A program made the translations under genes and the position numbers. A DNA stretch of 64,000 nucleotides from an uncultured Ignavibacteriales bacterium (GTDB lineage Bacteria > Zixibacteria > MSB-5A5 > GN15 > FEB-12): NCBI GenBank assembly GCA_964518635.1, contig CAZFGK010000005.1, positions 1,679-65,678 of the forward strand, written 5' to 3'. Numbering within the stretch: position 1 is the stretch's first letter; every line of letters starts with the position of its first letter. The notes beneath the pieces are model-generated. The model ran no database searches and was not told the origin of the DNA. It saw nothing but the letters and a program-made list of their open reading frames with translations. Positions 1-64,000 of the stretch are shown here, piece by piece.

Positions 1-2
1 CT

Positions 3-851
3 ACACGGCCGGAGATTCTCGGTCGTCCCGGACATATCTTTCCACTCCTTGCTCACGAGCAAGGGCTTCTCGGACGTCCCGGCCATACAGAAGCAGCGGT
101 TGATCTTTGCCGCCTTGCAGGGAGGCAGCCGGTAGGGGTAGTCTGTGAGATAATGGCCGAGGATGGTAGCATGGCGCACGGAGAGAGACTTCGCGAGATC
201 GCGTCGACACACAATATGCCGCTGGTGACCATTCGAGAATTGATTGCGCATCTTCGCGCTGGGCAGGGGCTTGTCCACCGTACAGCAAGTGTTCGCTTTC
301 CGACGAAGTGGGGGAACTTTACGCTTCATGTCTACCACTCCGATCAGGATGGGAAAGATCATCTCGCGATTACGAAGGGGGACCTGTTGTCGGTTGATGC
401 CCCTCTGGTGCGGGTGCATTCGAGCTGTCTGACCGGCGATCTCTTTGGGTCCTGCCGTTGTGATTGCGGCGATCAACTTCATGCGGCGTTGACGCTGATC
501 GAGACGACCGGAGTCGGGGCAGTGATATACATGTTACAGGAGGGGCGCGGAATCGGACTCGCGAATAAGATTCTTGCCTATAAGTTGCAGGATGAAGGAC
601 GCGATACCGTTGAAGCAAATCAGGATCTTGGATTCGAAGCGGATCTTCGAAGTTATGAAATCAGTGCGGCGATCTTGCGTGACCTGGGGCTATCTCAGGT
701 ACGTCTCCTGACCAACAACCCGGCCAAAGTTAATGGACTGACGGAATCAGGAATCACGGTCGTTGAGCGAGTACCCTTGCAGGCTGAGGTCACCCCGTAC
801 AACGCACATTATCTTGATGTGAAAAGAGAGAAGCTCGGGCACAAATTATGA
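3..851 (+). CDS. ribBA: Bifunctional 3,4-dihydroxy-2-butanone-4-phosphate synthase / GTP cyclohydrolase II (RibBA), 5' end outside the window
   Basis: The ORF track starts at M153, but the same frame is open to the window edge. Nt 3-152 translate to TRPEILGRPGHIFPLLAHEQGLLGRPGHTEAAVDLCRLAGRQPVGVVCEI, which carries RibB motifs. The downstream half has GTP cyclohydrolase II motifs (VRVHSSCLTGDLFGSCRCDCG, QEGRGIGL). Confidence 0.9.
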   Translation, partial: TRPEILGRPGHIFPLLAHEQGLLGRPGHTEAAVDLCRLAGRQPVGVVCEIMAEDGSMAHGERLREIASTHNMPLVTIRELIAHLRAGQGLVHRTASVRFPTKWGNFTLHVYHSDQDGKDHLAITKGDLLSVDAPLVRVHSSCLTGDLFGSCRCDCGDQLHAALTLIETTGVGAVIYMLQEGRGIGLANKILAYKLQDEGRDTVEANQDLGFEADLRSYEISAAILRDLGLSQVRLLTNNPAKVNGLTESGITVVERVPLQAEVTPYNAHYLDVKREKLGHKL

Positions 852-1339
852 GCAGATTTCAGCCGTCAGAAAATCAGGAGAAGGGGCCTGCGAATGCGCG
901 AGTAGCAATTATACGCAGCAGATTTAATGAGTCGATCACATCATCCCTACAAGAGAGCTGCATCAGGGGGCTTCGTGAACGGGGAATGTCAGAGACCGCG
1001 ATAACATTGAGTACGGTTCCGGGTGCTTTCGAACTCCCTTTTGCAGCAAAGCAGCTGGCGCAGACCGGCCGATATGACGCAGTGATCTGTCTTGGTGCGG
1101 TGATACGTGGGGATACCCCTCATTTTGAGTATGTATCTGCTGCAGCGGCGGATGGAATTCTCAAAGCAGGGCTTGAGACCGGCGTTCCGGTCATTTTTGG
1201 GGTATTGACCGTTGATTCGATGGAACAGGCGATGGCTCGAGTGGGGGAGAATGCCTCAGCGGGTGATAAAGGTCGGGAAGCGGGCATGACAGCGGTTGAC
1301 ATGATCCTCTGGCGGAACGAGTTTGTCCCTCATGGGTGA
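848..1339 (+). CDS. ribH: 6,7-dimethyl-8-ribityllumazine synthase
   Basis: 163 aa. Motifs VPGAFELP, AVICLGAVIRGDTPHFEYV and VIFGVLT. ATGA overlap with the ribBA stop. Confidence 0.92.
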   Translation: MSRFQPSENQEKGPANARVAIIRSRFNESITSSLQESCIRGLRERGMSETAITLSTVPGAFELPFAAKQLAQTGRYDAVICLGAVIRGDTPHFEYVSAAAADGILKAGLETGVPVIFGVLTVDSMEQAMARVGENASAGDKGREAGMTAVDMILWRNEFVPHG

Positions 1340-1775
1340 TACACTACGACGGAAAGCACGGGAGGCCGCCCTCAAGGCACTCTATGCCAGCGAAGCGACA
1401 GGTTTGCCGCGGGAGGAGATCGTCAAGTCGATTATCGACACTGCCGAACTTCCGGAACGTCATGCGGAATTCGCTCAGGCACTTTTTTTCGCTGTTCGGG
1501 ATGATCTCGACTGGCTCGACACGACCATCGGTCGTTGCGCCCACAACTGGGCGGTTGAGCGACTTGCTTCGCTGGATCGGAATATTATACGTCTGGCGAT
1601 GGCGGAATTGCGTCATATGCCTGACACTCCCGAAAAAGTAGTCATCAACGAAGCACTAGAACTTGCCAAGCTGTATTCAACAGCTGATTCGTCGTCGTTT
1701 ATCAACGGCATACTTGACCGTTTCGTCCGAGAGGAGCTTACTCACAAACCAAGCCCTCGTATCGAACCGGTCTGA
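1332..1775 (+). CDS. nusB: Transcription antitermination factor NusB
   Basis: RRKAREAALKALY N-terminus and an INEALELAK..S..FINGILD C-terminal region. Conserved ribH-nusB synteny. I prefer ATG 1332 over the TTG at 1323 listed in the track. Confidence 0.85.
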   Translation: MGDTLRRKAREAALKALYASEATGLPREEIVKSIIDTAELPERHAEFAQALFFAVRDDLDWLDTTIGRCAHNWAVERLASLDRNIIRLAMAELRHMPDTPEKVVINEALELAKLYSTADSSSFINGILDRFVREELTHKPSPRIEPV

Positions 1776-1952
1776 GCCTCTTGCTTAGCCAGACTGGCAT
1801 TCTCCTCTCACTTTTCCTTACTGGACAGTTGGGCTCGAACTTGGTTTATTCTGCGCCTTCATGAACCATCTGCTCAATTTCTCTCATCGTTTCAATTTTC
1901 TCACTGATGGGGTGCTCTCGTATCTCTCCCTCTGCCCGGTATTCCTTCAGGC

Positions 1953-4889
1953 ATGAACGAACAACCATTGGTTTCTCGCTCTGGATGGTTCGGTTTTGGT
2001 CTTGTCGTCGGTCTATCGTTGTTGGTCTATGCCCTGACGATGGCACCGACTCTCTCGTTCTGGGATTGCGGCGAGTTTATTGCGACCGCATCAATCCTTG
2101 GAATCCCGCATCCGCCGGGCTCGCCACTGTATGTCTTCATTGGACGACTTTTTTCAATCCTTCCGATCGCATCCGATCCGGCAGTGCGGGTGAATCTTCT
2201 TTCGGCAGTCAGTTCTGCGATTGCCGCCGGATTTCTTTTTCTTTCGATTCTCGCCGTCACTCGTGACTGGGTCCTGACCGATTCAAAAAAAGCTGATCAG
2301 TCTATTCGCTTTCTGGCCGCAGCCACTGGTGCTCTACTTGCCGCCTTTGGACTCACCCAGTGGAATAATTCAGTAGAAGCGGAAGTCTATGGGCTCGCGA
2401 TGGCGATTCTCTTTGCGGTTCTTCTGTTGACCATTGGACTTCTGCAGACTCAGGATCAAGGTCTTAGATGGAAATATCTGATTCTTTCGATTTTCCTCTC
2501 GGTCCTTGGTGTCGCAGTGCATATGACCGTCGCTCTGATGCTGCCGATACTACTCATCGTTGGTTCGCTGCGATCTGATACTCCGAAGCAGGCCTATCAG
2601 GATCTTCTTCTATTAGTATTTTTTATTCTCTGCGCGCTGGTAGCATTTTCGTCGAAGGCAGGGGAACTTCCTCTCTGGCTGTTTGGGATTCCATTTGGAG
2701 TCTTGTCGATCCTTCTCTTGACCTATGCGGCGAAAGGAAGATGGTCGCCGATTTGTCGTATCTCGTCGTTCTTATCACTCGCACCGATTCTCATTTTGAT
2801 CGCTCCTGCACAGGCGCAATTTCTGGGACTCATCGGAATAGTCGGAGCGGTTGGGTCGATAGTTGTGACATTGATCTGGCAATTCACTGCTTCATCAGAT
2901 AAAGACCGCCCACCACGAGCATTGCTCACTGCTCACGTTGCGCTCGCAATTCTGCTTCTGATCCAGATATCCGGAGTCATCGGGATGGTGCCATTCATTG
3001 TCATCACTGCGTTGGCCGGACTACTATTCTTGTGGACCTATCGGGAATGTGTCTATTGGCAGGTGCTGGTCAGTCTCGCCGCCGCTGCGATGGTAGTGAC
3101 CGGGGTGGTACCATTCGGCATTGCACTTCTGGTTTCAGTGGCTGTTGCAATCGTCGCTGCGCTTATCAAGCTGCCGGGTTGGAAAGTGGCCCTCACTATT
3201 CCAGTGGTTGCAGCAATCGGTTTTTCTTTCCATCTGACCATTCCGATTCGTTCGGCCCAGCATCCATTAATCAACGAAAATGCTCCTTACCGATCAGTCA
3301 GAGCGACGATTGATTTTATCGAGCGGAAACAGTACGGCAGTGAGTCGATGCTCAAGCGGATGTTTGTCCGTCGTGCGGAATGGACCAACCAGTTTGGTCT
3401 GTTTCAGCGGATCGGACTCTATGGCTATTTGCAGGAGCAGTCGACTTCTCGGCAGTTTTTTGCGCCATTTCTTCTTTTTGTCGCGTTGTCAATCTGGGAA
3501 CTGATGCGCCGGAAACCGTCTCAGGGAGCGGTCTTTTCTATTCTGCTGCTGTTGGCAACCGTGGGGCTTGTCCTCTACATGAACTTTGCAGATGGGACTC
3601 GTATCGATCCTCGCACCGGGGAGGATTATCTCGAAGTTCGGGAGCGGGATTATTTCTTTACACCGGGGTTCATGCTCTTTGGTGCAATGGTTGGAATTGG
3701 GATACTCTCATTTTTGTCACTTTTCCGTACTCTTGGTGTCAGCGTTCGACCGGTGATTGGTCTGATTTTTTCTTCTCTTTGTCTTGCCGCGCTTCCTGCT
3801 GGTGCGATTGCCTCAAACTGGTCGCAGGCCGACCGAAGCAGGGTGTATATCCCCTATGACTATGCTCGTGCATTACTCGATTCGGTCGAACCAAATGGAG
3901 TGCTTGTTACTGCCGGAGACAACGACACCTTTCCACTCTGGTGTCTGCAACACACCTACAAACATCGTCTGGATGTGCGCGTAGTCAATACTTCACTCGC
4001 CAACCTTGACTGGTATATCTCGCAGTTGCAGGACTACTATGATTTGCCACTCGGTCTGTCAGACGAAGATTTCAGCGCTTTGCGCCCGTTTCGTTCTGAA
4101 GATGGACGAGTCTTTATGGTCTCTGATCAGATAGTGAACGCGATAATCACCCGTTATGTCGACAGTCTACCGATTTATTTTGCGACAACAGTCGGAGCTG
4201 ATCAGCGTGCGTATGACGGACGGAATGTCGATTCGCTGCTCGTGCTTGAAGGGGCGGCGCTGCGTTATGATCCAATGAATCGCATCGGAATGACGGTCAA
4301 TGTCGAAAAATCAGTCCATCTCTTTCTGGATTCATCCGGTTTCAATTATCGTGGCTATGCTGATCCGACAATTCGAAAAGATGCAGCGACTTTATTTGCC
4401 CTGAGCAACATCACCAATGCGGTGGAAGTCACTGCCGAGACCGTACGCGCACGCGGGGATGTGACAACCGCCGAACGACTAGCACGCCTTGCGGTCGATA
4501 GTTTTCCTCGCAGCCGTACGGCAATCGAGCTGCTTGTCTCACTCTTGATGGAGCAAGGGAAGCAGTCTGAAGCGGATTCCCTTTTGCAGCTCAATCGGGA
4601 TATCGATATCAGACGAGTTGCGATGAGTTCAGTGGCGGTCCTGCGTCAACGAGGAGATGTAGAGGGGACAGTCGCACGCCTTCGCTCGATTTTGGATCAG
4701 AGTAACGACTATCGACCGGCGCTTGATGAACTGATGCGAACACATCTTGCGACCAACAATTTTCGTGGAATGCTTGCTGATCTTCAGCAATGGGTGACAC
4801 GTAACCCCAACGACTCTGATATTGCCCGTGCCTACCAGATGCTTCTCTCCGACAGCACGGTATTCACCCGGGCGAGGAGCGGCCAGTAG
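1953..4889 (+). CDS. DUF2723 (TMEM260-like) polytopic membrane glycosyltransferase-like protein with a C-terminal TPR-like region
   Basis: 978 aa. N-terminal FWDCGEFIATASILGIPHPPGSPLY is the DUF2723 hallmark. More than 10 hydrophobic segments, then a soluble helical tail. Confidence 0.8.
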   Translation: MNEQPLVSRSGWFGFGLVVGLSLLVYALTMAPTLSFWDCGEFIATASILGIPHPPGSPLYVFIGRLFSILPIASDPAVRVNLLSAVSSAIAAGFLFLSILAVTRDWVLTDSKKADQSIRFLAAATGALLAAFGLTQWNNSVEAEVYGLAMAILFAVLLLTIGLLQTQDQGLRWKYLILSIFLSVLGVAVHMTVALMLPILLIVGSLRSDTPKQAYQDLLLLVFFILCALVAFSSKAGELPLWLFGIPFGVLSILLLTYAAKGRWSPICRISSFLSLAPILILIAPAQAQFLGLIGIVGAVGSIVVTLIWQFTASSDKDRPPRALLTAHVALAILLLIQISGVIGMVPFIVITALAGLLFLWTYRECVYWQVLVSLAAAAMVVTGVVPFGIALLVSVAVAIVAALIKLPGWKVALTIPVVAAIGFSFHLTIPIRSAQHPLINENAPYRSVRATIDFIERKQYGSESMLKRMFVRRAEWTNQFGLFQRIGLYGYLQEQSTSRQFFAPFLLFVALSIWELMRRKPSQGAVFSILLLLATVGLVLYMNFADGTRIDPRTGEDYLEVRERDYFFTPGFMLFGAMVGIGILSFLSLFRTLGVSVRPVIGLIFSSLCLAALPAGAIASNWSQADRSRVYIPYDYARALLDSVEPNGVLVTAGDNDTFPLWCLQHTYKHRLDVRVVNTSLANLDWYISQLQDYYDLPLGLSDEDFSALRPFRSEDGRVFMVSDQIVNAIITRYVDSLPIYFATTVGADQRAYDGRNVDSLLVLEGAALRYDPMNRIGMTVNVEKSVHLFLDSSGFNYRGYADPTIRKDAATLFALSNITNAVEVTAETVRARGDVTTAERLARLAVDSFPRSRTAIELLVSLLMEQGKQSEADSLLQLNRDIDIRRVAMSSVAVLRQRGDVEGTVARLRSILDQSNDYRPALDELMRTHLATNNFRGMLADLQQWVTRNPNDSDIARAYQMLLSDSTVFTRARSGQ

Positions 4890-4893
4890 CAGC

Positions 4894-6015
4894 ATGAACA
4901 TTCTGGCGCTTAACTGGAATGATCTGAAGAATCCGTTCGGCGGTGGGGCAGAGGTCCACTTCGAAGAGCTCCTTCGACGTCTGGTGAAAATGGGTCACAA
5001 GGTCACGCTGGTCTGTTCTGCATGGCCGGGGGCAAGCGAAGATGAAATCGTTCAGGGTGTTCGAATACGCCGCGTAGGATCACGACAGTCATTCAATTTT
5101 GTCGTTCCATCGCTGCTCAAACAGCTAGCTAAAGAAGAGCAATTTGATCTTCTGATAGAAGACATTAACAAGATTCCGTTTTACACACCGTGCTATTTGA
5201 AATTACCGACACTGGTAGTGATCCCTCATCTTTTTGCGACGACAGTCTTTCAGGAGGTCAATCCGGTTCTTGCCAGCTATGTCTACCTTGCTGAAATGCC
5301 GATGATCTCTGTCTATAAGCGATTTCTGTTTAATGTTATCTCCGAGTCAACCGCTGATGAGATCGTCGCTCGTGGTGTTCCGGCAAATCAGGTGAGTGTG
5401 ATTCATTGTGGTATCGACCGGGGGACGTATTCGTACGATCCATTGATACAAAAATTCACTGAGCCAACCGTGCTTTATCTTGGGCGCATCAAGAAATACA
5501 AATCCATTCAGCATCTCATAGCCGCCTGTGCACTGCTTCGGAAAGAGATTCCAGATATTCGATTGGTGATTGTAGGTGATGGAGATTATACCCCGACTCT
5601 CAAGAAGCAGGTCGCAGACTTGCAACTGGAGAAGCAGGTACATTTCACAGGATACGTTTCCAAAGAGGTAAAAGTCGACTATCTGCGCCGATCGCATGTC
5701 GCCGTCCTTCCGTCTATCAAAGAAGGGTGGGGGCTGACCAATATCGAAGCAAATGCAGTCGGAACGGTCGCCATCGCGGCAAACTCCCCCGGGTTGCGTG
5801 ATTCGGTCAAAGATGGACACTCGGGATTACTCTATCCGTACGGTGACATTCAGGCCCTCGCGGAGAAACTGAAGTTGGTATTGACCAATGATATTGAGCG
5901 AGTGCGTCTTGAATCCGGAGCACGTGAGTGGGCGAATCGATTCGACTGGGATCGAGCGGCAGAGCAATTTGCCGCGCTTCTTCCGCAGGTAGTTGCGCGC
6001 GGGGCACGCCCATGA
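4894..6015 (+). CDS. Glycosyltransferase family 4 (GT-B)
   Basis: MNILALNW...FGGGAEVHFEEL N-terminus and a C-terminal EGWGLTNIEANAVGTVAIA motif (E-x7-E type). I chose ATG 4894 because the track start at 4822 overlaps the upstream gene. Confidence 0.85.
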   Translation: MNILALNWNDLKNPFGGGAEVHFEELLRRLVKMGHKVTLVCSAWPGASEDEIVQGVRIRRVGSRQSFNFVVPSLLKQLAKEEQFDLLIEDINKIPFYTPCYLKLPTLVVIPHLFATTVFQEVNPVLASYVYLAEMPMISVYKRFLFNVISESTADEIVARGVPANQVSVIHCGIDRGTYSYDPLIQKFTEPTVLYLGRIKKYKSIQHLIAACALLRKEIPDIRLVIVGDGDYTPTLKKQVADLQLEKQVHFTGYVSKEVKVDYLRRSHVAVLPSIKEGWGLTNIEANAVGTVAIAANSPGLRDSVKDGHSGLLYPYGDIQALAEKLKLVLTNDIERVRLESGAREWANRFDWDRAAEQFAALLPQVVARGARP

Positions 6016-7016
6016 ACAAACGGACGTTGTCGATTGTCATCGGGATTGTCGTTTCGATTTTACTGATCTGGTTGCTTATTCGAGGGATTGATTTCGATAA
6101 AATGAGCGCGGCTTTGGCCTCAGCAGATTATCGCTGGCTGATTCCGAATATGCTGCTGATTATTTTTTCCATGTTTCTGCGAGCCTGGCGATGGCGGTAT
6201 ATGCTTGATCCTATTGCACGAGTTGCTTACAGGCCACTTCTCTCAGCGACCAGTATTGGCTTCATGGCAAATAACCTCCTGCCACTTCGTCTCGGCGAAT
6301 TCGCTCGTGCCTATTCACTTTCGTTTCAGGAACCGAGAGTCAGCAAGTCAGCGACATTGGCGACTGTCTTCGTTGAGCGCATGGTCTTCGATCTTGTGGC
6401 TTTGTTGGTCATCTTTGAATTCGTTGCGCTGACTGCGCACTCGGCAGTGGATGATCGCCTTCAATTTGGCGCGCTTCTGGCTGGAGGGGTCGCACTGACT
6501 GGGCTTCTCTTTGTCATTCTGCTTTCTCTCAATCCCGGACGAGCAGGGGAGATGATCGGCAAATATGTCCCGTTTGCATCTGACAAGATTCGCGCAACGG
6601 TGGCGGAGACGATCAGCAAGTTTTCTCGCGGAGTCGAGTTTATGCGTGATCCCAGAAAACTCCTGCCGGTTATTTTCTATACAGTCATTATCTGGATCAT
6701 CATGGGAGTATCAAACTACTTTGTCTTCATCGCTTTTGGCTTTGATCTGCCGCTGACTGCTTCATTTGTGCTACTGGTAATGGTCTCGATCTCGATTCTG
6801 ATTCCATCCTCACCGGGGTTTGTCGGGGTCTATCATGCGGCGGCTGCATACACGCTCAGCTTGTACAATATCCCCGCTGAAAACGCACTTTCATTTTCGG
6901 TGATTCTCCATCTGGCTCAGTATATCCCGATTACGTTGCTTGGACTCTACTTCCTGCGGTCGCAACATCTTTCCCTCTCGGCCCTTCGCAAAGAAGCCGA
7001 GCAGGGGGCTTCATAG
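6012..7016 (+). CDS. UPF0104 / lysylphosphatidylglycerol-synthase-TM-like (flippase-like) membrane protein
   Basis: About 334 aa and multi-TM. The N-terminus MNKRTLSIVIGIVVSILLIWLLIRGIDFDKM is typical of the family. ATGA overlap with the GT4 stop. Confidence 0.75.
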   Translation: MNKRTLSIVIGIVVSILLIWLLIRGIDFDKMSAALASADYRWLIPNMLLIIFSMFLRAWRWRYMLDPIARVAYRPLLSATSIGFMANNLLPLRLGEFARAYSLSFQEPRVSKSATLATVFVERMVFDLVALLVIFEFVALTAHSAVDDRLQFGALLAGGVALTGLLFVILLSLNPGRAGEMIGKYVPFASDKIRATVAETISKFSRGVEFMRDPRKLLPVIFYTVIIWIIMGVSNYFVFIAFGFDLPLTASFVLLVMVSISILIPSSPGFVGVYHAAAAYTLSLYNIPAENALSFSVILHLAQYIPITLLGLYFLRSQHLSLSALRKEAEQGAS

Positions 7017-7076
7017 TCTCGCGCTGTCGTTTTGTTCAAACTTGATTGATCGACCCAACGAGGGTAGAGTCAATCC

Positions 7077-7610
7077 ATGCTTCGATGGTTTCTCGTACTC
7101 GCTCTCTTTGGTTTGGCTGGATTGATTCTGTATTATCAGTCAAGCCAGCGATCTGACGCCCAAAAGGCGGCCTATCAGACTGGGTATGTGAAGGGATCGG
7201 ACGAGCAGCGACCACACGTACTCGCTGCGGATAGTCTCCGGGATTCGCTTGCAAAACTGGAATCGGAGAAACGGCAGCGGGACACCGCGTATCGCAATCT
7301 CCTCGAGGTGAATGACTCCCTTGAAGCACTGGCGAATTCTCAGTCGACCAAGATCGATGATCTATCCAAGTCAGTTCGACTCGCGGCGACAACCTCAAAA
7401 GGGACGGGAAAACCTGCCATTGCCAAGCCGGTGACATCTCATTCACAGGCATTGGCTTACTACAAGAAGCGGTACGAGTCTCTTCCGGGAGACCTGACCA
7501 GCTATGAGCGTCAGGTTGCAGTTCGTGAAATACGACTGGAGACCGCCAACAAATTCTCTTTGTCGCTCAGCGAATTCGAAGAGCTCAGAACCGCCGAAAA
7601 GCTCCCCTAA
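7077..7610 (+). CDS. Hypothetical membrane-anchored coiled-coil protein
   Basis: 177 aa. N-terminal TM segment (WFLVLALFGLAGLILYY) followed by charged helical sequence. I recognise no family. Confidence 0.5.
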   Translation: MLRWFLVLALFGLAGLILYYQSSQRSDAQKAAYQTGYVKGSDEQRPHVLAADSLRDSLAKLESEKRQRDTAYRNLLEVNDSLEALANSQSTKIDDLSKSVRLAATTSKGTGKPAIAKPVTSHSQALAYYKKRYESLPGDLTSYERQVAVREIRLETANKFSLSLSEFEELRTAEKLP

Positions 7611-7861
7611 ACTCCCTTCCATTAATTCTCTGTGTTTTGCGTCGCAGTTCCTGCGGAATGATGGCATTAAAGATCGCATTCCCAGATATTTCCTCTGCGT
7701 TCAACTGACAACAATCGTCACATCCTCTAGGCATCAATGTTGAACGACTGGCATCCGAGACGATATGACCGGGTCATGGAGCGCTCAAAGATCGCCGACT
7801 CGGTTATCTGAGACAGATTGATAGCGTGTGTGAATACGGCCTTTGGCGAAAGGAGTTTTCT

Positions 7862-8029
7862 ATGCCACGGTTCTCGTTCAAAGCGACGACACGAATCAAG
7901 GAAAAGGATGCCTGGCATCTGTACGGGCTTCAGCAGCTCGCACCTCAGAAATTTGCACAGATTGTGAATCGTATTCTGAATGGGCGAGATCTGGTGATCA
8001 ACCCCAAGACGAAAGGGAACATCGCCTGA
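7862..8029 (+). CDS. Small basic hypothetical protein (55 aa)
   Basis: ATG 7862 lies 6 nt after a consensus AGGAG (7851-7855). A perfect 12-bp hairpin follows the gene. No family recognised. Confidence 0.45.
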   Translation: MPRFSFKATTRIKEKDAWHLYGLQQLAPQKFAQIVNRILNGRDLVINPKTKGNIA

Positions 8030-8060
8030 TTCCTTCGTTCAATTGACCTGATCAATGTAG

Positions 8061-8090
8061 AGACCTGATTTCTGGTTGGAAATCAGGTCT
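8061..8090 (+). terminator. Perfect 12-bp stem-loop downstream of the small ORF (terminator-like, no U-tract)
   Basis: agacctgatttc / tggttg / gaaatcaggtct. The following sequence, atcgacg, is not T-rich. Confidence 0.4.
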
Positions 8091-8212
8091 ATCGACGACC
8101 TTTCTTGTTCCTCCCTTTGGTGGCGTGTCATCCCCACGATGATACGCCACTTCCTTTTCTGTGCTTGACTTCGGAGGTCTCGCCGGAGACTTTTGCGGGC
8201 CAGAACAGCACT

Positions 8213-8938
8213 ATGGAACAGACTCCACCATTTTTCTATGCCCTGATTCTCTTTCTGCTCACTATCGTGAGTGGGCTCGTCGCTCTCTTTCGATCATGGG
8301 GGGAGGAGTTGCTTCATGCCTTCATTGCCCTTGGGGCGGGGCTGTTTCTGGGGGCGGTTTTTCTGCATCTCCTGCCGGAAGCGATGTCGAACGGGTACGA
8401 AGAACGAGTCGGAGTCTGGGTCCTTGCCGGATTTCTCCTCGTTCTTTTTGCTGAGAGAATCGTGGCGGCACGTTTTGGCGCCGAGCATAGCCATGTGGTG
8501 GTCTCTCTTTCCGCTCTGGTCGGGCTCTCCTTTCACTCGATTCTGGACGGCCTGAGTCTGGTCGCGGCTGGCCCTTTGTCGCTGGTCAGTGCCGTGGGGA
8601 TTTCGATGATCTACCACAAGCTGATCGATTCCTTTGCGCTCGGCTCACTTCTGGCCCTTGGTTCATTCAAGCCGCGGAGCCGTCAGCTGATCGTCGTTCT
8701 TTTCGCCGCTCTGACTCCGATCACCCTCCTTTTCGCCTCGACATTTCTTTCACATCTGCCAGAGATCGCCACTAAAAGCATGCAGGCACTGGCGGCTGGA
8801 ACTTTTCTCTATATTGGAACGTGTCAGCTTCTGCCGGAAGCATTTCATACCCGCCAGAATCGGCTGAGAAACCTTCTGATTCTGGTCGCTGGGATGGGGA
8901 TTGTCTGGCTGCTGCATCAGCTCGGACATGAGCATTAG
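8213..8938 (+). CDS. ZIP family divalent metal transporter (ZupT/GufA-like)
   Basis: Motifs HLLPEAM, HSILDGLSL, HKLIDSFALG and FLYIGTCQLLPEAF. The start is uncertain: ATG 8213 has no clear SD, and the track ORF begins at 8105. Confidence 0.8.
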   Translation: MEQTPPFFYALILFLLTIVSGLVALFRSWGEELLHAFIALGAGLFLGAVFLHLLPEAMSNGYEERVGVWVLAGFLLVLFAERIVAARFGAEHSHVVVSLSALVGLSFHSILDGLSLVAAGPLSLVSAVGISMIYHKLIDSFALGSLLALGSFKPRSRQLIVVLFAALTPITLLFASTFLSHLPEIATKSMQALAAGTFLYIGTCQLLPEAFHTRQNRLRNLLILVAGMGIVWLLHQLGHEH

Positions 8939-8986
8939 GCAGCGAACCATTTGACTGAACGCCTGTAAAGGAGTGCGTCACATCTG

Positions 8987-9502
8987 ATGATCAAAGAGAT
9001 TGTCCTGCTTTTGGTTACATCGTCCGTGCTCGGTCTGGGTGTGAATCTTTTCTCTCCCAACAAGATCCCCTATGTCGGGACCTATCGAGAATTGTCCTCC
9101 GGGGATGGGCCGATTGTACCCCCATCGGCGATGGAGGGGGATCCGCCGTTCATCGACATCAATACTGCCAACATGGAGTTTTCGACAAGGACGGCTATTT
9201 TCATCGATGCCCGTGACAGCACGGAGTTTATCTGCGGGACAATTCCTGGCTCGATCTCGATACCATTCGAACAAATGCCGGAAGAACAGGAAGCCGCTTT
9301 CATTGCAGAGCGTCTTGCGGGTCTGGCAAAGGATCAGCGATTGATCACGTTTTGTTCCGGTGAAGAATGCGACCTATCGCTGCATCTCGCCAGGTTCATG
9401 AAAGCTGAGGGGTACACAAACGTTGAGATATTCTTTGGCGGGGCCAGCGAATGGAAGAAGTTTGAGATGGAGCTCGAATCGAGGCAGAAGTGCGATCAGT
9501 AA
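8987..9502 (+). CDS. Rhodanese-like domain protein with an N-terminal membrane anchor
   Basis: 171 aa. N-terminal TM segment. Rhodanese fold motifs IDARDSTEF..G.IPGSISIP and an active-site-position loop ITFCSGEECDLS. Confidence 0.8.
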   Translation: MIKEIVLLLVTSSVLGLGVNLFSPNKIPYVGTYRELSSGDGPIVPPSAMEGDPPFIDINTANMEFSTRTAIFIDARDSTEFICGTIPGSISIPFEQMPEEQEAAFIAERLAGLAKDQRLITFCSGEECDLSLHLARFMKAEGYTNVEIFFGGASEWKKFEMELESRQKCDQ

Positions 9503-9981
9503 TTGACAATGACTATGTCACGCTCTTCTCACGACTGCTCATTGGCGGGCTGTATATTTACGCCGCGTGGTACAAGATCGTCGTTCCGGCTGAGTTTGCC
9601 AAAGCAATCTGGTTCTATCATTTGGTACCGGGGAATCTGATTAATCTGATGGCTCTGATTCTCCCCTGGCTGGAGATGCTGCTAGGCGTCGGACTGATTC
9701 TCGGGATCTGGTTTCGCGGGTCGGCATTCTGGGCGACAGCTTTGATGCTGGTTTTTATCGTCGCTCTCACCAGTGCAGTCATGCGCAACCTGAGTATCGA
9801 TTGTGGCTGCTTCAAGAATACCGCCGCAGGGGCCAATTCAGCGAAGGAGACTCTTTATCGAGACCTCGCGTTCCTGATTCCGTGTCTGCAGCTTCTTTTC
9901 ACGAAATCCAGACGCTGGATGCTCTGCCCTGGAAGCGAAAAGAAAACTCCCGCAGCTACTGCTTCACCAACGTCGGCGTAA
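9490..9981 (+). CDS. MauE/DoxX family membrane protein
   Basis: Four hydrophobic helices and a SIDCGCF motif typical of MauE-type proteins. GTG start overlaps the rhodanese stop. Confidence 0.7.
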   Translation: MRSVIDNDYVTLFSRLLIGGLYIYAAWYKIVVPAEFAKAIWFYHLVPGNLINLMALILPWLEMLLGVGLILGIWFRGSAFWATALMLVFIVALTSAVMRNLSIDCGCFKNTAAGANSAKETLYRDLAFLIPCLQLLFTKSRRWMLCPGSEKKTPAATASPTSA

Positions 9982-11224
9982 TCAGGATCAGCAGGTCGGT
10001 TGTCGATTTTTCTTTCGACCGATTGGTAAAGAGAAGTTTCCCTAAGAGCGGAATATGTCCGAGCAGCGGGACTCGCTGCTCGCGGAGGATATCACTCTCC
10101 TTGATCAAGCCGCCGATAATAACCGATTCACCACTCTTGACACTAATCCGTGTTCGTACCGATCGGCTGGTGGTGATAGGCTTCTGATTATTTGTCGGGC
10201 CGGTAAAGCCAACGATGTCTTCAACCTTCGGGTGGACATCAAGGGTGATGGTCCCGTCCTCAGAAATTCTCGGCGTCACTCTCAATGAAATTCCGACTTC
10301 TTTATCTTCAAACGATACAATATCCGAAGTTGATGCCCCTTCGGTGAAGCGATTGATCGTCTGAATCGGAATCACTGTCGCCGATTGAATTTCTGACTCA
10401 TGATTCTCGGTCGCGGTGAGTTTCGGGTTTGAAAGCAGACGACTGTTGCCGTCTTGCTCGAGGAGATCGAGTACCATCTGCACCTGCGCGACACTCAGTT
10501 TCCCCCAGTTCCAGTCACCGGTATTGAAATCGTAGCTGGCGGCATTTTGTGCCGCCGAGGTGGTAGTAGAAGACTGCGAGCTTGATCCTGCGGCACCGTT
10601 GATACTCATGGAATAGGAAGAGGGCCAGAGAAAGCCGAGTTTCGATTTAGTATCAAGAGTTGTCTCGATAATTTTGCATTCGATCATGACGGAGCGTTCG
10701 GGTTGATCGATATCGGCAACGACCGCTGCGATGTCGTTCAGTACCGGTGACAGATCGGTGACCACCATCCGATTCGCCTGATAATTGGATTCGCTCGATC
10801 CTTCCGCAGCAGGAGTGAGCACGACTACTTTCCCTTTGGGCGAAAGTCGTGGTTCGACCGCGAGCTTGGCAGATGCCGCATCGATGTACTTCAGGCGAAA
10901 GACTTTCGATTCCAGAGCTCCGAACTGGTCGGCACCAGTCGCACCGACGATGACGACATTGTCACTCATGTGATAACTGTAGCCGGATGCAGTCAGGACC
11001 GCGTCAAGAGCCGTCCAGAGATCGACCTTATCAAGTTTTACTGATACGTTCCCATCAATCTCACCAGCGAGAACCAGATTGAGACCGTTCTGATCGGCGA
11101 TCATCTGAAGAACTTTTCGAAGCGGGACATTATCAAGAGTCAGCGACATCGTCGCAGCTCCGAGCAGAGTCGGCGAGATTATCACCGCGCAGAGAATCAG
11201 AATGGAAGCAAGACGCTTCAACAT
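9956..11224 (-). CDS. Secretin (PilQ/GspD family), short form
   Basis: 422 aa with a signal peptide. C-terminal secretin motifs VSVKSGESVIIGGLI...RVPLLGHIPLLGKLF. Confidence 0.85.
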   Translation of the reverse strand: MLKRLASILILCAVIISPTLLGAATMSLTLDNVPLRKVLQMIADQNGLNLVLAGEIDGNVSVKLDKVDLWTALDAVLTASGYSYHMSDNVVIVGATGADQFGALESKVFRLKYIDAASAKLAVEPRLSPKGKVVVLTPAAEGSSESNYQANRMVVTDLSPVLNDIAAVVADIDQPERSVMIECKIIETTLDTKSKLGFLWPSSYSMSINGAAGSSSQSSTTTSAAQNAASYDFNTGDWNWGKLSVAQVQMVLDLLEQDGNSRLLSNPKLTATENHESEIQSATVIPIQTINRFTEGASTSDIVSFEDKEVGISLRVTPRISEDGTITLDVHPKVEDIVGFTGPTNNQKPITTSRSVRTRISVKSGESVIIGGLIKESDILREQRVPLLGHIPLLGKLLFTNRSKEKSTTDLLILITPTLVKQ

Positions 11225-11227
11225 GGA

Positions 11228-11737
11228 TTATCCTTTCCCCAGGGTCAGCGTCTTTCGCTCACCACGAACATTCAGAATCACAGAGCTTTTGGTAATTTCA
11301 GCCACGATTGCGCCGTCGATTATCTGACCCACGTGCACCGGCTGATCGTTGACATAGGCGACCGGCTTTGAAGGAAGATAGATGATCCCCCCCAGTCGCC
11401 AGTTATTGATCACTTGCGGTGCACTACTCGACTGGGCACCCTCTCGCTCCCGTACGACTCGTCGGTTTGACCGAGGCGCAAACGGGTCGTTCCCCCATGT
11501 GTCTTTGAGGGTGAATGAATTCTTGCCAGACAGAGGAATGACGGTCGTCGAAGAAGATGCAGTAGTAGCAACAACCGGTTGAATACCACTGACTGGATCG
11601 ATAGTGACTGCAGCAACGGCCGGGACCGGTTCCGGTAGAACTGGTTTAACCTTTATGCCAAACTGCACATAGAGAGTAACGGCAACAATCACTCCCGCAA
11701 AGATGTAGACGACGTTCTGGCGGACGTTTGGTTTCAT
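11228..11737 (-). CDS. PilP/GspC-like pilus assembly protein (hypothetical)
   Basis: 169 aa. N-terminal TM segment, a T/S/V-rich linker, and a small C-terminal beta domain (WRLGGIIY...AYVNDQPVHVGQIIDG). The call rests mainly on position between the PilO-like gene and the secretin. Confidence 0.45.
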   Translation of the reverse strand: MKPNVRQNVVYIFAGVIVAVTLYVQFGIKVKPVLPEPVPAVAAVTIDPVSGIQPVVATTASSSTTVIPLSGKNSFTLKDTWGNDPFAPRSNRRVVREREGAQSSSAPQVINNWRLGGIIYLPSKPVAYVNDQPVHVGQIIDGAIVAEITKSSVILNVRGERKTLTLGKG

Positions 11738-12333
11738 GATTCAACTCCAGAAGAAGTTGAATCCGGTTTGGACATCAGCACACGGCACATCATGTCTATT
11801 CGGAGCTGATCGGGGGATTTTTCAACGTCTGCTGCAAGTGTTTGGCTCAGCAGTGCACGGAAATAGGCGCGCTCTTCGAGTTTTTTCAGAAAGCGACCGT
11901 ACTGTTGATATCGCCCTTCAGACACGATGCGAATTGAGAGATTGCTCGAATCAGGATCGGTTGAAAGGCGAGTCGAGAATTGTAGATATTCATCTAGAGG
12001 AGGATGTAACTCCAGGACCTTGAGTCCTTCGCCTGAGGCGATCTCGTGGATGTCTTCCAGCATTGCTGCGATTTCGGACGGAGAGTAGAGCTTCTGGGCG
12101 AGTACCACTCGCTCTTTCGTCGTGCTGTCCAGGGCAGCCATGTACGTTGGAATTGCCTGAAGGGTCTGTTGTAGCTGGTTCAGTTCGCCGCTGGTGTTCT
12201 GCACTTGTTGTAGAAGCTGAGCTTGCTCAGCTCTTCTTGGGAGATACAAGACAAGTAGCCAGGCAAGGATGAGGACACCGATCGCACCTGCATACAGCAT
12301 GACTCGCATTTTCGGAGCGTGGAAGGAGTTCAT
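11734..12333 (-). CDS. PilO-like pilus assembly protein
   Basis: 199 aa. N-terminal TM segment followed by a coiled coil (EQAQLLQQVQNTSGELNQLQQTLQ). Overlapping start and stop codons with both neighbours. Confidence 0.55.
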   Translation of the reverse strand: MNSFHAPKMRVMLYAGAIGVLILAWLLVLYLPRRAEQAQLLQQVQNTSGELNQLQQTLQAIPTYMAALDSTTKERVVLAQKLYSPSEIAAMLEDIHEIASGEGLKVLELHPPLDEYLQFSTRLSTDPDSSNLSIRIVSEGRYQQYGRFLKKLEERAYFRALLSQTLAADVEKSPDQLRIDMMCRVLMSKPDSTSSGVES

Positions 12334-13964
12334 CTCGTTCCTCGCACCTGAATCTGAAAATCGATCTCGCTCACGCCGTTCAGATTTCGTCGCTTCTGAT
12401 AGCGGGTGACGGTCGCGGCAGTGAGTCCAGGCAGATGCCCCAACTGCATTATGAAATCATGAATGACCAATTCGGGAGTAACATTGAGTTCAGTTGCAAT
12501 GGCACTGATATAGGTCTCAAACTGTCCGTTCATGCTCTGATCAGTCTGCAGGTTTTCCTGAAGGAGATAGAATCGAATAGCAGGGGGAGTGATCTGACTC
12601 AGCGCACGAAGAAAATCAGTCGACCCTGCCTGTTTCTGTCCAAAGCGGTCGATCCAGACTTTTTCCGTTTGAATTGAACGCTGGACCACGTCAAAGGTCT
12701 CGAATAAGGGAGAGGCCTTCAGAGATTCCGCCTGAGACTGCATGGAGACAAGGTTTTCCTGAGCTCTACCGATTCCGGCGATCTGACTGACCGTCATAAA
12801 GGCACACGCTAGTGCAATGCCAATCAGTGTCGCGATCCCTCGTTGATCGATGCTGCGTCGCTGGAATCGAACCAATCGATCAGTCGGAAGGAGATTTGCC
12901 GGATGCGCAGAAGTAACTGCGCCAGCCGCGACCGGCAAACTGATAGTAAGGGAAGTTTTTTGCTCGGTGTTAAGGCTACTGGAGATGGAAACACTCTCGA
13001 TAGGAAATCGTCGGAAAGTGAAACCAAGTCGTTCCCCCATTAGATCTATGATCTCTTCACTGAAGGCAAGATTTCCATAGACATAAATTTCGCTGGCGTT
13101 CGAGAATGTGTGACTGCCAGTATAATAGTCGATGCTATTCTGAATTTCGCCGGCGAGTGCCTCGGCGAAGTACTCATACATGGTCAGATCAGCGCGATTC
13201 GACAAAAACGCTGAACCGAGAGTAATGTGGTGGCTAAACTGAAGTTCACCGCCAATGTAGAATGAAATTTCTGATCGCTGACGTTCTACATTCAACAGCG
13301 CATATGTATCGGATGATTTGAAATGAGACATGCTCGGCAGGATCGAGGTCAGGGTATCCTGCGTCGACCAGATCGCAGCGGGGTTCAATTTCAGTCGGTC
13401 AAATGGTTCGAGTACAGTTTCGATTGACCGTTTGAGGCAACCGGTGATTCCGATTCTGTATCGTGGACGACCATCACGAGTAGTTCTGCCAAGAATACGA
13501 TACCCAAAGTGAACATCACTATCGGGGAAAGGGAGAGCTTTCAGTGCTTCAAATCGTATCGCTTCCTGTAAATCTGAGCCGGAGAGCGCAGGAAGGTTGA
13601 TTTCGCGATAGGCAGTTTCGAGTCCGGGCATGATCAACACCAGACGATAGAGCCCACGACCTTCTGCCTGCACGAAACGATCGATACTCTCACAGAGAAA
13701 ATTGATTCTGTTCGGTCCCTGTGAAGCGGATGACGGGATGTACGACTTATCAGAGCTGATGAGCCGATGTTTCTGCCCGGTATGAAGCGCAACGGCAGTC
13801 TGGATCGAATCCTCTTCCAGGCAGATTGCAAGGGTACGACCGAAAAGCCAATTCTTCCTAAACCACGGTGTGAGATTGTCTGTAGTCCGCCGAAATGAGG
13901 GTCCGCTCTTGATCTGGACTTCTCTTACTTGCGGAGTTGAAGGGGGAGGGGTGGCGATGGCCAT
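12330..13964 (-). CDS. PilM-PilN fusion-like pilus assembly protein
   Basis: 544 aa. An N-terminal cytoplasmic region of about 350 aa of PilM size, one internal TM segment (IATLIGIALACAFMTVSQIAGI), then a periplasmic domain of about 150 aa. Position is consistent with pilM and pilN. Confidence 0.6.
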   Translation of the reverse strand: MAIATPPPSTPQVREVQIKSGPSFRRTTDNLTPWFRKNWLFGRTLAICLEEDSIQTAVALHTGQKHRLISSDKSYIPSSASQGPNRINFLCESIDRFVQAEGRGLYRLVLIMPGLETAYREINLPALSGSDLQEAIRFEALKALPFPDSDVHFGYRILGRTTRDGRPRYRIGITGCLKRSIETVLEPFDRLKLNPAAIWSTQDTLTSILPSMSHFKSSDTYALLNVERQRSEISFYIGGELQFSHHITLGSAFLSNRADLTMYEYFAEALAGEIQNSIDYYTGSHTFSNASEIYVYGNLAFSEEIIDLMGERLGFTFRRFPIESVSISSSLNTEQKTSLTISLPVAAGAVTSAHPANLLPTDRLVRFQRRSIDQRGIATLIGIALACAFMTVSQIAGIGRAQENLVSMQSQAESLKASPLFETFDVVQRSIQTEKVWIDRFGQKQAGSTDFLRALSQITPPAIRFYLLQENLQTDQSMNGQFETYISAIATELNVTPELVIHDFIMQLGHLPGLTAATVTRYQKRRNLNGVSEIDFQIQVRGTR

Positions 13965-13972
13965 GGTGTCCC

Positions 13973-14413
13973 CTAAAACGTCACAATGATACTGTCGCCA
14001 CCACCGGTCGAGATGATACGGCGATTCGGGCGTTGATAGACATAGCTCGATCCCCAGGCATCCGTGAGGTATTCCCCGCCGCTGGAGTCGATGTACGGGC
14101 CGTTCCAGCCGAGACGGCTGAGCTTGTTATAAGTGCTCAGGGAGTCGGGCTTCTTTGCCAGATCAAGCAGTTGATTCGGGATCAAGCCGACATCTCCTTC
14201 AAAGCCCCGTTCAATAAGTTGACCGCCGGCAACCACGTTTGGGTTGCCGACGATCGCACGTTTCAGAACATTCAACTCTTCTTTCGTCGCCGTCTCTTTG
14301 GATGCATCGGTCAGATCGGCGAATCGAGGAATCACCGCGACCGCTAGTATCCCAAGGACAACAATCACAATGACGAGTTCCGTGAGCGTAAAGCCGGAGG
14401 CGTTCAGGCGCAT
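13973..14413 (-). CDS. Prepilin-type N-terminal cleavage/methylation domain protein (pilin/pseudopilin 2)
   Basis: The MRLNASGFTLTELVIVIVVLGILAVAVIPRF N-terminus is a class III signal peptide (G/FTL.E). I chose ATG 14413 rather than the track start at 14518. Confidence 0.8.
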   Translation of the reverse strand: MRLNASGFTLTELVIVIVVLGILAVAVIPRFADLTDASKETATKEELNVLKRAIVGNPNVVAGGQLIERGFEGDVGLIPNQLLDLAKKPDSLSTYNKLSRLGWNGPYIDSSGGEYLTDAWGSSYVYQRPNRRIISTGGGDSIIVTF

Positions 14414-14442
14414 GGTAATCTCGTCCGATCTCTGCGCCCGGT

Positions 14443-14886
14443 TTACCAGGTGTTCTCTGAGACGCCGCCGGTGTTGGTATTGAGCCAGAGCTCTCCGGTC
14501 GTTGGCTTGTATGCCCATCCGCCACGAGTTCCTACGATGGTACCGCGAGTCACACCAGTGACCACAGAGTCGCCTGCGTTGGTCTGGTACGGATTTTTCG
14601 GGATAGCCGTCGAGAGAACGGTACCGAACGTTTCAAGCTGGCTGACTGTCGGCCAAGTGGCAGTTCCAGTGGTGACGGCAGTATTCGCGTAGTAGATCGC
14701 GACACCGGAACGGATGGCACCGAGTGAGGCGCGAGCAGCCGATTCTTTCGCCTGTCCACTCAGATCCTGATACTTCGGAATTGCAACTGCGGCAAGAATA
14801 CCAAGCACTACGATGATGATCACAAGCTCAATCAGGGTGAAACCACCCGACCGGCTCAAACGGGATGAACTGGTCAATGCACTCAT
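14443..14886 (-). CDS. Prepilin-type pilin/pseudopilin 1 (probable major subunit)
   Basis: SRSGGFTLIELVIIIVVLGILAAVAIPKYQDL class III signal. 147 aa. Confidence 0.85.
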   Translation of the reverse strand: MSALTSSSRLSRSGGFTLIELVIIIVVLGILAAVAIPKYQDLSGQAKESAARASLGAIRSGVAIYYANTAVTTGTATWPTVSQLETFGTVLSTAIPKNPYQTNAGDSVVTGVTRGTIVGTRGGWAYKPTTGELWLNTNTGGVSENTW

Positions 14887-14959
14887 CTGAAACCTCCGAA
14901 ATGTTTATTAGTCACGGTTTTGTTCACTTTCATTATCGACAAGAAGCTGACTTCATTTA

Positions 14960-16174
14960 CTATTTCCCGACGACCTTAATCAGATTCCACATCGGCATGA
15001 AGATCGCCAATGCCAGAGTCAGGACCATGACGCCGATGACGACGGTCAAAATTGGCTCAATCACGGCGGTCAGCTGGCGTGACCGATAGCGAACTTCTGT
15101 GGTGTAATATCTTCCGACTTCTTCTACTGTTGAGTCCAGATTTCCGGACTCCAGCCCGATAGCCATCATGTGGAGTGCCTGACGAGGGAAGTAGGCGAAT
15201 GGCTCGGTGGTCAAATCTCCTTCACGACCCCGTCTGACAAGCTCTTCGATCTGACGAATCTCATCGGATAGGACTTTGTTGGTAATTGTTCCTGCCAATT
15301 TGTTCAGACACTGGACCATCGGAAGTCCGGCGCGAAAGAGGATGCGAAAAAGAAGCATGAAACGGGCGACATTCGCCTTTACGACCAGTTCTCCGACGAC
15401 GGGCAGTTTAAGAATGAGCGCATCGAACTGGCGACGCCCTCTCTCGGTTCGGTGATAGGCACGTAATCCGAAGAAAGCTGCAATCGCACCGGCAATCATG
15501 TAGTACCAGTAGTTTGCAACCGCCTGCCCTGTCCACATCAGAATCTTGGTTGGGAGAGGCAGATCCGCCTCAAAAGCTGAAAAGAAAGTCACAAATCGTG
15601 GTACCACGAATCCAAGCAGGACTGCTCCGGCGAGTGATATTGCGATCATGACCATCATCGGATAACGAAGGGCACCCTTGACCTGACGATTCAGTTCCAT
15701 TTCCTCTTCGACCATCACGGCAAGTTCGTCGAGAGAAGCATCCAGCTTACCGGTCTCTTCACCAGCTGCAACGGTTGAAACGTAAACCGGGTCGAAAATT
15801 TCGGGATGATCGGCCATTGTATCGGAGAGTGATTTTCCACTCTGGAGTCCGACTCGCATGTCATCAATGGCCAGATTGAACGGTCCGTCGGGCTTTCCCA
15901 CCCGAATGATCAGAAGCCCGCGAAGGAGTGGAACGCCCGACCGATACATCGTCGCAAGAGAGCGAGTGAAGAGAATGGTCTGCTCAAGTGGTATCTTGGC
16001 GCCGAAAGAGAGAATCGATTTCGTGCCGGTCTTTGCCGATTCCTCAAGCCGAATCGGCTGAAGTTGTTGATCCTGAAGTTGTGAGCGTGCCTGATCAAGA
16101 GTATGAGCAACGATGATCCCCTCGCTGACATTTCCTCGCTGATCAAAGGCCCGGTAGTTGAACTTGCTTGACAT
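14960..16174 (-). CDS. Type II secretion system F family platform protein (PilC/GspF)
   Basis: 404 aa. Two T2SSF repeats and three TM regions. Typical FTRSLATMYRSGVPL and FRAGLPMVQCL motifs. Confidence 0.9.
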   Translation of the reverse strand: MSSKFNYRAFDQRGNVSEGIIVAHTLDQARSQLQDQQLQPIRLEESAKTGTKSILSFGAKIPLEQTILFTRSLATMYRSGVPLLRGLLIIRVGKPDGPFNLAIDDMRVGLQSGKSLSDTMADHPEIFDPVYVSTVAAGEETGKLDASLDELAVMVEEEMELNRQVKGALRYPMMVMIAISLAGAVLLGFVVPRFVTFFSAFEADLPLPTKILMWTGQAVANYWYYMIAGAIAAFFGLRAYHRTERGRRQFDALILKLPVVGELVVKANVARFMLLFRILFRAGLPMVQCLNKLAGTITNKVLSDEIRQIEELVRRGREGDLTTEPFAYFPRQALHMMAIGLESGNLDSTVEEVGRYYTTEVRYRSRQLTAVIEPILTVVIGVMVLTLALAIFMPMWNLIKVVGK

Positions 16175-16183
16175 AACGAGACG

Positions 16184-17911
16184 CTACTGACTCAGCGAAC
16201 TGCTGAGTTCCGGCTGAAGATAGTCCTCAGCATTTGATGTCTCTTTCAGGAGTTCTTCGAGGCAGAGGATACCGGATGTGAGTTTTTCAAGCCCCGACTC
16301 GAACAATGTCAGGAAACCGTTCTTTCTGGCAAGCTCACGCAGACGATTGGCAGAAGCTCCAGAGAGAATCGCTTCGCTGATAGGAGCTGTGATCTCAAGA
16401 TACTCATAGATGCCGGTCATTCCGGAGAATCCGCTCCCTTTACACTTGCGACATCCCGCCCCCCGTTTGAATTCGATTACATCACTGAGTTCAGTTATTC
16501 CAGCCCGCTGAAGAAGTGCAGCGGGTGGTTGATACGCTGCGGAACACTCAGAGCAATTCGTTCGAACAAGACGTTGAGCGAGGATCCCTTTCAATGCCGA
16601 AGCGAGGAGGTACGGCTCAATACCCATGTCCAGAAGACGTGCGACCGTCGACGGCGCGTCATTGGTGTGAATGGTCGAAAAGACCAGATGTCCGGTGAGG
16701 GAAGAGCGGACAGCGATCTTTGCAGTCTCGGTGTCGCGAACTTCACCGATCATGACGATATCCGGATTCTGTCGCAGCATCGATCTCAATGCCGCGGGAA
16801 AACTTAGTCCGGCTTTTTCATTGATCTGAACCTGATTGATCAGCGGCAAGGAATATTCAACCGGGTCTTCCACCGTGATGATATTTTTCTCAATCGAATT
16901 GATTTCCTGCAGCGTGGTGTAGAGTGTAGTCGTCTTGCCGCTGGAGGTCGGTCCGGTGATCAGGATCAGCCCTTCGGGCTGTTTCACGACATGCAGCCAC
17001 TCGGCGAGCATCTTTGGCCGAAAACCGAGCTGCTGAAAAGTCAGGTGGAGGTTGCGCCGATCCAGAATTCGAATAACAATCTTCTCTCCGTGAATTGTCG
17101 GCAGCGTCGAGATTCGAAGATCAATGGAGTGACCATCCACTGATACTGCCATTCGTCCATCCTGCGGAATTCTTTTTTCGGAGAGATCAAGATTTGCCGA
17201 GACCTTGATTCGTGAAAGTATTTCACTTTGCATGGACTTGGGCGGAGAGGCCTCTTCCCGCATTCCGCCATGAATACGATAGCGAACTCGAAGAGTGTCC
17301 TCATCCGGTTCGATATGAATATCGCTTGCTTTGTCCTTGACCGCCTTGGAGATAATCAAATTCACCAGCCGAACAATGGGGGCTTCCGATTCATTGCTCT
17401 CGGTGCTGACCACCTGGAGCGGGGCGATCTTGGTGGGACGAGCGGTTTCGCGGTTATTGGCAATAATTTCATTTAGAGAATCTGCAACGGAGTAATAACG
17501 ATCAATGGCTTCTCGAATTTCATCCGCACGTGCGATGGTTCGTTTAATGTCGGCATTGGTCTGATAGCGGATTTCGTCAATGGCGATAATATTCAGCGGG
17601 TCGGCCATCGCGAGAGTGATGGTGTTTCCGATTGCGAAAATCGGAATGATCGTATACCGGCGAGCAATCTCAACCGGAACGCGTTGGACTACATGCGGGT
17701 CAATGACCAATTGACCAATGGAGAGTTTGGGGATGCCTAGACGTTCGGAGACTGCTTCGAGTAGCTGATCTTCGTTGATGATCCCCTTTGCAACCAGAAT
17801 ATTGCCAAGCCGCTCTCCGGTCTTCTCCTGAATAGCAAGGGAATCGGTCAATTGCTGCTGAGTGATGACCCCTCTTTCGACGAGTAAATCACCGAGGCGC
17901 TTCCGAGTCAT
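16184..17911 (-). CDS. GspE/PilB family secretion ATPase
   Basis: N-terminal MshEN/GSPII_E-like domain. Walker A GPTSSGKTTTLY, Asp box, Walker B DIVMIGEVRD, and a tetracysteine motif (CSEC...CRKC). I prefer ATG 17911, which has an AGGAG 11 nt upstream, over GTG 17950. Confidence 0.92.
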   Translation of the reverse strand: MTRKRLGDLLVERGVITQQQLTDSLAIQEKTGERLGNILVAKGIINEDQLLEAVSERLGIPKLSIGQLVIDPHVVQRVPVEIARRYTIIPIFAIGNTITLAMADPLNIIAIDEIRYQTNADIKRTIARADEIREAIDRYYSVADSLNEIIANNRETARPTKIAPLQVVSTESNESEAPIVRLVNLIISKAVKDKASDIHIEPDEDTLRVRYRIHGGMREEASPPKSMQSEILSRIKVSANLDLSEKRIPQDGRMAVSVDGHSIDLRISTLPTIHGEKIVIRILDRRNLHLTFQQLGFRPKMLAEWLHVVKQPEGLILITGPTSSGKTTTLYTTLQEINSIEKNIITVEDPVEYSLPLINQVQINEKAGLSFPAALRSMLRQNPDIVMIGEVRDTETAKIAVRSSLTGHLVFSTIHTNDAPSTVARLLDMGIEPYLLASALKGILAQRLVRTNCSECSAAYQPPAALLQRAGITELSDVIEFKRGAGCRKCKGSGFSGMTGIYEYLEITAPISEAILSGASANRLRELARKNGFLTLFESGLEKLTSGILCLEELLKETSNAEDYLQPELSSSLSQ

Positions 17912-18366
17912 GGGCGAATGATCTCCTGTTGAAAAGGTCGTTATAAGCACCTCAGCGAGCTATGGTCGAGTCGGCGACAGGATTCGATCTCTCTCGATGC
18001 CAAGGGTGCTGTTCTCGTTATCGGCTCTGGTGTCTTTGGCTCAAGAGGCAGAAGCCGACTTCGGGAAGGGAAGTGACGCAATTGCCGGTTTTATGCCGAA
18101 CCTGCGCAGATTCTGCACAAGTGAGATCGAAAAAATGTGCCACCTGTCCCTCCCGGGATGACGATAGTAGTAGAGTTTTAGGTCTCATTCGGTACAAGTC
18201 CTTGGAAATTGATGCCATTTCCGCTATATTGATTCCGCTGCCGAGAAGTACTCATCGGTCGTCTCATAAGTCCTCAAAGAAGTTTTGGGACGGTCAATTC
18301 AGTCCTGCAAAAGGAGATGTGCACTACGTGAAGAATGTCCACGCCTGCAATCTGAGTTCTCGCGCA

Positions 18367-20355
18367 ATGATGCAGTTGCTGCTGGTATTTCTGATTCTCT
18401 CGCTGTTGAGTATGTCAACTCTTGCTGCGTCGCTTCGGTCAATCTCTGCCCTTCAGGAAGACCGAAACAACGGTCTGATCACTGCAGATCAGTTTGCACT
18501 TGAAATTATTCGAACTATCAAGACTCCAATTTCTCAACTCCCTGATCAGGCAATTGAGCAAGAGCAGAATCAACATCGCGTGTGTGCAACAGCGGCACTC
18601 CTTCAGATCAGACAGTCGTGGGACTCACTCAGTCGATCTACCCAGCAGCTTGTTACGGCGGCTCTAGCACGCCCTTCGGCCGATTCGGTGCTGGTTTCTC
18701 CCTCGGGATTTTTCACACTGCATTACAGCTTGAGCGGCGTAAACGCGGTTCCTGCAGCTGATCTGGATGCAGACATGCGCCCTGATTATGTCGAAAAGAT
18801 GGCCGCCTATATGGATACTTCACTCTTCACGCATCGTGATCTCGGATTTATCGATCCGCCGTTTGATGGTTTGAACGGGGGAGATTCAACCTTCGATGTC
18901 TACTTTGAAGACATCGGTGCCTATGGCTACGCTGTCCCGGAAGGGCCGGGGCCGAATCCGTGGCCGGATGAATTCTCCTATCTGGTCGTTCACAATACCT
19001 TCGTTGGATTTCCTCCGAATGATGACCCTGAAGGGGATGTTGCCGGGGCCGCAAAGGCGACTTGCGCCCATGAGTTTCATCATTGTGTGCAGTTTGCCTA
19101 TGATCCGAATGAAGCGATCTGGTTAATGGAACTGGATGCAACGGAAAGTGAAGACCTCGTCTACAATGCTACCGACGACAATTACAATTACCTGAACGGC
19201 TATTTCCTGGATCCTGAAATTTCATTGATGTCGGTCAGCAATCACATGTACTCGTCCTTCATCTGGCATAGTTATCTCGCTCAGCGTTTTGATACGACAT
19301 TACTTACTCAACTCTGGAAGGGTGCACGGACCGTGAGTTCCTTTCAGAGTTCAGCCGACTCACTGCTCGCGTATCATGGAGTTACTCATGACAGTGCATT
19401 TACTGAGTTTGTGAGTTGGTTGTACAAGACGAATACCCGATCGGACGGCACCGGATTCGAAGAGGCCTCGTCCTATCCGTTTGTGCAAATTGATCGCAGC
19501 CATTCCAGCTTTCCGATAGCAGCTCAGCTTTCGCCAAAATCTCCGGGAGGGTATGCCTCCTGCTGGGTTGAGGCGATCACATCCGGTGTCTCTGGAAACA
19601 TGAGGATTGATTTCGACGGAAATGATGCCCGTCAATGGGGAGCAGTCGTCATCCTGACAAAAGGAATCAATCAGCATACCGTCCTTTCTATTCCCCTCAG
19701 TGGACCAAACTACGTCGGAAGTATTACTGTCGATTCGATGGGGCAGTATTCCAAGATTACTCTGGCCGGAATAAACCTGAGTGAAAACTCCGCCTCTTCG
19801 ACTTTCACCTATGGTTTTACGCCGACGTACACGTTAAGTGTTGCTGCGTCTCCTGCAGACTCAGGTGCCTATTCTGGTGCATCACGCTCAATGAAGCTGT
19901 ATCTGAAGAATTTTCTACCGACAGGTCAGGTGATGCGCGCAGTCTTCAGCGATCTGTCCGGTTGGGTCGACCTTGATTCGGCGAACGTGTTTGTTCCGAC
20001 ACTCGACAGCGCAATCGTACTCATCCCTGTCAGCGTTCCGGTTTCAACCCCGCTTGGAACTCTCTCACAGGTCGATGTCGCGGTGCGATCCCTCTCTGAT
20101 ACGACTCAGCACTTCACCATGAATTTCAACGCGATCACGGTGGTGAAGCGTGGTGATTACAATTTTGACGGATCCATTGACATTGCTGATCTTACCTACT
20201 GTGTGAACTATCTCTTTTTCTTTGGTGATGATCCGATTCCAGTTGTTCTTGCAGGAGACTTCGACTGTTCTCCCGGAATTGACATCGGTGATTTGACACA
20301 GCTCGTTGACAATCTCTTTCTCTCTTTCGCACCCAGCCCGTGTCAGCCCGACTGA
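18367..20355 (+). CDS. Secreted HExxH zinc metalloprotease with a C-terminal dockerin-like duplicated Ca-binding module
   Basis: Signal peptide MMQLLLVFLILSLLSMSTLAAS. The zinc motif is AHEFHHCVQF. The C-terminus has GDYNFDGSIDIADLTYCVNYLF and GDFDCSPGIDIGDLTQLVDNLF, two dockerin-type repeats. An alternative GTG start at 18328 follows an AGGAG. Confidence 0.7.
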   Translation: MMQLLLVFLILSLLSMSTLAASLRSISALQEDRNNGLITADQFALEIIRTIKTPISQLPDQAIEQEQNQHRVCATAALLQIRQSWDSLSRSTQQLVTAALARPSADSVLVSPSGFFTLHYSLSGVNAVPAADLDADMRPDYVEKMAAYMDTSLFTHRDLGFIDPPFDGLNGGDSTFDVYFEDIGAYGYAVPEGPGPNPWPDEFSYLVVHNTFVGFPPNDDPEGDVAGAAKATCAHEFHHCVQFAYDPNEAIWLMELDATESEDLVYNATDDNYNYLNGYFLDPEISLMSVSNHMYSSFIWHSYLAQRFDTTLLTQLWKGARTVSSFQSSADSLLAYHGVTHDSAFTEFVSWLYKTNTRSDGTGFEEASSYPFVQIDRSHSSFPIAAQLSPKSPGGYASCWVEAITSGVSGNMRIDFDGNDARQWGAVVILTKGINQHTVLSIPLSGPNYVGSITVDSMGQYSKITLAGINLSENSASSTFTYGFTPTYTLSVAASPADSGAYSGASRSMKLYLKNFLPTGQVMRAVFSDLSGWVDLDSANVFVPTLDSAIVLIPVSVPVSTPLGTLSQVDVAVRSLSDTTQHFTMNFNAITVVKRGDYNFDGSIDIADLTYCVNYLFFFGDDPIPVVLAGDFDCSPGIDIGDLTQLVDNLFLSFAPSPCQPD

Positions 20356-20498
20356 CAATCTCAATATTCTTCAAAGCCGATAGTTCCTGCGATTACTCTC
20401 TTAAAACTTGACGAATTGTCATTTCACTTTTTACTGTGTAGTGAACAGGTAGGAACAGTGCAAGGAAGCATTGTCCTGATAGGAAGGGGAGAGTATCG

Positions 20499-20717
20499 AT
20501 GCCACGGTTCAATGAGCCGAGAATCCTTGTGTGCATTGACTGTCACGAGGAATTTGTCTTCACCGCAGCAGCGCAGGAATATTTCGACGACAAGGGATTC
20601 CATCAGGATCCGAAGCGTTGCAAGAACTGTCATCTCTCGCGTAAACGTCGGCAAAGAAATGGGGAAACAGAATCGACCGGCACGGAAGTACCGGTCGATG
20701 CGGGGGCTTCAGACTAG
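20499..20717 (+). CDS. Small zinc-ribbon protein (zf-trcl-like)
   Basis: 72 aa. CIDC...x27...CKNC cysteine pairs with F.F....Q.F...KGF...P.RC spacing. GGGGAG SD upstream. Confidence 0.6.
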   Translation: MPRFNEPRILVCIDCHEEFVFTAAAQEYFDDKGFHQDPKRCKNCHLSRKRRQRNGETESTGTEVPVDAGASD

Positions 20718-20734
20718 AATCTTCAGTCGAACGA

Positions 20735-22504
20735 TTATTTGATCAGGAGCATTTTCACCGCTTGTTGGGAACTGTCGACTTCCAATGAGGCGAGGTACAT
20801 CCCTGACCCGACTGATTCTCCTTGCTGGTCTTTTCCATCCCACTCAACCTGATATTCTCCGGCCGCACGAGATTCATTCACCAGCGACCGGATTTCCTGT
20901 CCCACGAGATTGTAGATGGTCAGTCTTACCGCTGCAGTCGCTTCGAGAGAGAATGCAATGGTCGTCGAAGGATTGAACGGATTCGGATAGTTTCCGTGCA
21001 GCGCAAAAGAAGCTGGTACAACTGCATCATCATCGACGCCAGCAACGATCCCGACGATCAAATCGGCGGTTATCACCGGGCTTGAGTTTGAGATGTCATT
21101 GACGGCGACGAACGTTCCGCCTGTCGTGTAGGAATTACTGTTTGGAGTGGTTGAACCATTCCAATTGCGGACAGTCAATGATCCGGGAAACGGATCAGAG
21201 GCATTTCCTGAACTCGATGGTGAGCCGTTTTCAAGTTCAAAGAGGCCGTCTGCTTGTTCCAATGCAACGAGATAGTGATTCGCGCCTGGATTTCCCGGAA
21301 TCCACTCTTGCTGGTTCGTCGACTTGTTGTCGTCGATGTGCCAGATGAACAGTCCCCCTTGAGGGATGTAAGCGTCGTAGCCGATTTTCTGACGGTTCTC
21401 TACGAGGAAATACTCATTTGTCATGAGTCCCGATGTCCAGAGTCGGAAAATCTGCCCGCCAGTGTTGACCTGCGCGATCGGCTGATTAATCAGATTTGAG
21501 GTGACATTCTGTGCCGTCTTGAAACCCATCTCGATACGGCTCCATGCACTCGGATGAGACGGGGAAGCGCCAAGTCCACCCGGACCATTCCAGCTTCCAA
21601 CCGCCATGATATCCCATTTCCCGACTCCGTGTGAAGAGCCATCGGTGTCATACAGATCAGGAAGACCAAAGCCATGACAGAGTTCATGGGCATAGACACC
21701 AATAGTCATGTCATTTGGATTGTACCAGTATTCCGGTTGCACCGTAAATGATGAAATCGAGACACCATCTTTCACTCGTGGCGAGATCCCCCACTTGTGT
21801 GACCACATATCGTTGGCGCTGCCGGTCAATTCCGCTCCGGACCCTGCATGAATGACAAGAAGTACATCGACCGTGCCATTGTTATCATTGTCGTAGTTCG
21901 AAAAATCGACCAACGGATCGACCAGGTCGACGAGATCTTCGACCATCTTCTGTGAATTGTGTGGATAATCGCCGAGACCGTTATCCGGGTTGTTCGAACC
22001 ATTCATATCCTGTACATAGTAGTTGTAAGTCTGTGGCGCGGTCTGCCAGCCGATGGTCGATGGTGCATTCACCGTTACCAGATCAAGTGAGCCGTAGGAT
22101 ATTTCATCAAAGTAGTCTTTGATCGTTGCCCCGTTGGCGGAGAAGATCATTGAATCGAAATAGGTCGGCTGTACCTGCGAGTTCTTGTCGGAGAATTTCA
22201 CCAGGATGGCAAGAATTTTAAACTGCGTAGCAGCAGATTGCGCTCCACCTTGAGTTCGACGGGAGACGATGTTGGAGAGAGTCTGCGCCATGAAAGAATC
22301 CGGCGTGCAGATCCCTTTGTCATGGCGATGCGCGAAGTCAGGGATGATTCGTTCGGCTCTGGGTGCGCTATTCGCGTTCGCTTCCAGAAGCGAAGGATGC
22401 GGGGCGACCGCATGCCCGGACGTTGACATCGAACCAACAAATAGCAACGACAGAGCCGCTGCCCTGGAAAGTGAATTTTTCATTTGAACAACCATGGAAC
22501 GCAT
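20735..22504 (-). CDS. M6 family (immune inhibitor A-like) metalloprotease with a T9SS C-terminal sorting domain
   Basis: Signal peptide. The HExxH context is VYAHELCHGFGLPDLYD. The C-terminal 85 aa (NYPNPFNPSTTIAFSL...LTIYNLVGQEI...VGSGMYLASL...KMLLIK) is a Por_Secre_tail/FlgD-Ig-like CTD. AGGAG lies 6 nt before the ATG. Confidence 0.85.
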   Translation of the reverse strand: MRSMVVQMKNSLSRAAALSLLFVGSMSTSGHAVAPHPSLLEANANSAPRAERIIPDFAHRHDKGICTPDSFMAQTLSNIVSRRTQGGAQSAATQFKILAILVKFSDKNSQVQPTYFDSMIFSANGATIKDYFDEISYGSLDLVTVNAPSTIGWQTAPQTYNYYVQDMNGSNNPDNGLGDYPHNSQKMVEDLVDLVDPLVDFSNYDNDNNGTVDVLLVIHAGSGAELTGSANDMWSHKWGISPRVKDGVSISSFTVQPEYWYNPNDMTIGVYAHELCHGFGLPDLYDTDGSSHGVGKWDIMAVGSWNGPGGLGASPSHPSAWSRIEMGFKTAQNVTSNLINQPIAQVNTGGQIFRLWTSGLMTNEYFLVENRQKIGYDAYIPQGGLFIWHIDDNKSTNQQEWIPGNPGANHYLVALEQADGLFELENGSPSSSGNASDPFPGSLTVRNWNGSTTPNSNSYTTGGTFVAVNDISNSSPVITADLIVGIVAGVDDDAVVPASFALHGNYPNPFNPSTTIAFSLEATAAVRLTIYNLVGQEIRSLVNESRAAGEYQVEWDGKDQQGESVGSGMYLASLEVDSSQQAVKMLLIK

Positions 22505-22515
22505 ATCTCTCTCCT

Positions 22516-23814
22516 TTAGAATGCAAACCCAGTGGAAAGGGCGACATGTGCCCCGGTTGAACTCTTCGATGAAAAAGACGATCCCCCGACCACTGCGGCA
22601 TCGACATAGAGCCCGAACAGTTTGATACCTGCTCCGCCGCTGAAGCGGGTGTTGTCATCGCCGCCGGTTTGTACGCCGGCTCGCAAGGGAAGAAACCCAA
22701 TCAACCGAAGCTCGATTCCGGCTGCGATTTCAGGATTCTTTGAGACCGAGAAACGATTTTCGAATCCCTGTGTCCAGTCGACGGCATAGCGGAGCCAGCC
22801 ACGATTCTGCGCAAGACCAACGGTCAACTGCTTTGGGAGGGAAGTCGTAAACGAAGGAATATCTCGTTCGATCTCTTCTGAGAGGATATAGTCCTCATCA
22901 AGATTTTCTACGGTGGCAGTATCGAAGCTGAATTGATAACCGAATTCTTTGGTGTCACGGTTCCAATTCATCGAAGAGAACACATTGCTCACTTTCGCGC
23001 CAATAACCATCCCGTGAGAGAGATTCATGGCGACTCCGAGATCAGCGGCATAGCCACGTCCGCCCATGGCAGTGCGTGTCAGCAGATTTCCGGCTCCGGC
23101 GAAGCCGGTAGAGGTGGTAATCGCCATTCCGTTCAGTTCGGTGACTTCCTGATACCCTAGTCCATACAGATAGCGACCTGTTACTCCAGCGACCAACTGG
23201 CGTGAGCCAATCGATGCAAGGGGAAGTCCGACCGAGAGGGAGGCTGATGCAATGCTTAGCCCATCTGCGCGAGTGCCATCAAGATTGATCGAGTCATTGA
23301 TCTGATTACCATTGAGAATTAGATCGACTATGTCTTTGCTGAGGTTCACATCTGCAGTCGCTGTAGCACTGAAGTCGAAGGCGATCTTCCCCCAACCGAT
23401 GGTCATTGCAGAAGCGGCGACATTGGCGTCAAAACGGAGCCCGTCGGCGGGAACTCTGCCGAGGAGATAGGCCTTATCCTGATCGGTCAGAAAGGCGCCG
23501 GTGTATTTGTTGTAGTCGTCGAGGTTGAATGAATTGTTGTTCAGACGCGCTCCGACACCGATGAATTCAATTCCGGCATTTCGATACCCCTGCAATGCCA
23601 GATTCGCTGGATTAAATCGACCGGCAACGGGTCCATTGGCGAGGGAGAGATGTGCACCACCCATTGCTAAACTACGCGCAGAGGAAGTCGTCGCCTGTGA
23701 TCCACTGACGCAGAATGTCAGCAGTAGCGCAGCGATAAGTGTGAAATGTGAGACTCTAGTGATAAGGTCCGCGGCGGGTACTGAACGAGTATAGGAAACC
23801 TGCTTGTTCATCAT
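22516..23814 (-). CDS. Outer-membrane beta-barrel protein, PorV/PorQ/TraF-like (DUF5723-like)
   Basis: Signal peptide. The mature N-terminus SARSLAMGGAHLSLANGPVAGRFNPANLAL resembles the ARS-GMG...NPA-LA signature of this barrel family, recalled from memory. Alternating beta pattern and a C-terminal ...STGFAF. AAGGAGG SD lies before the ATGATG. Confidence 0.6.
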   Translation of the reverse strand: MMNKQVSYTRSVPAADLITRVSHFTLIAALLLTFCVSGSQATTSSARSLAMGGAHLSLANGPVAGRFNPANLALQGYRNAGIEFIGVGARLNNNSFNLDDYNKYTGAFLTDQDKAYLLGRVPADGLRFDANVAASAMTIGWGKIAFDFSATATADVNLSKDIVDLILNGNQINDSINLDGTRADGLSIASASLSVGLPLASIGSRQLVAGVTGRYLYGLGYQEVTELNGMAITTSTGFAGAGNLLTRTAMGGRGYAADLGVAMNLSHGMVIGAKVSNVFSSMNWNRDTKEFGYQFSFDTATVENLDEDYILSEEIERDIPSFTTSLPKQLTVGLAQNRGWLRYAVDWTQGFENRFSVSKNPEIAAGIELRLIGFLPLRAGVQTGGDDNTRFSGGAGIKLFGLYVDAAVVGGSSFSSKSSTGAHVALSTGFAF

Positions 23815-23821
23815 CCCCTCC

Positions 23822-25849
23822 TTAAAAGCTGCCATCGAAGCGGTAGGTGATTTCGGCGCGAGCGATGAGTGTGACATAGTCGCTCCCTGTGAATCGAACG
23901 ACCTGACCGGATGTACCGGGAAGAGTCAGTACCGGAAGAATGTAGAGCGGATTATTTTTCAGCACATCGATCTCTGAACGATCCAGCGTTATTCGCAGTT
24001 CACCAGTTGTCGAAGCCGCAGTCACAATGCCGCCGGTCAGAGTTCCTGGAGCCAGGGTGATGCCGTCAATATTGACATCCGGATTGTTCAGCAAACTTGC
24101 CGAATCTGCTCCCAGATGAATCTCAAGCGTCGCACCGACCGGGAGATGATTGTTCACGGTGTAGACAATCTCTGCCTGTTGAATATCCGCGCTGGCATCA
24201 GCCAAGCCGTCACTCTCGGCACGTTCAACATCAAAATCGATGAGTGTTGGTCCGAGAGTGAGTGCGAGAGGTGCGCTGAAACGGGCAACTCCGACCACAA
24301 AATCACCACTCGAAATCGTTCCGATGGTTGATCCGTCTCCGAAGTTTGCAGTGCCGGTGATGGTGATATTGGTAGGGAGTGGGGAAAGGAAATTTGCGAC
24401 GCTGGAGTCGACAGAGGTCGATGTCACCGCTGTCTGGCCGTTCGCTGCGGCGATAGTGCCGGAGAAGGTCAGTTGCTTACCGTTATTGGCATTCAACTGA
24501 AGACTATAGTCTCCGGCGACACCGAAACGATTGGTGATACTCAGAAGAAGGACTGCTTCGGCAAGGGAACCATTTTCGAATCCCTGCGGGATATCGACAT
24601 CGATAGAAGTCGGATCAATGACGGTCGTGATATCCAGTGTGCCAGTTACTGTGGCGAAAGAAAGATTGGAGAGCTCTACATCGCAGGAGAATCCGTCATT
24701 CGCGTTGACGTTTATCAAATTGCTGCCACTGCCGGCGGAGGTAACCTGGAGATCTATGGGTAATTGCTGCGGAGCAGTCTGATCAGCGATTTCAAGAACG
24801 GCATTCGCAAGATTGATCGTCTGATTGTTGGTAGATTGGGGCGCAACATTCTGAGTCACGACCAGTGCATTTCCACCCTGTTTAAGATCAGGGATGGTAA
24901 TCTGGATAGTCGCCGCCAAATTAGTTCCGTTGGTAATCGAAACTGAAAGATTACCTCCACTTAATTCCGCCTGCTGAATGACTTGTGGTTCATTCAGGCT
25001 TGCAGTGCTAGTGACGGAACGCGAGAGTGATGGTACCGTCGTCGTCGCGGATGAAACCGTCAACGAATTATCGAAGCGAAACTCGGTGGTGATCCCTTTG
25101 TCTGCGGCACTGAGGACAGAACCGCCGGATGTATGACAATCAGCAAGCATTCCCAACTGATTTGAGAGAGTACGTCCATTCAAATTTACAGCGACAGAGT
25201 CCCTCGCTGCTGATGCAATTCCAGATGGGAAATTGAACGTGCCGATGAGTTGCGACGCGCCGTTATCATTCAAATCAACTGTCACAGTTGAAAGATCAAT
25301 ACCGAGATTATTTTCGATAATCAGCCACGCACTCCCCTGACCGATGGTCATGCTGGTGTAAGAAGTACTGGACGGGATATCAGCGGCGACGACGAAATCC
25401 ATCGCTGGGACATTTCCGGGAAGAACAACTGCCAACGGCCCGATATCAGCGACCGGAACAACAACCGGGCTCAGTGCAGGGGGGACGACAGTGACATTCC
25501 CCAACGTCTGGTTCACCGATTGACTGATATTCGATGTCTGAAACTCGGCGGCATCAACGCGGACGGTATCAAGAGTTTCCGAGATTTCAAAGAGTACCGC
25601 GCCATTACTGTCGACACGGAGATAGTCGCCGTCAATTTTCTCGACGAGTTCAGTCATGGTGTAGGTTCGCTGAATGAGTGGGACGGTCAAATTGGTATCC
25701 CAGGAGGGTGACTCCGGCGATTTGATACTGCACTGAATCAGAGAAAGGAAGACAGTGATGAGCATCACTGCAAAGAAGCACTTCATGAGAAAATTCACGA
25801 ACCAGGAGCCGCGCTCCTGATCGGCGAGATTTCCGGTTCGTCGTGACAT
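23822..25849 (-). CDS. Large secreted, probably lipidated, hypothetical protein rich in T/S/N/V beta-type sequence
   Basis: About 675 aa. ATG 25849 is preceded by AGGAGG at 7 nt. Hydrophobic signal ending ...LSLIQCS. No recognisable domain. First gene of a 3-gene minus-strand operon. Confidence 0.6.
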   Translation of the reverse strand: MSRRTGNLADQERGSWFVNFLMKCFFAVMLITVFLSLIQCSIKSPESPSWDTNLTVPLIQRTYTMTELVEKIDGDYLRVDSNGAVLFEISETLDTVRVDAAEFQTSNISQSVNQTLGNVTVVPPALSPVVVPVADIGPLAVVLPGNVPAMDFVVAADIPSSTSYTSMTIGQGSAWLIIENNLGIDLSTVTVDLNDNGASQLIGTFNFPSGIASAARDSVAVNLNGRTLSNQLGMLADCHTSGGSVLSAADKGITTEFRFDNSLTVSSATTTVPSLSRSVTSTASLNEPQVIQQAELSGGNLSVSITNGTNLAATIQITIPDLKQGGNALVVTQNVAPQSTNNQTINLANAVLEIADQTAPQQLPIDLQVTSAGSGSNLINVNANDGFSCDVELSNLSFATVTGTLDITTVIDPTSIDVDIPQGFENGSLAEAVLLLSITNRFGVAGDYSLQLNANNGKQLTFSGTIAAANGQTAVTSTSVDSSVANFLSPLPTNITITGTANFGDGSTIGTISSGDFVVGVARFSAPLALTLGPTLIDFDVERAESDGLADASADIQQAEIVYTVNNHLPVGATLEIHLGADSASLLNNPDVNIDGITLAPGTLTGGIVTAASTTGELRITLDRSEIDVLKNNPLYILPVLTLPGTSGQVVRFTGSDYVTLIARAEITYRFDGSF

Positions 25850-25902
25850 ACACAATCCTCCTGCAACCATTTCCCTGACCCTCCGGCATTCGCCAGGGAG
25901 GT

Positions 25903-25926
25903 CATGGTCATTGTTTCATGACCATG
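25903..25926. promoter_or_regulatory. Perfect 9-bp inverted repeat with a 6-nt spacer in a divergent intergenic region (candidate operator)
   Basis: catggtcat-tgtttc-atgaccatg. It lies 54 nt upstream of the lipoprotein start and 190 nt upstream of the WYL regulator start. Confidence 0.3.
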
Positions 25927-26116
25927 CAGGTGGAGAGAGGCAAGCGTGATGCCACCCGATAATTTCATGCTTTCGATTGGCAGATCGCGGGTTAGCGCGC
26001 TAAGTCGATGCAGGGGGGATGGTCTGAGGTGTGAGAGAACGGGTCGATTATGGGGAAGAGGGCATAGTGGCGGGATTGCTGTTCAGATGTTATACTCCCT
26101 GTCTTAGCAGGGGACA

Positions 26117-27151
26117 ATGACCAAAGCAAGTCGACTCATTCGTTTGATTCTTCTCTTGCGAGCGAACCGCTCAATGGATTGTGGTCGTCTGGCTCGTGAG
26201 CTTGCTGTTAGTGAGCGAACTGTCTATCGTGACATCGACGCGCTCTCAGATATCAATGTACCGATCTACTACGACGGTTCCGGATATCATCTGCAGGACA
26301 ATTCATTTCTCCCGATTCTCAATCTCGATACCGAGGAGTATTTCCTCCTAAAGACTCTGCTCGAAGCCCCTCCCTCAAAAGCGACCACTGAGACACGGGC
26401 TTTGGTCAAACAGCTGTCACACAAACTAGACGCAGTACTCAGTGCGACGGTCAAAGAGGCACGCAAGACTCGTCAAAGTTCCAGTCGGATCATGGTTAAA
26501 AGCAGCTATGATCCGATTACCGTCGAAAGGTGGATGCCTGTTCTCTGTCAGGCGATCAAGACAGACAAGATGGTTGAGATAGAGTATGACAGTCTTGGAC
26601 GAGGGAAAGGGTTGCGGGAACTTGAACCGTATCAGATTCTCTTTCGCGGGAGAGCATTCTACCTGATCGGCTACTCGACAGAGCATCAGGAATATCGAAT
26701 CTATCGGCTGGATCGAATCTCAAATGTCACCATTGCCAAGCAGCATTTCTTACCCCGGACTGACTACAATCCTGAAACGCTGCTGACTGGAAAAACAGAC
26801 TATGACGGGGACTCAAACTGGTACGATATCGAAGTCATATTCCGTGGACGTGCGGCGAAAATAGTCTCGACCGGAAAACGATTCGATGGAGAACAGCTCT
26901 CCAAACTCGCCGATGGAGGTGTTCGCTATAAGGTAAGGGTTCAGGGGCTATCAGAAATCGCGGTCTGGATCGCAGGGTATGGGGTCGAGGCGGAAGTTGT
27001 CGCTCCCGAACTGCTCCGCAGACGATTCGCCGAAATCGGAAGGTACTACTTGGAAGCCTACGGCAAATCGGCTCGCCCAGAGGAAGTCATCACGCTGGAA
27101 TCTGATCGCACCTCACGGCTGACTCATTTGAAGGATTCAGGCAGCAATTAG
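26117..27151 (+). CDS. WYL domain transcriptional regulator (YafY/PafC-like: HTH + WYL + C-terminal extension)
   Basis: The N-terminus SRLIRLILLLRANRSMDCGRLARELAVSERTVYRDIDAL is an HTH_11-type domain. The central VEIEYDSLGRGKGLRELEPYQILFRGRAFYLIGYSTEHQEYRIYRLDRI is a WYL domain. Confidence 0.85.
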   Translation: MTKASRLIRLILLLRANRSMDCGRLARELAVSERTVYRDIDALSDINVPIYYDGSGYHLQDNSFLPILNLDTEEYFLLKTLLEAPPSKATTETRALVKQLSHKLDAVLSATVKEARKTRQSSSRIMVKSSYDPITVERWMPVLCQAIKTDKMVEIEYDSLGRGKGLRELEPYQILFRGRAFYLIGYSTEHQEYRIYRLDRISNVTIAKQHFLPRTDYNPETLLTGKTDYDGDSNWYDIEVIFRGRAAKIVSTGKRFDGEQLSKLADGGVRYKVRVQGLSEIAVWIAGYGVEAEVVAPELLRRRFAEIGRYYLEAYGKSARPEEVITLESDRTSRLTHLKDSGSN

Positions 27152-27218
27152 GTCTGACCGAGGGGGGCTTTGTCATCGACTGAATCGGGGCTATCTCCTT
27201 TTCCGACAGGAGTTTTAT

Positions 27219-27247
27219 TTGACTCAATCCGGAAGCCCGTCTAGAGT
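27219..27247 (+). promoter_or_regulatory. Candidate sigma70-type promoter for the BMC-H/AldDh genes
   Basis: TTGACT-17 nt-TAGAGT, about 105 nt upstream of the BMC-H start. The leader contains an imperfect hairpin at roughly 27262-27292. Confidence 0.35.
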
Positions 27248-27354
27248 GTCCGTGTAGAGATGTCATCTGTTGCGCCCAATAGGCAGCACAGATGGTGGTT
27301 CAATGGATATGAACAGTTCAAAGCCATTGTGCTTACAGGATTGAAGGAGCGCGT

Positions 27355-27639
27355 GTGGAAGCATTAGGTCTGATAGAGACAAAGGGACTCGTTGCCCTGA
27401 TCGAGGCGAGTGACGCCATGGTCAAAGCGGCCAAAGTAACCTTGGTTGGCTACGAGAAGATCGGCGGCGGTCTGGTGACTGCAATCGTGCGTGGTGATGT
27501 TGCGGCATGTAAGGCAGCAACCGACGCAGGAGCGGCAGCGGCTCAGAAGATCGGCGAATTGGTTTCGGTGCACGTTATCCCACGTCCGCACAGCAATGTC
27601 TTTGAGATTTTCCCGGCACGTCTCCCCGGCGAGAAATAG
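27355..27639 (+). CDS. Bacterial microcompartment shell protein, BMC-H (PduA/EutM type hexamer)
   Basis: 94 aa. [62 protein letters not shown]...VHVIPRPH is collinear with PduA, recalled from memory. GTG start lies 5 nt after AGGAG. Confidence 0.92.
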
Positions 27640-27697
27640 GCCAGCAATGAATCGGCGAGGAGAGTTCCTCTTTTCGCAAACGGAACGGAGCTTGTAG

Positions 27698-29248
27698 ATG
27701 TCTGCAAACTTCATTCCCTCTTCTTCGAATGCCAGCGGCCAGGTCGAAGAGATTGTCCGCCGTGTGCTCTCTGAAATCCAGGTTGGCTCACAGCCAATTG
27801 CGTCCCCGACAGGTCAATCATCACTTCAATCAGTAGTCCAGGCAAAGAGCTGGCAGCATTCCGCATCGCCATCATCAGTTGGCTCATCAGTTCCCCCCAG
27901 AGCAACACCAGTCGGGTCGACAAATATCTTTTCTGATCTGAATCAGGCGGTCGAAGCAGCCCGTCTGGCGCAGAGAAAGTGGCTCGATGTCTCGCTCGAA
28001 CGTCGCAAAGCGATTGTCGAAGCGATTCGCGTGACTGCTCGTGCCAATGCCGAACGTCTCGGTCGTATGGCAGTCTCCGAGACTGGTCTCGGTCGGATGC
28101 CAGACAAGATGAACAAGATTCTACTTTGTGCTGACAAGACTCCGGGGCCGGAAGATCTGCATCCTATCGCTTTCAGTGGTGATCATGGACTCACCCTTGT
28201 CGAACCCGCCCCATGGGGAGTGATTGGCATTATTACACCCAGTACGAATCCAGCAGAGACCGTTCTCAATAATACAATCTCAGCAATCTCCGCCGGAAAT
28301 AGTGCGGTCTTCAATCCGCATCCGGGGGCGAAGATGGTCTCTGCCGAAATGGCGAAACTGATTCATGATGCTATTCTCTCGTGTAATGGTCCTGAATTTT
28401 TGATAACCTGTGTTGAAAGTCCGACGGTCGAGTCCGCTCAGATGCTCATGAAACATCCCGGTATCGATCTGATACTTGTCACAGGAGGTGGGGCAGTAGT
28501 TCGGCAGGCGATGCAATCCGGTCGCCGCGCTATTTGTGCCGGTCCCGGGAATCCGCCAGTCCTTGTGGATGAGACCGCGGTTCTCACCCAGGCAGGGAAG
28601 GATATTGTCGATGGGGCATCCTTCGATAACAATGTCCTTTGCACCGACGAAAAAGAGATTTTCTGTGTCGACAAAGTTGCCCATCGTCTCAAACGAGAGA
28701 TGATCGCTCACGGCGCGTATGAATTGGAAGGGGCGAATATCGACAAACTGACCCGGATTCTCATCGAAAGTGATCCGGATGGTCGAGGATATCGTCATGT
28801 GGCAATCAATAGACGATTTGTCGGTAAGAACGCCGAAGAGATTCTCAAGCAGATTGATGTCGTGCCGCCCCCCGGAACACGATTAGTTTTCTTTGAAGCG
28901 AATTGGGATCACCCGCTGGTAATGGCGGAGCAGCTGATGCCAGTCATACCCTTTGTACGAGTCAAGAATGTCGAGGAGGGGATGGAAAAATCGGTGATTG
29001 TCGAGCATCAGTTTCGTCACACCTTCGTCATGCACTCTACCTCGATTGTGAACCTGAGCACGATGGCACAGCTATGTCGGTCGAACATTTTTGTGAAGAA
29101 CGGCTTCAACATGGCCGGACTTGGCTATGGCGGGGAAGGGTATGCCTCGATGTCGATTGCCGGAACGACCGGTGAAGGAATAACCAAAGCGAGCACCTTC
29201 ACACGCCCGCGACGATGCACGCTGGTCGATTATTTCAGAATCATTTAG
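27698..29248 (+). CDS. CoA-acylating aldehyde dehydrogenase (EutE/PduP type) with an N-terminal encapsulation-peptide-like helix
   Basis: 516 aa. The catalytic Cys context FDNNVLCTDEKE matches the BMC AldDh pattern DNN.PC.AEKE. Residues 14-29 (GQVEEIVRRVLSEIQV) form an amphipathic helix like the PduP/EutE targeting peptides, followed by an S/P/Q-rich linker. Confidence 0.88.
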   Translation: MSANFIPSSSNASGQVEEIVRRVLSEIQVGSQPIASPTGQSSLQSVVQAKSWQHSASPSSVGSSVPPRATPVGSTNIFSDLNQAVEAARLAQRKWLDVSLERRKAIVEAIRVTARANAERLGRMAVSETGLGRMPDKMNKILLCADKTPGPEDLHPIAFSGDHGLTLVEPAPWGVIGIITPSTNPAETVLNNTISAISAGNSAVFNPHPGAKMVSAEMAKLIHDAILSCNGPEFLITCVESPTVESAQMLMKHPGIDLILVTGGGAVVRQAMQSGRRAICAGPGNPPVLVDETAVLTQAGKDIVDGASFDNNVLCTDEKEIFCVDKVAHRLKREMIAHGAYELEGANIDKLTRILIESDPDGRGYRHVAINRRFVGKNAEEILKQIDVVPPPGTRLVFFEANWDHPLVMAEQLMPVIPFVRVKNVEEGMEKSVIVEHQFRHTFVMHSTSIVNLSTMAQLCRSNIFVKNGFNMAGLGYGGEGYASMSIAGTTGEGITKASTFTRPRRCTLVDYFRII

Positions 29249-29340
29249 TGCCGTTTCGCAGTTGACCTTTTCTCTCTCTCAGATCATCCTTATCAACGAT
29301 TATATTCGATTCGATCGCCTTACATACAAGGAGATGTAAC

Positions 29341-29913
29341 ATGCCTCATCACGTCCTCTGCATTCTTGCCGAGGGGTTTGAAGATATCGAGACCATTGCC
29401 CCGATAGACATACTCAATCGTGCGGGGGTGGAAGTCACCGTCGTCGGGCTGCTTCCCGGTCCGGTCAAAGCCGCCTACGGTACGACCATTCTGCCAAAAA
29501 CTGACCTGACGAAACTTGATGTAACGCAACTTTACGACGGAATTTTCTTCCCTGGTGGGAGAGTTAATGCTCGTGCCCTTGCCGCTTCATCGACTGTCAT
29601 TGATCTCATTCATCGCCATGACCGTGCCGGAAAACTGGTGTCCGCAATCTGCGCGTCACCGAGTCACGTGTTGGGCGAAGCAGCAGGAATTTTGAAAGGG
29701 AGAAGAGCTACCGGCGATCCGACTTTCAATGAAAAACTTGACGAGTCGGGAGCAATTCTGACAGACGAACTGGTCACCCGGGATGGAAATCTGATCACCG
29801 GAATGGGGCCGGGAGCAGCGATGCCGTACGGGCTTGCTCTTGCAGCCTATTTTGTTGGTCGGGAGATCACCGACGGCTACGCCGAAAAATGGCGCATCCC
29901 AAAGAACTACTAA
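29341..29913 (+). CDS. DJ-1/PfpI (ThiJ/YajL-like) family protein
   Basis: 190 aa. ILAEGFEDIETIAPIDIL N-terminus and a nucleophile elbow SAICASPSHVL. AAGGAG SD upstream. Confidence 0.88.
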   Translation: MPHHVLCILAEGFEDIETIAPIDILNRAGVEVTVVGLLPGPVKAAYGTTILPKTDLTKLDVTQLYDGIFFPGGRVNARALAASSTVIDLIHRHDRAGKLVSAICASPSHVLGEAAGILKGRRATGDPTFNEKLDESGAILTDELVTRDGNLITGMGPGAAMPYGLALAAYFVGREITDGYAEKWRIPKNY

Positions 29914-29984
29914 ACAGATTCTCTGCTATCGCTGCAATGTTCTTTGCTGACAGGGATGGTCATTGTTGCCGATAGTAAGGTGAA

Positions 29985-31247
29985 ATGGCGCAGATACAAC
30001 TCATTGTCAGCTACGAAGACGGCCATGTTGCCGACTTCTTTCCCCTTACTCGATTCCGTCCGGTGGGGTTACTCCGCTCCGGGATTCTACCCCTGTTCTC
30101 TCGTCTCAAACGTCTCTATCCGGAACAGCCATTTGTAATTGGGTGCCGATCAGCAGTTGCTCCGCTCGTCCGAACACAGTTTCCGGAACTTGGGGTCAAT
30201 CCTGATATTCCCGCGATTGGAAATGTACTTTTCATAGCCTCTCGCCTTCGTCATTTCGGCGACCTTGCTGAAAAATTAGCGCAGGCGAAGCAATCGGTGC
30301 GACTCGTCAACGGAGATGGCACGGTCGGGATTTTCTGGCAGGGGGAGCTGCAAGGGAAGTTTCCTGATGTAACTGATAAGCTCCGTTCTAGCGTGAAAAC
30401 ATTACCGACGGTTACTACTACGGCGAGCTTCTATCGAGGCGCATGGGAGATCATGGCTGATATCGGTGACGAGATCACTGCCGACTTCGCCTATCTCAGT
30501 CCGGAGTTTCCACGAGCGCGGACATTTACTCTGCACGAAGGGGCGTATCTTCTTGGGAAAGAGAAGATATATCTTTCCGAAGGGGTTGAAATCATGCCCG
30601 GGGTGGTTTTGGATGCTCGTCCCGGCCCGATTGTGATTGGTGCACATACTCGGCTTGAACCGCAGACAACGATCATTGGTCCTTGCTACATTGGTCCAAA
30701 CTCACTGGTCCCATTTGGACGAATTGCTGATTGCTCAATTGGAGAAGTCTGTCGTGTTGGCGGGGAGGTTGAGGCATCGATTTTCCAGAGCTACAGCAAT
30801 AAGTATCATGCCGGATTTATCGGACATGCCTATGTCGGTTCGTGGGTGAATTTTGGTGCGATGACCACCAACAGTGACCTGAAAAATAATTACTCTACTA
30901 TTCGGCTGCATCAAAATGGCAGAGATATCGACACCGGATCGATCAAAGTGGGTTCATTCATCGGGGATCACACTAAATTTGGAATCGGTACACTTCTGAA
31001 TACCGGCATCACCATCGGTTGCTGCTCGAATATTTTCGGCGGCTCACTGGTGAGTGAAAAAGTGGTCGGTGATTTCTGCTGGGGTGGGAATGGGGCGTAT
31101 CACTCATACGAACTTTCCAAAGCAGTGGAGACTATTCAGAGAACGATGCTGAGGCGAGGGGTGAAGCTCCCCGACGCCGAGAAGCAGTTGATAGTCGAGC
31201 TTTCTGAAGGGAAGTCCGACATGTCCGGTACGCTCGATTTCGACTAG
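29985..31247 (+). CDS. Putative sugar nucleotidyltransferase-like protein with a C-terminal left-handed beta-helix (hexapeptide repeats), GlmU-like
   Basis: 420 aa. The N-terminus FFPLTRFRPVGLLRSGILPL matches the PLT..RP...R.G signature of an uncharacterised FCB family, and the canonical G-x-G-x-R loop is absent. The C-terminal half has hexapeptide-repeat periodicity. Confidence 0.6.
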   Translation: MAQIQLIVSYEDGHVADFFPLTRFRPVGLLRSGILPLFSRLKRLYPEQPFVIGCRSAVAPLVRTQFPELGVNPDIPAIGNVLFIASRLRHFGDLAEKLAQAKQSVRLVNGDGTVGIFWQGELQGKFPDVTDKLRSSVKTLPTVTTTASFYRGAWEIMADIGDEITADFAYLSPEFPRARTFTLHEGAYLLGKEKIYLSEGVEIMPGVVLDARPGPIVIGAHTRLEPQTTIIGPCYIGPNSLVPFGRIADCSIGEVCRVGGEVEASIFQSYSNKYHAGFIGHAYVGSWVNFGAMTTNSDLKNNYSTIRLHQNGRDIDTGSIKVGSFIGDHTKFGIGTLLNTGITIGCCSNIFGGSLVSEKVVGDFCWGGNGAYHSYELSKAVETIQRTMLRRGVKLPDAEKQLIVELSEGKSDMSGTLDFD

Positions 31248-31335
31248 CCCGTTCCAATATCCAGGCCATTTTTCGTAGTTCGATTGACAACCCCCCTTCG
31301 ATCCTCATATGTTCGCTTCATGCAGCGAGTTATGA

Positions 31336-32358
31336 ATGCCTGAATTACGCCGCGATCCAGTCGTTGGTCGTTGGGTTATTATCGCCAGAGAGCGGGGGAT
31401 GCGTCCGATCACACTGACGCCAGTCGTGCGAAATGGCGGCGCATCAGAATGTCCATTCTGTCCGGGGAATGAAGAGACCACTCCGCCGGAAGTAATGGCG
31501 TACCGTGACGCCAATTCTTTACCGAACAAATCCGGTTGGCGACTGCGTGTAATCTCCAACAAGTTTCCGGCTCTCAAGATCGAAGGACAACTCAGCCGTG
31601 AGCCAGCCGGTATCTATGACCGGATGAACGGGATCGGTGCGCATGAGGTGATTATTGAATGTCCTGATCATGGACGTGACCTCACCGAGATGAGCATCAG
31701 TGAAATCCGTGATGTCTTTCGCGCCTATCGTGATCGAATGGTCGATCTCGAACGTGACCAACGCTTCAAATATATCCTGATCTTCAAAAATCACGGGGAA
31801 GCAGCCGGTGCTTCGCTTGAGCACGCGCATAGCCAGCTGATTGCGATGCCGATTGTCCCGAAGCAGGTCAGCGAAGAACTGATTGGCGCAAAGACCTACT
31901 ATGATTTCAAAGAGCGGTGTATTTTCTGCGATATTATTCGTCAGGAGATTATCGATACCGAACGGCTCGTTTCAGATTATGATTCCTTCATCTCATTCAT
32001 GCCTTTTGCTCCGAGATTTCCGTTTGAAACACATGTCATCCCGAAGGCGCATCAGTCCAGCTTTCTAGAGATGTCAGAAAGTGACTATCTTAAGCTCGCC
32101 GCATGTCTGCGTGACACGCTGCAACGACTAAACGCCGCGCTGAATCGACCTGCATTCAATTTTGTGCTTCATACCCGACCAGTATCGCGTGACTCGCATG
32201 AGTATTTCCACTGGCACATTGAGATCATTCCAAAGCTCACCAAGATTGCAGGATTCGAGTGGGGCTCCGGTTTTTTCATCAATCACACCGCACCGGAAGA
32301 TGCAGCGAGCTATCTTCGAAGTCTGACTCTTGATCCATCGGTGATTGCAACGACCTGA
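31336..32358 (+). CDS. GalT-like HIT-superfamily nucleotidyltransferase (galactose-1-phosphate uridylyltransferase / ADP-glucose phosphorylase family)
   Basis: N-terminus RRDPVVGRWVIIA..R..RP. Zinc motif CPFCPGNE. Active-site H-x-H-x-Q present as LEHAHSQLIAMP. Confidence 0.85.
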   Translation: MPELRRDPVVGRWVIIARERGMRPITLTPVVRNGGASECPFCPGNEETTPPEVMAYRDANSLPNKSGWRLRVISNKFPALKIEGQLSREPAGIYDRMNGIGAHEVIIECPDHGRDLTEMSISEIRDVFRAYRDRMVDLERDQRFKYILIFKNHGEAAGASLEHAHSQLIAMPIVPKQVSEELIGAKTYYDFKERCIFCDIIRQEIIDTERLVSDYDSFISFMPFAPRFPFETHVIPKAHQSSFLEMSESDYLKLAACLRDTLQRLNAALNRPAFNFVLHTRPVSRDSHEYFHWHIEIIPKLTKIAGFEWGSGFFINHTAPEDAASYLRSLTLDPSVIATT

Positions 32359-32366
32359 TCTGATTC

Positions 32367-33845
32367 ATGGCAAAACCACTTGTTGCAATGATCTCTTCCG
32401 AAGCCGCGCCGTTTTCAAGGACCGGCGGGTTGGGAGATGTCGTCGGATCTCTTTCACAGGCGATGACCGCGCGGAATTTTGAGGTCTGTGTCTTTCTCCC
32501 CTGGTATCAGTCGATTAGAGGGGCATTGCCGGGGATTAGATCGACCGGCGTTGATGTCCTCGTGCAAATCGGAGGGCAGGGGAAGATCGCCCGTATAGGT
32601 GAGACAGTTCATGAAAGGGTTCGCTACTACTTCGTAGGCGGAGAGTATTTCAACCGAGCAGGGAGTTACGGCGACCCACAGACCGGGATCGATTACCCCG
32701 ACAATGATGAACGCTTTTCGTTCTTTGTCCGAGCCGCTCTCAAAGCCGCCTCGTCGCTTCATTTGCAGCCGTCACTCTGGCATCTGCATGACTGGCAGAC
32801 ATCTCTGCTGCCACTCTACATGGTGCAGCGTGCAAAGCAGCATCACCAGCCGGTGATTCCGACGCTGCTCACTATTCATAATCTCGGTTATCAGGGATCG
32901 TTCGACGCGGCACGATTCCCCTTACTCGAACTCACACCGGATGTCATGGTCCCGATTCGAGGACCACTCGAATTTTACGGACGTGTCAATTTCCTCAAAG
33001 CGGGGATCGTGACTGCAAGTAAAGTCTCTACTGTCTCCCCTCGCTATGCGAAAGAGATTCTTACTCCAGAGTTCGGATTCGGGCTTGATGGAGTCCTGCG
33101 GATGCGCGGGAATGATCTCTGCGGGATTACCAACGGAATTGATACCGACATCTGGACTCCACTTCGGGATCCATTTATTCCGTTTGCCTACGGACCGTTG
33201 AATCTTTCGCGAAAGAGAATGAACAAGATTGAATTCCTCCGGCACAATGGGATGCCCTTTCGTGAGCACGCGCCGCTGATCGGAATGGTCACACGTTTCG
33301 CAGAACAAAAAGGGATCGATCTGGTGATCGGTGCGCTGCCGGAACTGATGAAACGAGACTGTCAGTTGTTCATTCTTGGGAGTGGCGAACGTCATTACGC
33401 CGATTCACTTCAGGAGTTTGCGCAAAAGTATCCCGACCGGATCAAAGTCGCATTCACTTTTGATGAGCCACTCTCACGTCGAATTCTGGCGGCGAGTGAT
33501 CTGGTGCTCATGCCCTCTCGGTATGAGCCATGTGGGCTGTTTCAGCTCTACGGCATGCGGTATGGGGCACTGCCAATTGTTCATGCCGTCGGCGGGTTGA
33601 AAGATACCGTCGTCGATATCGCTTCGTCCCCTAAAGAGGGAAGAGGCTTCGTGTTTGAGAAATTGACCGTAGAAGCGATGCTGGCTTCAATCGATTCTGC
33701 GTTTGCGCACTTTGCCAGACGTCGTGCCTGGTCCGGACAGGTGAAACATGCCATGGGGTATGACAGCTCGTGGGGGCAATCAGCGCGCGAATATGAGAAG
33801 CTCTACAGTGCCATGATCATGAACGCCAGAGGAGCCGCTCAATGA
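32367..33845 (+). CDS. glgA: Glycogen/starch synthase (GT5)
   Basis: N-terminus SSEAAPFSRTGGLGDVVGSL (the K/R-TGGLGDV motif). Also IHNLGYQG, and C-terminal SRYEPCGL and VGGLKDTV. Confidence 0.9.
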   Translation: MAKPLVAMISSEAAPFSRTGGLGDVVGSLSQAMTARNFEVCVFLPWYQSIRGALPGIRSTGVDVLVQIGGQGKIARIGETVHERVRYYFVGGEYFNRAGSYGDPQTGIDYPDNDERFSFFVRAALKAASSLHLQPSLWHLHDWQTSLLPLYMVQRAKQHHQPVIPTLLTIHNLGYQGSFDAARFPLLELTPDVMVPIRGPLEFYGRVNFLKAGIVTASKVSTVSPRYAKEILTPEFGFGLDGVLRMRGNDLCGITNGIDTDIWTPLRDPFIPFAYGPLNLSRKRMNKIEFLRHNGMPFREHAPLIGMVTRFAEQKGIDLVIGALPELMKRDCQLFILGSGERHYADSLQEFAQKYPDRIKVAFTFDEPLSRRILAASDLVLMPSRYEPCGLFQLYGMRYGALPIVHAVGGLKDTVVDIASSPKEGRGFVFEKLTVEAMLASIDSAFAHFARRRAWSGQVKHAMGYDSSWGQSAREYEKLYSAMIMNARGAAQ

Positions 33846-35983
33846 TGGACTTTCTGAAACGTTACTGGCTGATGTTCATCGGAATGCTGGTCTATCTCTT
33901 TTTCTCAAACGGGATTTTCTTCCTATTCGGCGAGATGCTCTGGTTCATTCAGGATGATGCCTACATCACCTATCGATATGTACAAAATTATCTCAACGGG
34001 AATGGGCTCGTCTTCAACATCGGAGAACGTATTGAAGGAATCACCAATGCCGGCTGGGCAATCGTGCAGATCGCGTGCGGTTCATGGGGGCTTCCTTATA
34101 TTCCGATATCACAATGGCTCGGACTGTTTTTCGGACTCGGTATTATCTATCTCACCTTCAAAATAGCTGAAGAGATTTTTGATAGCAAAGAACCCTGGTT
34201 TGCCGGAGCAGCTGCTCTGCTGGTCGGGCTCACGCAATCACTCGCCTATTGGTCGATGGCGGGACTAGAGACTGCCTGCTTCGCTTTCTTCTCACTTCTG
34301 TCTCTTTATTTTCTCATCACTCGTAACTGGCTGTTGATCTGGTCGACAGTCATGATGGTATGGATGCGCCCCGAGGGGGCAGTGGTGACCGCCTTACTAA
34401 TAATCATAGATTCCATTCGACTTCGTCGATTCTCCTGGTTTCCGTTTCTGACCGGGGCGGTGGCATTCGTATTGTCGCTGCCATTTGTTGGGTTCAAGCT
34501 CAGCTATTACGGCGGCATTCTGCCAAATCCATTTTATGCAAAAACTCGAGCCGATTGGGAGCACTTTCAGGCAGGATTCAGCTATGTCTGGGAGTTCCTG
34601 CGTCACTATGGATTCGCTGGTTTGGGCCTGCTCATTCCCGCTTTGTTCTGGAAGAAACTGACCGGATGGCAGCAGGCATTGTTGGTGTATGTAGTTCTCT
34701 ATACGCTGTATATTGTGTCGGTCGGCGGGGATGTGCTTAAAGTGCATCGATTCTTTTTCCCGGTCTTTACCGGATTTTCGGTGCTCGCTTGCATTTCAAT
34801 GTTTCTCTTATGTCGATCAAAAACTCTTGTAGCGAGTGTCATCGCACTACTTTGGATTCAGCTTCTAATCATTTGGTATGGCTCGACGCCGCAATCAACT
34901 CCTGACTCAACCCTCTGGTTGCAGGCAATTTCTATTGGAGCCTTTGTCGTACTGTTGGTTTATACCGCTCTTCAAATGAACAGCCGTACTACAGCAATGG
35001 GTCTTTCCAGAGCTAATGTTGCAGTGGCGTTATTCGCCTGCTTCATCCCCATGGGGTTTTTGACTGTCTATTTCCCGACACAGACAGTTGGTGACTACAA
35101 CAATCTGGAAAAGGCATTCACCAGAAAAATGCAGGCGATCGCCAAAAACATGAAGGAAACGGACCAACGGCCGTTTTCAGTCGCTCTGGCAACGATTGGT
35201 ATTTTCGGATATGAGTTGGTCGGACATGAGATCATCGATATGGTAGGGTTGACCGATTCGACCATTGCACGGCATCCCGAGCCACCGATTCCGGGAATGA
35301 CCACAACGTGGCGAGAGAGAAATCTCAACACGACGTATCTTCTCAAGCGCGCGCCCGACTATGTTGTTTTTTCGACAGGGATCAAACCCTCCGCTCCGGC
35401 GGAACGAGCTCTTATGCTTTACCGTCAGTTTACTGAGGCCTATCGAGTTGTTGCCTGGTATTATGAATCGCAGCCCGGCGCAGGGGTGATGAACTCAGCA
35501 TTCAAAAAGACACACCCGATTCCGGATTTGCCGCTGACTCCGTACTACCCGGTTCAATATGTTCAGGACTACAAGAGCGGTCTCGATCATTATGCCAGGT
35601 CACGGTATGACTCGGCGATATTCTACTATGACCGGGCATTGTCAGTCGCTGCCGCTCCGCCGTACATCTATGTCATCTACAACAAGGCATTCTCATTACT
35701 CCTGCAGAATAAATTCCCTGAGGCGATGTTTCTGCTGGATGAAGTACTTGCTCGAGATTCGATGGTCTATGAGGCACACAAGGACCTGGATATTCTTTAT
35801 CGAATCATTGGAGACCGAGAGCGATCAGAATTGCATCAGCGCTGGCTTCGGAAACTGGTCCCATGGTATCTGCCACGTCACGAGATGATTGCTCAGGATA
35901 TGGTACGCTCGGCCCGGGAGCAGATGAGGCAACAACAGCAACAGCAAGTGCCATCAACACAGCCGCCGGGGACCAGAAAATAG
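33842..35983 (+). CDS. GT-C-like polytopic membrane protein with a C-terminal TPR-like domain
   Basis: 713 aa. N-terminal motif QDDAYITYRYVQNYLNGNGLVFNIGERIEGITN, about 12 TM segments, and a soluble helical-repeat tail. ATGA overlap with the glgA stop. Confidence 0.6.
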   Translation: MMDFLKRYWLMFIGMLVYLFFSNGIFFLFGEMLWFIQDDAYITYRYVQNYLNGNGLVFNIGERIEGITNAGWAIVQIACGSWGLPYIPISQWLGLFFGLGIIYLTFKIAEEIFDSKEPWFAGAAALLVGLTQSLAYWSMAGLETACFAFFSLLSLYFLITRNWLLIWSTVMMVWMRPEGAVVTALLIIIDSIRLRRFSWFPFLTGAVAFVLSLPFVGFKLSYYGGILPNPFYAKTRADWEHFQAGFSYVWEFLRHYGFAGLGLLIPALFWKKLTGWQQALLVYVVLYTLYIVSVGGDVLKVHRFFFPVFTGFSVLACISMFLLCRSKTLVASVIALLWIQLLIIWYGSTPQSTPDSTLWLQAISIGAFVVLLVYTALQMNSRTTAMGLSRANVAVALFACFIPMGFLTVYFPTQTVGDYNNLEKAFTRKMQAIAKNMKETDQRPFSVALATIGIFGYELVGHEIIDMVGLTDSTIARHPEPPIPGMTTTWRERNLNTTYLLKRAPDYVVFSTGIKPSAPAERALMLYRQFTEAYRVVAWYYESQPGAGVMNSAFKKTHPIPDLPLTPYYPVQYVQDYKSGLDHYARSRYDSAIFYYDRALSVAAAPPYIYVIYNKAFSLLLQNKFPEAMFLLDEVLARDSMVYEAHKDLDILYRIIGDRERSELHQRWLRKLVPWYLPRHEMIAQDMVRSAREQMRQQQQQQVPSTQPPGTRK

Positions 35984-36011
35984 TCAAATTTTGCCCGGAA
36001 AAAGGGGACGC

Positions 36012-36039
36012 TTGACAGTCTGGGGGTCGATACTATATT
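36012..36039 (+). promoter_or_regulatory. Candidate sigma70-type promoter upstream of the tRNA pair
   Basis: TTGACA-16 nt-TATATT, about 65 nt upstream of tRNA-Gly. Confidence 0.4.
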
Positions 36040-36103
36040 CAATATCTCAGTTCATTAAGCCGGGCAAGCCGGGTACATGGATTGAGTATGTAGATGGCTG
36101 CAG

Positions 36104-36261
<158 letters not shown>

Positions 36262-36640
36262 GTGGCGCCTTTTGATCTCCTGTTTCCCTTACAATGCCAA
36301 GTGGAATTTTCAAGCTTCTGCTCGCATATATGTAGCTACTTGCTTTTGACTCATCGAATGGCGTGAACGGCCCACCAATCACGTAGTCAAACTCAGGTTG
36401 TTTAGTTGGGTTAATTCGGAGTGGAGAGAACGATGCAAAATTTCAGGCAATAAAAAGAGGGCGCTCGTCTGGTCGGGTAGAGGGGGCTAGGAAACTACCC
36501 AGGGACAGCAGAGAGTCACCCTCGTCAATTGTGAACGCAATATCTACCAATCATCCGATCAGTCAAGCCCTTTTGGACTGAAATTCCGAAAAACATTTCA
36601 TGGCCAGAGAGCAGGTTTTCGCAGGCATTTCAGTGCTATT

Positions 36641-37357
36641 CTAATAGCGAACGATCTTTACCGGCACTGCAACGTGAGTCGTATCCGGGCTGTCTGAAGT
36701 GGTCAGACTCAAACGCATGCTCGACTGAAATGTCCCTCTCTTCAGCGTCCCCTTGGGAGTGATGGTCAGTTCGATAGACTGGTTCTTTCGTGCTTCTTTT
36801 TTTGTGACCGTCACGACATAGTTGGTATCCTGCTGCACGATCCCCGCAAGACGGGAAGTCAAGTCAACCGTGTTTGGAATTTTCATGGTGAGTGACTGAT
36901 GCGCCGGGAGCATGAAAAATGCGATCGGATCCGGTTTCGCAAAAAAGGGCCACTGACCAACATCGGCGGTGTAGTAGATTTTGTATGTAGAGGGCTCGTT
37001 CGTCACGATGAGGAGCGAACGAGAGGTCGGCCCAAAGTAATTTTTCGTATTGAATTTGAGGTAGACTCCGATGGTATCACCGGGGTTTGCGGTCGAATCT
37101 CGCAGGGTCACTGTCGAGCAGTCACATTTGGCCGTCGCAGTATCAAGGCGTATCGGTTTATCAGAGGTGTTGACAAGGTAAAAGGTATGAAAGAGATCAT
37201 ACTCAATACCTACATGCCCGAAATTGAAACTGGTCTCGACCGGACGCAGCTTTGATGTGATCGGCACCGGAATCTCCGGAGCGATATCTTCGGCTTGTAC
37301 GCTAGAGGTAAACAAGCAGAAAGTACATGTAACAGCTATCAGAGTTTTCATTTTCAT
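36641..37357 (-). CDS. DUF1573 domain protein (secreted)
   Basis: Signal peptide MKMKTLIAVTCTFCLFTSSVQA. The DUF1573 signature is FNFGHV...F.L.N....I.......CDCT. I chose ATG 37357 because the track start lies inside the upstream gene. Confidence 0.75.
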   Translation of the reverse strand: MKMKTLIAVTCTFCLFTSSVQAEDIAPEIPVPITSKLRPVETSFNFGHVGIEYDLFHTFYLVNTSDKPIRLDTATAKCDCSTVTLRDSTANPGDTIGVYLKFNTKNYFGPTSRSLLIVTNEPSTYKIYYTADVGQWPFFAKPDPIAFFMLPAHQSLTMKIPNTVDLTSRLAGIVQQDTNYVVTVTKKEARKNQSIELTITPKGTLKRGTFQSSMRLSLTTSDSPDTTHVAVPVKIVRY

Positions 37358-37373
37358 GCGCAGACTAAAGTAA

Positions 37374-38384
37374 TCAGCGACGAATGCTTGAGAGTTTTTC
37401 ATCATGTTCTTGCTGCAGGAATCCTTGTTCGACCATCCATCGGTCGTTGTAGCATTTTGTAAGGTATCGAATGCCGCCGTCGGCAAAAATACCGATCACC
37501 AGTGCGGTACTTGGAAGTGTTTGGGCAATCTGTGCCATTGCAAAGGCAATAGCGCCAGATGATCCTCCGCCAGAGATCCCTTCTCTTCTTGCGATCTCTC
37601 GTGCTCGGAGAAAAGAATCCCGATCGGCCACTGTCACTACTTGATCGATATATTGCGGATGCAATGCTTCAGTCAGAACATCAGAGCCGATCCCTTCGAC
37701 TTTGTAGGGAAGCCCCTCGGACTCTTTGCCGGAGGCAAGATATTCGGCAAACATCGAACCTTCTGGGTCGACGGCAATAACTTTGATAGCCGGATTTTTC
37801 TCTTTGAGAAATTTCCCTGTCCCCGAGACTGTACCTCCGGTGCCGATCCCACCAACAAAGTGAGTGATCTTTCCTTCGGTCTGCTCCCAAATTTCGGGAC
37901 CGGTTGTCATGTAGTGGGCTTCGACATTTTCCTGCGAATTGTACTGATCAAGATCAAAATAGCCGTGCTCTCGCGCCAACCGTCGAGCGACCTGATAGCA
38001 ACCCTCAGGATCATGGTGTCCGCATTCGGTCGGGGTGATAATCACTTCCGCACCGAATGATGTAATCAGGTCGATCTTTTCCTGACTTGTCTTGCGCGGT
38101 GTGACAATTAAACACTTGAGTCCGAGCACTGCCGCGACCATGGCAAGGGCAGAGCCGGTATTCCCTGAAGTGTTGTCGATCACCGTATCACCGCGGCGAA
38201 GCCGTCCGTCTAAGAGTGCTTTCCGAATGACATAGGCGGTCATGCGATCTTTGATCGAGCCGGTTGGGTTTGTCCACTCTAGTTTCACATAGCAACTGGG
38301 GCCGGGATCTGGAATTCCGGTTCGCAGGCGCACCAGGGGGGTGTTGCCAATCTGATCGAGAATATGTTCGTAGCTGTTTTTCAT
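37374..38384 (-). CDS. PLP-dependent cysteine synthase / cystathionine beta-synthase family protein
   Basis: IGNTPLVRL, NPTGSIKDR (PLP lysine), GNTG, and GTGGT loops. I chose ATG 38384 (MKNSYEHILDQIGNTPL). Confidence 0.85.
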   Translation of the reverse strand: MKNSYEHILDQIGNTPLVRLRTGIPDPGPSCYVKLEWTNPTGSIKDRMTAYVIRKALLDGRLRRGDTVIDNTSGNTGSALAMVAAVLGLKCLIVTPRKTSQEKIDLITSFGAEVIITPTECGHHDPEGCYQVARRLAREHGYFDLDQYNSQENVEAHYMTTGPEIWEQTEGKITHFVGGIGTGGTVSGTGKFLKEKNPAIKVIAVDPEGSMFAEYLASGKESEGLPYKVEGIGSDVLTEALHPQYIDQVVTVADRDSFLRAREIARREGISGGGSSGAIAFAMAQIAQTLPSTALVIGIFADGGIRYLTKCYNDRWMVEQGFLQQEHDEKLSSIRR

Positions 38385-38492
38385 AATCTTTGCCGGTTGC
38401 CAAGTGTTATACACCAAATCGTTCCGGTCAATTTGAATAGAGGGGAAGAAGTTAAAAATTGACCATTTCCCCAATTCCCGTACCCTTTCAGC

Positions 38493-39125
38493 ATGGTGAA
38501 ATCTGGTTGTAGTCGTTGGAAATTACTGTCGATGCAGGCGATTGTCCTGGTCGCCTGTCTTGTCTTGTCTGGATGTTCGGAGCGCCGAAAAGAGGCCGCC
38601 CGTCTGGAAGCAGAATTGGAGGCCCACCGCAAGGGGGGAGTTACGTCTGAGATTCAGGAACAGCAGGCAGGAAGCCAACAGAGTGAGGACACTACGGGGG
38701 GCAGTACATTAACTGACGAGAATATTGTTCTACCGGATAGTCAGTTGAACTCTGAAACGGTAGCAAACCGGAACGACTCCTCGATTGAGTCTAGTCCGGT
38801 TGATTTCACTTTGCAGGATAGTGTGAACTCGACGATGGCTTCTCCAGATTCGCTCAGGGATAGTGTACCGATCCCCGCCCGCCCGCGAGATGGCTACACT
38901 GTTCAGATTGCCGGAACACGGTCATCCGATGAAGCGAATGCTATCGTTGAGCGATTCAAGCTCTATGGCTACGATGCGTATGTCGCGGAGGTCTCTCGTG
39001 ATGGTCGCCCGTTCTATCGTGTGCGAGTCGGCCGTCTCGAAACCGAAAAGGAAGCAATCGCTCTGAAAGGTCAGTTAATGGAGCAGCAGCAGATCGAGGG
39101 CTGGGTTGATCAGGGGAGTTGGTAG
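38493..39125 (+). CDS. SPOR domain lipoprotein
   Basis: Lipobox LVLSGC. Low-complexity linker. C-terminal SPOR domain GYTVQIAGTRSSDEANAIVERFKLYGYDAYVAEV..DGRPFYRVRVGRLETEKEA. Confidence 0.8.
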   Translation: MVKSGCSRWKLLSMQAIVLVACLVLSGCSERRKEAARLEAELEAHRKGGVTSEIQEQQAGSQQSEDTTGGSTLTDENIVLPDSQLNSETVANRNDSSIESSPVDFTLQDSVNSTMASPDSLRDSVPIPARPRDGYTVQIAGTRSSDEANAIVERFKLYGYDAYVAEVSRDGRPFYRVRVGRLETEKEAIALKGQLMEQQQIEGWVDQGSW

Positions 39126-39160
39126 AAATCTCAGCCTCTGATCTCTCAGATTTTCTTTTC
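39125..39160 (+). terminator. Imperfect hairpin plus T-rich tract after the SPOR gene
   Basis: gaaatctcag ... ctcagatttt pairs 9 of 10 positions and is followed by cttttctc. Confidence 0.4.
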
Positions 39161-39183
39161 TCGTATGAATTGAATCAGGTCAT

Positions 39184-40332
39184 ATGAAATACCGGCTCGC
39201 AGAACCATCAATTGAACAGCAAGATATTGACGCCGTCTCCGATGTGCTCAAGTCCGGCTGGCTCATTCAAGGGAAGAGAGTCGCCGAGTTTGAATCGGCA
39301 CTCGGCGGGATTACCGATTCTGCCACACATGTGGCAGTCTCATCAGGAACTGCTGCGCTGCATCTGTCGATGCTGGCACTTGAAATTGTCCCGGGGGATC
39401 TGGTCTATGTGCCGTCACTCGCCTGGCCGTCCGCCGCGAATATCGCACTCCTAACGGGCGCGCTGCCGATCTTCGTTGATGTCACACAGCCGTACGGCAA
39501 TATCGATCCGCATCATCTTCGAAAGAGAATTCAAGAATCAATTGATAAAAAATGGGGACGTCCTCGGGCGATTGTCCCGGTTCATGCCTTCGGTTCGGTT
39601 TGCGAGATCGACGCGATCATGGAGATTGCCGCCGAATTTCGGCTGAACGTCATCGAAGATGCTGCCTGTTCTCTCGGTGCGAAAGACAATGCAGGGAAGT
39701 CAGTCGGTCTGTTTGGCGATATCGGCATTTTCAGCTTTCATCCAAGGAAATCGCTGACCACCGGTGAAGGGGGGAGTGTGGTCTCGAAACGCCCTGAACT
39801 TCTTGAACGAGTCCGGCAATTACGAGATCATGGTCGTCAGTCGCCGCTGACTTTTGCTCAGGCAGGGCTTAACTACCGGATGACCGAGTTTCAGGCGGCA
39901 CTTGGAATCGGGCAGGTCGCTCGATTTGATAGCATGATCACGAAGCGAAGAGTCCTTGCGCGCAGGTATCTTTCTGCTCTTGCAGGGATCAACGAAATTA
40001 CAATCCCACCAGACGATGCTCGCCACACCTGGCAGACTTTTTTTGTGATCGGTGAAAATCCGACTGCAACGCAGGCGATATGCAAAGGTCTAGTGGAAGA
40101 GGGAGTCGAAACCGGCTTTCCGTCACATTCAGCGCAATCTTTGACCCAGTTTATGACTCTTCCGGGGAATTCTCCGATGCCGGTCAGCGAAAGACTGAGA
40201 GACTGCGGCATTGCGTTCCCATTGCATGACCGACTGCATGAACATGATGTCAATGAAATCTGCGCGATTTTTCGCCAGGTAACAAAATCGCTCACGAGAA
40301 GTCTGCATCGTGAGCGAGTCATGTCAACGTGA
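39184..40332 (+). CDS. DegT/DnrJ/EryC1/StrS family sugar aminotransferase
   Basis: 382 aa. Motifs VSSGTAALHL, IIEDAA and FSFHPRKSLTTGEGG (PLP lysine context). Confidence 0.88.
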   Translation: MKYRLAEPSIEQQDIDAVSDVLKSGWLIQGKRVAEFESALGGITDSATHVAVSSGTAALHLSMLALEIVPGDLVYVPSLAWPSAANIALLTGALPIFVDVTQPYGNIDPHHLRKRIQESIDKKWGRPRAIVPVHAFGSVCEIDAIMEIAAEFRLNVIEDAACSLGAKDNAGKSVGLFGDIGIFSFHPRKSLTTGEGGSVVSKRPELLERVRQLRDHGRQSPLTFAQAGLNYRMTEFQAALGIGQVARFDSMITKRRVLARRYLSALAGINEITIPPDDARHTWQTFFVIGENPTATQAICKGLVEEGVETGFPSHSAQSLTQFMTLPGNSPMPVSERLRDCGIAFPLHDRLHEHDVNEICAIFRQVTKSLTRSLHRERVMST

Positions 40333-40348
40333 AATTCAGCGTCAGTAA

Positions 40349-42295
40349 TTAGTTCGGCTGAGTTCCTGATTTTACATACTTCTTAAAAAATCCGGCACGT
40401 GTCTCCAACGTCTTGATAGTATTGGACGTTTTGGCTGCCCCGTGCCCTTCATCTTCGAAGATCAATGTCTCGACTACGCCACCGCGTTCTTTGATTGCGG
40501 CTTCCATCTGACGGGCCTCGCCGACCGGAACACGTGGATCATTTGCGCCGTGAATGAGTAGCAACGGTGTCTTGATCTTATCGACTTTGTGAACAGGGGA
40601 AATTTCCTTCAGAAATTCCCGGTCGGTCAGCGGTCCATATTCAGACTCCCGTAAAGCACGACGATAAGAAGCGGTATTTTCGAGAAAGGTCTCGAAGTTT
40701 GCAATCGCGACCTCGGCGCTTGCTGCGGCATACAGATCAGGATACTCAGTGATCATTCCCAGTGCGACATACCCGCCGTACGAGCCGCCAGTGATAGCTA
40801 TCTGCCCGGGGGCGGTATAGCCGTTCGCGATCAGCCAGTCGGTCGCTGCTTTGTAGTCTTTCAGAGAATTCTTGCGAAGTTTATAGTTATCGAGTGCAAG
40901 GAACTTCCGTCCGTATCCATCAGAGCCGCGTGGATTCACCGCCATGATGCCGAACCCATTTTGCATGTAGTATTGCATCGTGCGCGAAAATGTTGGTTGG
41001 TACTGGCTTTCCGGACCACCATGCGCGTAGACAATAAACGGGATCGGCGTTCCCTTTGTATAAGAAGCAGGAAGATAGAGGAATGAAGGAATCTCAAGCT
41101 CATCAAATGATTTGAAAGTCACGAGTGTGGGCTGACGAAACTTTGATTTGTCGACTCCGGAGTAAGAGGAGTAGGTGAGCTGCTTCAGCTCCCCCTTCTT
41201 TGCATCCCAGCTCCACACATCGCTTGTTTGCACGGGGTCTTGATAGCTGAAAAAGACTCGTCCGTTCTGATCCATTTCGAAACCACCGATCATGCCATCG
41301 ATCGGTGGTGACTTCAGCTCCTGTTTGCTTTCCATTTCACGAATTTTCATTCGAATATAGCCATTCTCATTGAATGCGACGACCTGATATTTGAAGTCTC
41401 TCGATGCAGAGACTCCTTCAATCTCCCACTTCGGATCGACCCAGTTGTCAGTCGTGTACTTCACTGTCGGAACGCCGACAGTCATTGTCGCAAGGCGGCT
41501 TATCCCTTCGTCATTTCCGTTACAGGTTACCCAGATGGTTTTGTTATCGGGCAAAAGAAACGCAGAACGATAATGTACGTCGGTACGTTCGTCGGTCAGT
41601 TTCTTTCCTTTGCCGTCGGCGACATTCACGAGATAGAGTTCATTCGACACGTTTGTAGGGTAGCGAGTGACGATCATCTGACGACCATCGGCGGTAAGTT
41701 GCATGATCGACAAATTCCCACGAACGCCGTTGGTATCGCCAAACACCTTGGTCGCCGAGCCGGACTTTAGATCCATGTGGTAGACAAAGAAGTCCTTCTT
41801 GTTCTCTTCACTGGAGGTGTAATAGATCGAGCGGTCATCCTTCGCCCATGTTGGAGCACTGTATCGCGCTCCCGGATTATTGGTAAGCTGTGTGATCTGA
41901 CCGGTCTGGGCATTCATCAAAAAGAGCTGAGAATACTCCGATCCGCCAACCGATGCGCCAATCACACTCAAATTCCCGCCGTACGAGAGGGAGAAGAAAT
42001 CGATCCCGTCCGCAAAGGTGGTGAGTTGATAGGGCCATCCCTCTTCAGTCAGTCGAAAGACCTGCGGCGCGCCCGACATGCTGGACTGGAAGAACACGGT
42101 TTTCCCATCCCAGGTCACTCCCTCAAAAGAGGCGGCCTGAATCTGCATATAGGCATTTGGTTCAGGGAGAAGGGCGGCCGTACCTAAGAGTGTGGAATCA
42201 GCAGGAAAGTTGTTGGCGGCCTCGATGGGTGCCGAATTACCGACAATCAGTAGGCAGAAGGAGAGAAGCAATGAGGCGAGGAGACGACGAAGCAT
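40349..42295 (-). CDS. S9 family serine peptidase (prolyl oligopeptidase/DPP type) with an N-terminal beta-propeller
   Basis: 648 aa with a signal peptide. Catalytic GGSYGGY. C-terminal IHGANDPRVP and EGHG motifs. Confidence 0.88.
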   Translation of the reverse strand: MLRRLLASLLLSFCLLIVGNSAPIEAANNFPADSTLLGTAALLPEPNAYMQIQAASFEGVTWDGKTVFFQSSMSGAPQVFRLTEEGWPYQLTTFADGIDFFSLSYGGNLSVIGASVGGSEYSQLFLMNAQTGQITQLTNNPGARYSAPTWAKDDRSIYYTSSEENKKDFFVYHMDLKSGSATKVFGDTNGVRGNLSIMQLTADGRQMIVTRYPTNVSNELYLVNVADGKGKKLTDERTDVHYRSAFLLPDNKTIWVTCNGNDEGISRLATMTVGVPTVKYTTDNWVDPKWEIEGVSASRDFKYQVVAFNENGYIRMKIREMESKQELKSPPIDGMIGGFEMDQNGRVFFSYQDPVQTSDVWSWDAKKGELKQLTYSSYSGVDKSKFRQPTLVTFKSFDELEIPSFLYLPASYTKGTPIPFIVYAHGGPESQYQPTFSRTMQYYMQNGFGIMAVNPRGSDGYGRKFLALDNYKLRKNSLKDYKAATDWLIANGYTAPGQIAITGGSYGGYVALGMITEYPDLYAAASAEVAIANFETFLENTASYRRALRESEYGPLTDREFLKEISPVHKVDKIKTPLLLIHGANDPRVPVGEARQMEAAIKERGGVVETLIFEDEGHGAAKTSNTIKTLETRAGFFKKYVKSGTQPN

Positions 42296-42338
42296 TTCAG
42301 TGCCCTTTCACACGATGAACCGATTCGGTTGCTGACGT

Positions 42339-42366
42339 AAAAGAACCGCCCGGATACCGAGCGGTG
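42339..42366 (-). terminator. GC-rich hairpin plus U-tract downstream of the PEGA/TPR gene
   Basis: The minus strand reads accgctcggtatccgggcggt followed by tctttta. It lies 66 nt after the stop at 42432. Confidence 0.5.
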
Positions 42367-42431
42367 AATCATCGTGGAGATTATACACGAAATCTGGATG
42401 TGTCTGCTACGAAAATCTCGAAACGACCTGA

Positions 42432-44468
42432 TCAGCCCCCGGTAGAGACAATTCGCTCGATCATGCTGTTGGCCGGGTCACGAAGGAAATCCTGCGCCCG
42501 ATCCGGGGTTGCGACTTTGTTGTATGCGTCCCAGGTCTTGCGGATTTCCTTGAAATCGTTGGTCCCCATGTAGGCGACCATCAGGCGTTCATAGATGTAC
42601 GGGTCGTTCTTGCTCAGCGAACGGGCATCCTTGAAGTGCTTTTGTGCTCGGGCATGATCTCCCATAGCAAGACGAGCATCCCCGAGTCCAATATGTCCAG
42701 TAGCATTCTGCTTGTCGACTAGTGTCACCGCCTCATAATCAGCGGCAGCGGCTCTCGCCTCTCCGGATAACATGAAGATCGCCCCGCGACCCAAAAGCGC
42801 AGGGACATTCCGGCCATCCAGTTCGAGTGCTTCGTTGTAGGCACCGACTGCATCTCGCAGCTGGTTATTTTCGCCAAAGGCACTCGCCGCAAGCATGTAG
42901 TCTGAAATCGCCTCGTTTACCGCCCCCTCAGCAGCGTACCCTTGAGCCCGACCCATATAGGCGGAGGGAACGGCGATACCGTCTGCAATTGCCTGTGAGA
43001 AGCTCGTACGAGCGGTCGCAAACTCACCAGCGGTCAGTGCTGCGATCCCTTCGTCGTAGGAGGTCCGGACCGGTGTTGGAATCGACTGAGTGACAATCTT
43101 GACCTCCGGCTCGAGTTTTACTCGGATGCGGGTGGTCTGGCCTGCCTGTACGGCGACTATCCCTTCAGCCGTCTGATAGCCGTTTTTCGTCACCTGATAG
43201 GAATAATCTCCCGGAGTCAGATTGGCATAGGTGAGATTTCCTGCACCGACGGGCTTCCCATTCAGTATCAAAGTCGCGCCGGAAACTCCGGCATCTAGAG
43301 ATACCTTGCCAGCACTGGAGGTCTGCTGCGTGGGGCGGGCAGATTCATCCTGAACAGGTTGGGCTATTTCTTCGACTGGAGCTTCTTCCTGAGGTGGACG
43401 GGGACGCAGGACGAGATTAGTGATTTGTTCTCCAACGACGGTTACAAAATCTTCGCCGATTACTGAACCAGCAACGATGTATTCTACCTTATGAGAGCCG
43501 GACGGGACCGCATCGGACTTAAAAAAGCCCTCACCGTTGCTGTTGATGGTAAGTCCTAGATCGGGGAAGCGTACACTCGCCCCTTGAATAAACGGCTGAT
43601 CATATTCATTTAGGACCATACCGGTCACCCAGCCCTTACCCGAACCGGAACGAGCCATGAAGGTGATCCCGGCGACGAGCAGAGCTACCCCGAATACTGA
43701 GCCAAAAGCGATCGCCATCGTCTGACGGCTGAAACGCCGTTTTCTCAAGGTGTACTGACGATCTCCGATGCTCAATACATCCTGTTCATGGAGTTCCTGC
43801 TGGCTGTTGAGCTGGATGACATTCTTGAAAAAGTAAGCAACGCCACGAGCCCGGTCGGTCATTTTGGGGCGGGCTTCGTCATCGAAAGGGACGACACTAT
43901 GAGTATGTTTCAGGGTAGTTGCCTGAGTGGTCGTCGAATGAGACGACGGAAGATCAGCGGGGCTGTTGATCCGCTTCATTATTTCCCGCTGTTCATGTTC
44001 ATCCAGATATTTTCTGGACTTTGAGAGATTCTCTTCGACTGCCTTGACTTCGGCAGGGCTGAGTTTGTGAGTATTTTTGTCTCCAGTTACCGCCGACTGT
44101 GAGGTTGAGCTCGTTGTCTTTAGGGGAGCAGTAGTATCGCCGATTCCGGCTTTCGAAGAAGCCGTTTTCGACAGGACTGGTTCTTCCATTGCTCCTGCTG
44201 ATCCTACCACATTCTCGACTATCGGTTCGTCCTCTTCGAGTACCGCTACGACCTTTCGGATAGGCGGGGTCGTTGGCTCCCGGTCAGCCTTACTTTCTGA
44301 GTCTGATGACGGGCGGTAACCGCCAGCAAGATCACGCTGGTCATCGGTTGCCTCCGAGACTTCAAACTCAAGCCCGTCTTCAGCATTGCCTGTCGAGCCG
44401 ATCTTCGATTTATCATTGCCAGAATTCGATAATGATGCCATCTCATCCCATCCTGTTGCTGGGTACAA
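42432..44468 (-). CDS. Single-pass membrane protein: disordered cytoplasmic N-terminus, then CarboxypepD_reg-like, PEGA and TPR periplasmic domains
   Basis: TM segment TMAIAFGSVFGVALLVAGITFMA. PEGA-like ATLILNGKPVGAGNLTYANLTPGDYSYQVTKNGYQ. C-terminal TPR repeats. The start is uncertain (TTG 44468 or ATG 44441). Confidence 0.7.
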   Translation of the reverse strand: MYPATGWDEMASLSNSGNDKSKIGSTGNAEDGLEFEVSEATDDQRDLAGGYRPSSDSESKADREPTTPPIRKVVAVLEEDEPIVENVVGSAGAMEEPVLSKTASSKAGIGDTTAPLKTTSSTSQSAVTGDKNTHKLSPAEVKAVEENLSKSRKYLDEHEQREIMKRINSPADLPSSHSTTTQATTLKHTHSVVPFDDEARPKMTDRARGVAYFFKNVIQLNSQQELHEQDVLSIGDRQYTLRKRRFSRQTMAIAFGSVFGVALLVAGITFMARSGSGKGWVTGMVLNEYDQPFIQGASVRFPDLGLTINSNGEGFFKSDAVPSGSHKVEYIVAGSVIGEDFVTVVGEQITNLVLRPRPPQEEAPVEEIAQPVQDESARPTQQTSSAGKVSLDAGVSGATLILNGKPVGAGNLTYANLTPGDYSYQVTKNGYQTAEGIVAVQAGQTTRIRVKLEPEVKIVTQSIPTPVRTSYDEGIAALTAGEFATARTSFSQAIADGIAVPSAYMGRAQGYAAEGAVNEAISDYMLAASAFGENNQLRDAVGAYNEALELDGRNVPALLGRGAIFMLSGEARAAAADYEAVTLVDKQNATGHIGLGDARLAMGDHARAQKHFKDARSLSKNDPYIYERLMVAYMGTNDFKEIRKTWDAYNKVATPDRAQDFLRDPANSMIERIVSTGG

Positions 44469-44534
44469 ACACTCCGTGTGCTCTGAGTATCGGAAGGGAG
44501 GAAAAAACCCTTAGGCGCAGTCCTCGCGACTTGC

Positions 44535-44564
44535 TTGACACCATGCCGTAGGAGGTGCTACAAT
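44535..44564 (+). promoter_or_regulatory. Near-consensus sigma70-type promoter
   Basis: TTGACA-18 nt-TACAAT, about 60 nt upstream of ATG 44628, which has an AAAGGAAG SD. Confidence 0.55.
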
Positions 44565-44627
44565 CCGGTCGCTAAGTGGTAGGTTATTGCCCGACATTGG
44601 GTTTTTAGAGGAAGTAAAGGAAGCAAC

Positions 44628-46136
44628 ATGCGCGCAATTCGCGTCCTGGGTGGTTTGAGCTGTGCAATGGTTTTGGGGCTGTTTTGGGGCTGCTCTGAAA
44701 AAGACGATATCATTCTGAAATCAAGCAGTACGCTGTTTTCGTTTGAAATATCCAAACTTCCGTCCGCGCCTGATGGCATGATATACGAGCTTTGGGTGAG
44801 TACCAGACCGGCGGTCGATACCGCCGCCCCGACAGATGTCGTCAAGCCGCTCCTTAGATTCAACTACCTACCTTCAAACAATGGTCCCTATCTCGCCAAT
44901 GAGGCAGGGGAACAGATTTCATTTGATCAGCCACTTGGAGTAGACATTTTTGACTATTCCTCCATATTCATATCAGCTGAACTCAGAGCTGATCCGGATC
45001 CGGCACGCCCGGCGAATGTTCTCATGACCTCTCCTTTAGCACAGATTGCGGATCAGACTTTTACTCTCAGAGTTCCCGGTTCTGATGATCTGATCAGTTC
45101 GATCATTCGCTACAACATGGAAGCTGTTTCCGATAACAATCGGAATCTCAATGACGGGAGCGGTATCTGGCTTTCAAATTATGTAGCGGAGACCGACACT
45201 ATTCCTGACACCCTCTCGATGACCAGTGTGACATATACCAATGTGACAATGGATCCGAGAATCGTGGCAGGAGATACCGTCAATCTTGCAGAACTGAAAG
45301 CACTCTACCGATATGACACTGCTAACGTTCGTGCCGAAACGACGTTTTACGATTTTGGACCTGATTCACTGATCAGTGGTGTCTCTCGGTTTCGTCATAT
45401 TGGTGTGAAATTTGATGAAGTCTACAGAAGTGACAGTACCTATCCGTACAATCGACGGGATCTGCTGCCGAGCTATGAAGTTCGCGCTCTTCCGGTCACT
45501 GACTATCAACGTTTCATTGAGTCGTTCACTCAGGATGCATTCAATCTCCCAAATCTTTCCCGTTTCGGACTGAAATGGAAGGGATGGATTCTTTCATCAG
45601 ATGCTGTCCTCTCTTCGTCGTCACTTGGGCGGCTCTCCGAACCAGCATGGCCGACTTCTCTGGGCGGCACTCCGTGGTTGTTTCCAACCAATGGCAGACT
45701 TCTTCCCTTCGCTGTCTTTGGCAATATCGCAGGAGACGATGAAGATGGGAATCCGTTCACCTTCAAGCTCTTCCGAGGGTACACCTGCCCGACCTGTACT
45801 GATAGCACTTACAAGATTCCGGGTGTGCCGGGAGAGGATTTCCTGAATAACACTGCTTTTTCAGCAGCGTATCCGGGACTCACGGCACCTATCAACTTCG
45901 CTCCAGTACCGGGGGCAACAATCGGATCGGTCCTGGTTAGTCTCGAACCGACCAATCATCTAAATTCAACGACAAATTTCCCTTTGATCGCTCACTTCGG
46001 TTTCTTGCCACTTGGGCCGGCAACGATTGCCCAACAAGCGTACTCTGTTACATTGACCAACGGTACCAGCACGACTGGTGGGAACCCATTCGGACCGGGT
46101 TTTCCGACTATCAAGGTAAAGTTCTCACGGCAGTAA
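44628..46136 (+). CDS. Hypothetical lipoprotein
   Basis: 502 aa. Lipobox LFWGCS. No confident domain. The N-terminal SKLPSAPDGMIYELWVS is faintly RskA-C-terminal-like. Confidence 0.6.
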   Translation: MRAIRVLGGLSCAMVLGLFWGCSEKDDIILKSSSTLFSFEISKLPSAPDGMIYELWVSTRPAVDTAAPTDVVKPLLRFNYLPSNNGPYLANEAGEQISFDQPLGVDIFDYSSIFISAELRADPDPARPANVLMTSPLAQIADQTFTLRVPGSDDLISSIIRYNMEAVSDNNRNLNDGSGIWLSNYVAETDTIPDTLSMTSVTYTNVTMDPRIVAGDTVNLAELKALYRYDTANVRAETTFYDFGPDSLISGVSRFRHIGVKFDEVYRSDSTYPYNRRDLLPSYEVRALPVTDYQRFIESFTQDAFNLPNLSRFGLKWKGWILSSDAVLSSSSLGRLSEPAWPTSLGGTPWLFPTNGRLLPFAVFGNIAGDDEDGNPFTFKLFRGYTCPTCTDSTYKIPGVPGEDFLNNTAFSAAYPGLTAPINFAPVPGATIGSVLVSLEPTNHLNSTTNFPLIAHFGFLPLGPATIAQQAYSVTLTNGTSTTGGNPFGPGFPTIKVKFSRQ

Positions 46137-46157
46137 CTTGACGTAGGATGATGAATG

Positions 46158-46188
46158 AAAGAGGATAGCGCGCTATCCTCTTTTTTTT
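46158..46188 (+). terminator. Rho-independent terminator
   Basis: Perfect palindrome gaggatagcg/cgctatcctc followed by eight T residues. Confidence 0.8.
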
Positions 46189-46232
46189 GTCTGGCTTATT
46201 GAAAATTGCGATGGTGCCGATACTAGCTCCCT

Positions 46233-47021
46233 GTGGCACCCTTCCTTTCAAAACATGTGCAGGATATTGATGGCAGCAATGAAGAACGACAACTCAGAGC
46301 CGCCACTGATGCAGCTTCCAGAGATTCCTCTACCCTCGACCAGCTCATCGAGCAAAATTACGCTTTGTTACTTTCAAGACTGTTGCCGGAATTGTTACAC
46401 GAGGCCAACAATGAATTGGCCGTATTGCAAGGGAGCGGAGAGTTACTTGCGCTAGCGAAAAAAGTGCCGGAGCTGGAGAAGCTTGAACGTCGTGGACAGA
46501 CTATCGTCAAGGCCTCCCATCGACTTGCAGGACTGTGCCGCCTGCTTGAACGAAATCCCTCGGGCGCGCTGACCAGAACCAGCTGCGAACTCACCACGGT
46601 CTTTCATGCGGTGCATGACGAGATAACAATGCTCAACAGCTTTGACAAGATTCAGTGGATTCTGGAGCAGTCTGAACCGCTCAGTATTGAGTGTCCTGCC
46701 TGGGTCGTGAAGCAGGTGATCTTCAATCTTGTAGCACGATCACTCAATCACCTCGAACATTCGAAGAGAGAAAAGAAAGTCCTTACCCAGTTTACCTCCT
46801 CGGATACAGAGGTCAGCTTTCACTGGCAGGACAATGGGGAATCGATCGAGTATTCAATGATTTCTGAGTGTTCTGACTCTAATCTCGGAGTAGATATGCA
46901 TCCGGTCTTCAATTTACCTCTTTGTGAGCTACTTCTCTCACGCTATCAGGGGGGACTTTCTGTATCTGAGGATGACTCAGGAGTGGTCACTGTTACTCTC
47001 CCCAAAGTCAGTCAAACCTAA
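46233..47021 (+). CDS. Histidine-kinase-like protein lacking a sensor domain (degenerate)
   Basis: 262 aa. The H-box-like segment is LLHEANNELAVLQG, and the N-box-like segment is VIFNLVARSLNH. G-boxes are not evident. GTG start, uncertain. Confidence 0.5.
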   Translation: MAPFLSKHVQDIDGSNEERQLRAATDAASRDSSTLDQLIEQNYALLLSRLLPELLHEANNELAVLQGSGELLALAKKVPELEKLERRGQTIVKASHRLAGLCRLLERNPSGALTRTSCELTTVFHAVHDEITMLNSFDKIQWILEQSEPLSIECPAWVVKQVIFNLVARSLNHLEHSKREKKVLTQFTSSDTEVSFHWQDNGESIEYSMISECSDSNLGVDMHPVFNLPLCELLLSRYQGGLSVSEDDSGVVTVTLPKVSQT

Positions 47022-47064
47022 ACTCAAGATAGCCCAATTCCCCTGACTTCTTTATAGTCACCGC

Positions 47065-49011
47065 ATGCAGTTCCTGACTGGTCGTACTCATCGACTCTGG
47101 CTGGTGACCTCCGGGCTGATTGTTGTATTGGTATTGGCGGCCGTGCTGGTCTCCGGTCAGAGCAGGCGCGAGCTGATGCAACTGACGGTCAACCAGGGGA
47201 AGGTCCTCATTGAAGCGATCGCTCAGATTCTCAAATCAGAAGTCGCGGCCGCAGAGCAGCGTGACCGACAAGATGCACAGGAAACAAGACGGACGACCGC
47301 ACTCCTGTGGGATCAGCTACCACGAACGGGTGGTGGGAGTGTAGCATCACTTGTCGCTAATCAGCAGAATGTTGCTCTTATAGCAATGATCGATCAGGAC
47401 AGTATCAAGACGACATATATTCAGCGTGAAGGATTGGTCCTGCCGGAGATCATCATCTCAACCGCACTCGATCTCTTTCGTCGACCGGACACGAATTTTC
47501 TCAGCGTTCAGGTCACTGACTCATTTGGTGTCAATTCCTTCTATCTGGAGAGAAGCAACGACTCACGATATATCCTCATCCTCGGTTCCCCCGAAGTCGA
47601 GCAGAGCGGACAGAGCGAGATGCTCGACTGGGTACGGCAGCTTGAACTCGATTCGACACTTTCATTCGTGAGCTGGGAGACGAGTGAAAAAAGCATTATC
47701 ACATCTCGCCAGTATCTTCCTCCTGATTCTCTCATTACACAGATGCTCGATAGTGTCAGCCGCGGGGATCTCATTCTCAATCTTCAGATTGAGCGTGAGA
47801 GCGCAAGACGACTGGAAATCTATCGACCGTTTTCTTCGACAACGCATCCCCGCGGGGTACTTCGCCTCGCTCTCCCACTCTCGGCGTTTGACAATGCAGT
47901 CGCACGCTCAGATCGGCAGGTACTACTCACAACTCTCCTTGCCGTTCTCGTTGTATTGGTGGGGAGTGCGGTGATCGCCCTGCGCGGGAGAAGGAAAGAG
48001 CAGGAGGAGGCGTTTCAGACCCTTCGAGGGCTTTTCAGCAACGTCCTCAATTCACTAGAGCTCGGTGTCATGGTCGTTGATCAGAAAGGGAACATACGTC
48101 TTTCGAATGAATGGATGCAGCTTCGGCTGGATCAGAAAATATCCGAGGAGGAGAATGTCAATTCTCTCGGAGCGGATTTTGTAAAACTTCTCGGCGAATC
48201 AGCTTCGTCAGTTCGGACTGCGACGACAGGAAAAGATGGCCGGAGGCGATGGTTGCAGGCCACTCGAGTGCCTATTAGTATCTCTTCTGATCAGACCGGT
48301 ACTCTGATCTTTGTACATGACCAGACGGCAATGCAGGAGGCAGAAACGAGACTGCGCAGGCAAGAACGTGTTGCTGAGTTAGGGGAGCTTGCTGCCGGAG
48401 TTGCTCACGATATTCGAAATCCGCTGCATACAATCTCTCTCGGACTCCAGCAGTTGATCGGAGCGCCAGCGGATGCGCACGCTGAAATCATTTCATTGCT
48501 TCGCTCAGAAGTCGGAAGGATTAATCTGAGTATTGCGCGGTTCCTTTCGTTGACAAAGGAACAACCTCTTCAATTTCAATCAACCAACGTACGCCAGCTT
48601 GTCGAAGAACGTGTGTCGGCCTGGTTGCCCCGAGCATTGCATGAACAGAAACGAATTGAGATTCAGGGAGTCAGAGAATTGTCTGTCAGTGTGGACAGCG
48701 GACGTCTTCGAGATGTCCTTGATAATCTAATTTGCAATGCTCTCGAAGCAGTACAGACTGCGGGTGGCATCGTACATATCGAAATTGTGGGATCAGACAA
48801 AGGATGGGGGATTCATATCGATGACAATGGAGCGGGAGTCTCTGATACACACCGCGAACTTCTATTCTCCCCCGGATTCACTACCAAAGAAAGTGGAACT
48901 GGAATCGGGCTTGCACTTGTTGAGAAAAATATGCGTGAGATGGGTGGGGAGGTGAGTATCGCTCGTTCGCCACTAGGAGGCGCAAGGTTTACACTCACAT
49001 TTCCCAAATAG
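47065..49011 (+). CDS. Membrane sensor histidine kinase (periplasmic sensor + PAS-like + HisKA + HATPase_c)
   Basis: Two TM segments. H-box AGVAHDIRNPL. N-box LDNLICNALEA. G-boxes DDNGAGV and GTGIGLALV. Confidence 0.88.
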   Translation: MQFLTGRTHRLWLVTSGLIVVLVLAAVLVSGQSRRELMQLTVNQGKVLIEAIAQILKSEVAAAEQRDRQDAQETRRTTALLWDQLPRTGGGSVASLVANQQNVALIAMIDQDSIKTTYIQREGLVLPEIIISTALDLFRRPDTNFLSVQVTDSFGVNSFYLERSNDSRYILILGSPEVEQSGQSEMLDWVRQLELDSTLSFVSWETSEKSIITSRQYLPPDSLITQMLDSVSRGDLILNLQIERESARRLEIYRPFSSTTHPRGVLRLALPLSAFDNAVARSDRQVLLTTLLAVLVVLVGSAVIALRGRRKEQEEAFQTLRGLFSNVLNSLELGVMVVDQKGNIRLSNEWMQLRLDQKISEEENVNSLGADFVKLLGESASSVRTATTGKDGRRRWLQATRVPISISSDQTGTLIFVHDQTAMQEAETRLRRQERVAELGELAAGVAHDIRNPLHTISLGLQQLIGAPADAHAEIISLLRSEVGRINLSIARFLSLTKEQPLQFQSTNVRQLVEERVSAWLPRALHEQKRIEIQGVRELSVSVDSGRLRDVLDNLICNALEAVQTAGGIVHIEIVGSDKGWGIHIDDNGAGVSDTHRELLFSPGFTTKESGTGIGLALVEKNMREMGGEVSIARSPLGGARFTLTFPK

Positions 49012-49015
49012 CTGG

Positions 49016-49045
49016 CCTGACCTGCTTTTCTTGAAGCAGGTCAGG
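49016..49045. terminator. Bidirectional terminator hairpin between convergent genes
   Basis: cctgacctgctt / ttcttg / aagcaggtcagg forms a perfect 12-bp stem. It sits between the HK stop (49011) and the citrate synthase stop (49060). Confidence 0.7.
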
Positions 49046-49059
49046 AGTAGATGAATTTG

Positions 49060-50337
49060 CTAGTTGGTCTGAGTCTTGAGCCAGGCGGTCGAGACTGATT
49101 TCGGCCTGGTGATCGGAGTTCCAAGTGCGCGATTGAGCACGAACTGTGAAAGCATTCCCATTGCACGAGAGACTGAGAATACCACCGTGTAATACTGGAA
49201 CTCCGTCAGTCCGTAATGGTAGAGCAGGGCGCCAGAGATCGCATCCACATTTGGCCATGGGTCTTTCGCTTTTCCCTGTTCCTGAAGGACTTTCGGCACG
49301 GTGGTAAACACGCGCTCGACTGTCAGGAAGATCGGGTCTTTCGGCATCTTCACTTTCGCATAATCCATGAAGGCGGTAAATCGGGGATCGGTGATACGCA
49401 GGACTGCGTGCCCGTAGCCTGGGATGACTTGTCCCTCTTTCAGAGTCTTCCAGGCATACTCGCGAATCTGCTCTTCGCTCGGTGCCCCCTTGAATTTTTC
49501 AACTGTTTCTAAAATCCAGGCAAGACATTCCTGATTTGCGAGTCCGTGCAACGGACCTGCGAGTCCATTCAATCCTGCTGCAACTGACAAGTAGGGATCA
49601 GAGAGAGCGGAGCCGACCGTGTGGGCGGTGTATGCAGAAACATTTCCGCCCTCATGATCTGAGTGGAGTACCATATAGAGTCGCATCAGAGCAGCGGCGT
49701 CCCCTTTTTTCGAAGGAAGACCCAGCATTCGCGTGTATTCCGCAGCCCAGTCATTCTTTCCGGACGGCTCGATCGCATCTCCTTTTTTATAACGAAGACG
49801 ATAGATCGCGGCAGCGACGGTGTGAATACGCGCAAGCAATGTAAGAGAGTCTTCAAGGGCCGGTTTCCAGTAGTCGGACTTCGGCATGCCGACATCATAC
49901 TTTTGACGGAACTCAGATTCATTTGCCATTGCCGTGATCGCGGCGGAGAGCATGGTCATCGGATGGGCGTTTTTCGGCATTGCTTTCAGAATCTTGTACA
50001 CATACGAAGGCACTTCACGACGTGACTTGAGTGCCTTCTGAACATCCGCGAGCTCGGCAGCATCGGGAAGTGTGCCCGTGAGTAGCAGCCAGAAGATTTC
50101 TTCTGGAAGTTTGTTCACTAAGTCGAGAATGGGAATACCACGAATGACCAGACCGGTATCCGGTTCAACTACGGATGTATCACAGACGAGAGCTTTGACC
50201 GCTCGTGTGCCTCCGACTGCCTGAGCAATGGTGACACTTGAAATTACTTTTTCACCGGCGGTACGGAGAATCTCTTCACGTTCTTTGCGAAGAGCGGGAA
50301 GTTGGGCTTCCAAAGCTTGATGAAGGCGGGTCGACAT
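49060..50337 (-). CDS. gltA: Citrate synthase (eukaryote-like/type I sequence pattern)
   Basis: 425 aa. The PGYGHAVLRITDPRF motif is characteristic of this citrate synthase subgroup. Confidence 0.92.
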   Translation of the reverse strand: MSTRLHQALEAQLPALRKEREEILRTAGEKVISSVTIAQAVGGTRAVKALVCDTSVVEPDTGLVIRGIPILDLVNKLPEEIFWLLLTGTLPDAAELADVQKALKSRREVPSYVYKILKAMPKNAHPMTMLSAAITAMANESEFRQKYDVGMPKSDYWKPALEDSLTLLARIHTVAAAIYRLRYKKGDAIEPSGKNDWAAEYTRMLGLPSKKGDAAALMRLYMVLHSDHEGGNVSAYTAHTVGSALSDPYLSVAAGLNGLAGPLHGLANQECLAWILETVEKFKGAPSEEQIREYAWKTLKEGQVIPGYGHAVLRITDPRFTAFMDYAKVKMPKDPIFLTVERVFTTVPKVLQEQGKAKDPWPNVDAISGALLYHYGLTEFQYYTVVFSVSRAMGMLSQFVLNRALGTPITRPKSVSTAWLKTQTN

Positions 50338-50489
50338 GCCATGTCCTTTTATGCGCTATGCGATTCGAAGGTCTTTTTTACTCGTTGTCGGCATCGTGCT
50401 GACAGTTTTCAGCGGGGCGGAAAAACTACTGGAGCAACCGTACGAAGTCAAGGAAGTGAGCACCGTTGTACTCGAAAAGAGCAGGAATC

Positions 50490-51857
50490 TCACTGGAAGA
50501 TCTTCTCAGGATTGCATCGGTCCTCAGGATCAAGTAGCTGCTTGAACTGGCGCATGGCATGGATTGTCGAGGCATCAAATTCACGTGTCAGAAACTCCCG
50601 CTTCGATAGTCCAATACCATGCTCACCTGTCACTGTTCCTCTCAGTTTGACCGTTTCATTCATGAGGGTCGAGACCTGCTCATCGACCAATAGTCTTCCG
50701 GCAGGGGTGTCCTTCTCCAGCATGAAAACTGCGTGCAGGTTGCCGTCCCCGGCATGCCCAAAACAGACCACTTCCAGCTCCGGCGGCTTTCTGAGACTGT
50801 ATGCAATCTCTACCAATTGGGAGAATTTACTCACCGGTACAGCGACATCCTCTGAAAGCCAAAATGGCCACTTCTTCTTGACCGCTTTTGAGAGAGAACG
50901 CCTCAACACCCAAAGCAGCTCGGAGCGTGCTGGATCGGATTCCATACGGCTCCAGGTGCATCTTGACTCCTTGCAAAGAGAAGCGATACGGCTCGACTGA
51001 ACCGGATCACGGCGACTATCAGATTCGATCAGGAGTACCGGGGAGGATGCAGGGAAGTCGGCTCGTTCATCTAGTTCAGCGAAGACCGTTGCAACCGCAC
51101 CGCCGTCCATGAATTCGAGAACCGTCGGTATGATCCCCTCTGCCACGATTCGAGAAACCGCTTTTCCGGCAGAATGAACGTCGGGAAAGAAGCTAAGTAT
51201 CGTTGTGCCGCGATCGGGGATTGGAATCGCCTGTAACTCGATCTTTGTGATGATACCGAGGGTCCCCTCTGATCCGGTCAGAACATCCCCCCAGTTGAGC
51301 CCACGTGAGTCGGAGAGGGTACCGGTGTTCAGAAACTCCCCGGTTGGGAGAATCGCCTCAAGCCCGATCACATAGTCACGTGTCACGCCAAATCTTTTGC
51401 AGCGAAGTCCACCGGCGTTTTCGGCGATATTCCCCGCAATTGTCGATTCAGCGTAAGATGCTGGGTCTGGGGGATACGTAAGTCCATGAAGGGATGCTGC
51501 GGATTGAATATCTTTCGTGATCGCGCCGGGACCGCATTTGATGACCTGCTGCGCTGGATCAACTCTTATCCGATTCATGCGGGTGGTAGAAATGACAATT
51601 CCGCGTTGTGGAGTCGCCCCACCGGAAAGTCCGGTTCCGGCACCTCGTACGGTGAATGAAAGACTCTGCTGATTGCAGAATTTCAACGTCGCAAGGAGAT
51701 CGTCTCGATTTCCGCACTCTAACGCGGCAACGCAGGAGCCGATAGTCTCTGTGGTGTCTTTGCTGTAAAGTCCAAGTCTCTCTGAATTGGTAATGAGTTC
51801 GGATTGGGTCGAGAGTTGCGAACGGAGAGATTCGAAGTCGGGGGGCTGCATTGCCAT
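50490..51857 (-). CDS. FAD-binding oxidoreductase (GlcD / D-lactate dehydrogenase family)
   Basis: 455 aa. FAD_binding_4 motifs RGAGTGLSGGA and GITKDIQ. C-terminal GGTVTGEHGIGL. Confidence 0.85.
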   Translation of the reverse strand: MAMQPPDFESLRSQLSTQSELITNSERLGLYSKDTTETIGSCVAALECGNRDDLLATLKFCNQQSLSFTVRGAGTGLSGGATPQRGIVISTTRMNRIRVDPAQQVIKCGPGAITKDIQSAASLHGLTYPPDPASYAESTIAGNIAENAGGLRCKRFGVTRDYVIGLEAILPTGEFLNTGTLSDSRGLNWGDVLTGSEGTLGIITKIELQAIPIPDRGTTILSFFPDVHSAGKAVSRIVAEGIIPTVLEFMDGGAVATVFAELDERADFPASSPVLLIESDSRRDPVQSSRIASLCKESRCTWSRMESDPARSELLWVLRRSLSKAVKKKWPFWLSEDVAVPVSKFSQLVEIAYSLRKPPELEVVCFGHAGDGNLHAVFMLEKDTPAGRLLVDEQVSTLMNETVKLRGTVTGEHGIGLSKREFLTREFDASTIHAMRQFKQLLDPEDRCNPEKIFQ

Positions 51858-51878
51858 CAGTAGTTGATCAGTGGGCGG

Positions 51879-52229
51879 TTACTCGGAGGAGGTGCTGGGT
51901 TTCATCGAAGATTTATCCGAAGAGGGTGCGGGGCTGGAAGATGCACCTGAACCTGAAGAATCTTTTGCCCCCGATGATTCTTTCGATCCTGATGAACTTC
52001 CCGAGCCAGAACTACCGGAATCGCTTGAAGCACCGGATTTGTAGGAGTTGCTTCGGTAATCAGTGATGTAGAAACCACTCCCCTTGAAAAGCAAACCCGC
52101 TCCGCCGGAGATCAGACGTTCCGGCTTCGCACCACACTGCGGACATTTTTCGAGCGCAGCTTCGGTCATACTCTGGAATTCTTCGAAAAGAGATTCGCAG
52201 GAAGGGCATCGATACTGATAGGTCGGCAT
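51879..52229 (-). CDS. FmdB-family zinc-ribbon protein with an S/G-rich tail
   Basis: MPTYQYRCPSCE...CPQCG (CxxC_CxxC_SSSS family), followed by a low-complexity Ser/Gly tail. Confidence 0.8.
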   Translation of the reverse strand: MPTYQYRCPSCESLFEEFQSMTEAALEKCPQCGAKPERLISGGAGLLFKGSGFYITDYRSNSYKSGASSDSGSSGSGSSSGSKESSGAKDSSGSGASSSPAPSSDKSSMKPSTSSE

Positions 52230-52278
52230 GCTCGGGGTGTTTCTCCTCTTGAATCGCTGCTCAAGATCAACTGATGCT

Positions 52279-52310
52279 TAAACAAAGAGGGACTCGTCGC
52301 CGAGTCCCTC
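52279..52310 (-). terminator. Rho-independent terminator after pckA
   Basis: The minus strand reads gagggactcg-gcga-cgagtccctc followed by tttgttt. Confidence 0.7.
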
Positions 52311-52329
52311 GTATCAACTTCTGAATCTC

Positions 52330-54000
52330 TTACGCTTTGCCGATCGATGCAAAGTCACGAACCACTGGTCCGGCTTTGATCACTTCCGGCGGGCAATTGT
52401 CCGAGTACTTTTTGAAGTTCTCAGTGAACTGCTCGGCGAGCCAGAGATATTTCTGTTTGAATGCGGCCTGATCACTCCATGTTTGCGACGGATTGAGTAC
52501 CTCATTCGGGACTCCTTCGCAAGTCATCGGCACTTCGAATCCGAAGACCGGGTCGGTATAGAACGCGACATTGTTCAATTTCCCCGAGAGTGCAGCATTC
52601 AGAAGCGTACGGGTGTGGCCTATAGCCATTCGTTTCCCGACTCCAAACGGTCCACCGGTCCAGCCAGTGTTCACCAGCCAGCAGGTCGCTTTATGTTTCA
52701 GAATGCGCTCCTTCAGCATATTGGCATAGAAGGAGGGATGGTGCACCATGAAAGGGGCTCCGAAGCAGGTGCTGAATGTCAAAGCTGGCTGCTTGCCGAG
52801 GCCAATTTCAGTTCCCCCGACTTTCGAAGTATAGCCGGAGATGAAATGGTACATCGCTTGGTCTGGACTGAGTCTAGAGATCGGAGGCATCACGCCGGAG
52901 GCATCGCAGGTAAGCATGATGATATTGCGCGGATGCCCGCCCATTTTCTCCGGAACAGAATTCTCAATGAAATCGAGCGGATAGGCCGCGCGAGTATTTT
53001 CGGTGCGGGCATCACTGTCGAGATCAAGCATGCGAGTCACCGGATCGTAGACCACATTTTCAAGGACGGTCCCAAACCTGCGAGTGCAGGAATAAATCTG
53101 TGGTTCAGCAGTTGGGGAAAGGCGAATGACTTTCGCGTAACAGCCACCTTCAAAATTGAAGACACCACGATCAGACCAGCCATGTTCATCGTCGCCAATG
53201 AGTGAGCGATTCGGATCAGCTGAGAGTGTTGTCTTGCCGGTTCCTGATAGACCGAAGAAGATTGCCACGTCCCCATCTTTGCCGACATTTGCCGAGCAGT
53301 GCATGGTGAAAACATTTTTAAGCGGCAGGATATAGTTCAAGAGGGTGAAGACAGATTTCTTGATCTCGCCTCCGTAGCCCGTTCCGCCAATGATGCAGAG
53401 GCGCTTGGCGAAATTGAGAAGAATGAAAGTCGATGTTCTGGTTCCGTCTGTTTCCGGTTCCGCCTGAAATGACGGAATGCTCATGACCGTGAACTGTGGC
53501 TGGAAGTTTTTCGTCTCTTCCGGCGAGGTCGGCGCTATCAGCATGTTACGGGCAAAGAGAGAATGCCAGGCATACTCAGTGATCACTCGAACAGGAAGAC
53601 GATAGGCCGGGTCAGCGCCACCATAGAGATCCTGCACAAACAGGTCACGAGTTTGCACAAAGGCACGGAGACGATTGAATATCTTGTCAAAATTATCAGG
53701 CGGGAAAGGTTTGTTATATGCCCCCCACCAGACATGTTTTTCAGTCGTCGACTCCTGGACGATAAATTTATCCTGCGCAGCGCGAGCAGTATGTTGACCG
53801 GTGTCGACAGTGAGTGGACCGAGATGGGTGATATGTCCCTCACCGCGAAATGCCGCTTCTTCATAGAGGCAAGGTGGGGTCAGATTCCAATAGACATTTC
53901 CCGTGTTATACAGTCCGATTGATTCAAGTCCGAGAGTGGCGCGATTTGTTGCCGCGCTGGATTGAATCGGTGATTGTTGTCCAAACGGACGCTGTGCCAT
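52330..54000 (-). CDS. pckA: Phosphoenolpyruvate carboxykinase (ATP)
   Basis: 556 aa. Kinase-1a FFGLSGTGKTTLS, IGDDEHGW and NTGWTGG motifs. Confidence 0.95.
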   Translation of the reverse strand: MAQRPFGQQSPIQSSAATNRATLGLESIGLYNTGNVYWNLTPPCLYEEAAFRGEGHITHLGPLTVDTGQHTARAAQDKFIVQESTTEKHVWWGAYNKPFPPDNFDKIFNRLRAFVQTRDLFVQDLYGGADPAYRLPVRVITEYAWHSLFARNMLIAPTSPEETKNFQPQFTVMSIPSFQAEPETDGTRTSTFILLNFAKRLCIIGGTGYGGEIKKSVFTLLNYILPLKNVFTMHCSANVGKDGDVAIFFGLSGTGKTTLSADPNRSLIGDDEHGWSDRGVFNFEGGCYAKVIRLSPTAEPQIYSCTRRFGTVLENVVYDPVTRMLDLDSDARTENTRAAYPLDFIENSVPEKMGGHPRNIIMLTCDASGVMPPISRLSPDQAMYHFISGYTSKVGGTEIGLGKQPALTFSTCFGAPFMVHHPSFYANMLKERILKHKATCWLVNTGWTGGPFGVGKRMAIGHTRTLLNAALSGKLNNVAFYTDPVFGFEVPMTCEGVPNEVLNPSQTWSDQAAFKQKYLWLAEQFTENFKKYSDNCPPEVIKAGPVVRDFASIGKA

Positions 54001-55214
54001 TACCAGTCTCTCCTTACTCGGCGATCGCCGATCTTCAATTCTTCACCGGGAGCTCCCTCAAGAGCCCATCGTATACGCGCGACTCCTTCGATAATTTCCG
54101 ATTCGGAGCCACAAAAACTAATTCTTAAGTGTCCATCCATCCCGAATTCTTTTCCGGGAACCGTGACCACCAGTGCTTTATCGAGAAGAAATTCAGACAA
54201 TCGCATCGAATCCGGTTCGTACGCGCTGAAATCGGGCAGACAATAAAAGGTGCCCTGCGGTGAGACGACCCGGACACGAGAAAGAGTCCGAAGTTCACGG
54301 ACCAGCGTAGTGCGATTTTTCTCAAGGGTCAAGCGAAGTTGCTGCGCATCGTTCTGATCCCCATTTAGCGCACCGACCGCGGCCGCCTGTGTGACGATGG
54401 AAGTACAGGAGACGGTCTGCGCGGCGATGGTCGCCATCCCGGCAATCACCCGTGGATTTGCGACTGCCCAGCCGATGCGAAATCCTGTCATGCCATAGAG
54501 TTTCGAGACCCCATTAATGATGACCAGCTTACTTTTTGCAGGATCGTCATGAGAAAATGAAAACGCCGACGGTGGCGTGACATTATCGAATACCAACTGG
54601 TGATATATGTCATCCATAATCAAGTAGAGATCATGCTTCGCCGAAAAATCGACCAGCTCACGAATCAACGAAGCAGGATATACTGCGCCGGATGGATTGT
54701 TTGGGCTATTCACAATGATAGCGCGCGTATCGCGAGTGACTGCTGCGGCGATATCTTCCATGCGAGGATAGAAATTGGCATCTCGACAGGGAACAATGAC
54801 TGGAGTGCCATAGGCCATGCGAACTAATTCCGGATAACTGACCCAGTACGGCGCAGTGATAATCACTTCCTCGCCAGGGTTGGTGATGGTCATGATCAAC
54901 GTGTAGAGGGCATGCTTCGCACCATTGCAGACAATGATCTGATTATTGGCGACATCACGACCGTAGGCAGCTTTGGTATAGCGTTGAATCGCGGCGACCA
55001 TTTCGGGGGTGCCGAGCGTCGCGGAGTAGCGCACTTCACCCGATTTCAAAAGGGAAGTGCAGGCATCTATTGCGGACTGGGGCGTCTTATTCAACGGTTC
55101 CCCCGCCCCAAGATGAATGACGGCTTCACCCGCTTTTTTCAGGTCACGGGCGCGCTGATTGAGTTTCAGCGTGGGGGAATCATGTATTTCTTCGGCCAAA
55201 TGGCTTAGTAACAT
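54000..55214 (-). CDS. Class I/II PLP-dependent aminotransferase (aspartate aminotransferase-like)
   Basis: 404 aa. NPSG, the SKLYGMTGFRIGW lysine motif, and GAGEP. TAATG overlap with the pckA start. Confidence 0.88.
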   Translation of the reverse strand: MLLSHLAEEIHDSPTLKLNQRARDLKKAGEAVIHLGAGEPLNKTPQSAIDACTSLLKSGEVRYSATLGTPEMVAAIQRYTKAAYGRDVANNQIIVCNGAKHALYTLIMTITNPGEEVIITAPYWVSYPELVRMAYGTPVIVPCRDANFYPRMEDIAAAVTRDTRAIIVNSPNNPSGAVYPASLIRELVDFSAKHDLYLIMDDIYHQLVFDNVTPPSAFSFSHDDPAKSKLVIINGVSKLYGMTGFRIGWAVANPRVIAGMATIAAQTVSCTSIVTQAAAVGALNGDQNDAQQLRLTLEKNRTTLVRELRTLSRVRVVSPQGTFYCLPDFSAYEPDSMRLSEFLLDKALVVTVPGKEFGMDGHLRISFCGSESEIIEGVARIRWALEGAPGEELKIGDRRVRRDW

Positions 55215-55260
55215 AGAAACGACACTTTCAAGCGGGTATCAGTACGCAGCTTCGTCCTCG

Positions 55261-55797
55261 TCAGCATATCGACTCCAGTATCAATTCCGTTCTCTGTTGG
55301 ACTGAAACCGCAGGAATGTTCACACATTCGAAGCCATACTCTTCGTATGATACTCTGTGGACTATTTCAAATATCACGGACTGTTCATATGTGATTCGAC
55401 GAGCTTCTGTCGGGGTCACAAATCCGAGATTTTCAAGAAAGAAGACTCTTTTCTCGTACACTTTATCATCAACTATGCGAGCAAGTTCTTTTCTCAATAC
55501 ATCTGATAGATCGAATTGAAGATACTTTGCCAGTGCATGGGTACAGACAGGTGAACGATCAAAAATGAGAATTCCATCCGGTAACGAATCACTTTCAATC
55601 TGGCGAAGATGTTGAAGTTCAACAATCTGATTAATGAACTCTGGATTGCGCCATGGCTCGGGATTTCCTGTTGCTCGTTCGCGAAAAATTACGTCGGTGG
55701 CCGCCTCACTAACGACAGGGAAACCGGCATTTTCAAGTGCACATAGAACTGATGTTTTTCCGGAGCCGGGTGTGCCGGTGAGAATAAATCTCTTCAT
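55261..55797 (-). CDS. Small P-loop ATPase (AAA_28/NadR-like)
   Basis: 178 aa. Walker A GTPGSGKTS at the extreme N-terminus and a Walker B-like ILIFDR. Confidence 0.7.
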   Translation of the reverse strand: MKRFILTGTPGSGKTSVLCALENAGFPVVSEAATDVIFRERATGNPEPWRNPEFINQIVELQHLRQIESDSLPDGILIFDRSPVCTHALAKYLQFDLSDVLRKELARIVDDKVYEKRVFFLENLGFVTPTEARRITYEQSVIFEIVHRVSYEEYGFECVNIPAVSVQQRTELILESIC

Positions 55798-55810
55798 GTT
55801 AGTTCCTGCT

Positions 55811-56863
55811 TCATCTCGGAGAACCAGTACTCATCAGAAGGGCAATGGCAACAGTATCGACGATATCATCCACACTGCAGCCGCGTGATAGATCGTTAAA
55901 CGGTTTGGCGAGTCCCTGAATAATCGGCCCCGTTGCAGTCGCGTTGCCGAATCGCTCAACCAGTTTGTAGCCGATATTTCCGGCATCAAGGTCAGGGAAA
56001 ATAAGAACATTCGCCGTTCCGGCGACGCTGCTCTCCGGGGCTTTTCGTTTTGCAATGGACGGAATAATCGCGGCGTCCAATTGAAGTTCGCCGTCAACAT
56101 CCAACTCCGTATGTTCACGCTTAAGAATTTCAACAGCCGTCAGAACTTTGTCGATATCTGTATGCTTTGCTGAACCCTTGGTCGAGAAGGAGAGCATCGC
56201 AATCTTTGGCGTTTCTCCGAGAAGGAGTTTCATGCTTTTCGCAGTCGCAACCGCGATATCGACCAGTTGCGCCGAAGTCGGATTCGGGACTACCGCGCAA
56301 TCAGCAAAAAAGAATGGTCGATTGTATTGTTCTTGAAAGTGCGGAACAGTCATCAGAAATGAGCTAGAGACCGTTTTTATTCCCGGCTGAACACCGATCA
56401 CCTGAATCGCAGCGCGGAGAACATCACTCGTGTTCGAAATCGCCCCAGCAACAGCAGCATCTACAAGCCCTCTGCGTACCATCATGGCACCATAGAAAAG
56501 GGGATCGAGCATTCGTGATTCGGCCTCATGCGCGGTTCCGCCTTTGGTCTGACGAATGTTGAAATATTCTTGCGCAAACATCTGATGATCAACAGAGTGT
56601 GCTGGATTGATGATTTCGACCTTTGAAAGCTGCAGCCCATGCTCAGAAGCGAGTTGTTTTACTTTGTCTTCGTCGCCGAGCAATACAACTGAACAAAGTG
56701 AATCGGAGAGTATTTTCTTCGCTGCCTGAATCGTTCGCGGTTCTGTTCCTTCGGGGAGAACGATGCGGCGCTTTTTCTCTCTCGCGCGATCCTTGATGAT
56801 CGAAATCGGATGCTTGCTCATATCGTTAGCCGAATCAGTCGATTGTTCAGAAAATTGCTCCAT
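55811..56863 (-). CDS. pta: Phosphate acetyltransferase
   Basis: 350 aa. RIVLPEG, PTA_PTB motifs GAMMVRRGLVDA and GNATATGPIIQGLAKPFNDLSRGCS. The start may be ATG 56821. Confidence 0.88.
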   Translation of the reverse strand: MEQFSEQSTDSANDMSKHPISIIKDRAREKKRRIVLPEGTEPRTIQAAKKILSDSLCSVVLLGDEDKVKQLASEHGLQLSKVEIINPAHSVDHQMFAQEYFNIRQTKGGTAHEAESRMLDPLFYGAMMVRRGLVDAAVAGAISNTSDVLRAAIQVIGVQPGIKTVSSSFLMTVPHFQEQYNRPFFFADCAVVPNPTSAQLVDIAVATAKSMKLLLGETPKIAMLSFSTKGSAKHTDIDKVLTAVEILKREHTELDVDGELQLDAAIIPSIAKRKAPESSVAGTANVLIFPDLDAGNIGYKLVERFGNATATGPIIQGLAKPFNDLSRGCSVDDIVDTVAIALLMSTGSPR

Positions 56864-56869
56864 ATCATT

Positions 56870-57983
56870 TTAGACTACCTGCTCACGGAGTTCCGGATCG
56901 GAGAGGTAGGCATTGATAAAGCCGTCGATTTCACCATCCATGACGGCCTGTGTATTCGAGGTCTCAAAATCAGTCCGGTGATCTTTGACCATATTGTACG
57001 GATGGAAGACATAGGAACGAATCTGCGAGCCCCATTCAATTTTCAATTTTGCCTTGTCGAGTTTCTCAAATCGTTTCGCCTCCATCTCACGTTTGAGTTG
57101 GTAGAGACGGGAACGAAGGACGCGAAAGGCGGAGTCTTTATTTTTGTGCTGACTTCGCTCGGTCTGACAGGTGACTACAATGCCACTCGGAATGTGGGTG
57201 ATACGAATAGCAGATTCTGTCCGATTGACATGCTGCCCACCGGCACCGGATGCACGGTAGGTATCGATACGGATTTCATCATCTTTGACTTCAATGTCCG
57301 GCATGTCTTCGACTACCGGATAGCTATGAACAGAAACAAAGGAAGTATGGCGTCGAGCGTTAGAATCAAAGGGAGAGATTCGCACGAGGCGATGAACGCC
57401 GGATTCTGATTTCAGATAACCGAAAGCATACTCCCCTTTGATTTCCATCGTCGCGCTCTTGACACCGGCCTCATCACCGGGCTGAAAATCAATCAGTTCG
57501 ATCGAAAAGCCGCGAAGTTCAGCCCAGCGATTGTACATCCGAAAGAGCATCTCTGCCCAGTCCTGTGATTCTGTCCCGCCCGCACCAGCATGAATGCTGA
57601 GCAGTGCATCCCGATGGTCGTCCGGGCCCGAAAGCTGCGCCTGAAATTCAATCTTGTCGACCGCGGCTTCAAGTTTTGCGACCGATTCTGCGACTTCGTT
57701 TGCTTCAGAGGAATCACGGTCGACCAACTCATTGAGTTCAATGAGATCGTTCAGTTCACGATCGAGCGTGGCGTAGACTTCAATCTGTTTCTTGTGCACA
57801 GTAATTTCCTTGAGGATTTCCTGTGCCTTTCGATTGTCGTCCCAGAAGCCGTCCGCGGTGGTCAGTTTTTCGAGGGTAGTGATGCGTTCCCGACGGGTAT
57901 CGAGGTCAAAGAAACCTCGCCAGCTTCGACAGCCGCTCGCGCAGCTCCGGAAGTCGATATTTTAGTTCGGCAGTAACAGCCAT
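56870..57983 (-). CDS. prfB: Peptide chain release factor 2 with a programmed +1 ribosomal frameshift
   Basis: Frame 0 from ATG 57983 reads MAVTAELKYRLPELRERLSKLARFL then TGA. The +1 frame continues DLDTRRERITTLEKL...KEITVHKKQIEVY and joins the 309-aa track ORF. SPF and GGQ motifs are present (SGAGGQHVN). Confidence 0.92.
57905..57911 (-). promoter_or_regulatory. RF2 autoregulatory frameshift site CTT TGA C
   Basis: The minus strand reads gcgAGGtttCTTTGAC. This is the canonical slippery CUU-UGA-C with an upstream SD-like AGG. Confidence 0.85.
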
Positions 57984-58154
57984 ATGCTGAGATACACTCC
58001 AATTCTTTTGTCAGAAATAGAAAAACACCGTGCTTTCGCACAGGAAGGCGGAATATAGTTCCTTCTTCCGTCGAATCAAGATTGAAACGGCTCAGATTTC
58101 TCTTCAAATGATCGCCGCAACCTGCTCAGAGTCAAGCGTTTCCCAAAGGGTCAA

Positions 58155-58183
58155 TTGACCGTGAATCCTGTGCATCGTACTAT
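58155..58183 (+). promoter_or_regulatory. Candidate promoter placing the TSS at or near the ATG (leaderless transcript)
   Basis: TTGACC-17 nt-TACTAT, then 6 nt, then ATG 58190. There is no SD. Confidence 0.4.
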
Positions 58184-58189
58184 TGTTAC

Positions 58190-58855
58190 ATGTCTGAGTC
58201 GTTTGAAAAGAAAATTCGCTGGGAGATGATCACTGTTGGTCCATATCAGGAGAATTGTTACCTGATCTGGCTCGATGGTGGGCCGGGTTGTATCATTGTC
58301 GATCCGGGGGATGAGGCAGATCGTATCATGAATGTGATGCGTGGACATCGGACTCGCCCTGAAGTGATCCTCTTGACTCACAGTCATTGCGATCATATTG
58401 GTGCGGTCGGCGAGCTTAAGCGCAGCTTTGATATCCCTCTTCTGATCGGGAAGGGGGAAGAGCAGATGCTCTCTAACCCGCAACTCAATCTCTCTGAATT
58501 TCTCGCATCGCCTATCATTGCGCCAGCTGCTGATCGCGCAGTGGAGGCAGGGGAGATTCTCACTTTTGCCGGAATCAATCTGATGGTCGTCTCCACCCCC
58601 GGTCATTCGATTGCGAGTGTGAGCTATCTGATTCCGTGCGGTTCCCTTGCAATCTCAGGAGATGTTCTTTTTGCGGGATCGATCGGACGAACCGATCTGC
58701 CCGGGGGAGATTTTGAAACGCTGATGAGTTCGATAGACAGGGAATTGCTCTCACTTCCGGATGACACACTGGTCCTTCCGGGGCACGGCCCCACGACGAC
58801 TGTCGGCCGGGAACGTCGAACAAATCCGTTCGTGCTTCGTCGTCATTTTGGCTAG
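58190..58855 (+). CDS. MBL-fold metallo-hydrolase (GloB/hydroxyacylglutathione hydrolase-like)
   Basis: 221 aa. Motifs LLTHSHCDHIG, TPGHS and GDVLFAGSIGRTD. Confidence 0.85.
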   Translation: MSESFEKKIRWEMITVGPYQENCYLIWLDGGPGCIIVDPGDEADRIMNVMRGHRTRPEVILLTHSHCDHIGAVGELKRSFDIPLLIGKGEEQMLSNPQLNLSEFLASPIIAPAADRAVEAGEILTFAGINLMVVSTPGHSIASVSYLIPCGSLAISGDVLFAGSIGRTDLPGGDFETLMSSIDRELLSLPDDTLVLPGHGPTTTVGRERRTNPFVLRRHFG

Positions 58856-58929
58856 GGGCAAACGGTCATTCAGCATTAATCCGCTTCGAACAATTAGTTG
58901 CTGTCGGTGTGAAAGGGGTTAGTTTACGA

Positions 58930-59634
58930 ATGATGAAGACTAGAGAATATCGGATTTCTATCGCACGCGAGGTGATGCAGTTGCTTAGGTATCGAGTTGC
59001 CCTTTTGTATTGTGCGGGTGTCTTGTTTGCGGTTGGTCCTGCGAAAGCGGTCGACAAAGATGCCGCAACAAACAAAAGTCAGGGACTGACACTTCTTGCG
59101 GAGTATCTCGTTGGTTCATTTTCGAGTGAAGATCAGGCAAAGGCGGACACACAATTTTTTGATATTCGTCTGGAGATTGTTCCTATCTGGAACGAACGGA
59201 AAGATGCCATTTGGCTCTATGTTGAACAAGCTAGTGCCAGCAGTCTGAGCAAACCCTACCGTCAACGGGTCTATCGTCTCACTGAACAGCGGGAGGGGCA
59301 ATTCCTCAGCGATGTCTATACCCTTCCCGAACCTGAAAAATTCGCAGGGGGCTTCAAAGATTCTTCTCGTTTCGCTCAACTTGCTCCTGACCAATTGACA
59401 CTTCGGACCGGCTGTGGCGTGAGTTTGCGAAAAGTAAACGACACTCTCTTTACGGGACAGACTACTGGAACCGGTTGTAGTAGTGAGCTTCGGGGAGCGA
59501 GTTATGCGACTTCGGAAGTCAGTCTCTCGCCGTCGGGAATGGTCTCATGGGATCGTGGGTATGATGCTTCCGGTAAACAGGTCTGGGGGGCGAAAACGAG
59601 TGGCTACTCCTTCAAGCGGGTAAGCCGTAAGTGA
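58930..59634 (+). CDS. CpcT/CpeT-family (DUF1001) protein with a signal peptide
   Basis: Collinear with cyanobacterial CpcT, recalled from memory: LAEYLVGSFSSEDQA..., LYVEQA...KPYRQRVYRL, TGCGVSL...GTGC...WDRGYD. The start is uncertain (58909 GTG, 58930 ATG or 58975 ATG). Confidence 0.72.
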   Translation: MMKTREYRISIAREVMQLLRYRVALLYCAGVLFAVGPAKAVDKDAATNKSQGLTLLAEYLVGSFSSEDQAKADTQFFDIRLEIVPIWNERKDAIWLYVEQASASSLSKPYRQRVYRLTEQREGQFLSDVYTLPEPEKFAGGFKDSSRFAQLAPDQLTLRTGCGVSLRKVNDTLFTGQTTGTGCSSELRGASYATSEVSLSPSGMVSWDRGYDASGKQVWGAKTSGYSFKRVSRK

Positions 59635-60245
59635 GGCTGACCCGATCCTTCTTTTCATCGCCGACACTTCAGGTAGCAGAGGAGTTAATCGGTGCGACAA
59701 TGGTTTATCGTTCTTCGAGTATGCCAAAGAGAATGAGAATTGTTGAAGTAGAAGCATATATCGGCGAAGATGATCCCGCTTGTCATGCTGCGGCAGGGAA
59801 TACCGCAAGAACGGCGATCATGTACGGAGAACCGGGATATGCCTACGTCTATTTGATCTACGGAATGTATCACTGTCTGAACATTGTCACGGAGCGAGCC
59901 GGATTTCCGGCGGCGGTACTCATTCGCGCAGCAGAACAAATTGAGGGATTCGATTCGGATAATCCGCTGCTCTTATCCGGACCGGGAAAACTTGCCAAAG
60001 CATTATCACTTGATCGGTCTCAGACCGGACTCTCTCTCTGCTCGCACGATTGGCATTTCATAGAGAGAGAGAAAGAACCGAGAGTCGAAGTAAGTCCGAG
60101 AATTGGAATTACCAAGGGGACAGAGAAACTCTGGCGATTCCATGATACAGATTCCAAATCGGTTTCAGGTTCAAGGAGAGCACGTTCGATCGCGGTTTCT
60201 GTTATTTTTGAAAAACCAGAAGTGAGTGAAATTTCCAAGTCATGA
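59631..60245 (+). CDS. DNA-3-methyladenine glycosylase (Mpg/AAG family)
   Basis: F...TLQVAEELIG, EVEAYIGEDDPACHA, RT..M.GEPGYAYVYLIYGMYHCLNIV. GTG start overlaps the upstream stop. Confidence 0.88.
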   Translation: MRLTRSFFSSPTLQVAEELIGATMVYRSSSMPKRMRIVEVEAYIGEDDPACHAAAGNTARTAIMYGEPGYAYVYLIYGMYHCLNIVTERAGFPAAVLIRAAEQIEGFDSDNPLLLSGPGKLAKALSLDRSQTGLSLCSHDWHFIEREKEPRVEVSPRIGITKGTEKLWRFHDTDSKSVSGSRRARSIAVSVIFEKPEVSEISKS

Positions 60246-60892
60246 ATCAGATATTCTCTCCAGAGTGGTTTCAACACCTCGTCATTGCGGCGCCAGCTAT
60301 GTTTATGGCATTTACCGTTCACGAGTTTTTCCATGCATGGACGGCGTTGAAATTTGGTGATCCGACTGCTCGTGATCTCGGTCGCGTCTCACTCAATCCC
60401 ATTGATCACATGGATTTATTTGGGACGATTGCGCTTATTCTCTCAGGATTCAGGTTCGGTTGGGCGAAACCTGTTCCGGTCGATCTGACACGGACGAAGA
60501 ATCCACGTGTTGCAAATTTCTGGATCACCTTTGCCGGACCCCTTTCGAATCTGGCGTTGGCGATCATTTTCGGTTCAATCTATCGTATGTATGTCACTGG
60601 ATTGATTCCATCCCCAACTGATGCATCGCTTGCAGAGGCGATCTTTCTTTTTCTGCGCTATGCGGTCATGATCAACTGCGGCCTTTGTTTTTTTAATCTG
60701 CTTCCACTTTTTCCACTGGATGGGTCTCACATTGTTAAGAGTCTACTCCCGCTCAATGCGGCATTTCGATTCTCTCAGTTTGACTCCATCGCTCCTTTCG
60801 TACTTTTGATGCTGATTTTCACTGGAATCGCTGGTGTGATCATCGGGCCGATAGTATCAGCGGCGATGTTTCTCGTTGCAGGTATCCGGTAA
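60242..60892 (+). CDS. Site-2 protease family (M50) membrane metalloprotease
   Basis: 216 aa. HEFFHAW zinc motif, multiple TM segments and a NLLPLFPLDG motif. ATGA overlap. Confidence 0.85.
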   Translation: MNQIFSPEWFQHLVIAAPAMFMAFTVHEFFHAWTALKFGDPTARDLGRVSLNPIDHMDLFGTIALILSGFRFGWAKPVPVDLTRTKNPRVANFWITFAGPLSNLALAIIFGSIYRMYVTGLIPSPTDASLAEAIFLFLRYAVMINCGLCFFNLLPLFPLDGSHIVKSLLPLNAAFRFSQFDSIAPFVLLMLIFTGIAGVIIGPIVSAAMFLVAGIR

Positions 60893-61619
60893 CATTGCGT
60901 TGGGAAGCAGTTATTCATTGAATCAAGTCTCATTCTCTTTGAAAATCTGTTTACTGAGTCTCTTGTGCATTCTGGTCATAGGTTGTGCTAGTGTGAAGCG
61001 TAATGTAGGATTTCGGGAGTCGATTCCTTCTGAGAAGACCACCATCGCGCAGGCATTTCTCTATGATCTGAGAATCGTTGATGGAAGTAAAATACGGTCA
61101 GGAAAGGCAGAGTTGTATGCAATACCAGACACCGCGGTGTTGCGTGTGAAAGGATATCTTGGAACTTTGGGGGCGATTGTCTTCGCTGAACGGGATCGTC
61201 TTTCTGTTTTCTTACCAAGAGAGAAGCAGATGAGTTCACTTATCAATTCAGGAGATTCATTGGAAGCTCATTGCAATTCGATTTGGCGGCTCTGGCCACT
61301 CCTTCTTAGGCCGTCATTGACAACTACCGAGCTTGATTCGTTACACAGATGGACGATTGTCAATCGTTCAGAACATCGTCAACAATTGCTCTGGCAACAT
61401 CCATTGTGCAGCTTAACTGTCATGGTGAAAGCGAAGGAAGTCAACGGTCGTTGGCATTTTGAAGAGATCACTGCGTCTCAGGTAGATGGCTACATTCGTC
61501 TGAGTCTGCGTGAACATCGTGATCGCGCGACGGTACCAACGAGTCGATTTCTGATTCCTGATACCACTAGCTGGGGTTCCATACCGGCAGATGAACTGAG
61601 TCTTTCACTTGATGAGTAA
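60876..61619 (+). CDS. Hypothetical lipoprotein (LolB/DUF4292-like size and context)
   Basis: Lipobox ILVIGCAS. There is no in-frame ATG before the signal peptide, so the likely start is TTG at 60939 (MKICLLSLLCILVIGC). The track start at 60876 is also TTG. Confidence 0.5.
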   Translation: MQVSGNIALGSSYSLNQVSFSLKICLLSLLCILVIGCASVKRNVGFRESIPSEKTTIAQAFLYDLRIVDGSKIRSGKAELYAIPDTAVLRVKGYLGTLGAIVFAERDRLSVFLPREKQMSSLINSGDSLEAHCNSIWRLWPLLLRPSLTTTELDSLHRWTIVNRSEHRQQLLWQHPLCSLTVMVKAKEVNGRWHFEEITASQVDGYIRLSLREHRDRATVPTSRFLIPDTTSWGSIPADELSLSLDE

Positions 61620-61667
61620 GATGTCAGATATCCAAGAGCATGAGATTCACACCATTCAGGTGAGCTC

Positions 61668-63542
61668 ATGAGGTCTCTCAAGCGGGCAGCGGAAGCCCTG
61701 CATGAACATTGGGGGAGACTCACACTTGCGAGTCTGTCAGCGGCATTTTACGCGTTGACCTCCGGGTTATTCGTCTGGCTCATCGGTCCGATGATGATCA
61801 CCCTCTTTCAGGCCGGTTCTCCGGTACCGACTGCCCCTACGACTATTCCTCCGGTCGTCGAGCAAAGCAATAGTTGGGTTGGGTCGATCGGTCGTTCGAT
61901 TGTTGCGGCAAAAGAGGCGGCGCAGCAATTCAGTGATGATCTATTGACCGGTGCTACACGCGAAGAGACATTAGTGCGGCTTTGCATCGCGCTGATTTCA
62001 GTTGTGACCGTCATGAACATCCTTAGCTATCTGCAGGGATTCTGGATGTGTTACATCCAGCAAGCGGTCATGAAGTCACTGCGGAACCGTCTTTTTGAAA
62101 AGTATCAGCGACTTTCGATGGTCTTCTTTCATAAGCAGCGAACCGGACACCTTCTTTCTAGAGTGACAAATGACGTGGTCATGCTCAATGACGCGATCGA
62201 TCTGGTTTTCAATCGATTGATTACTGATGGGCTTCTCGTACTATTGTATGTCTCCTTTCTTGTTCTCCTCAGTTGGGAACTGACATTACTCGCGGCGATT
62301 GTATTGCCCATTTCTCTTCTGTTTATCTGGTTCATCGGGAAGAAAATTCGGAAGTATGCCGCCCGTTCGCAGGAGCGAATGGCCGAAGTCAATACGGTGC
62401 TGGAAGAGAATATCAGTAACATGCGTCTCGTAAAGGCGTTTACAACCGAAGACCGAGAGATCGACAAGTTTCATCAGACAACCGATGGCTACTTCCGCGC
62501 CCTCGTTCGAATGACCCGTATTCGCCATCTTGCCTCGCCGATCAGCGACATCCTCGCTACTGGAGTCGGAGTGGTCATACTACTGGTTGCCGGTCGTGAA
62601 ATTATCTCGGGAACAGGACATCTCTCCGCCGGGGATTTTGTCACCTATATCTTCGCGCTCTTTTCGATCATCAAGCCGTTCAAGTCGTTGACGCAGATTC
62701 ATGTCCGACTACAAGAAGGGGAAGCCGCCGCTGAGCGGATCTACGATATTCTTGATACTCCAGAAACGGTGACATCACGCCCCGATGCCATTCAAAGAAC
62801 TGAATTTGCCGGAGCGATTTCGTATCAGGGCGTGAGCTTCGCATACCGTCAGGATCAACCCGTCCTTCACGACATTTCATTCGAAGTCAAGCGTGGAGAG
62901 GTCATTGCAATTGTCGGCCCTTCCGGTTCGGGGAAATCGACACTCGTCGATCTCCTTCCGAGATTTTACGACCCGATAGAAGGGCGCATCACACTGGATG
63001 GAAGCGACATTCGTGATCTGGATATTCGTTCGCTGCGGCGTTTGATGGGGATTGTGACGCAGGAGACTTTTCTCTTTCACGATACCATCGCACAAAACAT
63101 CGCCTATGGGCTTGAAGGAGCGACGCAGAAGGGGACTGAAGAGGCGGCCAAAGCAGCGAACGCACATGATTTTATCTCTCAATTTCCGGAAGGGTATCAA
63201 AGCGTCGTTGGGAGCCGAGGCGTACGTCTTTCCGGCGGACAACGTCAACGTCTGGCCATTGCTCGTGCCCTGCTGAAGAATCCGCCGATTCTTATATTTG
63301 ATGAAGCAACATCGGCTCTGGATTCCGAATCTGAATTACAAGTGCAGGAAGCGATCAATCGACTGCTCAAAGACCGCACCGTGCTGGTGATCGCGCATCG
63401 TCTCTCGACTGTGACCAGCGCGACACGGATTCTTGTCCTTGATGAGGGGCATCTCAAAGAATCCGGCACACACACGGAGCTTTTGGCTCTCAACGGTCTC
63501 TACTCACGGCTCTATCAACTCCAGTTTCGAACGGCCGAATGA
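61668..63542 (+). CDS. ABC transporter, fused permease/ATPase (MsbA-like lipid exporter)
   Basis: 624 aa. Six-TM ABC_membrane domain. Walker A GPSGSGKST, signature LSGGQRQR and Walker B ILIFDEATSALD. Confidence 0.9.
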   Translation: MRSLKRAAEALHEHWGRLTLASLSAAFYALTSGLFVWLIGPMMITLFQAGSPVPTAPTTIPPVVEQSNSWVGSIGRSIVAAKEAAQQFSDDLLTGATREETLVRLCIALISVVTVMNILSYLQGFWMCYIQQAVMKSLRNRLFEKYQRLSMVFFHKQRTGHLLSRVTNDVVMLNDAIDLVFNRLITDGLLVLLYVSFLVLLSWELTLLAAIVLPISLLFIWFIGKKIRKYAARSQERMAEVNTVLEENISNMRLVKAFTTEDREIDKFHQTTDGYFRALVRMTRIRHLASPISDILATGVGVVILLVAGREIISGTGHLSAGDFVTYIFALFSIIKPFKSLTQIHVRLQEGEAAAERIYDILDTPETVTSRPDAIQRTEFAGAISYQGVSFAYRQDQPVLHDISFEVKRGEVIAIVGPSGSGKSTLVDLLPRFYDPIEGRITLDGSDIRDLDIRSLRRLMGIVTQETFLFHDTIAQNIAYGLEGATQKGTEEAAKAANAHDFISQFPEGYQSVVGSRGVRLSGGQRQRLAIARALLKNPPILIFDEATSALDSESELQVQEAINRLLKDRTVLVIAHRLSTVTSATRILVLDEGHLKESGTHTELLALNGLYSRLYQLQFRTAE

Positions 63543-64000
63543 AGATCCTGTTTGTGAATTCAATCTCTCCCACCATCTGGGGAGGGATGGAAGAATGGAT
63601 TCGACTGGTGGCAAGCGGACTCACGAATAAGGGGCATCGCTGTTTTGTTTGCGGACAGCCGAACTCGGTTTTTCTTGAGACGATAGGAAGGGAACATCAG
63701 GAGATCACACGTTTTCCCGTACACATGCGAGCCGATTTCTCTCCGTTTGCAATAGCTCGTATCAGGAAGATCATTGTTCAGAATCAGATCGAGCTGGTCG
63801 TGACTAATTTCACGAAAGATCTGCGCCTTGCGGGAATCGCCGCAAAGCTCGCAGGCAAGGTTCCGGTCATCTGGTCGCTGGGGAGTAATCTTGCGGGGCG
63901 GGGTGTGATGCATCAATGGCTGACTCCGCGGCTTACAGAACACATTCTCGTGCCGTCGCTTGCATTGGCTTCAGAGATAGGTGTACATCAGTATCTGAAC
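63539..64000 (+). CDS. Glycosyltransferase family 4, N-terminal part (3' end outside the window)
   Basis: This gene is not in the ORF track because no stop codon falls inside the window. I translated it by hand: MKILFVNSISPTIWGGMEEWIRLVASGLTNKGHRCFV.... ATGA overlap with the ABC transporter stop. The frame is open to nt 64000. Confidence 0.75.
   Translation, partial: MKILFVNSISPTIWGGMEEWIRLVASGLTNKGHRCFVCGQPNSVFLETIGREHQEITRFPVHMRADFSPFAIARIRKIIVQNQIELVVTNFTKDLRLAGIAAKLAGKVPVIWSLGSNLAGRGVMHQWLTPRLTEHILVPSLALASEIGVHQYLN

Follow-up and report, generated by a model that had tools for sequence, protein, structure and literature searches.

A 64-kb stretch of Zixibacteria DNA (the whole stretch analysed, called the window below) carries two adjacent genes that together look like a small piece of a bacterial microcompartment (BMC): one for a shell hexamer and one for an aldehyde dehydrogenase with an encapsulation peptide (EP). 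What such a pair can do, and whether the rest of a shell exists somewhere else in the genome, is the question the locus raises. A preliminary description had proposed either that the pair is a satellite of a BMC whose genes lie elsewhere, or that it is a scaffold made of hexamers only. These alternatives were rightly named, whereas the arguments brought in with them, a supposed class of BMC-H-only loci and the neighbouring DJ-1 and WYL genes, failed. We consider it probable that the pair is one piece of a BMC that handles acetaldehyde, resembles the sugar-phosphate-utilisation (SPU) type and has its genes dispersed, ‘FRAG-like’ or ‘satellite-like’ in the terms of published surveys.

A shell hexamer and its tagged enzyme in one operon

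The upstream gene (27355–27639, plus strand; GTG start with AAGGAG 5 nt upstream) encodes a canonical single-domain EutM-like shell hexamer protein (BMC-H). The 94-aa product had been described as BMC-H from the outset, and profile searches bear this out: PF00936 is matched at E = 1.1e-29 (102.7 bits, Pfam cutoff 24.5) and the NCBIfam EutM equivalog at 161.9 bits (cutoff 133), which places the protein among single-domain BMC-H as usually defined (PF00936 above the curated threshold, about 90–100 aa). BMC-H is 78% identical to E. coli EutM. The edge Lys (DAMVKAAK), the IPRPH motif and the IGGG pore are kept, and all align with PduA and EutM. Identity across the Zixibacteria clade described below is at least 78% (median 86%), and the edge and pore columns are mostly at least 90% conserved, amounting to a standard inter-hexamer edge and a small-residue pore. 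Judging by sequence, BMC-H is predicted to form hexamers and to tile into facets. An antisense 116-aa ORF (27364–27714, minus strand) was discarded as an artefact of BMC-H conservation.

The downstream gene (27698–29248, plus strand) encodes a CoA-acylating aldehyde dehydrogenase (AldDh) of the BMC-associated EutE/PduP family with an N-terminal EP. The identification of this 516-aa protein was confirmed by NCBIfam NF011927/PRK15398 (590 bits, cutoff 403), with a further match to PF00171, and by its top solved homologs, the acylating AldDh entries 5JFL (4e-116) and 4C3S, both close matches. The catalytic Cys315 aligns in the solved homologs, 5JFL included (NNVLCTDEKE versus NNLPCVAEKE), and is invariant, together with the residues of the NAD/CoA site, in 44 homologs. 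With a EutE/PduP catalytic domain bearing this Cys, an N-terminal amphipathic helix and a poorly conserved linker, the protein has the make-up of a type II BMC-associated AldDh.

The amphipathic helix that had been noted at the N-terminus is the EP. It covers residues 10–29 (27725–27784, plus strand), with residues 16–27, VEEIVRRVLSEI, as the core. The hydrophobic moment of the core is 0.77, a value attained by 1.3% of shuffles. AlphaFold2 models residues 10–29 as helical and residues 31–72 as disordered (pLDDT <40). Across 112 homologs the hydrophobic positions 16, 19, 20, 23, 24 and 27 are conserved, with conservation of 84–93% at positions 19, 20, 23 and 24. The disordered S/P/T-rich linker that joins the EP to the catalytic domain (about residues 30–75; 27785–27922, plus strand) is hypervariable, with column entropy of ~3 bits or more and frequent indels. 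A BMC-H under strong constraint and a retained hydrophobic face of the EP, next to a drifting linker, form the signature that a working shell–cargo interaction would leave, and these conservation patterns suggest that the EP contacts the shell. A scan with an EP profile for further EP-tagged ORFs near the pair returned AldDhs only; this negative is weak, because the low-sensitivity profile also missed the EP of the DERA in outgroup loci.

BMC-H and AldDh form one operon. The spacer between them is exactly 58 nt (27640–27697, plus strand), as originally reported; it contains no terminator and holds the AldDh ribosome-binding site (GGAG at 27688–27691, 6 nt ahead of the ATG). Upstream of the pair, a terminator-like hairpin with a T-run (27195–27212, plus strand) marks the end of the WYL gene and supplies the T-rich sequence ahead of a predicted sigma-70-type promoter of the operon (27219–27247, plus strand; TTGACT, 17 nt, TAGAGT). 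The number of promoter-like matches in the window taken alone is no higher than chance. The predicted promoter corresponds to an element made up of a T-run, TTGACA, about 17 nt and TAnnAT, which most clade loci retain ahead of BMC-H; when related loci are aligned, the T-run directly upstream of TTGACA proves conserved as well. A simple regex for this promoter gave no match in two loci of synteny group C (L064 and L066).

Gene content around the pair in Zixibacteria

Six-frame hmmsearch of the window, with models built from 55 related pentamer (BMC-P) sequences and about 80 BMC-domain sequences, detected no BMC-P in 64 kb even at E <= 10, and only one BMC domain. PduL, Fe-ADH, DeoC, RpiB and PduS were absent from the 37 large ORFs of the window in Pfam scans, and phmmer queries with SPU DERA, RpiB and permuted BMC-T found no match there. 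The earlier statement that the 64 kb hold no further shell or core genes thus stands. The sole loosely related enzyme in the window is an ordinary Pta (PF01515; 55811–56863, minus strand), which lies 26 kb away and has no EP.

The genes flanking the pair are those originally described. Upstream lies an HTH_11-WYL-WCX transcription regulator, a candidate local regulator (26117–27151, plus strand; Pfam E-values of 8.6e-18 for WYL, 2.4e-11 for HTH_11 and 3.6e-11 for WCX), with DriD-like and PafC matches in the PDB at E about 1e-7. Downstream, a DJ-1 gene (TIGR01383, 134 bits versus 131) starts 92 nt after AldDh on the same strand. The WYL gene was rejected as part of a defence system, since its PADLOC matches were to generic WYL models only and it has no defence neighbours.

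The pair belongs to a monophyletic AldDh clade of Zixibacteria that comprises at least 34 distinct loci, 28 of them from GTDB species representatives. AldDh identity inside the clade falls to 55%, and in every locus there is just one BMC-H, which immediately precedes AldDh. The 44 clade loci that we examined add up to 724 kb and cover ~10 kb on either side of the pair, or <1% of each roughly 3-Mb genome; neither BMC-P nor BMC-T was detected within 10 kb, the best BMC-P match having E = 1.0. Taking the window and the clade loci together, other shell genes are absent within 10–37 kb of the pair. SPU-type DeoC aldolase (PF01791) and RpiB (PF02502) likewise had no match in the window or the clade loci, whereas the outgroup loci have both. 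A 101-aa ORF found between BMC-H and AldDh in one locus (L058) was considered as a degenerate BMC-P and rejected: it is Cys-rich and zinc-ribbon-like, with E > 5 against the BMC-P HMM and no Pfam match.

Wider searches were made for other Zixibacteria shell proteins. The 120 closest matches to the window BMC-H are all primary copies at least 80% identical to it, with no second paralog among them. A query with an FCB-group SPU BMC-T^s returned no protein labelled Zixibacteria among the best 120 matches; all of these were at least 78% identical to the query, which makes the result uninformative. An exhaustive BMC-T^s search of 50%-identity cluster representatives was followed into the clusters of ten PduT-like representatives of 181–185 aa, where no protein was labelled Zixibacteria.

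The preliminary description had called for a comparison of the order WYL/BMC-H/AldDh/DJ-1 in related genomes. The inner two genes are conserved, but the outer two are not. In nearly all distinct loci of synteny group A, WYL precedes BMC-H, either immediately or separated from it by QueT; groups B and C have no WYL there. DJ-1 adjoins the pair in the window only; it lies 3.8–5.5 kb off in one genome (L004/L023) and in L018, and elsewhere none was found within 10 kb.

Relation to described BMC types

The BMC-H-only locus class brought up in the preliminary description is not in the published catalogue. There, ‘HO’ stands for the Haliangium ochraceum type, which has one BMC-H, three BMC-P, BMC-T^dp, BMC-T^s and AldDh (PMC8217296); the Zixibacteria locus, being without BMC-P and BMC-T, is not of this type. 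It is not a BMC ‘main locus’ in the sense of Sutter 2021 either, as there is no PF03319-like ORF in the 64 kb or in the 44 clade loci. The applicable published categories are the ‘satellite-like’ loci (Axen 2014) and the ‘FRAG’ fragmented BMCs (Sutter 2021). Satellite-like loci have one shell pfam only (PF00936 or PF03319) with adjoining genes for BMC-associated enzymes (Axen 2014, PMC4207490), and the Zixibacteria locus, whose lone PF00936 gene is followed after 58 nt by an EP-tagged AldDh, is one of these. Like the satellite-like and incomplete-core loci of that survey (PMC4207490), the pair combines PF00936 shell content with a BMC AldDh only and would by itself make an incomplete structure. 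The category is, however, an operational grouping and no biological family, whereas the Zixibacteria pair is one BMC-H plus one enzyme, phylum-wide. The ETU locus of Clostridium kluyveri is a similar PF00936 and AldDh locus and differs in having two shell genes and alcohol dehydrogenases.

FRAG1–8 BMCs, known from candidate phyla and from relatives of Ignavibacteriae, are spread over up to six shell-gene sites, with BMC-P always at another place (Sutter 2021, PMC8217296). Two BMC-H are usual among the FRAG types, whereas the 120 closest matches to the window BMC-H include no second paralog. In FRAG7 and HO type I, BMC-H is encoded together with an AldDh bearing an N-terminal EP, and BMC-P lies at another site (PMC8217296), so that the first half of this arrangement is the one seen in Zixibacteria. 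Further points of likeness to the FRAG types are a locus without a signature enzyme, a host among FCB-related and candidate phyla, and Zixibacteria shell genes flagged as ‘fragmented’ in the catalogue. FRAG types are, however, defined by a distal BMC-P triplet (green, grey and orange clades), whereas the Zixibacteria pair is known from its loci alone. PduS/T, PTAC and a flavoprotein adjoin the FRAG7 BMC-H, whereas the Zixibacteria fragment consists of two genes with their own promoter, and the Zixibacteria case is omitted from the typed catalogue. Poribacteria and BRC1, whose loci were ‘satellite-like’ in 2014 (PMC4207490), are phyla later typed as FRAG2 and FRAG6, with BMC-P triplets (PMC8217296).

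The catalogue trees do contain one Zixibacteria genome, RBG_16_53_22, with a BMC-P (A0A1F4YQX5) and a PduT-like BMC-T^s (A0A1F4YIG4) at separate sites, both flagged ‘fragmented (sat) (omitted)’ (PMC8217296). A0A1F4YIG4 is sister to the T^s of SPU3, and A0A1F4YQX5 is an atypical PduN-like ‘murkyGreen’ BMC-P on a long branch (0.70) and no member of a triplet (PMC8217296). This BMC-P could come from another Zixibacteria lineage or from a binning error. The genome is known here from the catalogue trees only, and the accessions of the named Zixibacteria AldDh homologs do not lead to it.

The closest relatives of AldDh lead to the SPU BMCs (Sutter 2021; PMC11585597). The nearest AldDhs retrieved outside the clade (43–56% identity) all lie in compact complete SPU loci, the outgroup locus having the order GntR, RpiB (with EP), DERA (with EP), BMC-T, H, P, AldDh, T^s, P, P, TpiA. 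The style of the EP is the same, and acetaldehyde is the likely substrate. An SPU BMC is recognized by a DeoC-type aldolase and RpiB within the locus, whereas the Zixibacteria locus and its surroundings are without DERA, RpiB, BMC-P and BMC-T. The identity to SPU AldDhs given above is also only limited, and the Zixibacteria BMC-H is nearer to enterobacterial EutM (78%) than to BMC-H of SPU loci (at most 71%). In candidate division CSSED10-310, a BMC-H of the same EutM-like family (82% identity) is found with an EP-tagged DERA, a pyrimidine-nucleoside phosphorylase and ComEC/ComEA, with no BMC-P nearby. Thus, SPU-like parts do get dispersed around a EutM-like hexamer. Taken together, these comparisons favour SPU chemistry, in which acetaldehyde derives from deoxyribose-phosphate, over a generic detoxification of reactive aldehydes.

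A probable fragment of a dispersed shell and the competing readings

As a fragment of a dispersed SPU-like BMC, the operon would supply two parts, the main facet hexamer and an EP-tagged core enzyme, and the remaining genes would lie elsewhere in the genome. BMC-H would tile into shell facets, while the amphipathic helix of AldDh, on its flexible linker, would dock to the shell and co-aggregate with other EP-tagged cargo. An internal aldehyde, most likely acetaldehyde from a distally encoded EP-tagged deoxyribose-phosphate aldolase, would be converted to acyl-CoA and NADH before it could escape. Vertex pentamers (BMC-P) from other loci, probably joined by a PduT-like trimer, would close the shell; this closure, the substrate and the contact between EP and shell are what we infer. 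Fragmented SPU-like microcompartments would then be known from Zixibacteria too. The phylum was not found in the BMC literature searched, and its shell genes were left out of the typed 2021 catalogue.

Two other readings concern the substrate or the neighbours of the pair. The gene order in the window, with WYL upstream and DJ-1 close behind AldDh on the same strand, would suit a WYL-regulated module that detoxifies a reactive aldehyde together with the downstream DJ-1/glyoxalase III, and the preliminary description had taken both flanking genes as pointers to such an aldehyde. Synteny largely refutes this, and we give the idea very little credence: DJ-1 travels with a DJ-1/NTP_transf/GalT/GlgA block, whose rearrangements do not follow those of the pair; the WYL gene, confined to group A, encodes a generic DriD/PafC-like HTH-WYL-WCX protein with nothing aldehyde-specific; and AldDh is of the CoA-acylating catabolic type, not a detoxifying oxidase. 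It is also improbable, if slightly less so, that the substrate of the pair enters the cell through the transporter encoded just upstream of BMC-H, a matter that leaves the shell architecture aside. QueT (13 loci of group A) and Vut_1/YhhQ (three distinct genomes of group C), families annotated as queuosine-precursor or vitamin importers, occupy one position on the same strand 57–80 nt upstream, and such replacement between two non-homologous families often signals a functional link. BMC-H nevertheless has its own conserved promoter inside the 57–78 nt spacer that separates it from QueT, and a riboswitch and RNA-element search upstream of the pair or of QueT and Vut_1 found no relevant Rfam family. 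Moreover, such a transporter is missing from the window, from group B and from many loci of group A, and no known chemistry joins 7-deazaguanine salvage to a CoA-acylating AldDh.

The remaining alternative bears on the shell itself: BMC-P and BMC-T would have disappeared from Zixibacteria, leaving a EutM-like hexamer that by itself would build open sheets, tubes or filaments and tether AldDh through its EP. EutM/PduA homologs self-assemble into extended arrays without pentamers. A single BMC-domain gene without BMC-P in 44 of 44 clade loci and in the 64-kb window speaks for this reading, as does the lack of a second BMC-H paralog among the 120 closest matches. The two genes go back to a single ancestral event and have since been kept stably for a long time, which fits a self-sufficient module. 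An open scaffold would need neither PduL nor ADH for cofactor recycling, and neither is encoded nearby; complete SPU loci also lack both, however, so their absence is not diagnostic. The counts from clade loci stem from about 10 kb per side, BMC-P and BMC-T^s are both recorded for one Zixibacteria genome (RBG_16_53_22), and earlier ‘incomplete’ loci of candidate phyla match phyla later typed as FRAG with BMC-P triplets. As our literature searches also found no natural hexamer-only system, we regard such a scaffold as unlikely, although it deserves more weight than the detoxification or import readings.

If the hexamer-only reading were true, no natural enzyme scaffold made of hexamers only would have been known before this pair, which would have persisted since the sampled Zixibacteria lineages diverged and would be the native counterpart of synthetic EutM/PduA scaffolds. 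‘Incomplete’ BMC loci in genome surveys would then be read differently, and bioengineers could model their designs on a native one. The engineered hexamer scaffolds built from EutM/PduA and loaded with EP-tagged cargo (reviewed in PMC5534457 and PMC7961827) would have an identical parts list; they are synthetic, no natural counterpart of them is documented, and the hexamer-only status of the Zixibacteria pair is putative. The pair is also a clean minimal operon of shell and cargo with a conserved promoter, usable for studies of the recognition between EP and hexamer.

The hexamer and aldehyde dehydrogenase genes

The gene at 27355–27639 (+) encodes a 94-aa, EutM-like single-domain shell protein (BMC-H) that matches Pfam PF00936 with E = 1.1e-29 and passes the NCBI EutM equivalog model (161.9 bits, cutoff 133). 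Its sequence shares 78% identity with E. coli EutM and 68% with Salmonella PduA, and it retains the edge lysine (DAMVKAAK), the IPRPH motif and the IGGG pore loop. Downstream, beyond 58 nt that contain a GGAG ribosome-binding site and no terminator, lies the gene for a 516-aa CoA-acylating aldehyde dehydrogenase (AldDh) of the EutE/PduP subfamily (27698–29248, +; NF011927, 590 bits). Among solved structures its best matches, all of them close, are the AldDh entries 5JFL/5JFM and 4C3S (E ~1e-115), with the catalytic cysteine aligned. The preliminary description had placed both ORFs exactly, and the Pfam and NCBI models confirm the families it named.

The N-terminal amphipathic helix previously proposed for AldDh was also borne out. 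The segment VEEIVRRVLSEI (residues 16–27) has a hydrophobic moment of 0.77, the highest within the first 80 residues and equalled by 1.3% of shuffles, and AlphaFold2, run on a 44-sequence alignment, models a helix at 10–29, disorder at 31–72 (pLDDT <40) and, from ~77 onwards, a confidently predicted catalytic domain. Over 112 homologs the hydrophobic face is kept, with positions 19, 20, 23 and 24 conserved at 84–93%, while the linker after it is rich in indels and reaches an entropy of around 3 bits or above. A conserved hydrophobic face with a drifting linker is what textbooks describe for an encapsulation peptide (EP). Judged by its sequence, the AldDh N-terminus bears the conserved face and variable linker expected of such a peptide.

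Two further matches concern BMC-H. A 116-aa antisense ORF overlapping it (27364–27714, –) recurs in many relatives and was rejected as an artefact of BMC-H conservation. The top BMC-H match, P0423 (162 aa, on a 655-bp ENA contig), scores 232 bits, compared with 188 for the self-match; a tandem or fused BMC-H is one possible reading and an artefact of assembly another, the contig being too short to judge.

Conservation of the pair in Zixibacteria

Many AldDh relatives are labelled Zixibacteria. Looking up gene contexts and scanning the GTDB species representatives yielded 44 clade loci (at least 34 distinct, 28 species representatives among them). A single BMC-H stands immediately 5′ of AldDh in all of them but L061, whose sequence begins at AldDh. 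Neither BMC-P (best E = 1.0) nor a second BMC domain was found in these 44 loci, covering up to 10 kb on each side and 724 kb in total. BMC-H identity is at least 78% across the whole clade; AldDh identity falls to 55% inside it and is at most 56% to any AldDh outside. In a neighbour-joining tree of catalytic domains all AldDhs of the pair fall in one clade, which indicates that the pair is a conserved unit, arisen by a single ancestral rearrangement and long retained.

A T-run followed by TTGACA, ~17 nt and TAnnAT is strongly conserved just 5′ of BMC-H in most clade loci (within the 110 nt upstream of the gene in ~30 related loci), and is present even inside the short spacer between an upstream transporter gene and BMC-H. 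The window copy of this T-run/TTGACA/TAnnAT-type element lies at 27213–27247 (+); the distance from its –10 element to the BMC-H GTG, ~108 nt, is unusually long compared with ~45–50 nt in most relatives. Since this conserved promoter stands directly 5′ of BMC-H, BMC-H and AldDh make up their own transcription unit.

The clade loci fall into three synteny groups. In group A, which includes the window, M6 peptidase, DUF5723 and 682-aa protein genes on the opposite strand precede WYL, in some loci QueT, then BMC-H, AldDh and variable genes. In group B, PurD on the opposite strand is followed by BMC-H, AldDh and PALP; in group C, it is followed by Vut_1, BMC-H, a 100-aa Cys-rich ORF, AldDh, NTP_transf and GalT. 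The WYL regulator, a generic HTH-WYL-WCX protein with distant similarity to DriD and PafC, is limited to group A. The earlier argument from DJ-1 for reactive-aldehyde handling is unsupported, because DJ-1 adjoins the pair only in the window, is kilobases off or absent elsewhere, and belongs to a DJ-1/NTP_transf/GalT/GlgA block. In L004/L023:11849–15502 (JANQPI010000035.1), an insertion of a Y1 (IS200-like) transposase, three tandem DUF5684 genes and a DinB-family gene places DJ-1, adjacent to AldDh in the window, 5.5 kb from it.

QueT (PF06177; L055:8768–9577 and 12 other group A loci) and Vut_1/YhhQ (PF02592; L058:8354–9034, L064:9246–9938, L066:9246–9926) both lie on the same strand 57–80 nt 5′ of BMC-H; the window has neither. 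The two families are unrelated, are annotated as queuosine-precursor or vitamin importers and are sited in different Zixibacteria lineages, a pattern that resembles non-orthologous replacement at a single position. A riboswitch search was negative. The group C ORF between BMC-H and AldDh (100–101 aa; L058:9585–9890, L064:10467–10769, L066:10468–10770) is conserved and has no Pfam match; it was rejected as a BMC-P, being Cys-rich and zinc-ribbon-like.

SPU-type relatives and a probable dispersed metabolosome

BMC-P adjoins AldDh in 23 of the 23 more distant loci recovered, usually as a triplet. Their hosts include Chloroflexota, Fidelibacterota, Neomarinimicrobiota, Gemmatimonadota, Myxococcales and Aminicenantes, and the common gene order is GntR, RpiB, DERA (deoxyribose-phosphate aldolase), permuted BMC-T, BMC-H, BMC-P, AldDh, BMC-T^s, BMC-P, BMC-P, TpiA, with EP-like N-termini on both RpiB (PF02502) and DERA (PF01791). 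These loci are of the sugar-phosphate-utilisation (SPU) type, for which catabolism of deoxyribose-phosphate from DNA breakdown has been proposed (PMC8217296; PMC11585597). An SPU locus in a Neomarinimicrobiota single-cell genome opens with a BMC-H/BMC-P tandem duplication of nearly identical copies (L045:1517–3015).

In candidate division CSSED10-310 (GCA_042576305.1; L063:764–3491), an EutM-like BMC-H, 82% identical to that of the window, lies directly 5′ of an EP-tagged DERA, which matches SPU DERAs with E = 1e-82; read from its true start, this DERA gains a helix resembling an EP and a linker rich in Cys (MKFPDQDREELVKLISQITVEVLNEL...CDLCGFC). Next on the 3′ side is a pyrimidine-nucleoside phosphorylase and, beyond it, ComEC/ComEA; no BMC-P was found in the 10 kb examined. 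The locus seems to be a dispersed fragment of SPU-like type, tied to DNA uptake and nucleoside catabolism, which would place this hexamer family in dispersed SPU-like gene sets. From the DERA contexts here and in SPU loci, the most plausible substrate of the Zixibacteria AldDh would be acetaldehyde from deoxyribose-5-phosphate.

HMMs for BMC-P and the BMC domain, built from 55 and ~80 sequences of related loci, respectively, detected a single BMC domain in the window searched in six frames and gave no BMC-P match up to E = 10. Pfam scans of its large ORFs revealed no PduL, Fe-ADH, DeoC, RpiB or PduS, the pilus/secretion block (9956–17950) being judged from translations, outside these scans. 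The 64 kb thus hold no further shell or core genes, as first described. Such a pair might be a pentamer-less, hexamer-only scaffold, which would be of real interest if true. As for the BMC-H-only locus class named in the preliminary description, the 2021 catalogue uses HO for the Haliangium ochraceum type, which has three BMC-P, and not for hexamer-only loci (PMC8217296). The catalogue requires BMC-H and BMC-P for a main locus (PMC8217296). The pair fits the satellite-like loci of the 2014 taxonomy, with a BMC enzyme and an insufficient shell complement, among which candidate-phylum loci with a lone AldDh or PduL are discussed (PMC4207490). It would also fit the fragmented (FRAG) BMCs of 2021, found in Ignavibacteriae-related hosts and candidate phyla, whose shell genes are spread over as many as six sites, with the BMC-P triplets at other places and, in a few of them, a proximal AldDh (PMC8217296).

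The choice between a fragment and a hexamer-only scaffold rests on indirect evidence: this FRAG class, the CSSED10-310 fragment and two published cases. Poribacteria/BRC1 loci called satellite-like in 2014 correspond to phyla later typed FRAG with BMC-P (PMC4207490; PMC8217296). In the catalogue trees, Zixibacteria RBG_16_53_22 has a PduN-like BMC-P and a PduT-like BMC-T^s, the latter sister to SPU3 T^s, both flagged ‘fragmented (sat) (omitted)’ (PMC8217296). Our own BMC-T^s search among representatives clustered at 50% identity, with look-ups for the clusters of ten PduT-like ones, gave no Zixibacteria label; in the direct protein searches the best 120 matches listed were filled by near-identical sequences. 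On balance we consider a hexamer-only scaffold less likely. The two genes are probably a fragment of a dispersed SPU-like metabolosome, contributing its facet hexamer and EP-tagged acylating AldDh; the genes for its pentamers, its trimer and the enzyme that generates the aldehyde would lie at other sites in the genome. A dispersed metabolosome would be a known kind of system in a phylum where it is so far undescribed; no discussion of BMCs in Zixibacteria was found in the literature searched.

Other features of the window

The block 5′ of WYL (20735–25870, –, and 17962–20355, +) is conserved throughout group A. Its members, an M6 peptidase with a Por_Secre_tail (T9SS) signal, a DUF5723 protein and 682-aa and 797-aa proteins without a Pfam match, are probably secreted or outer-membrane proteins. 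The large ORFs scanned with Pfam are those of an ordinary chromosome, among them genes for riboflavin synthesis, glycosyltransferases, the M6 peptidase, glycogen synthase, citrate synthase and PEP carboxykinase. A plain Pta (PF01515) without an EP-like N-terminus lies 26 kb from the pair on the opposite strand. Genes for tRNA-Gly(GCC) and tRNA-Cys(GCA) occupy 36113–36270 (+), and a 111-aa ORF at 36047–36382 (–) was rejected as these tRNA genes read as protein. A CpeT/CpcT-family, phycobilin lyase-like protein (PF06206, E = 2.9e-49) is encoded at 58909–59634 (+) in this non-photosynthetic, Zixibacteria-type genome.
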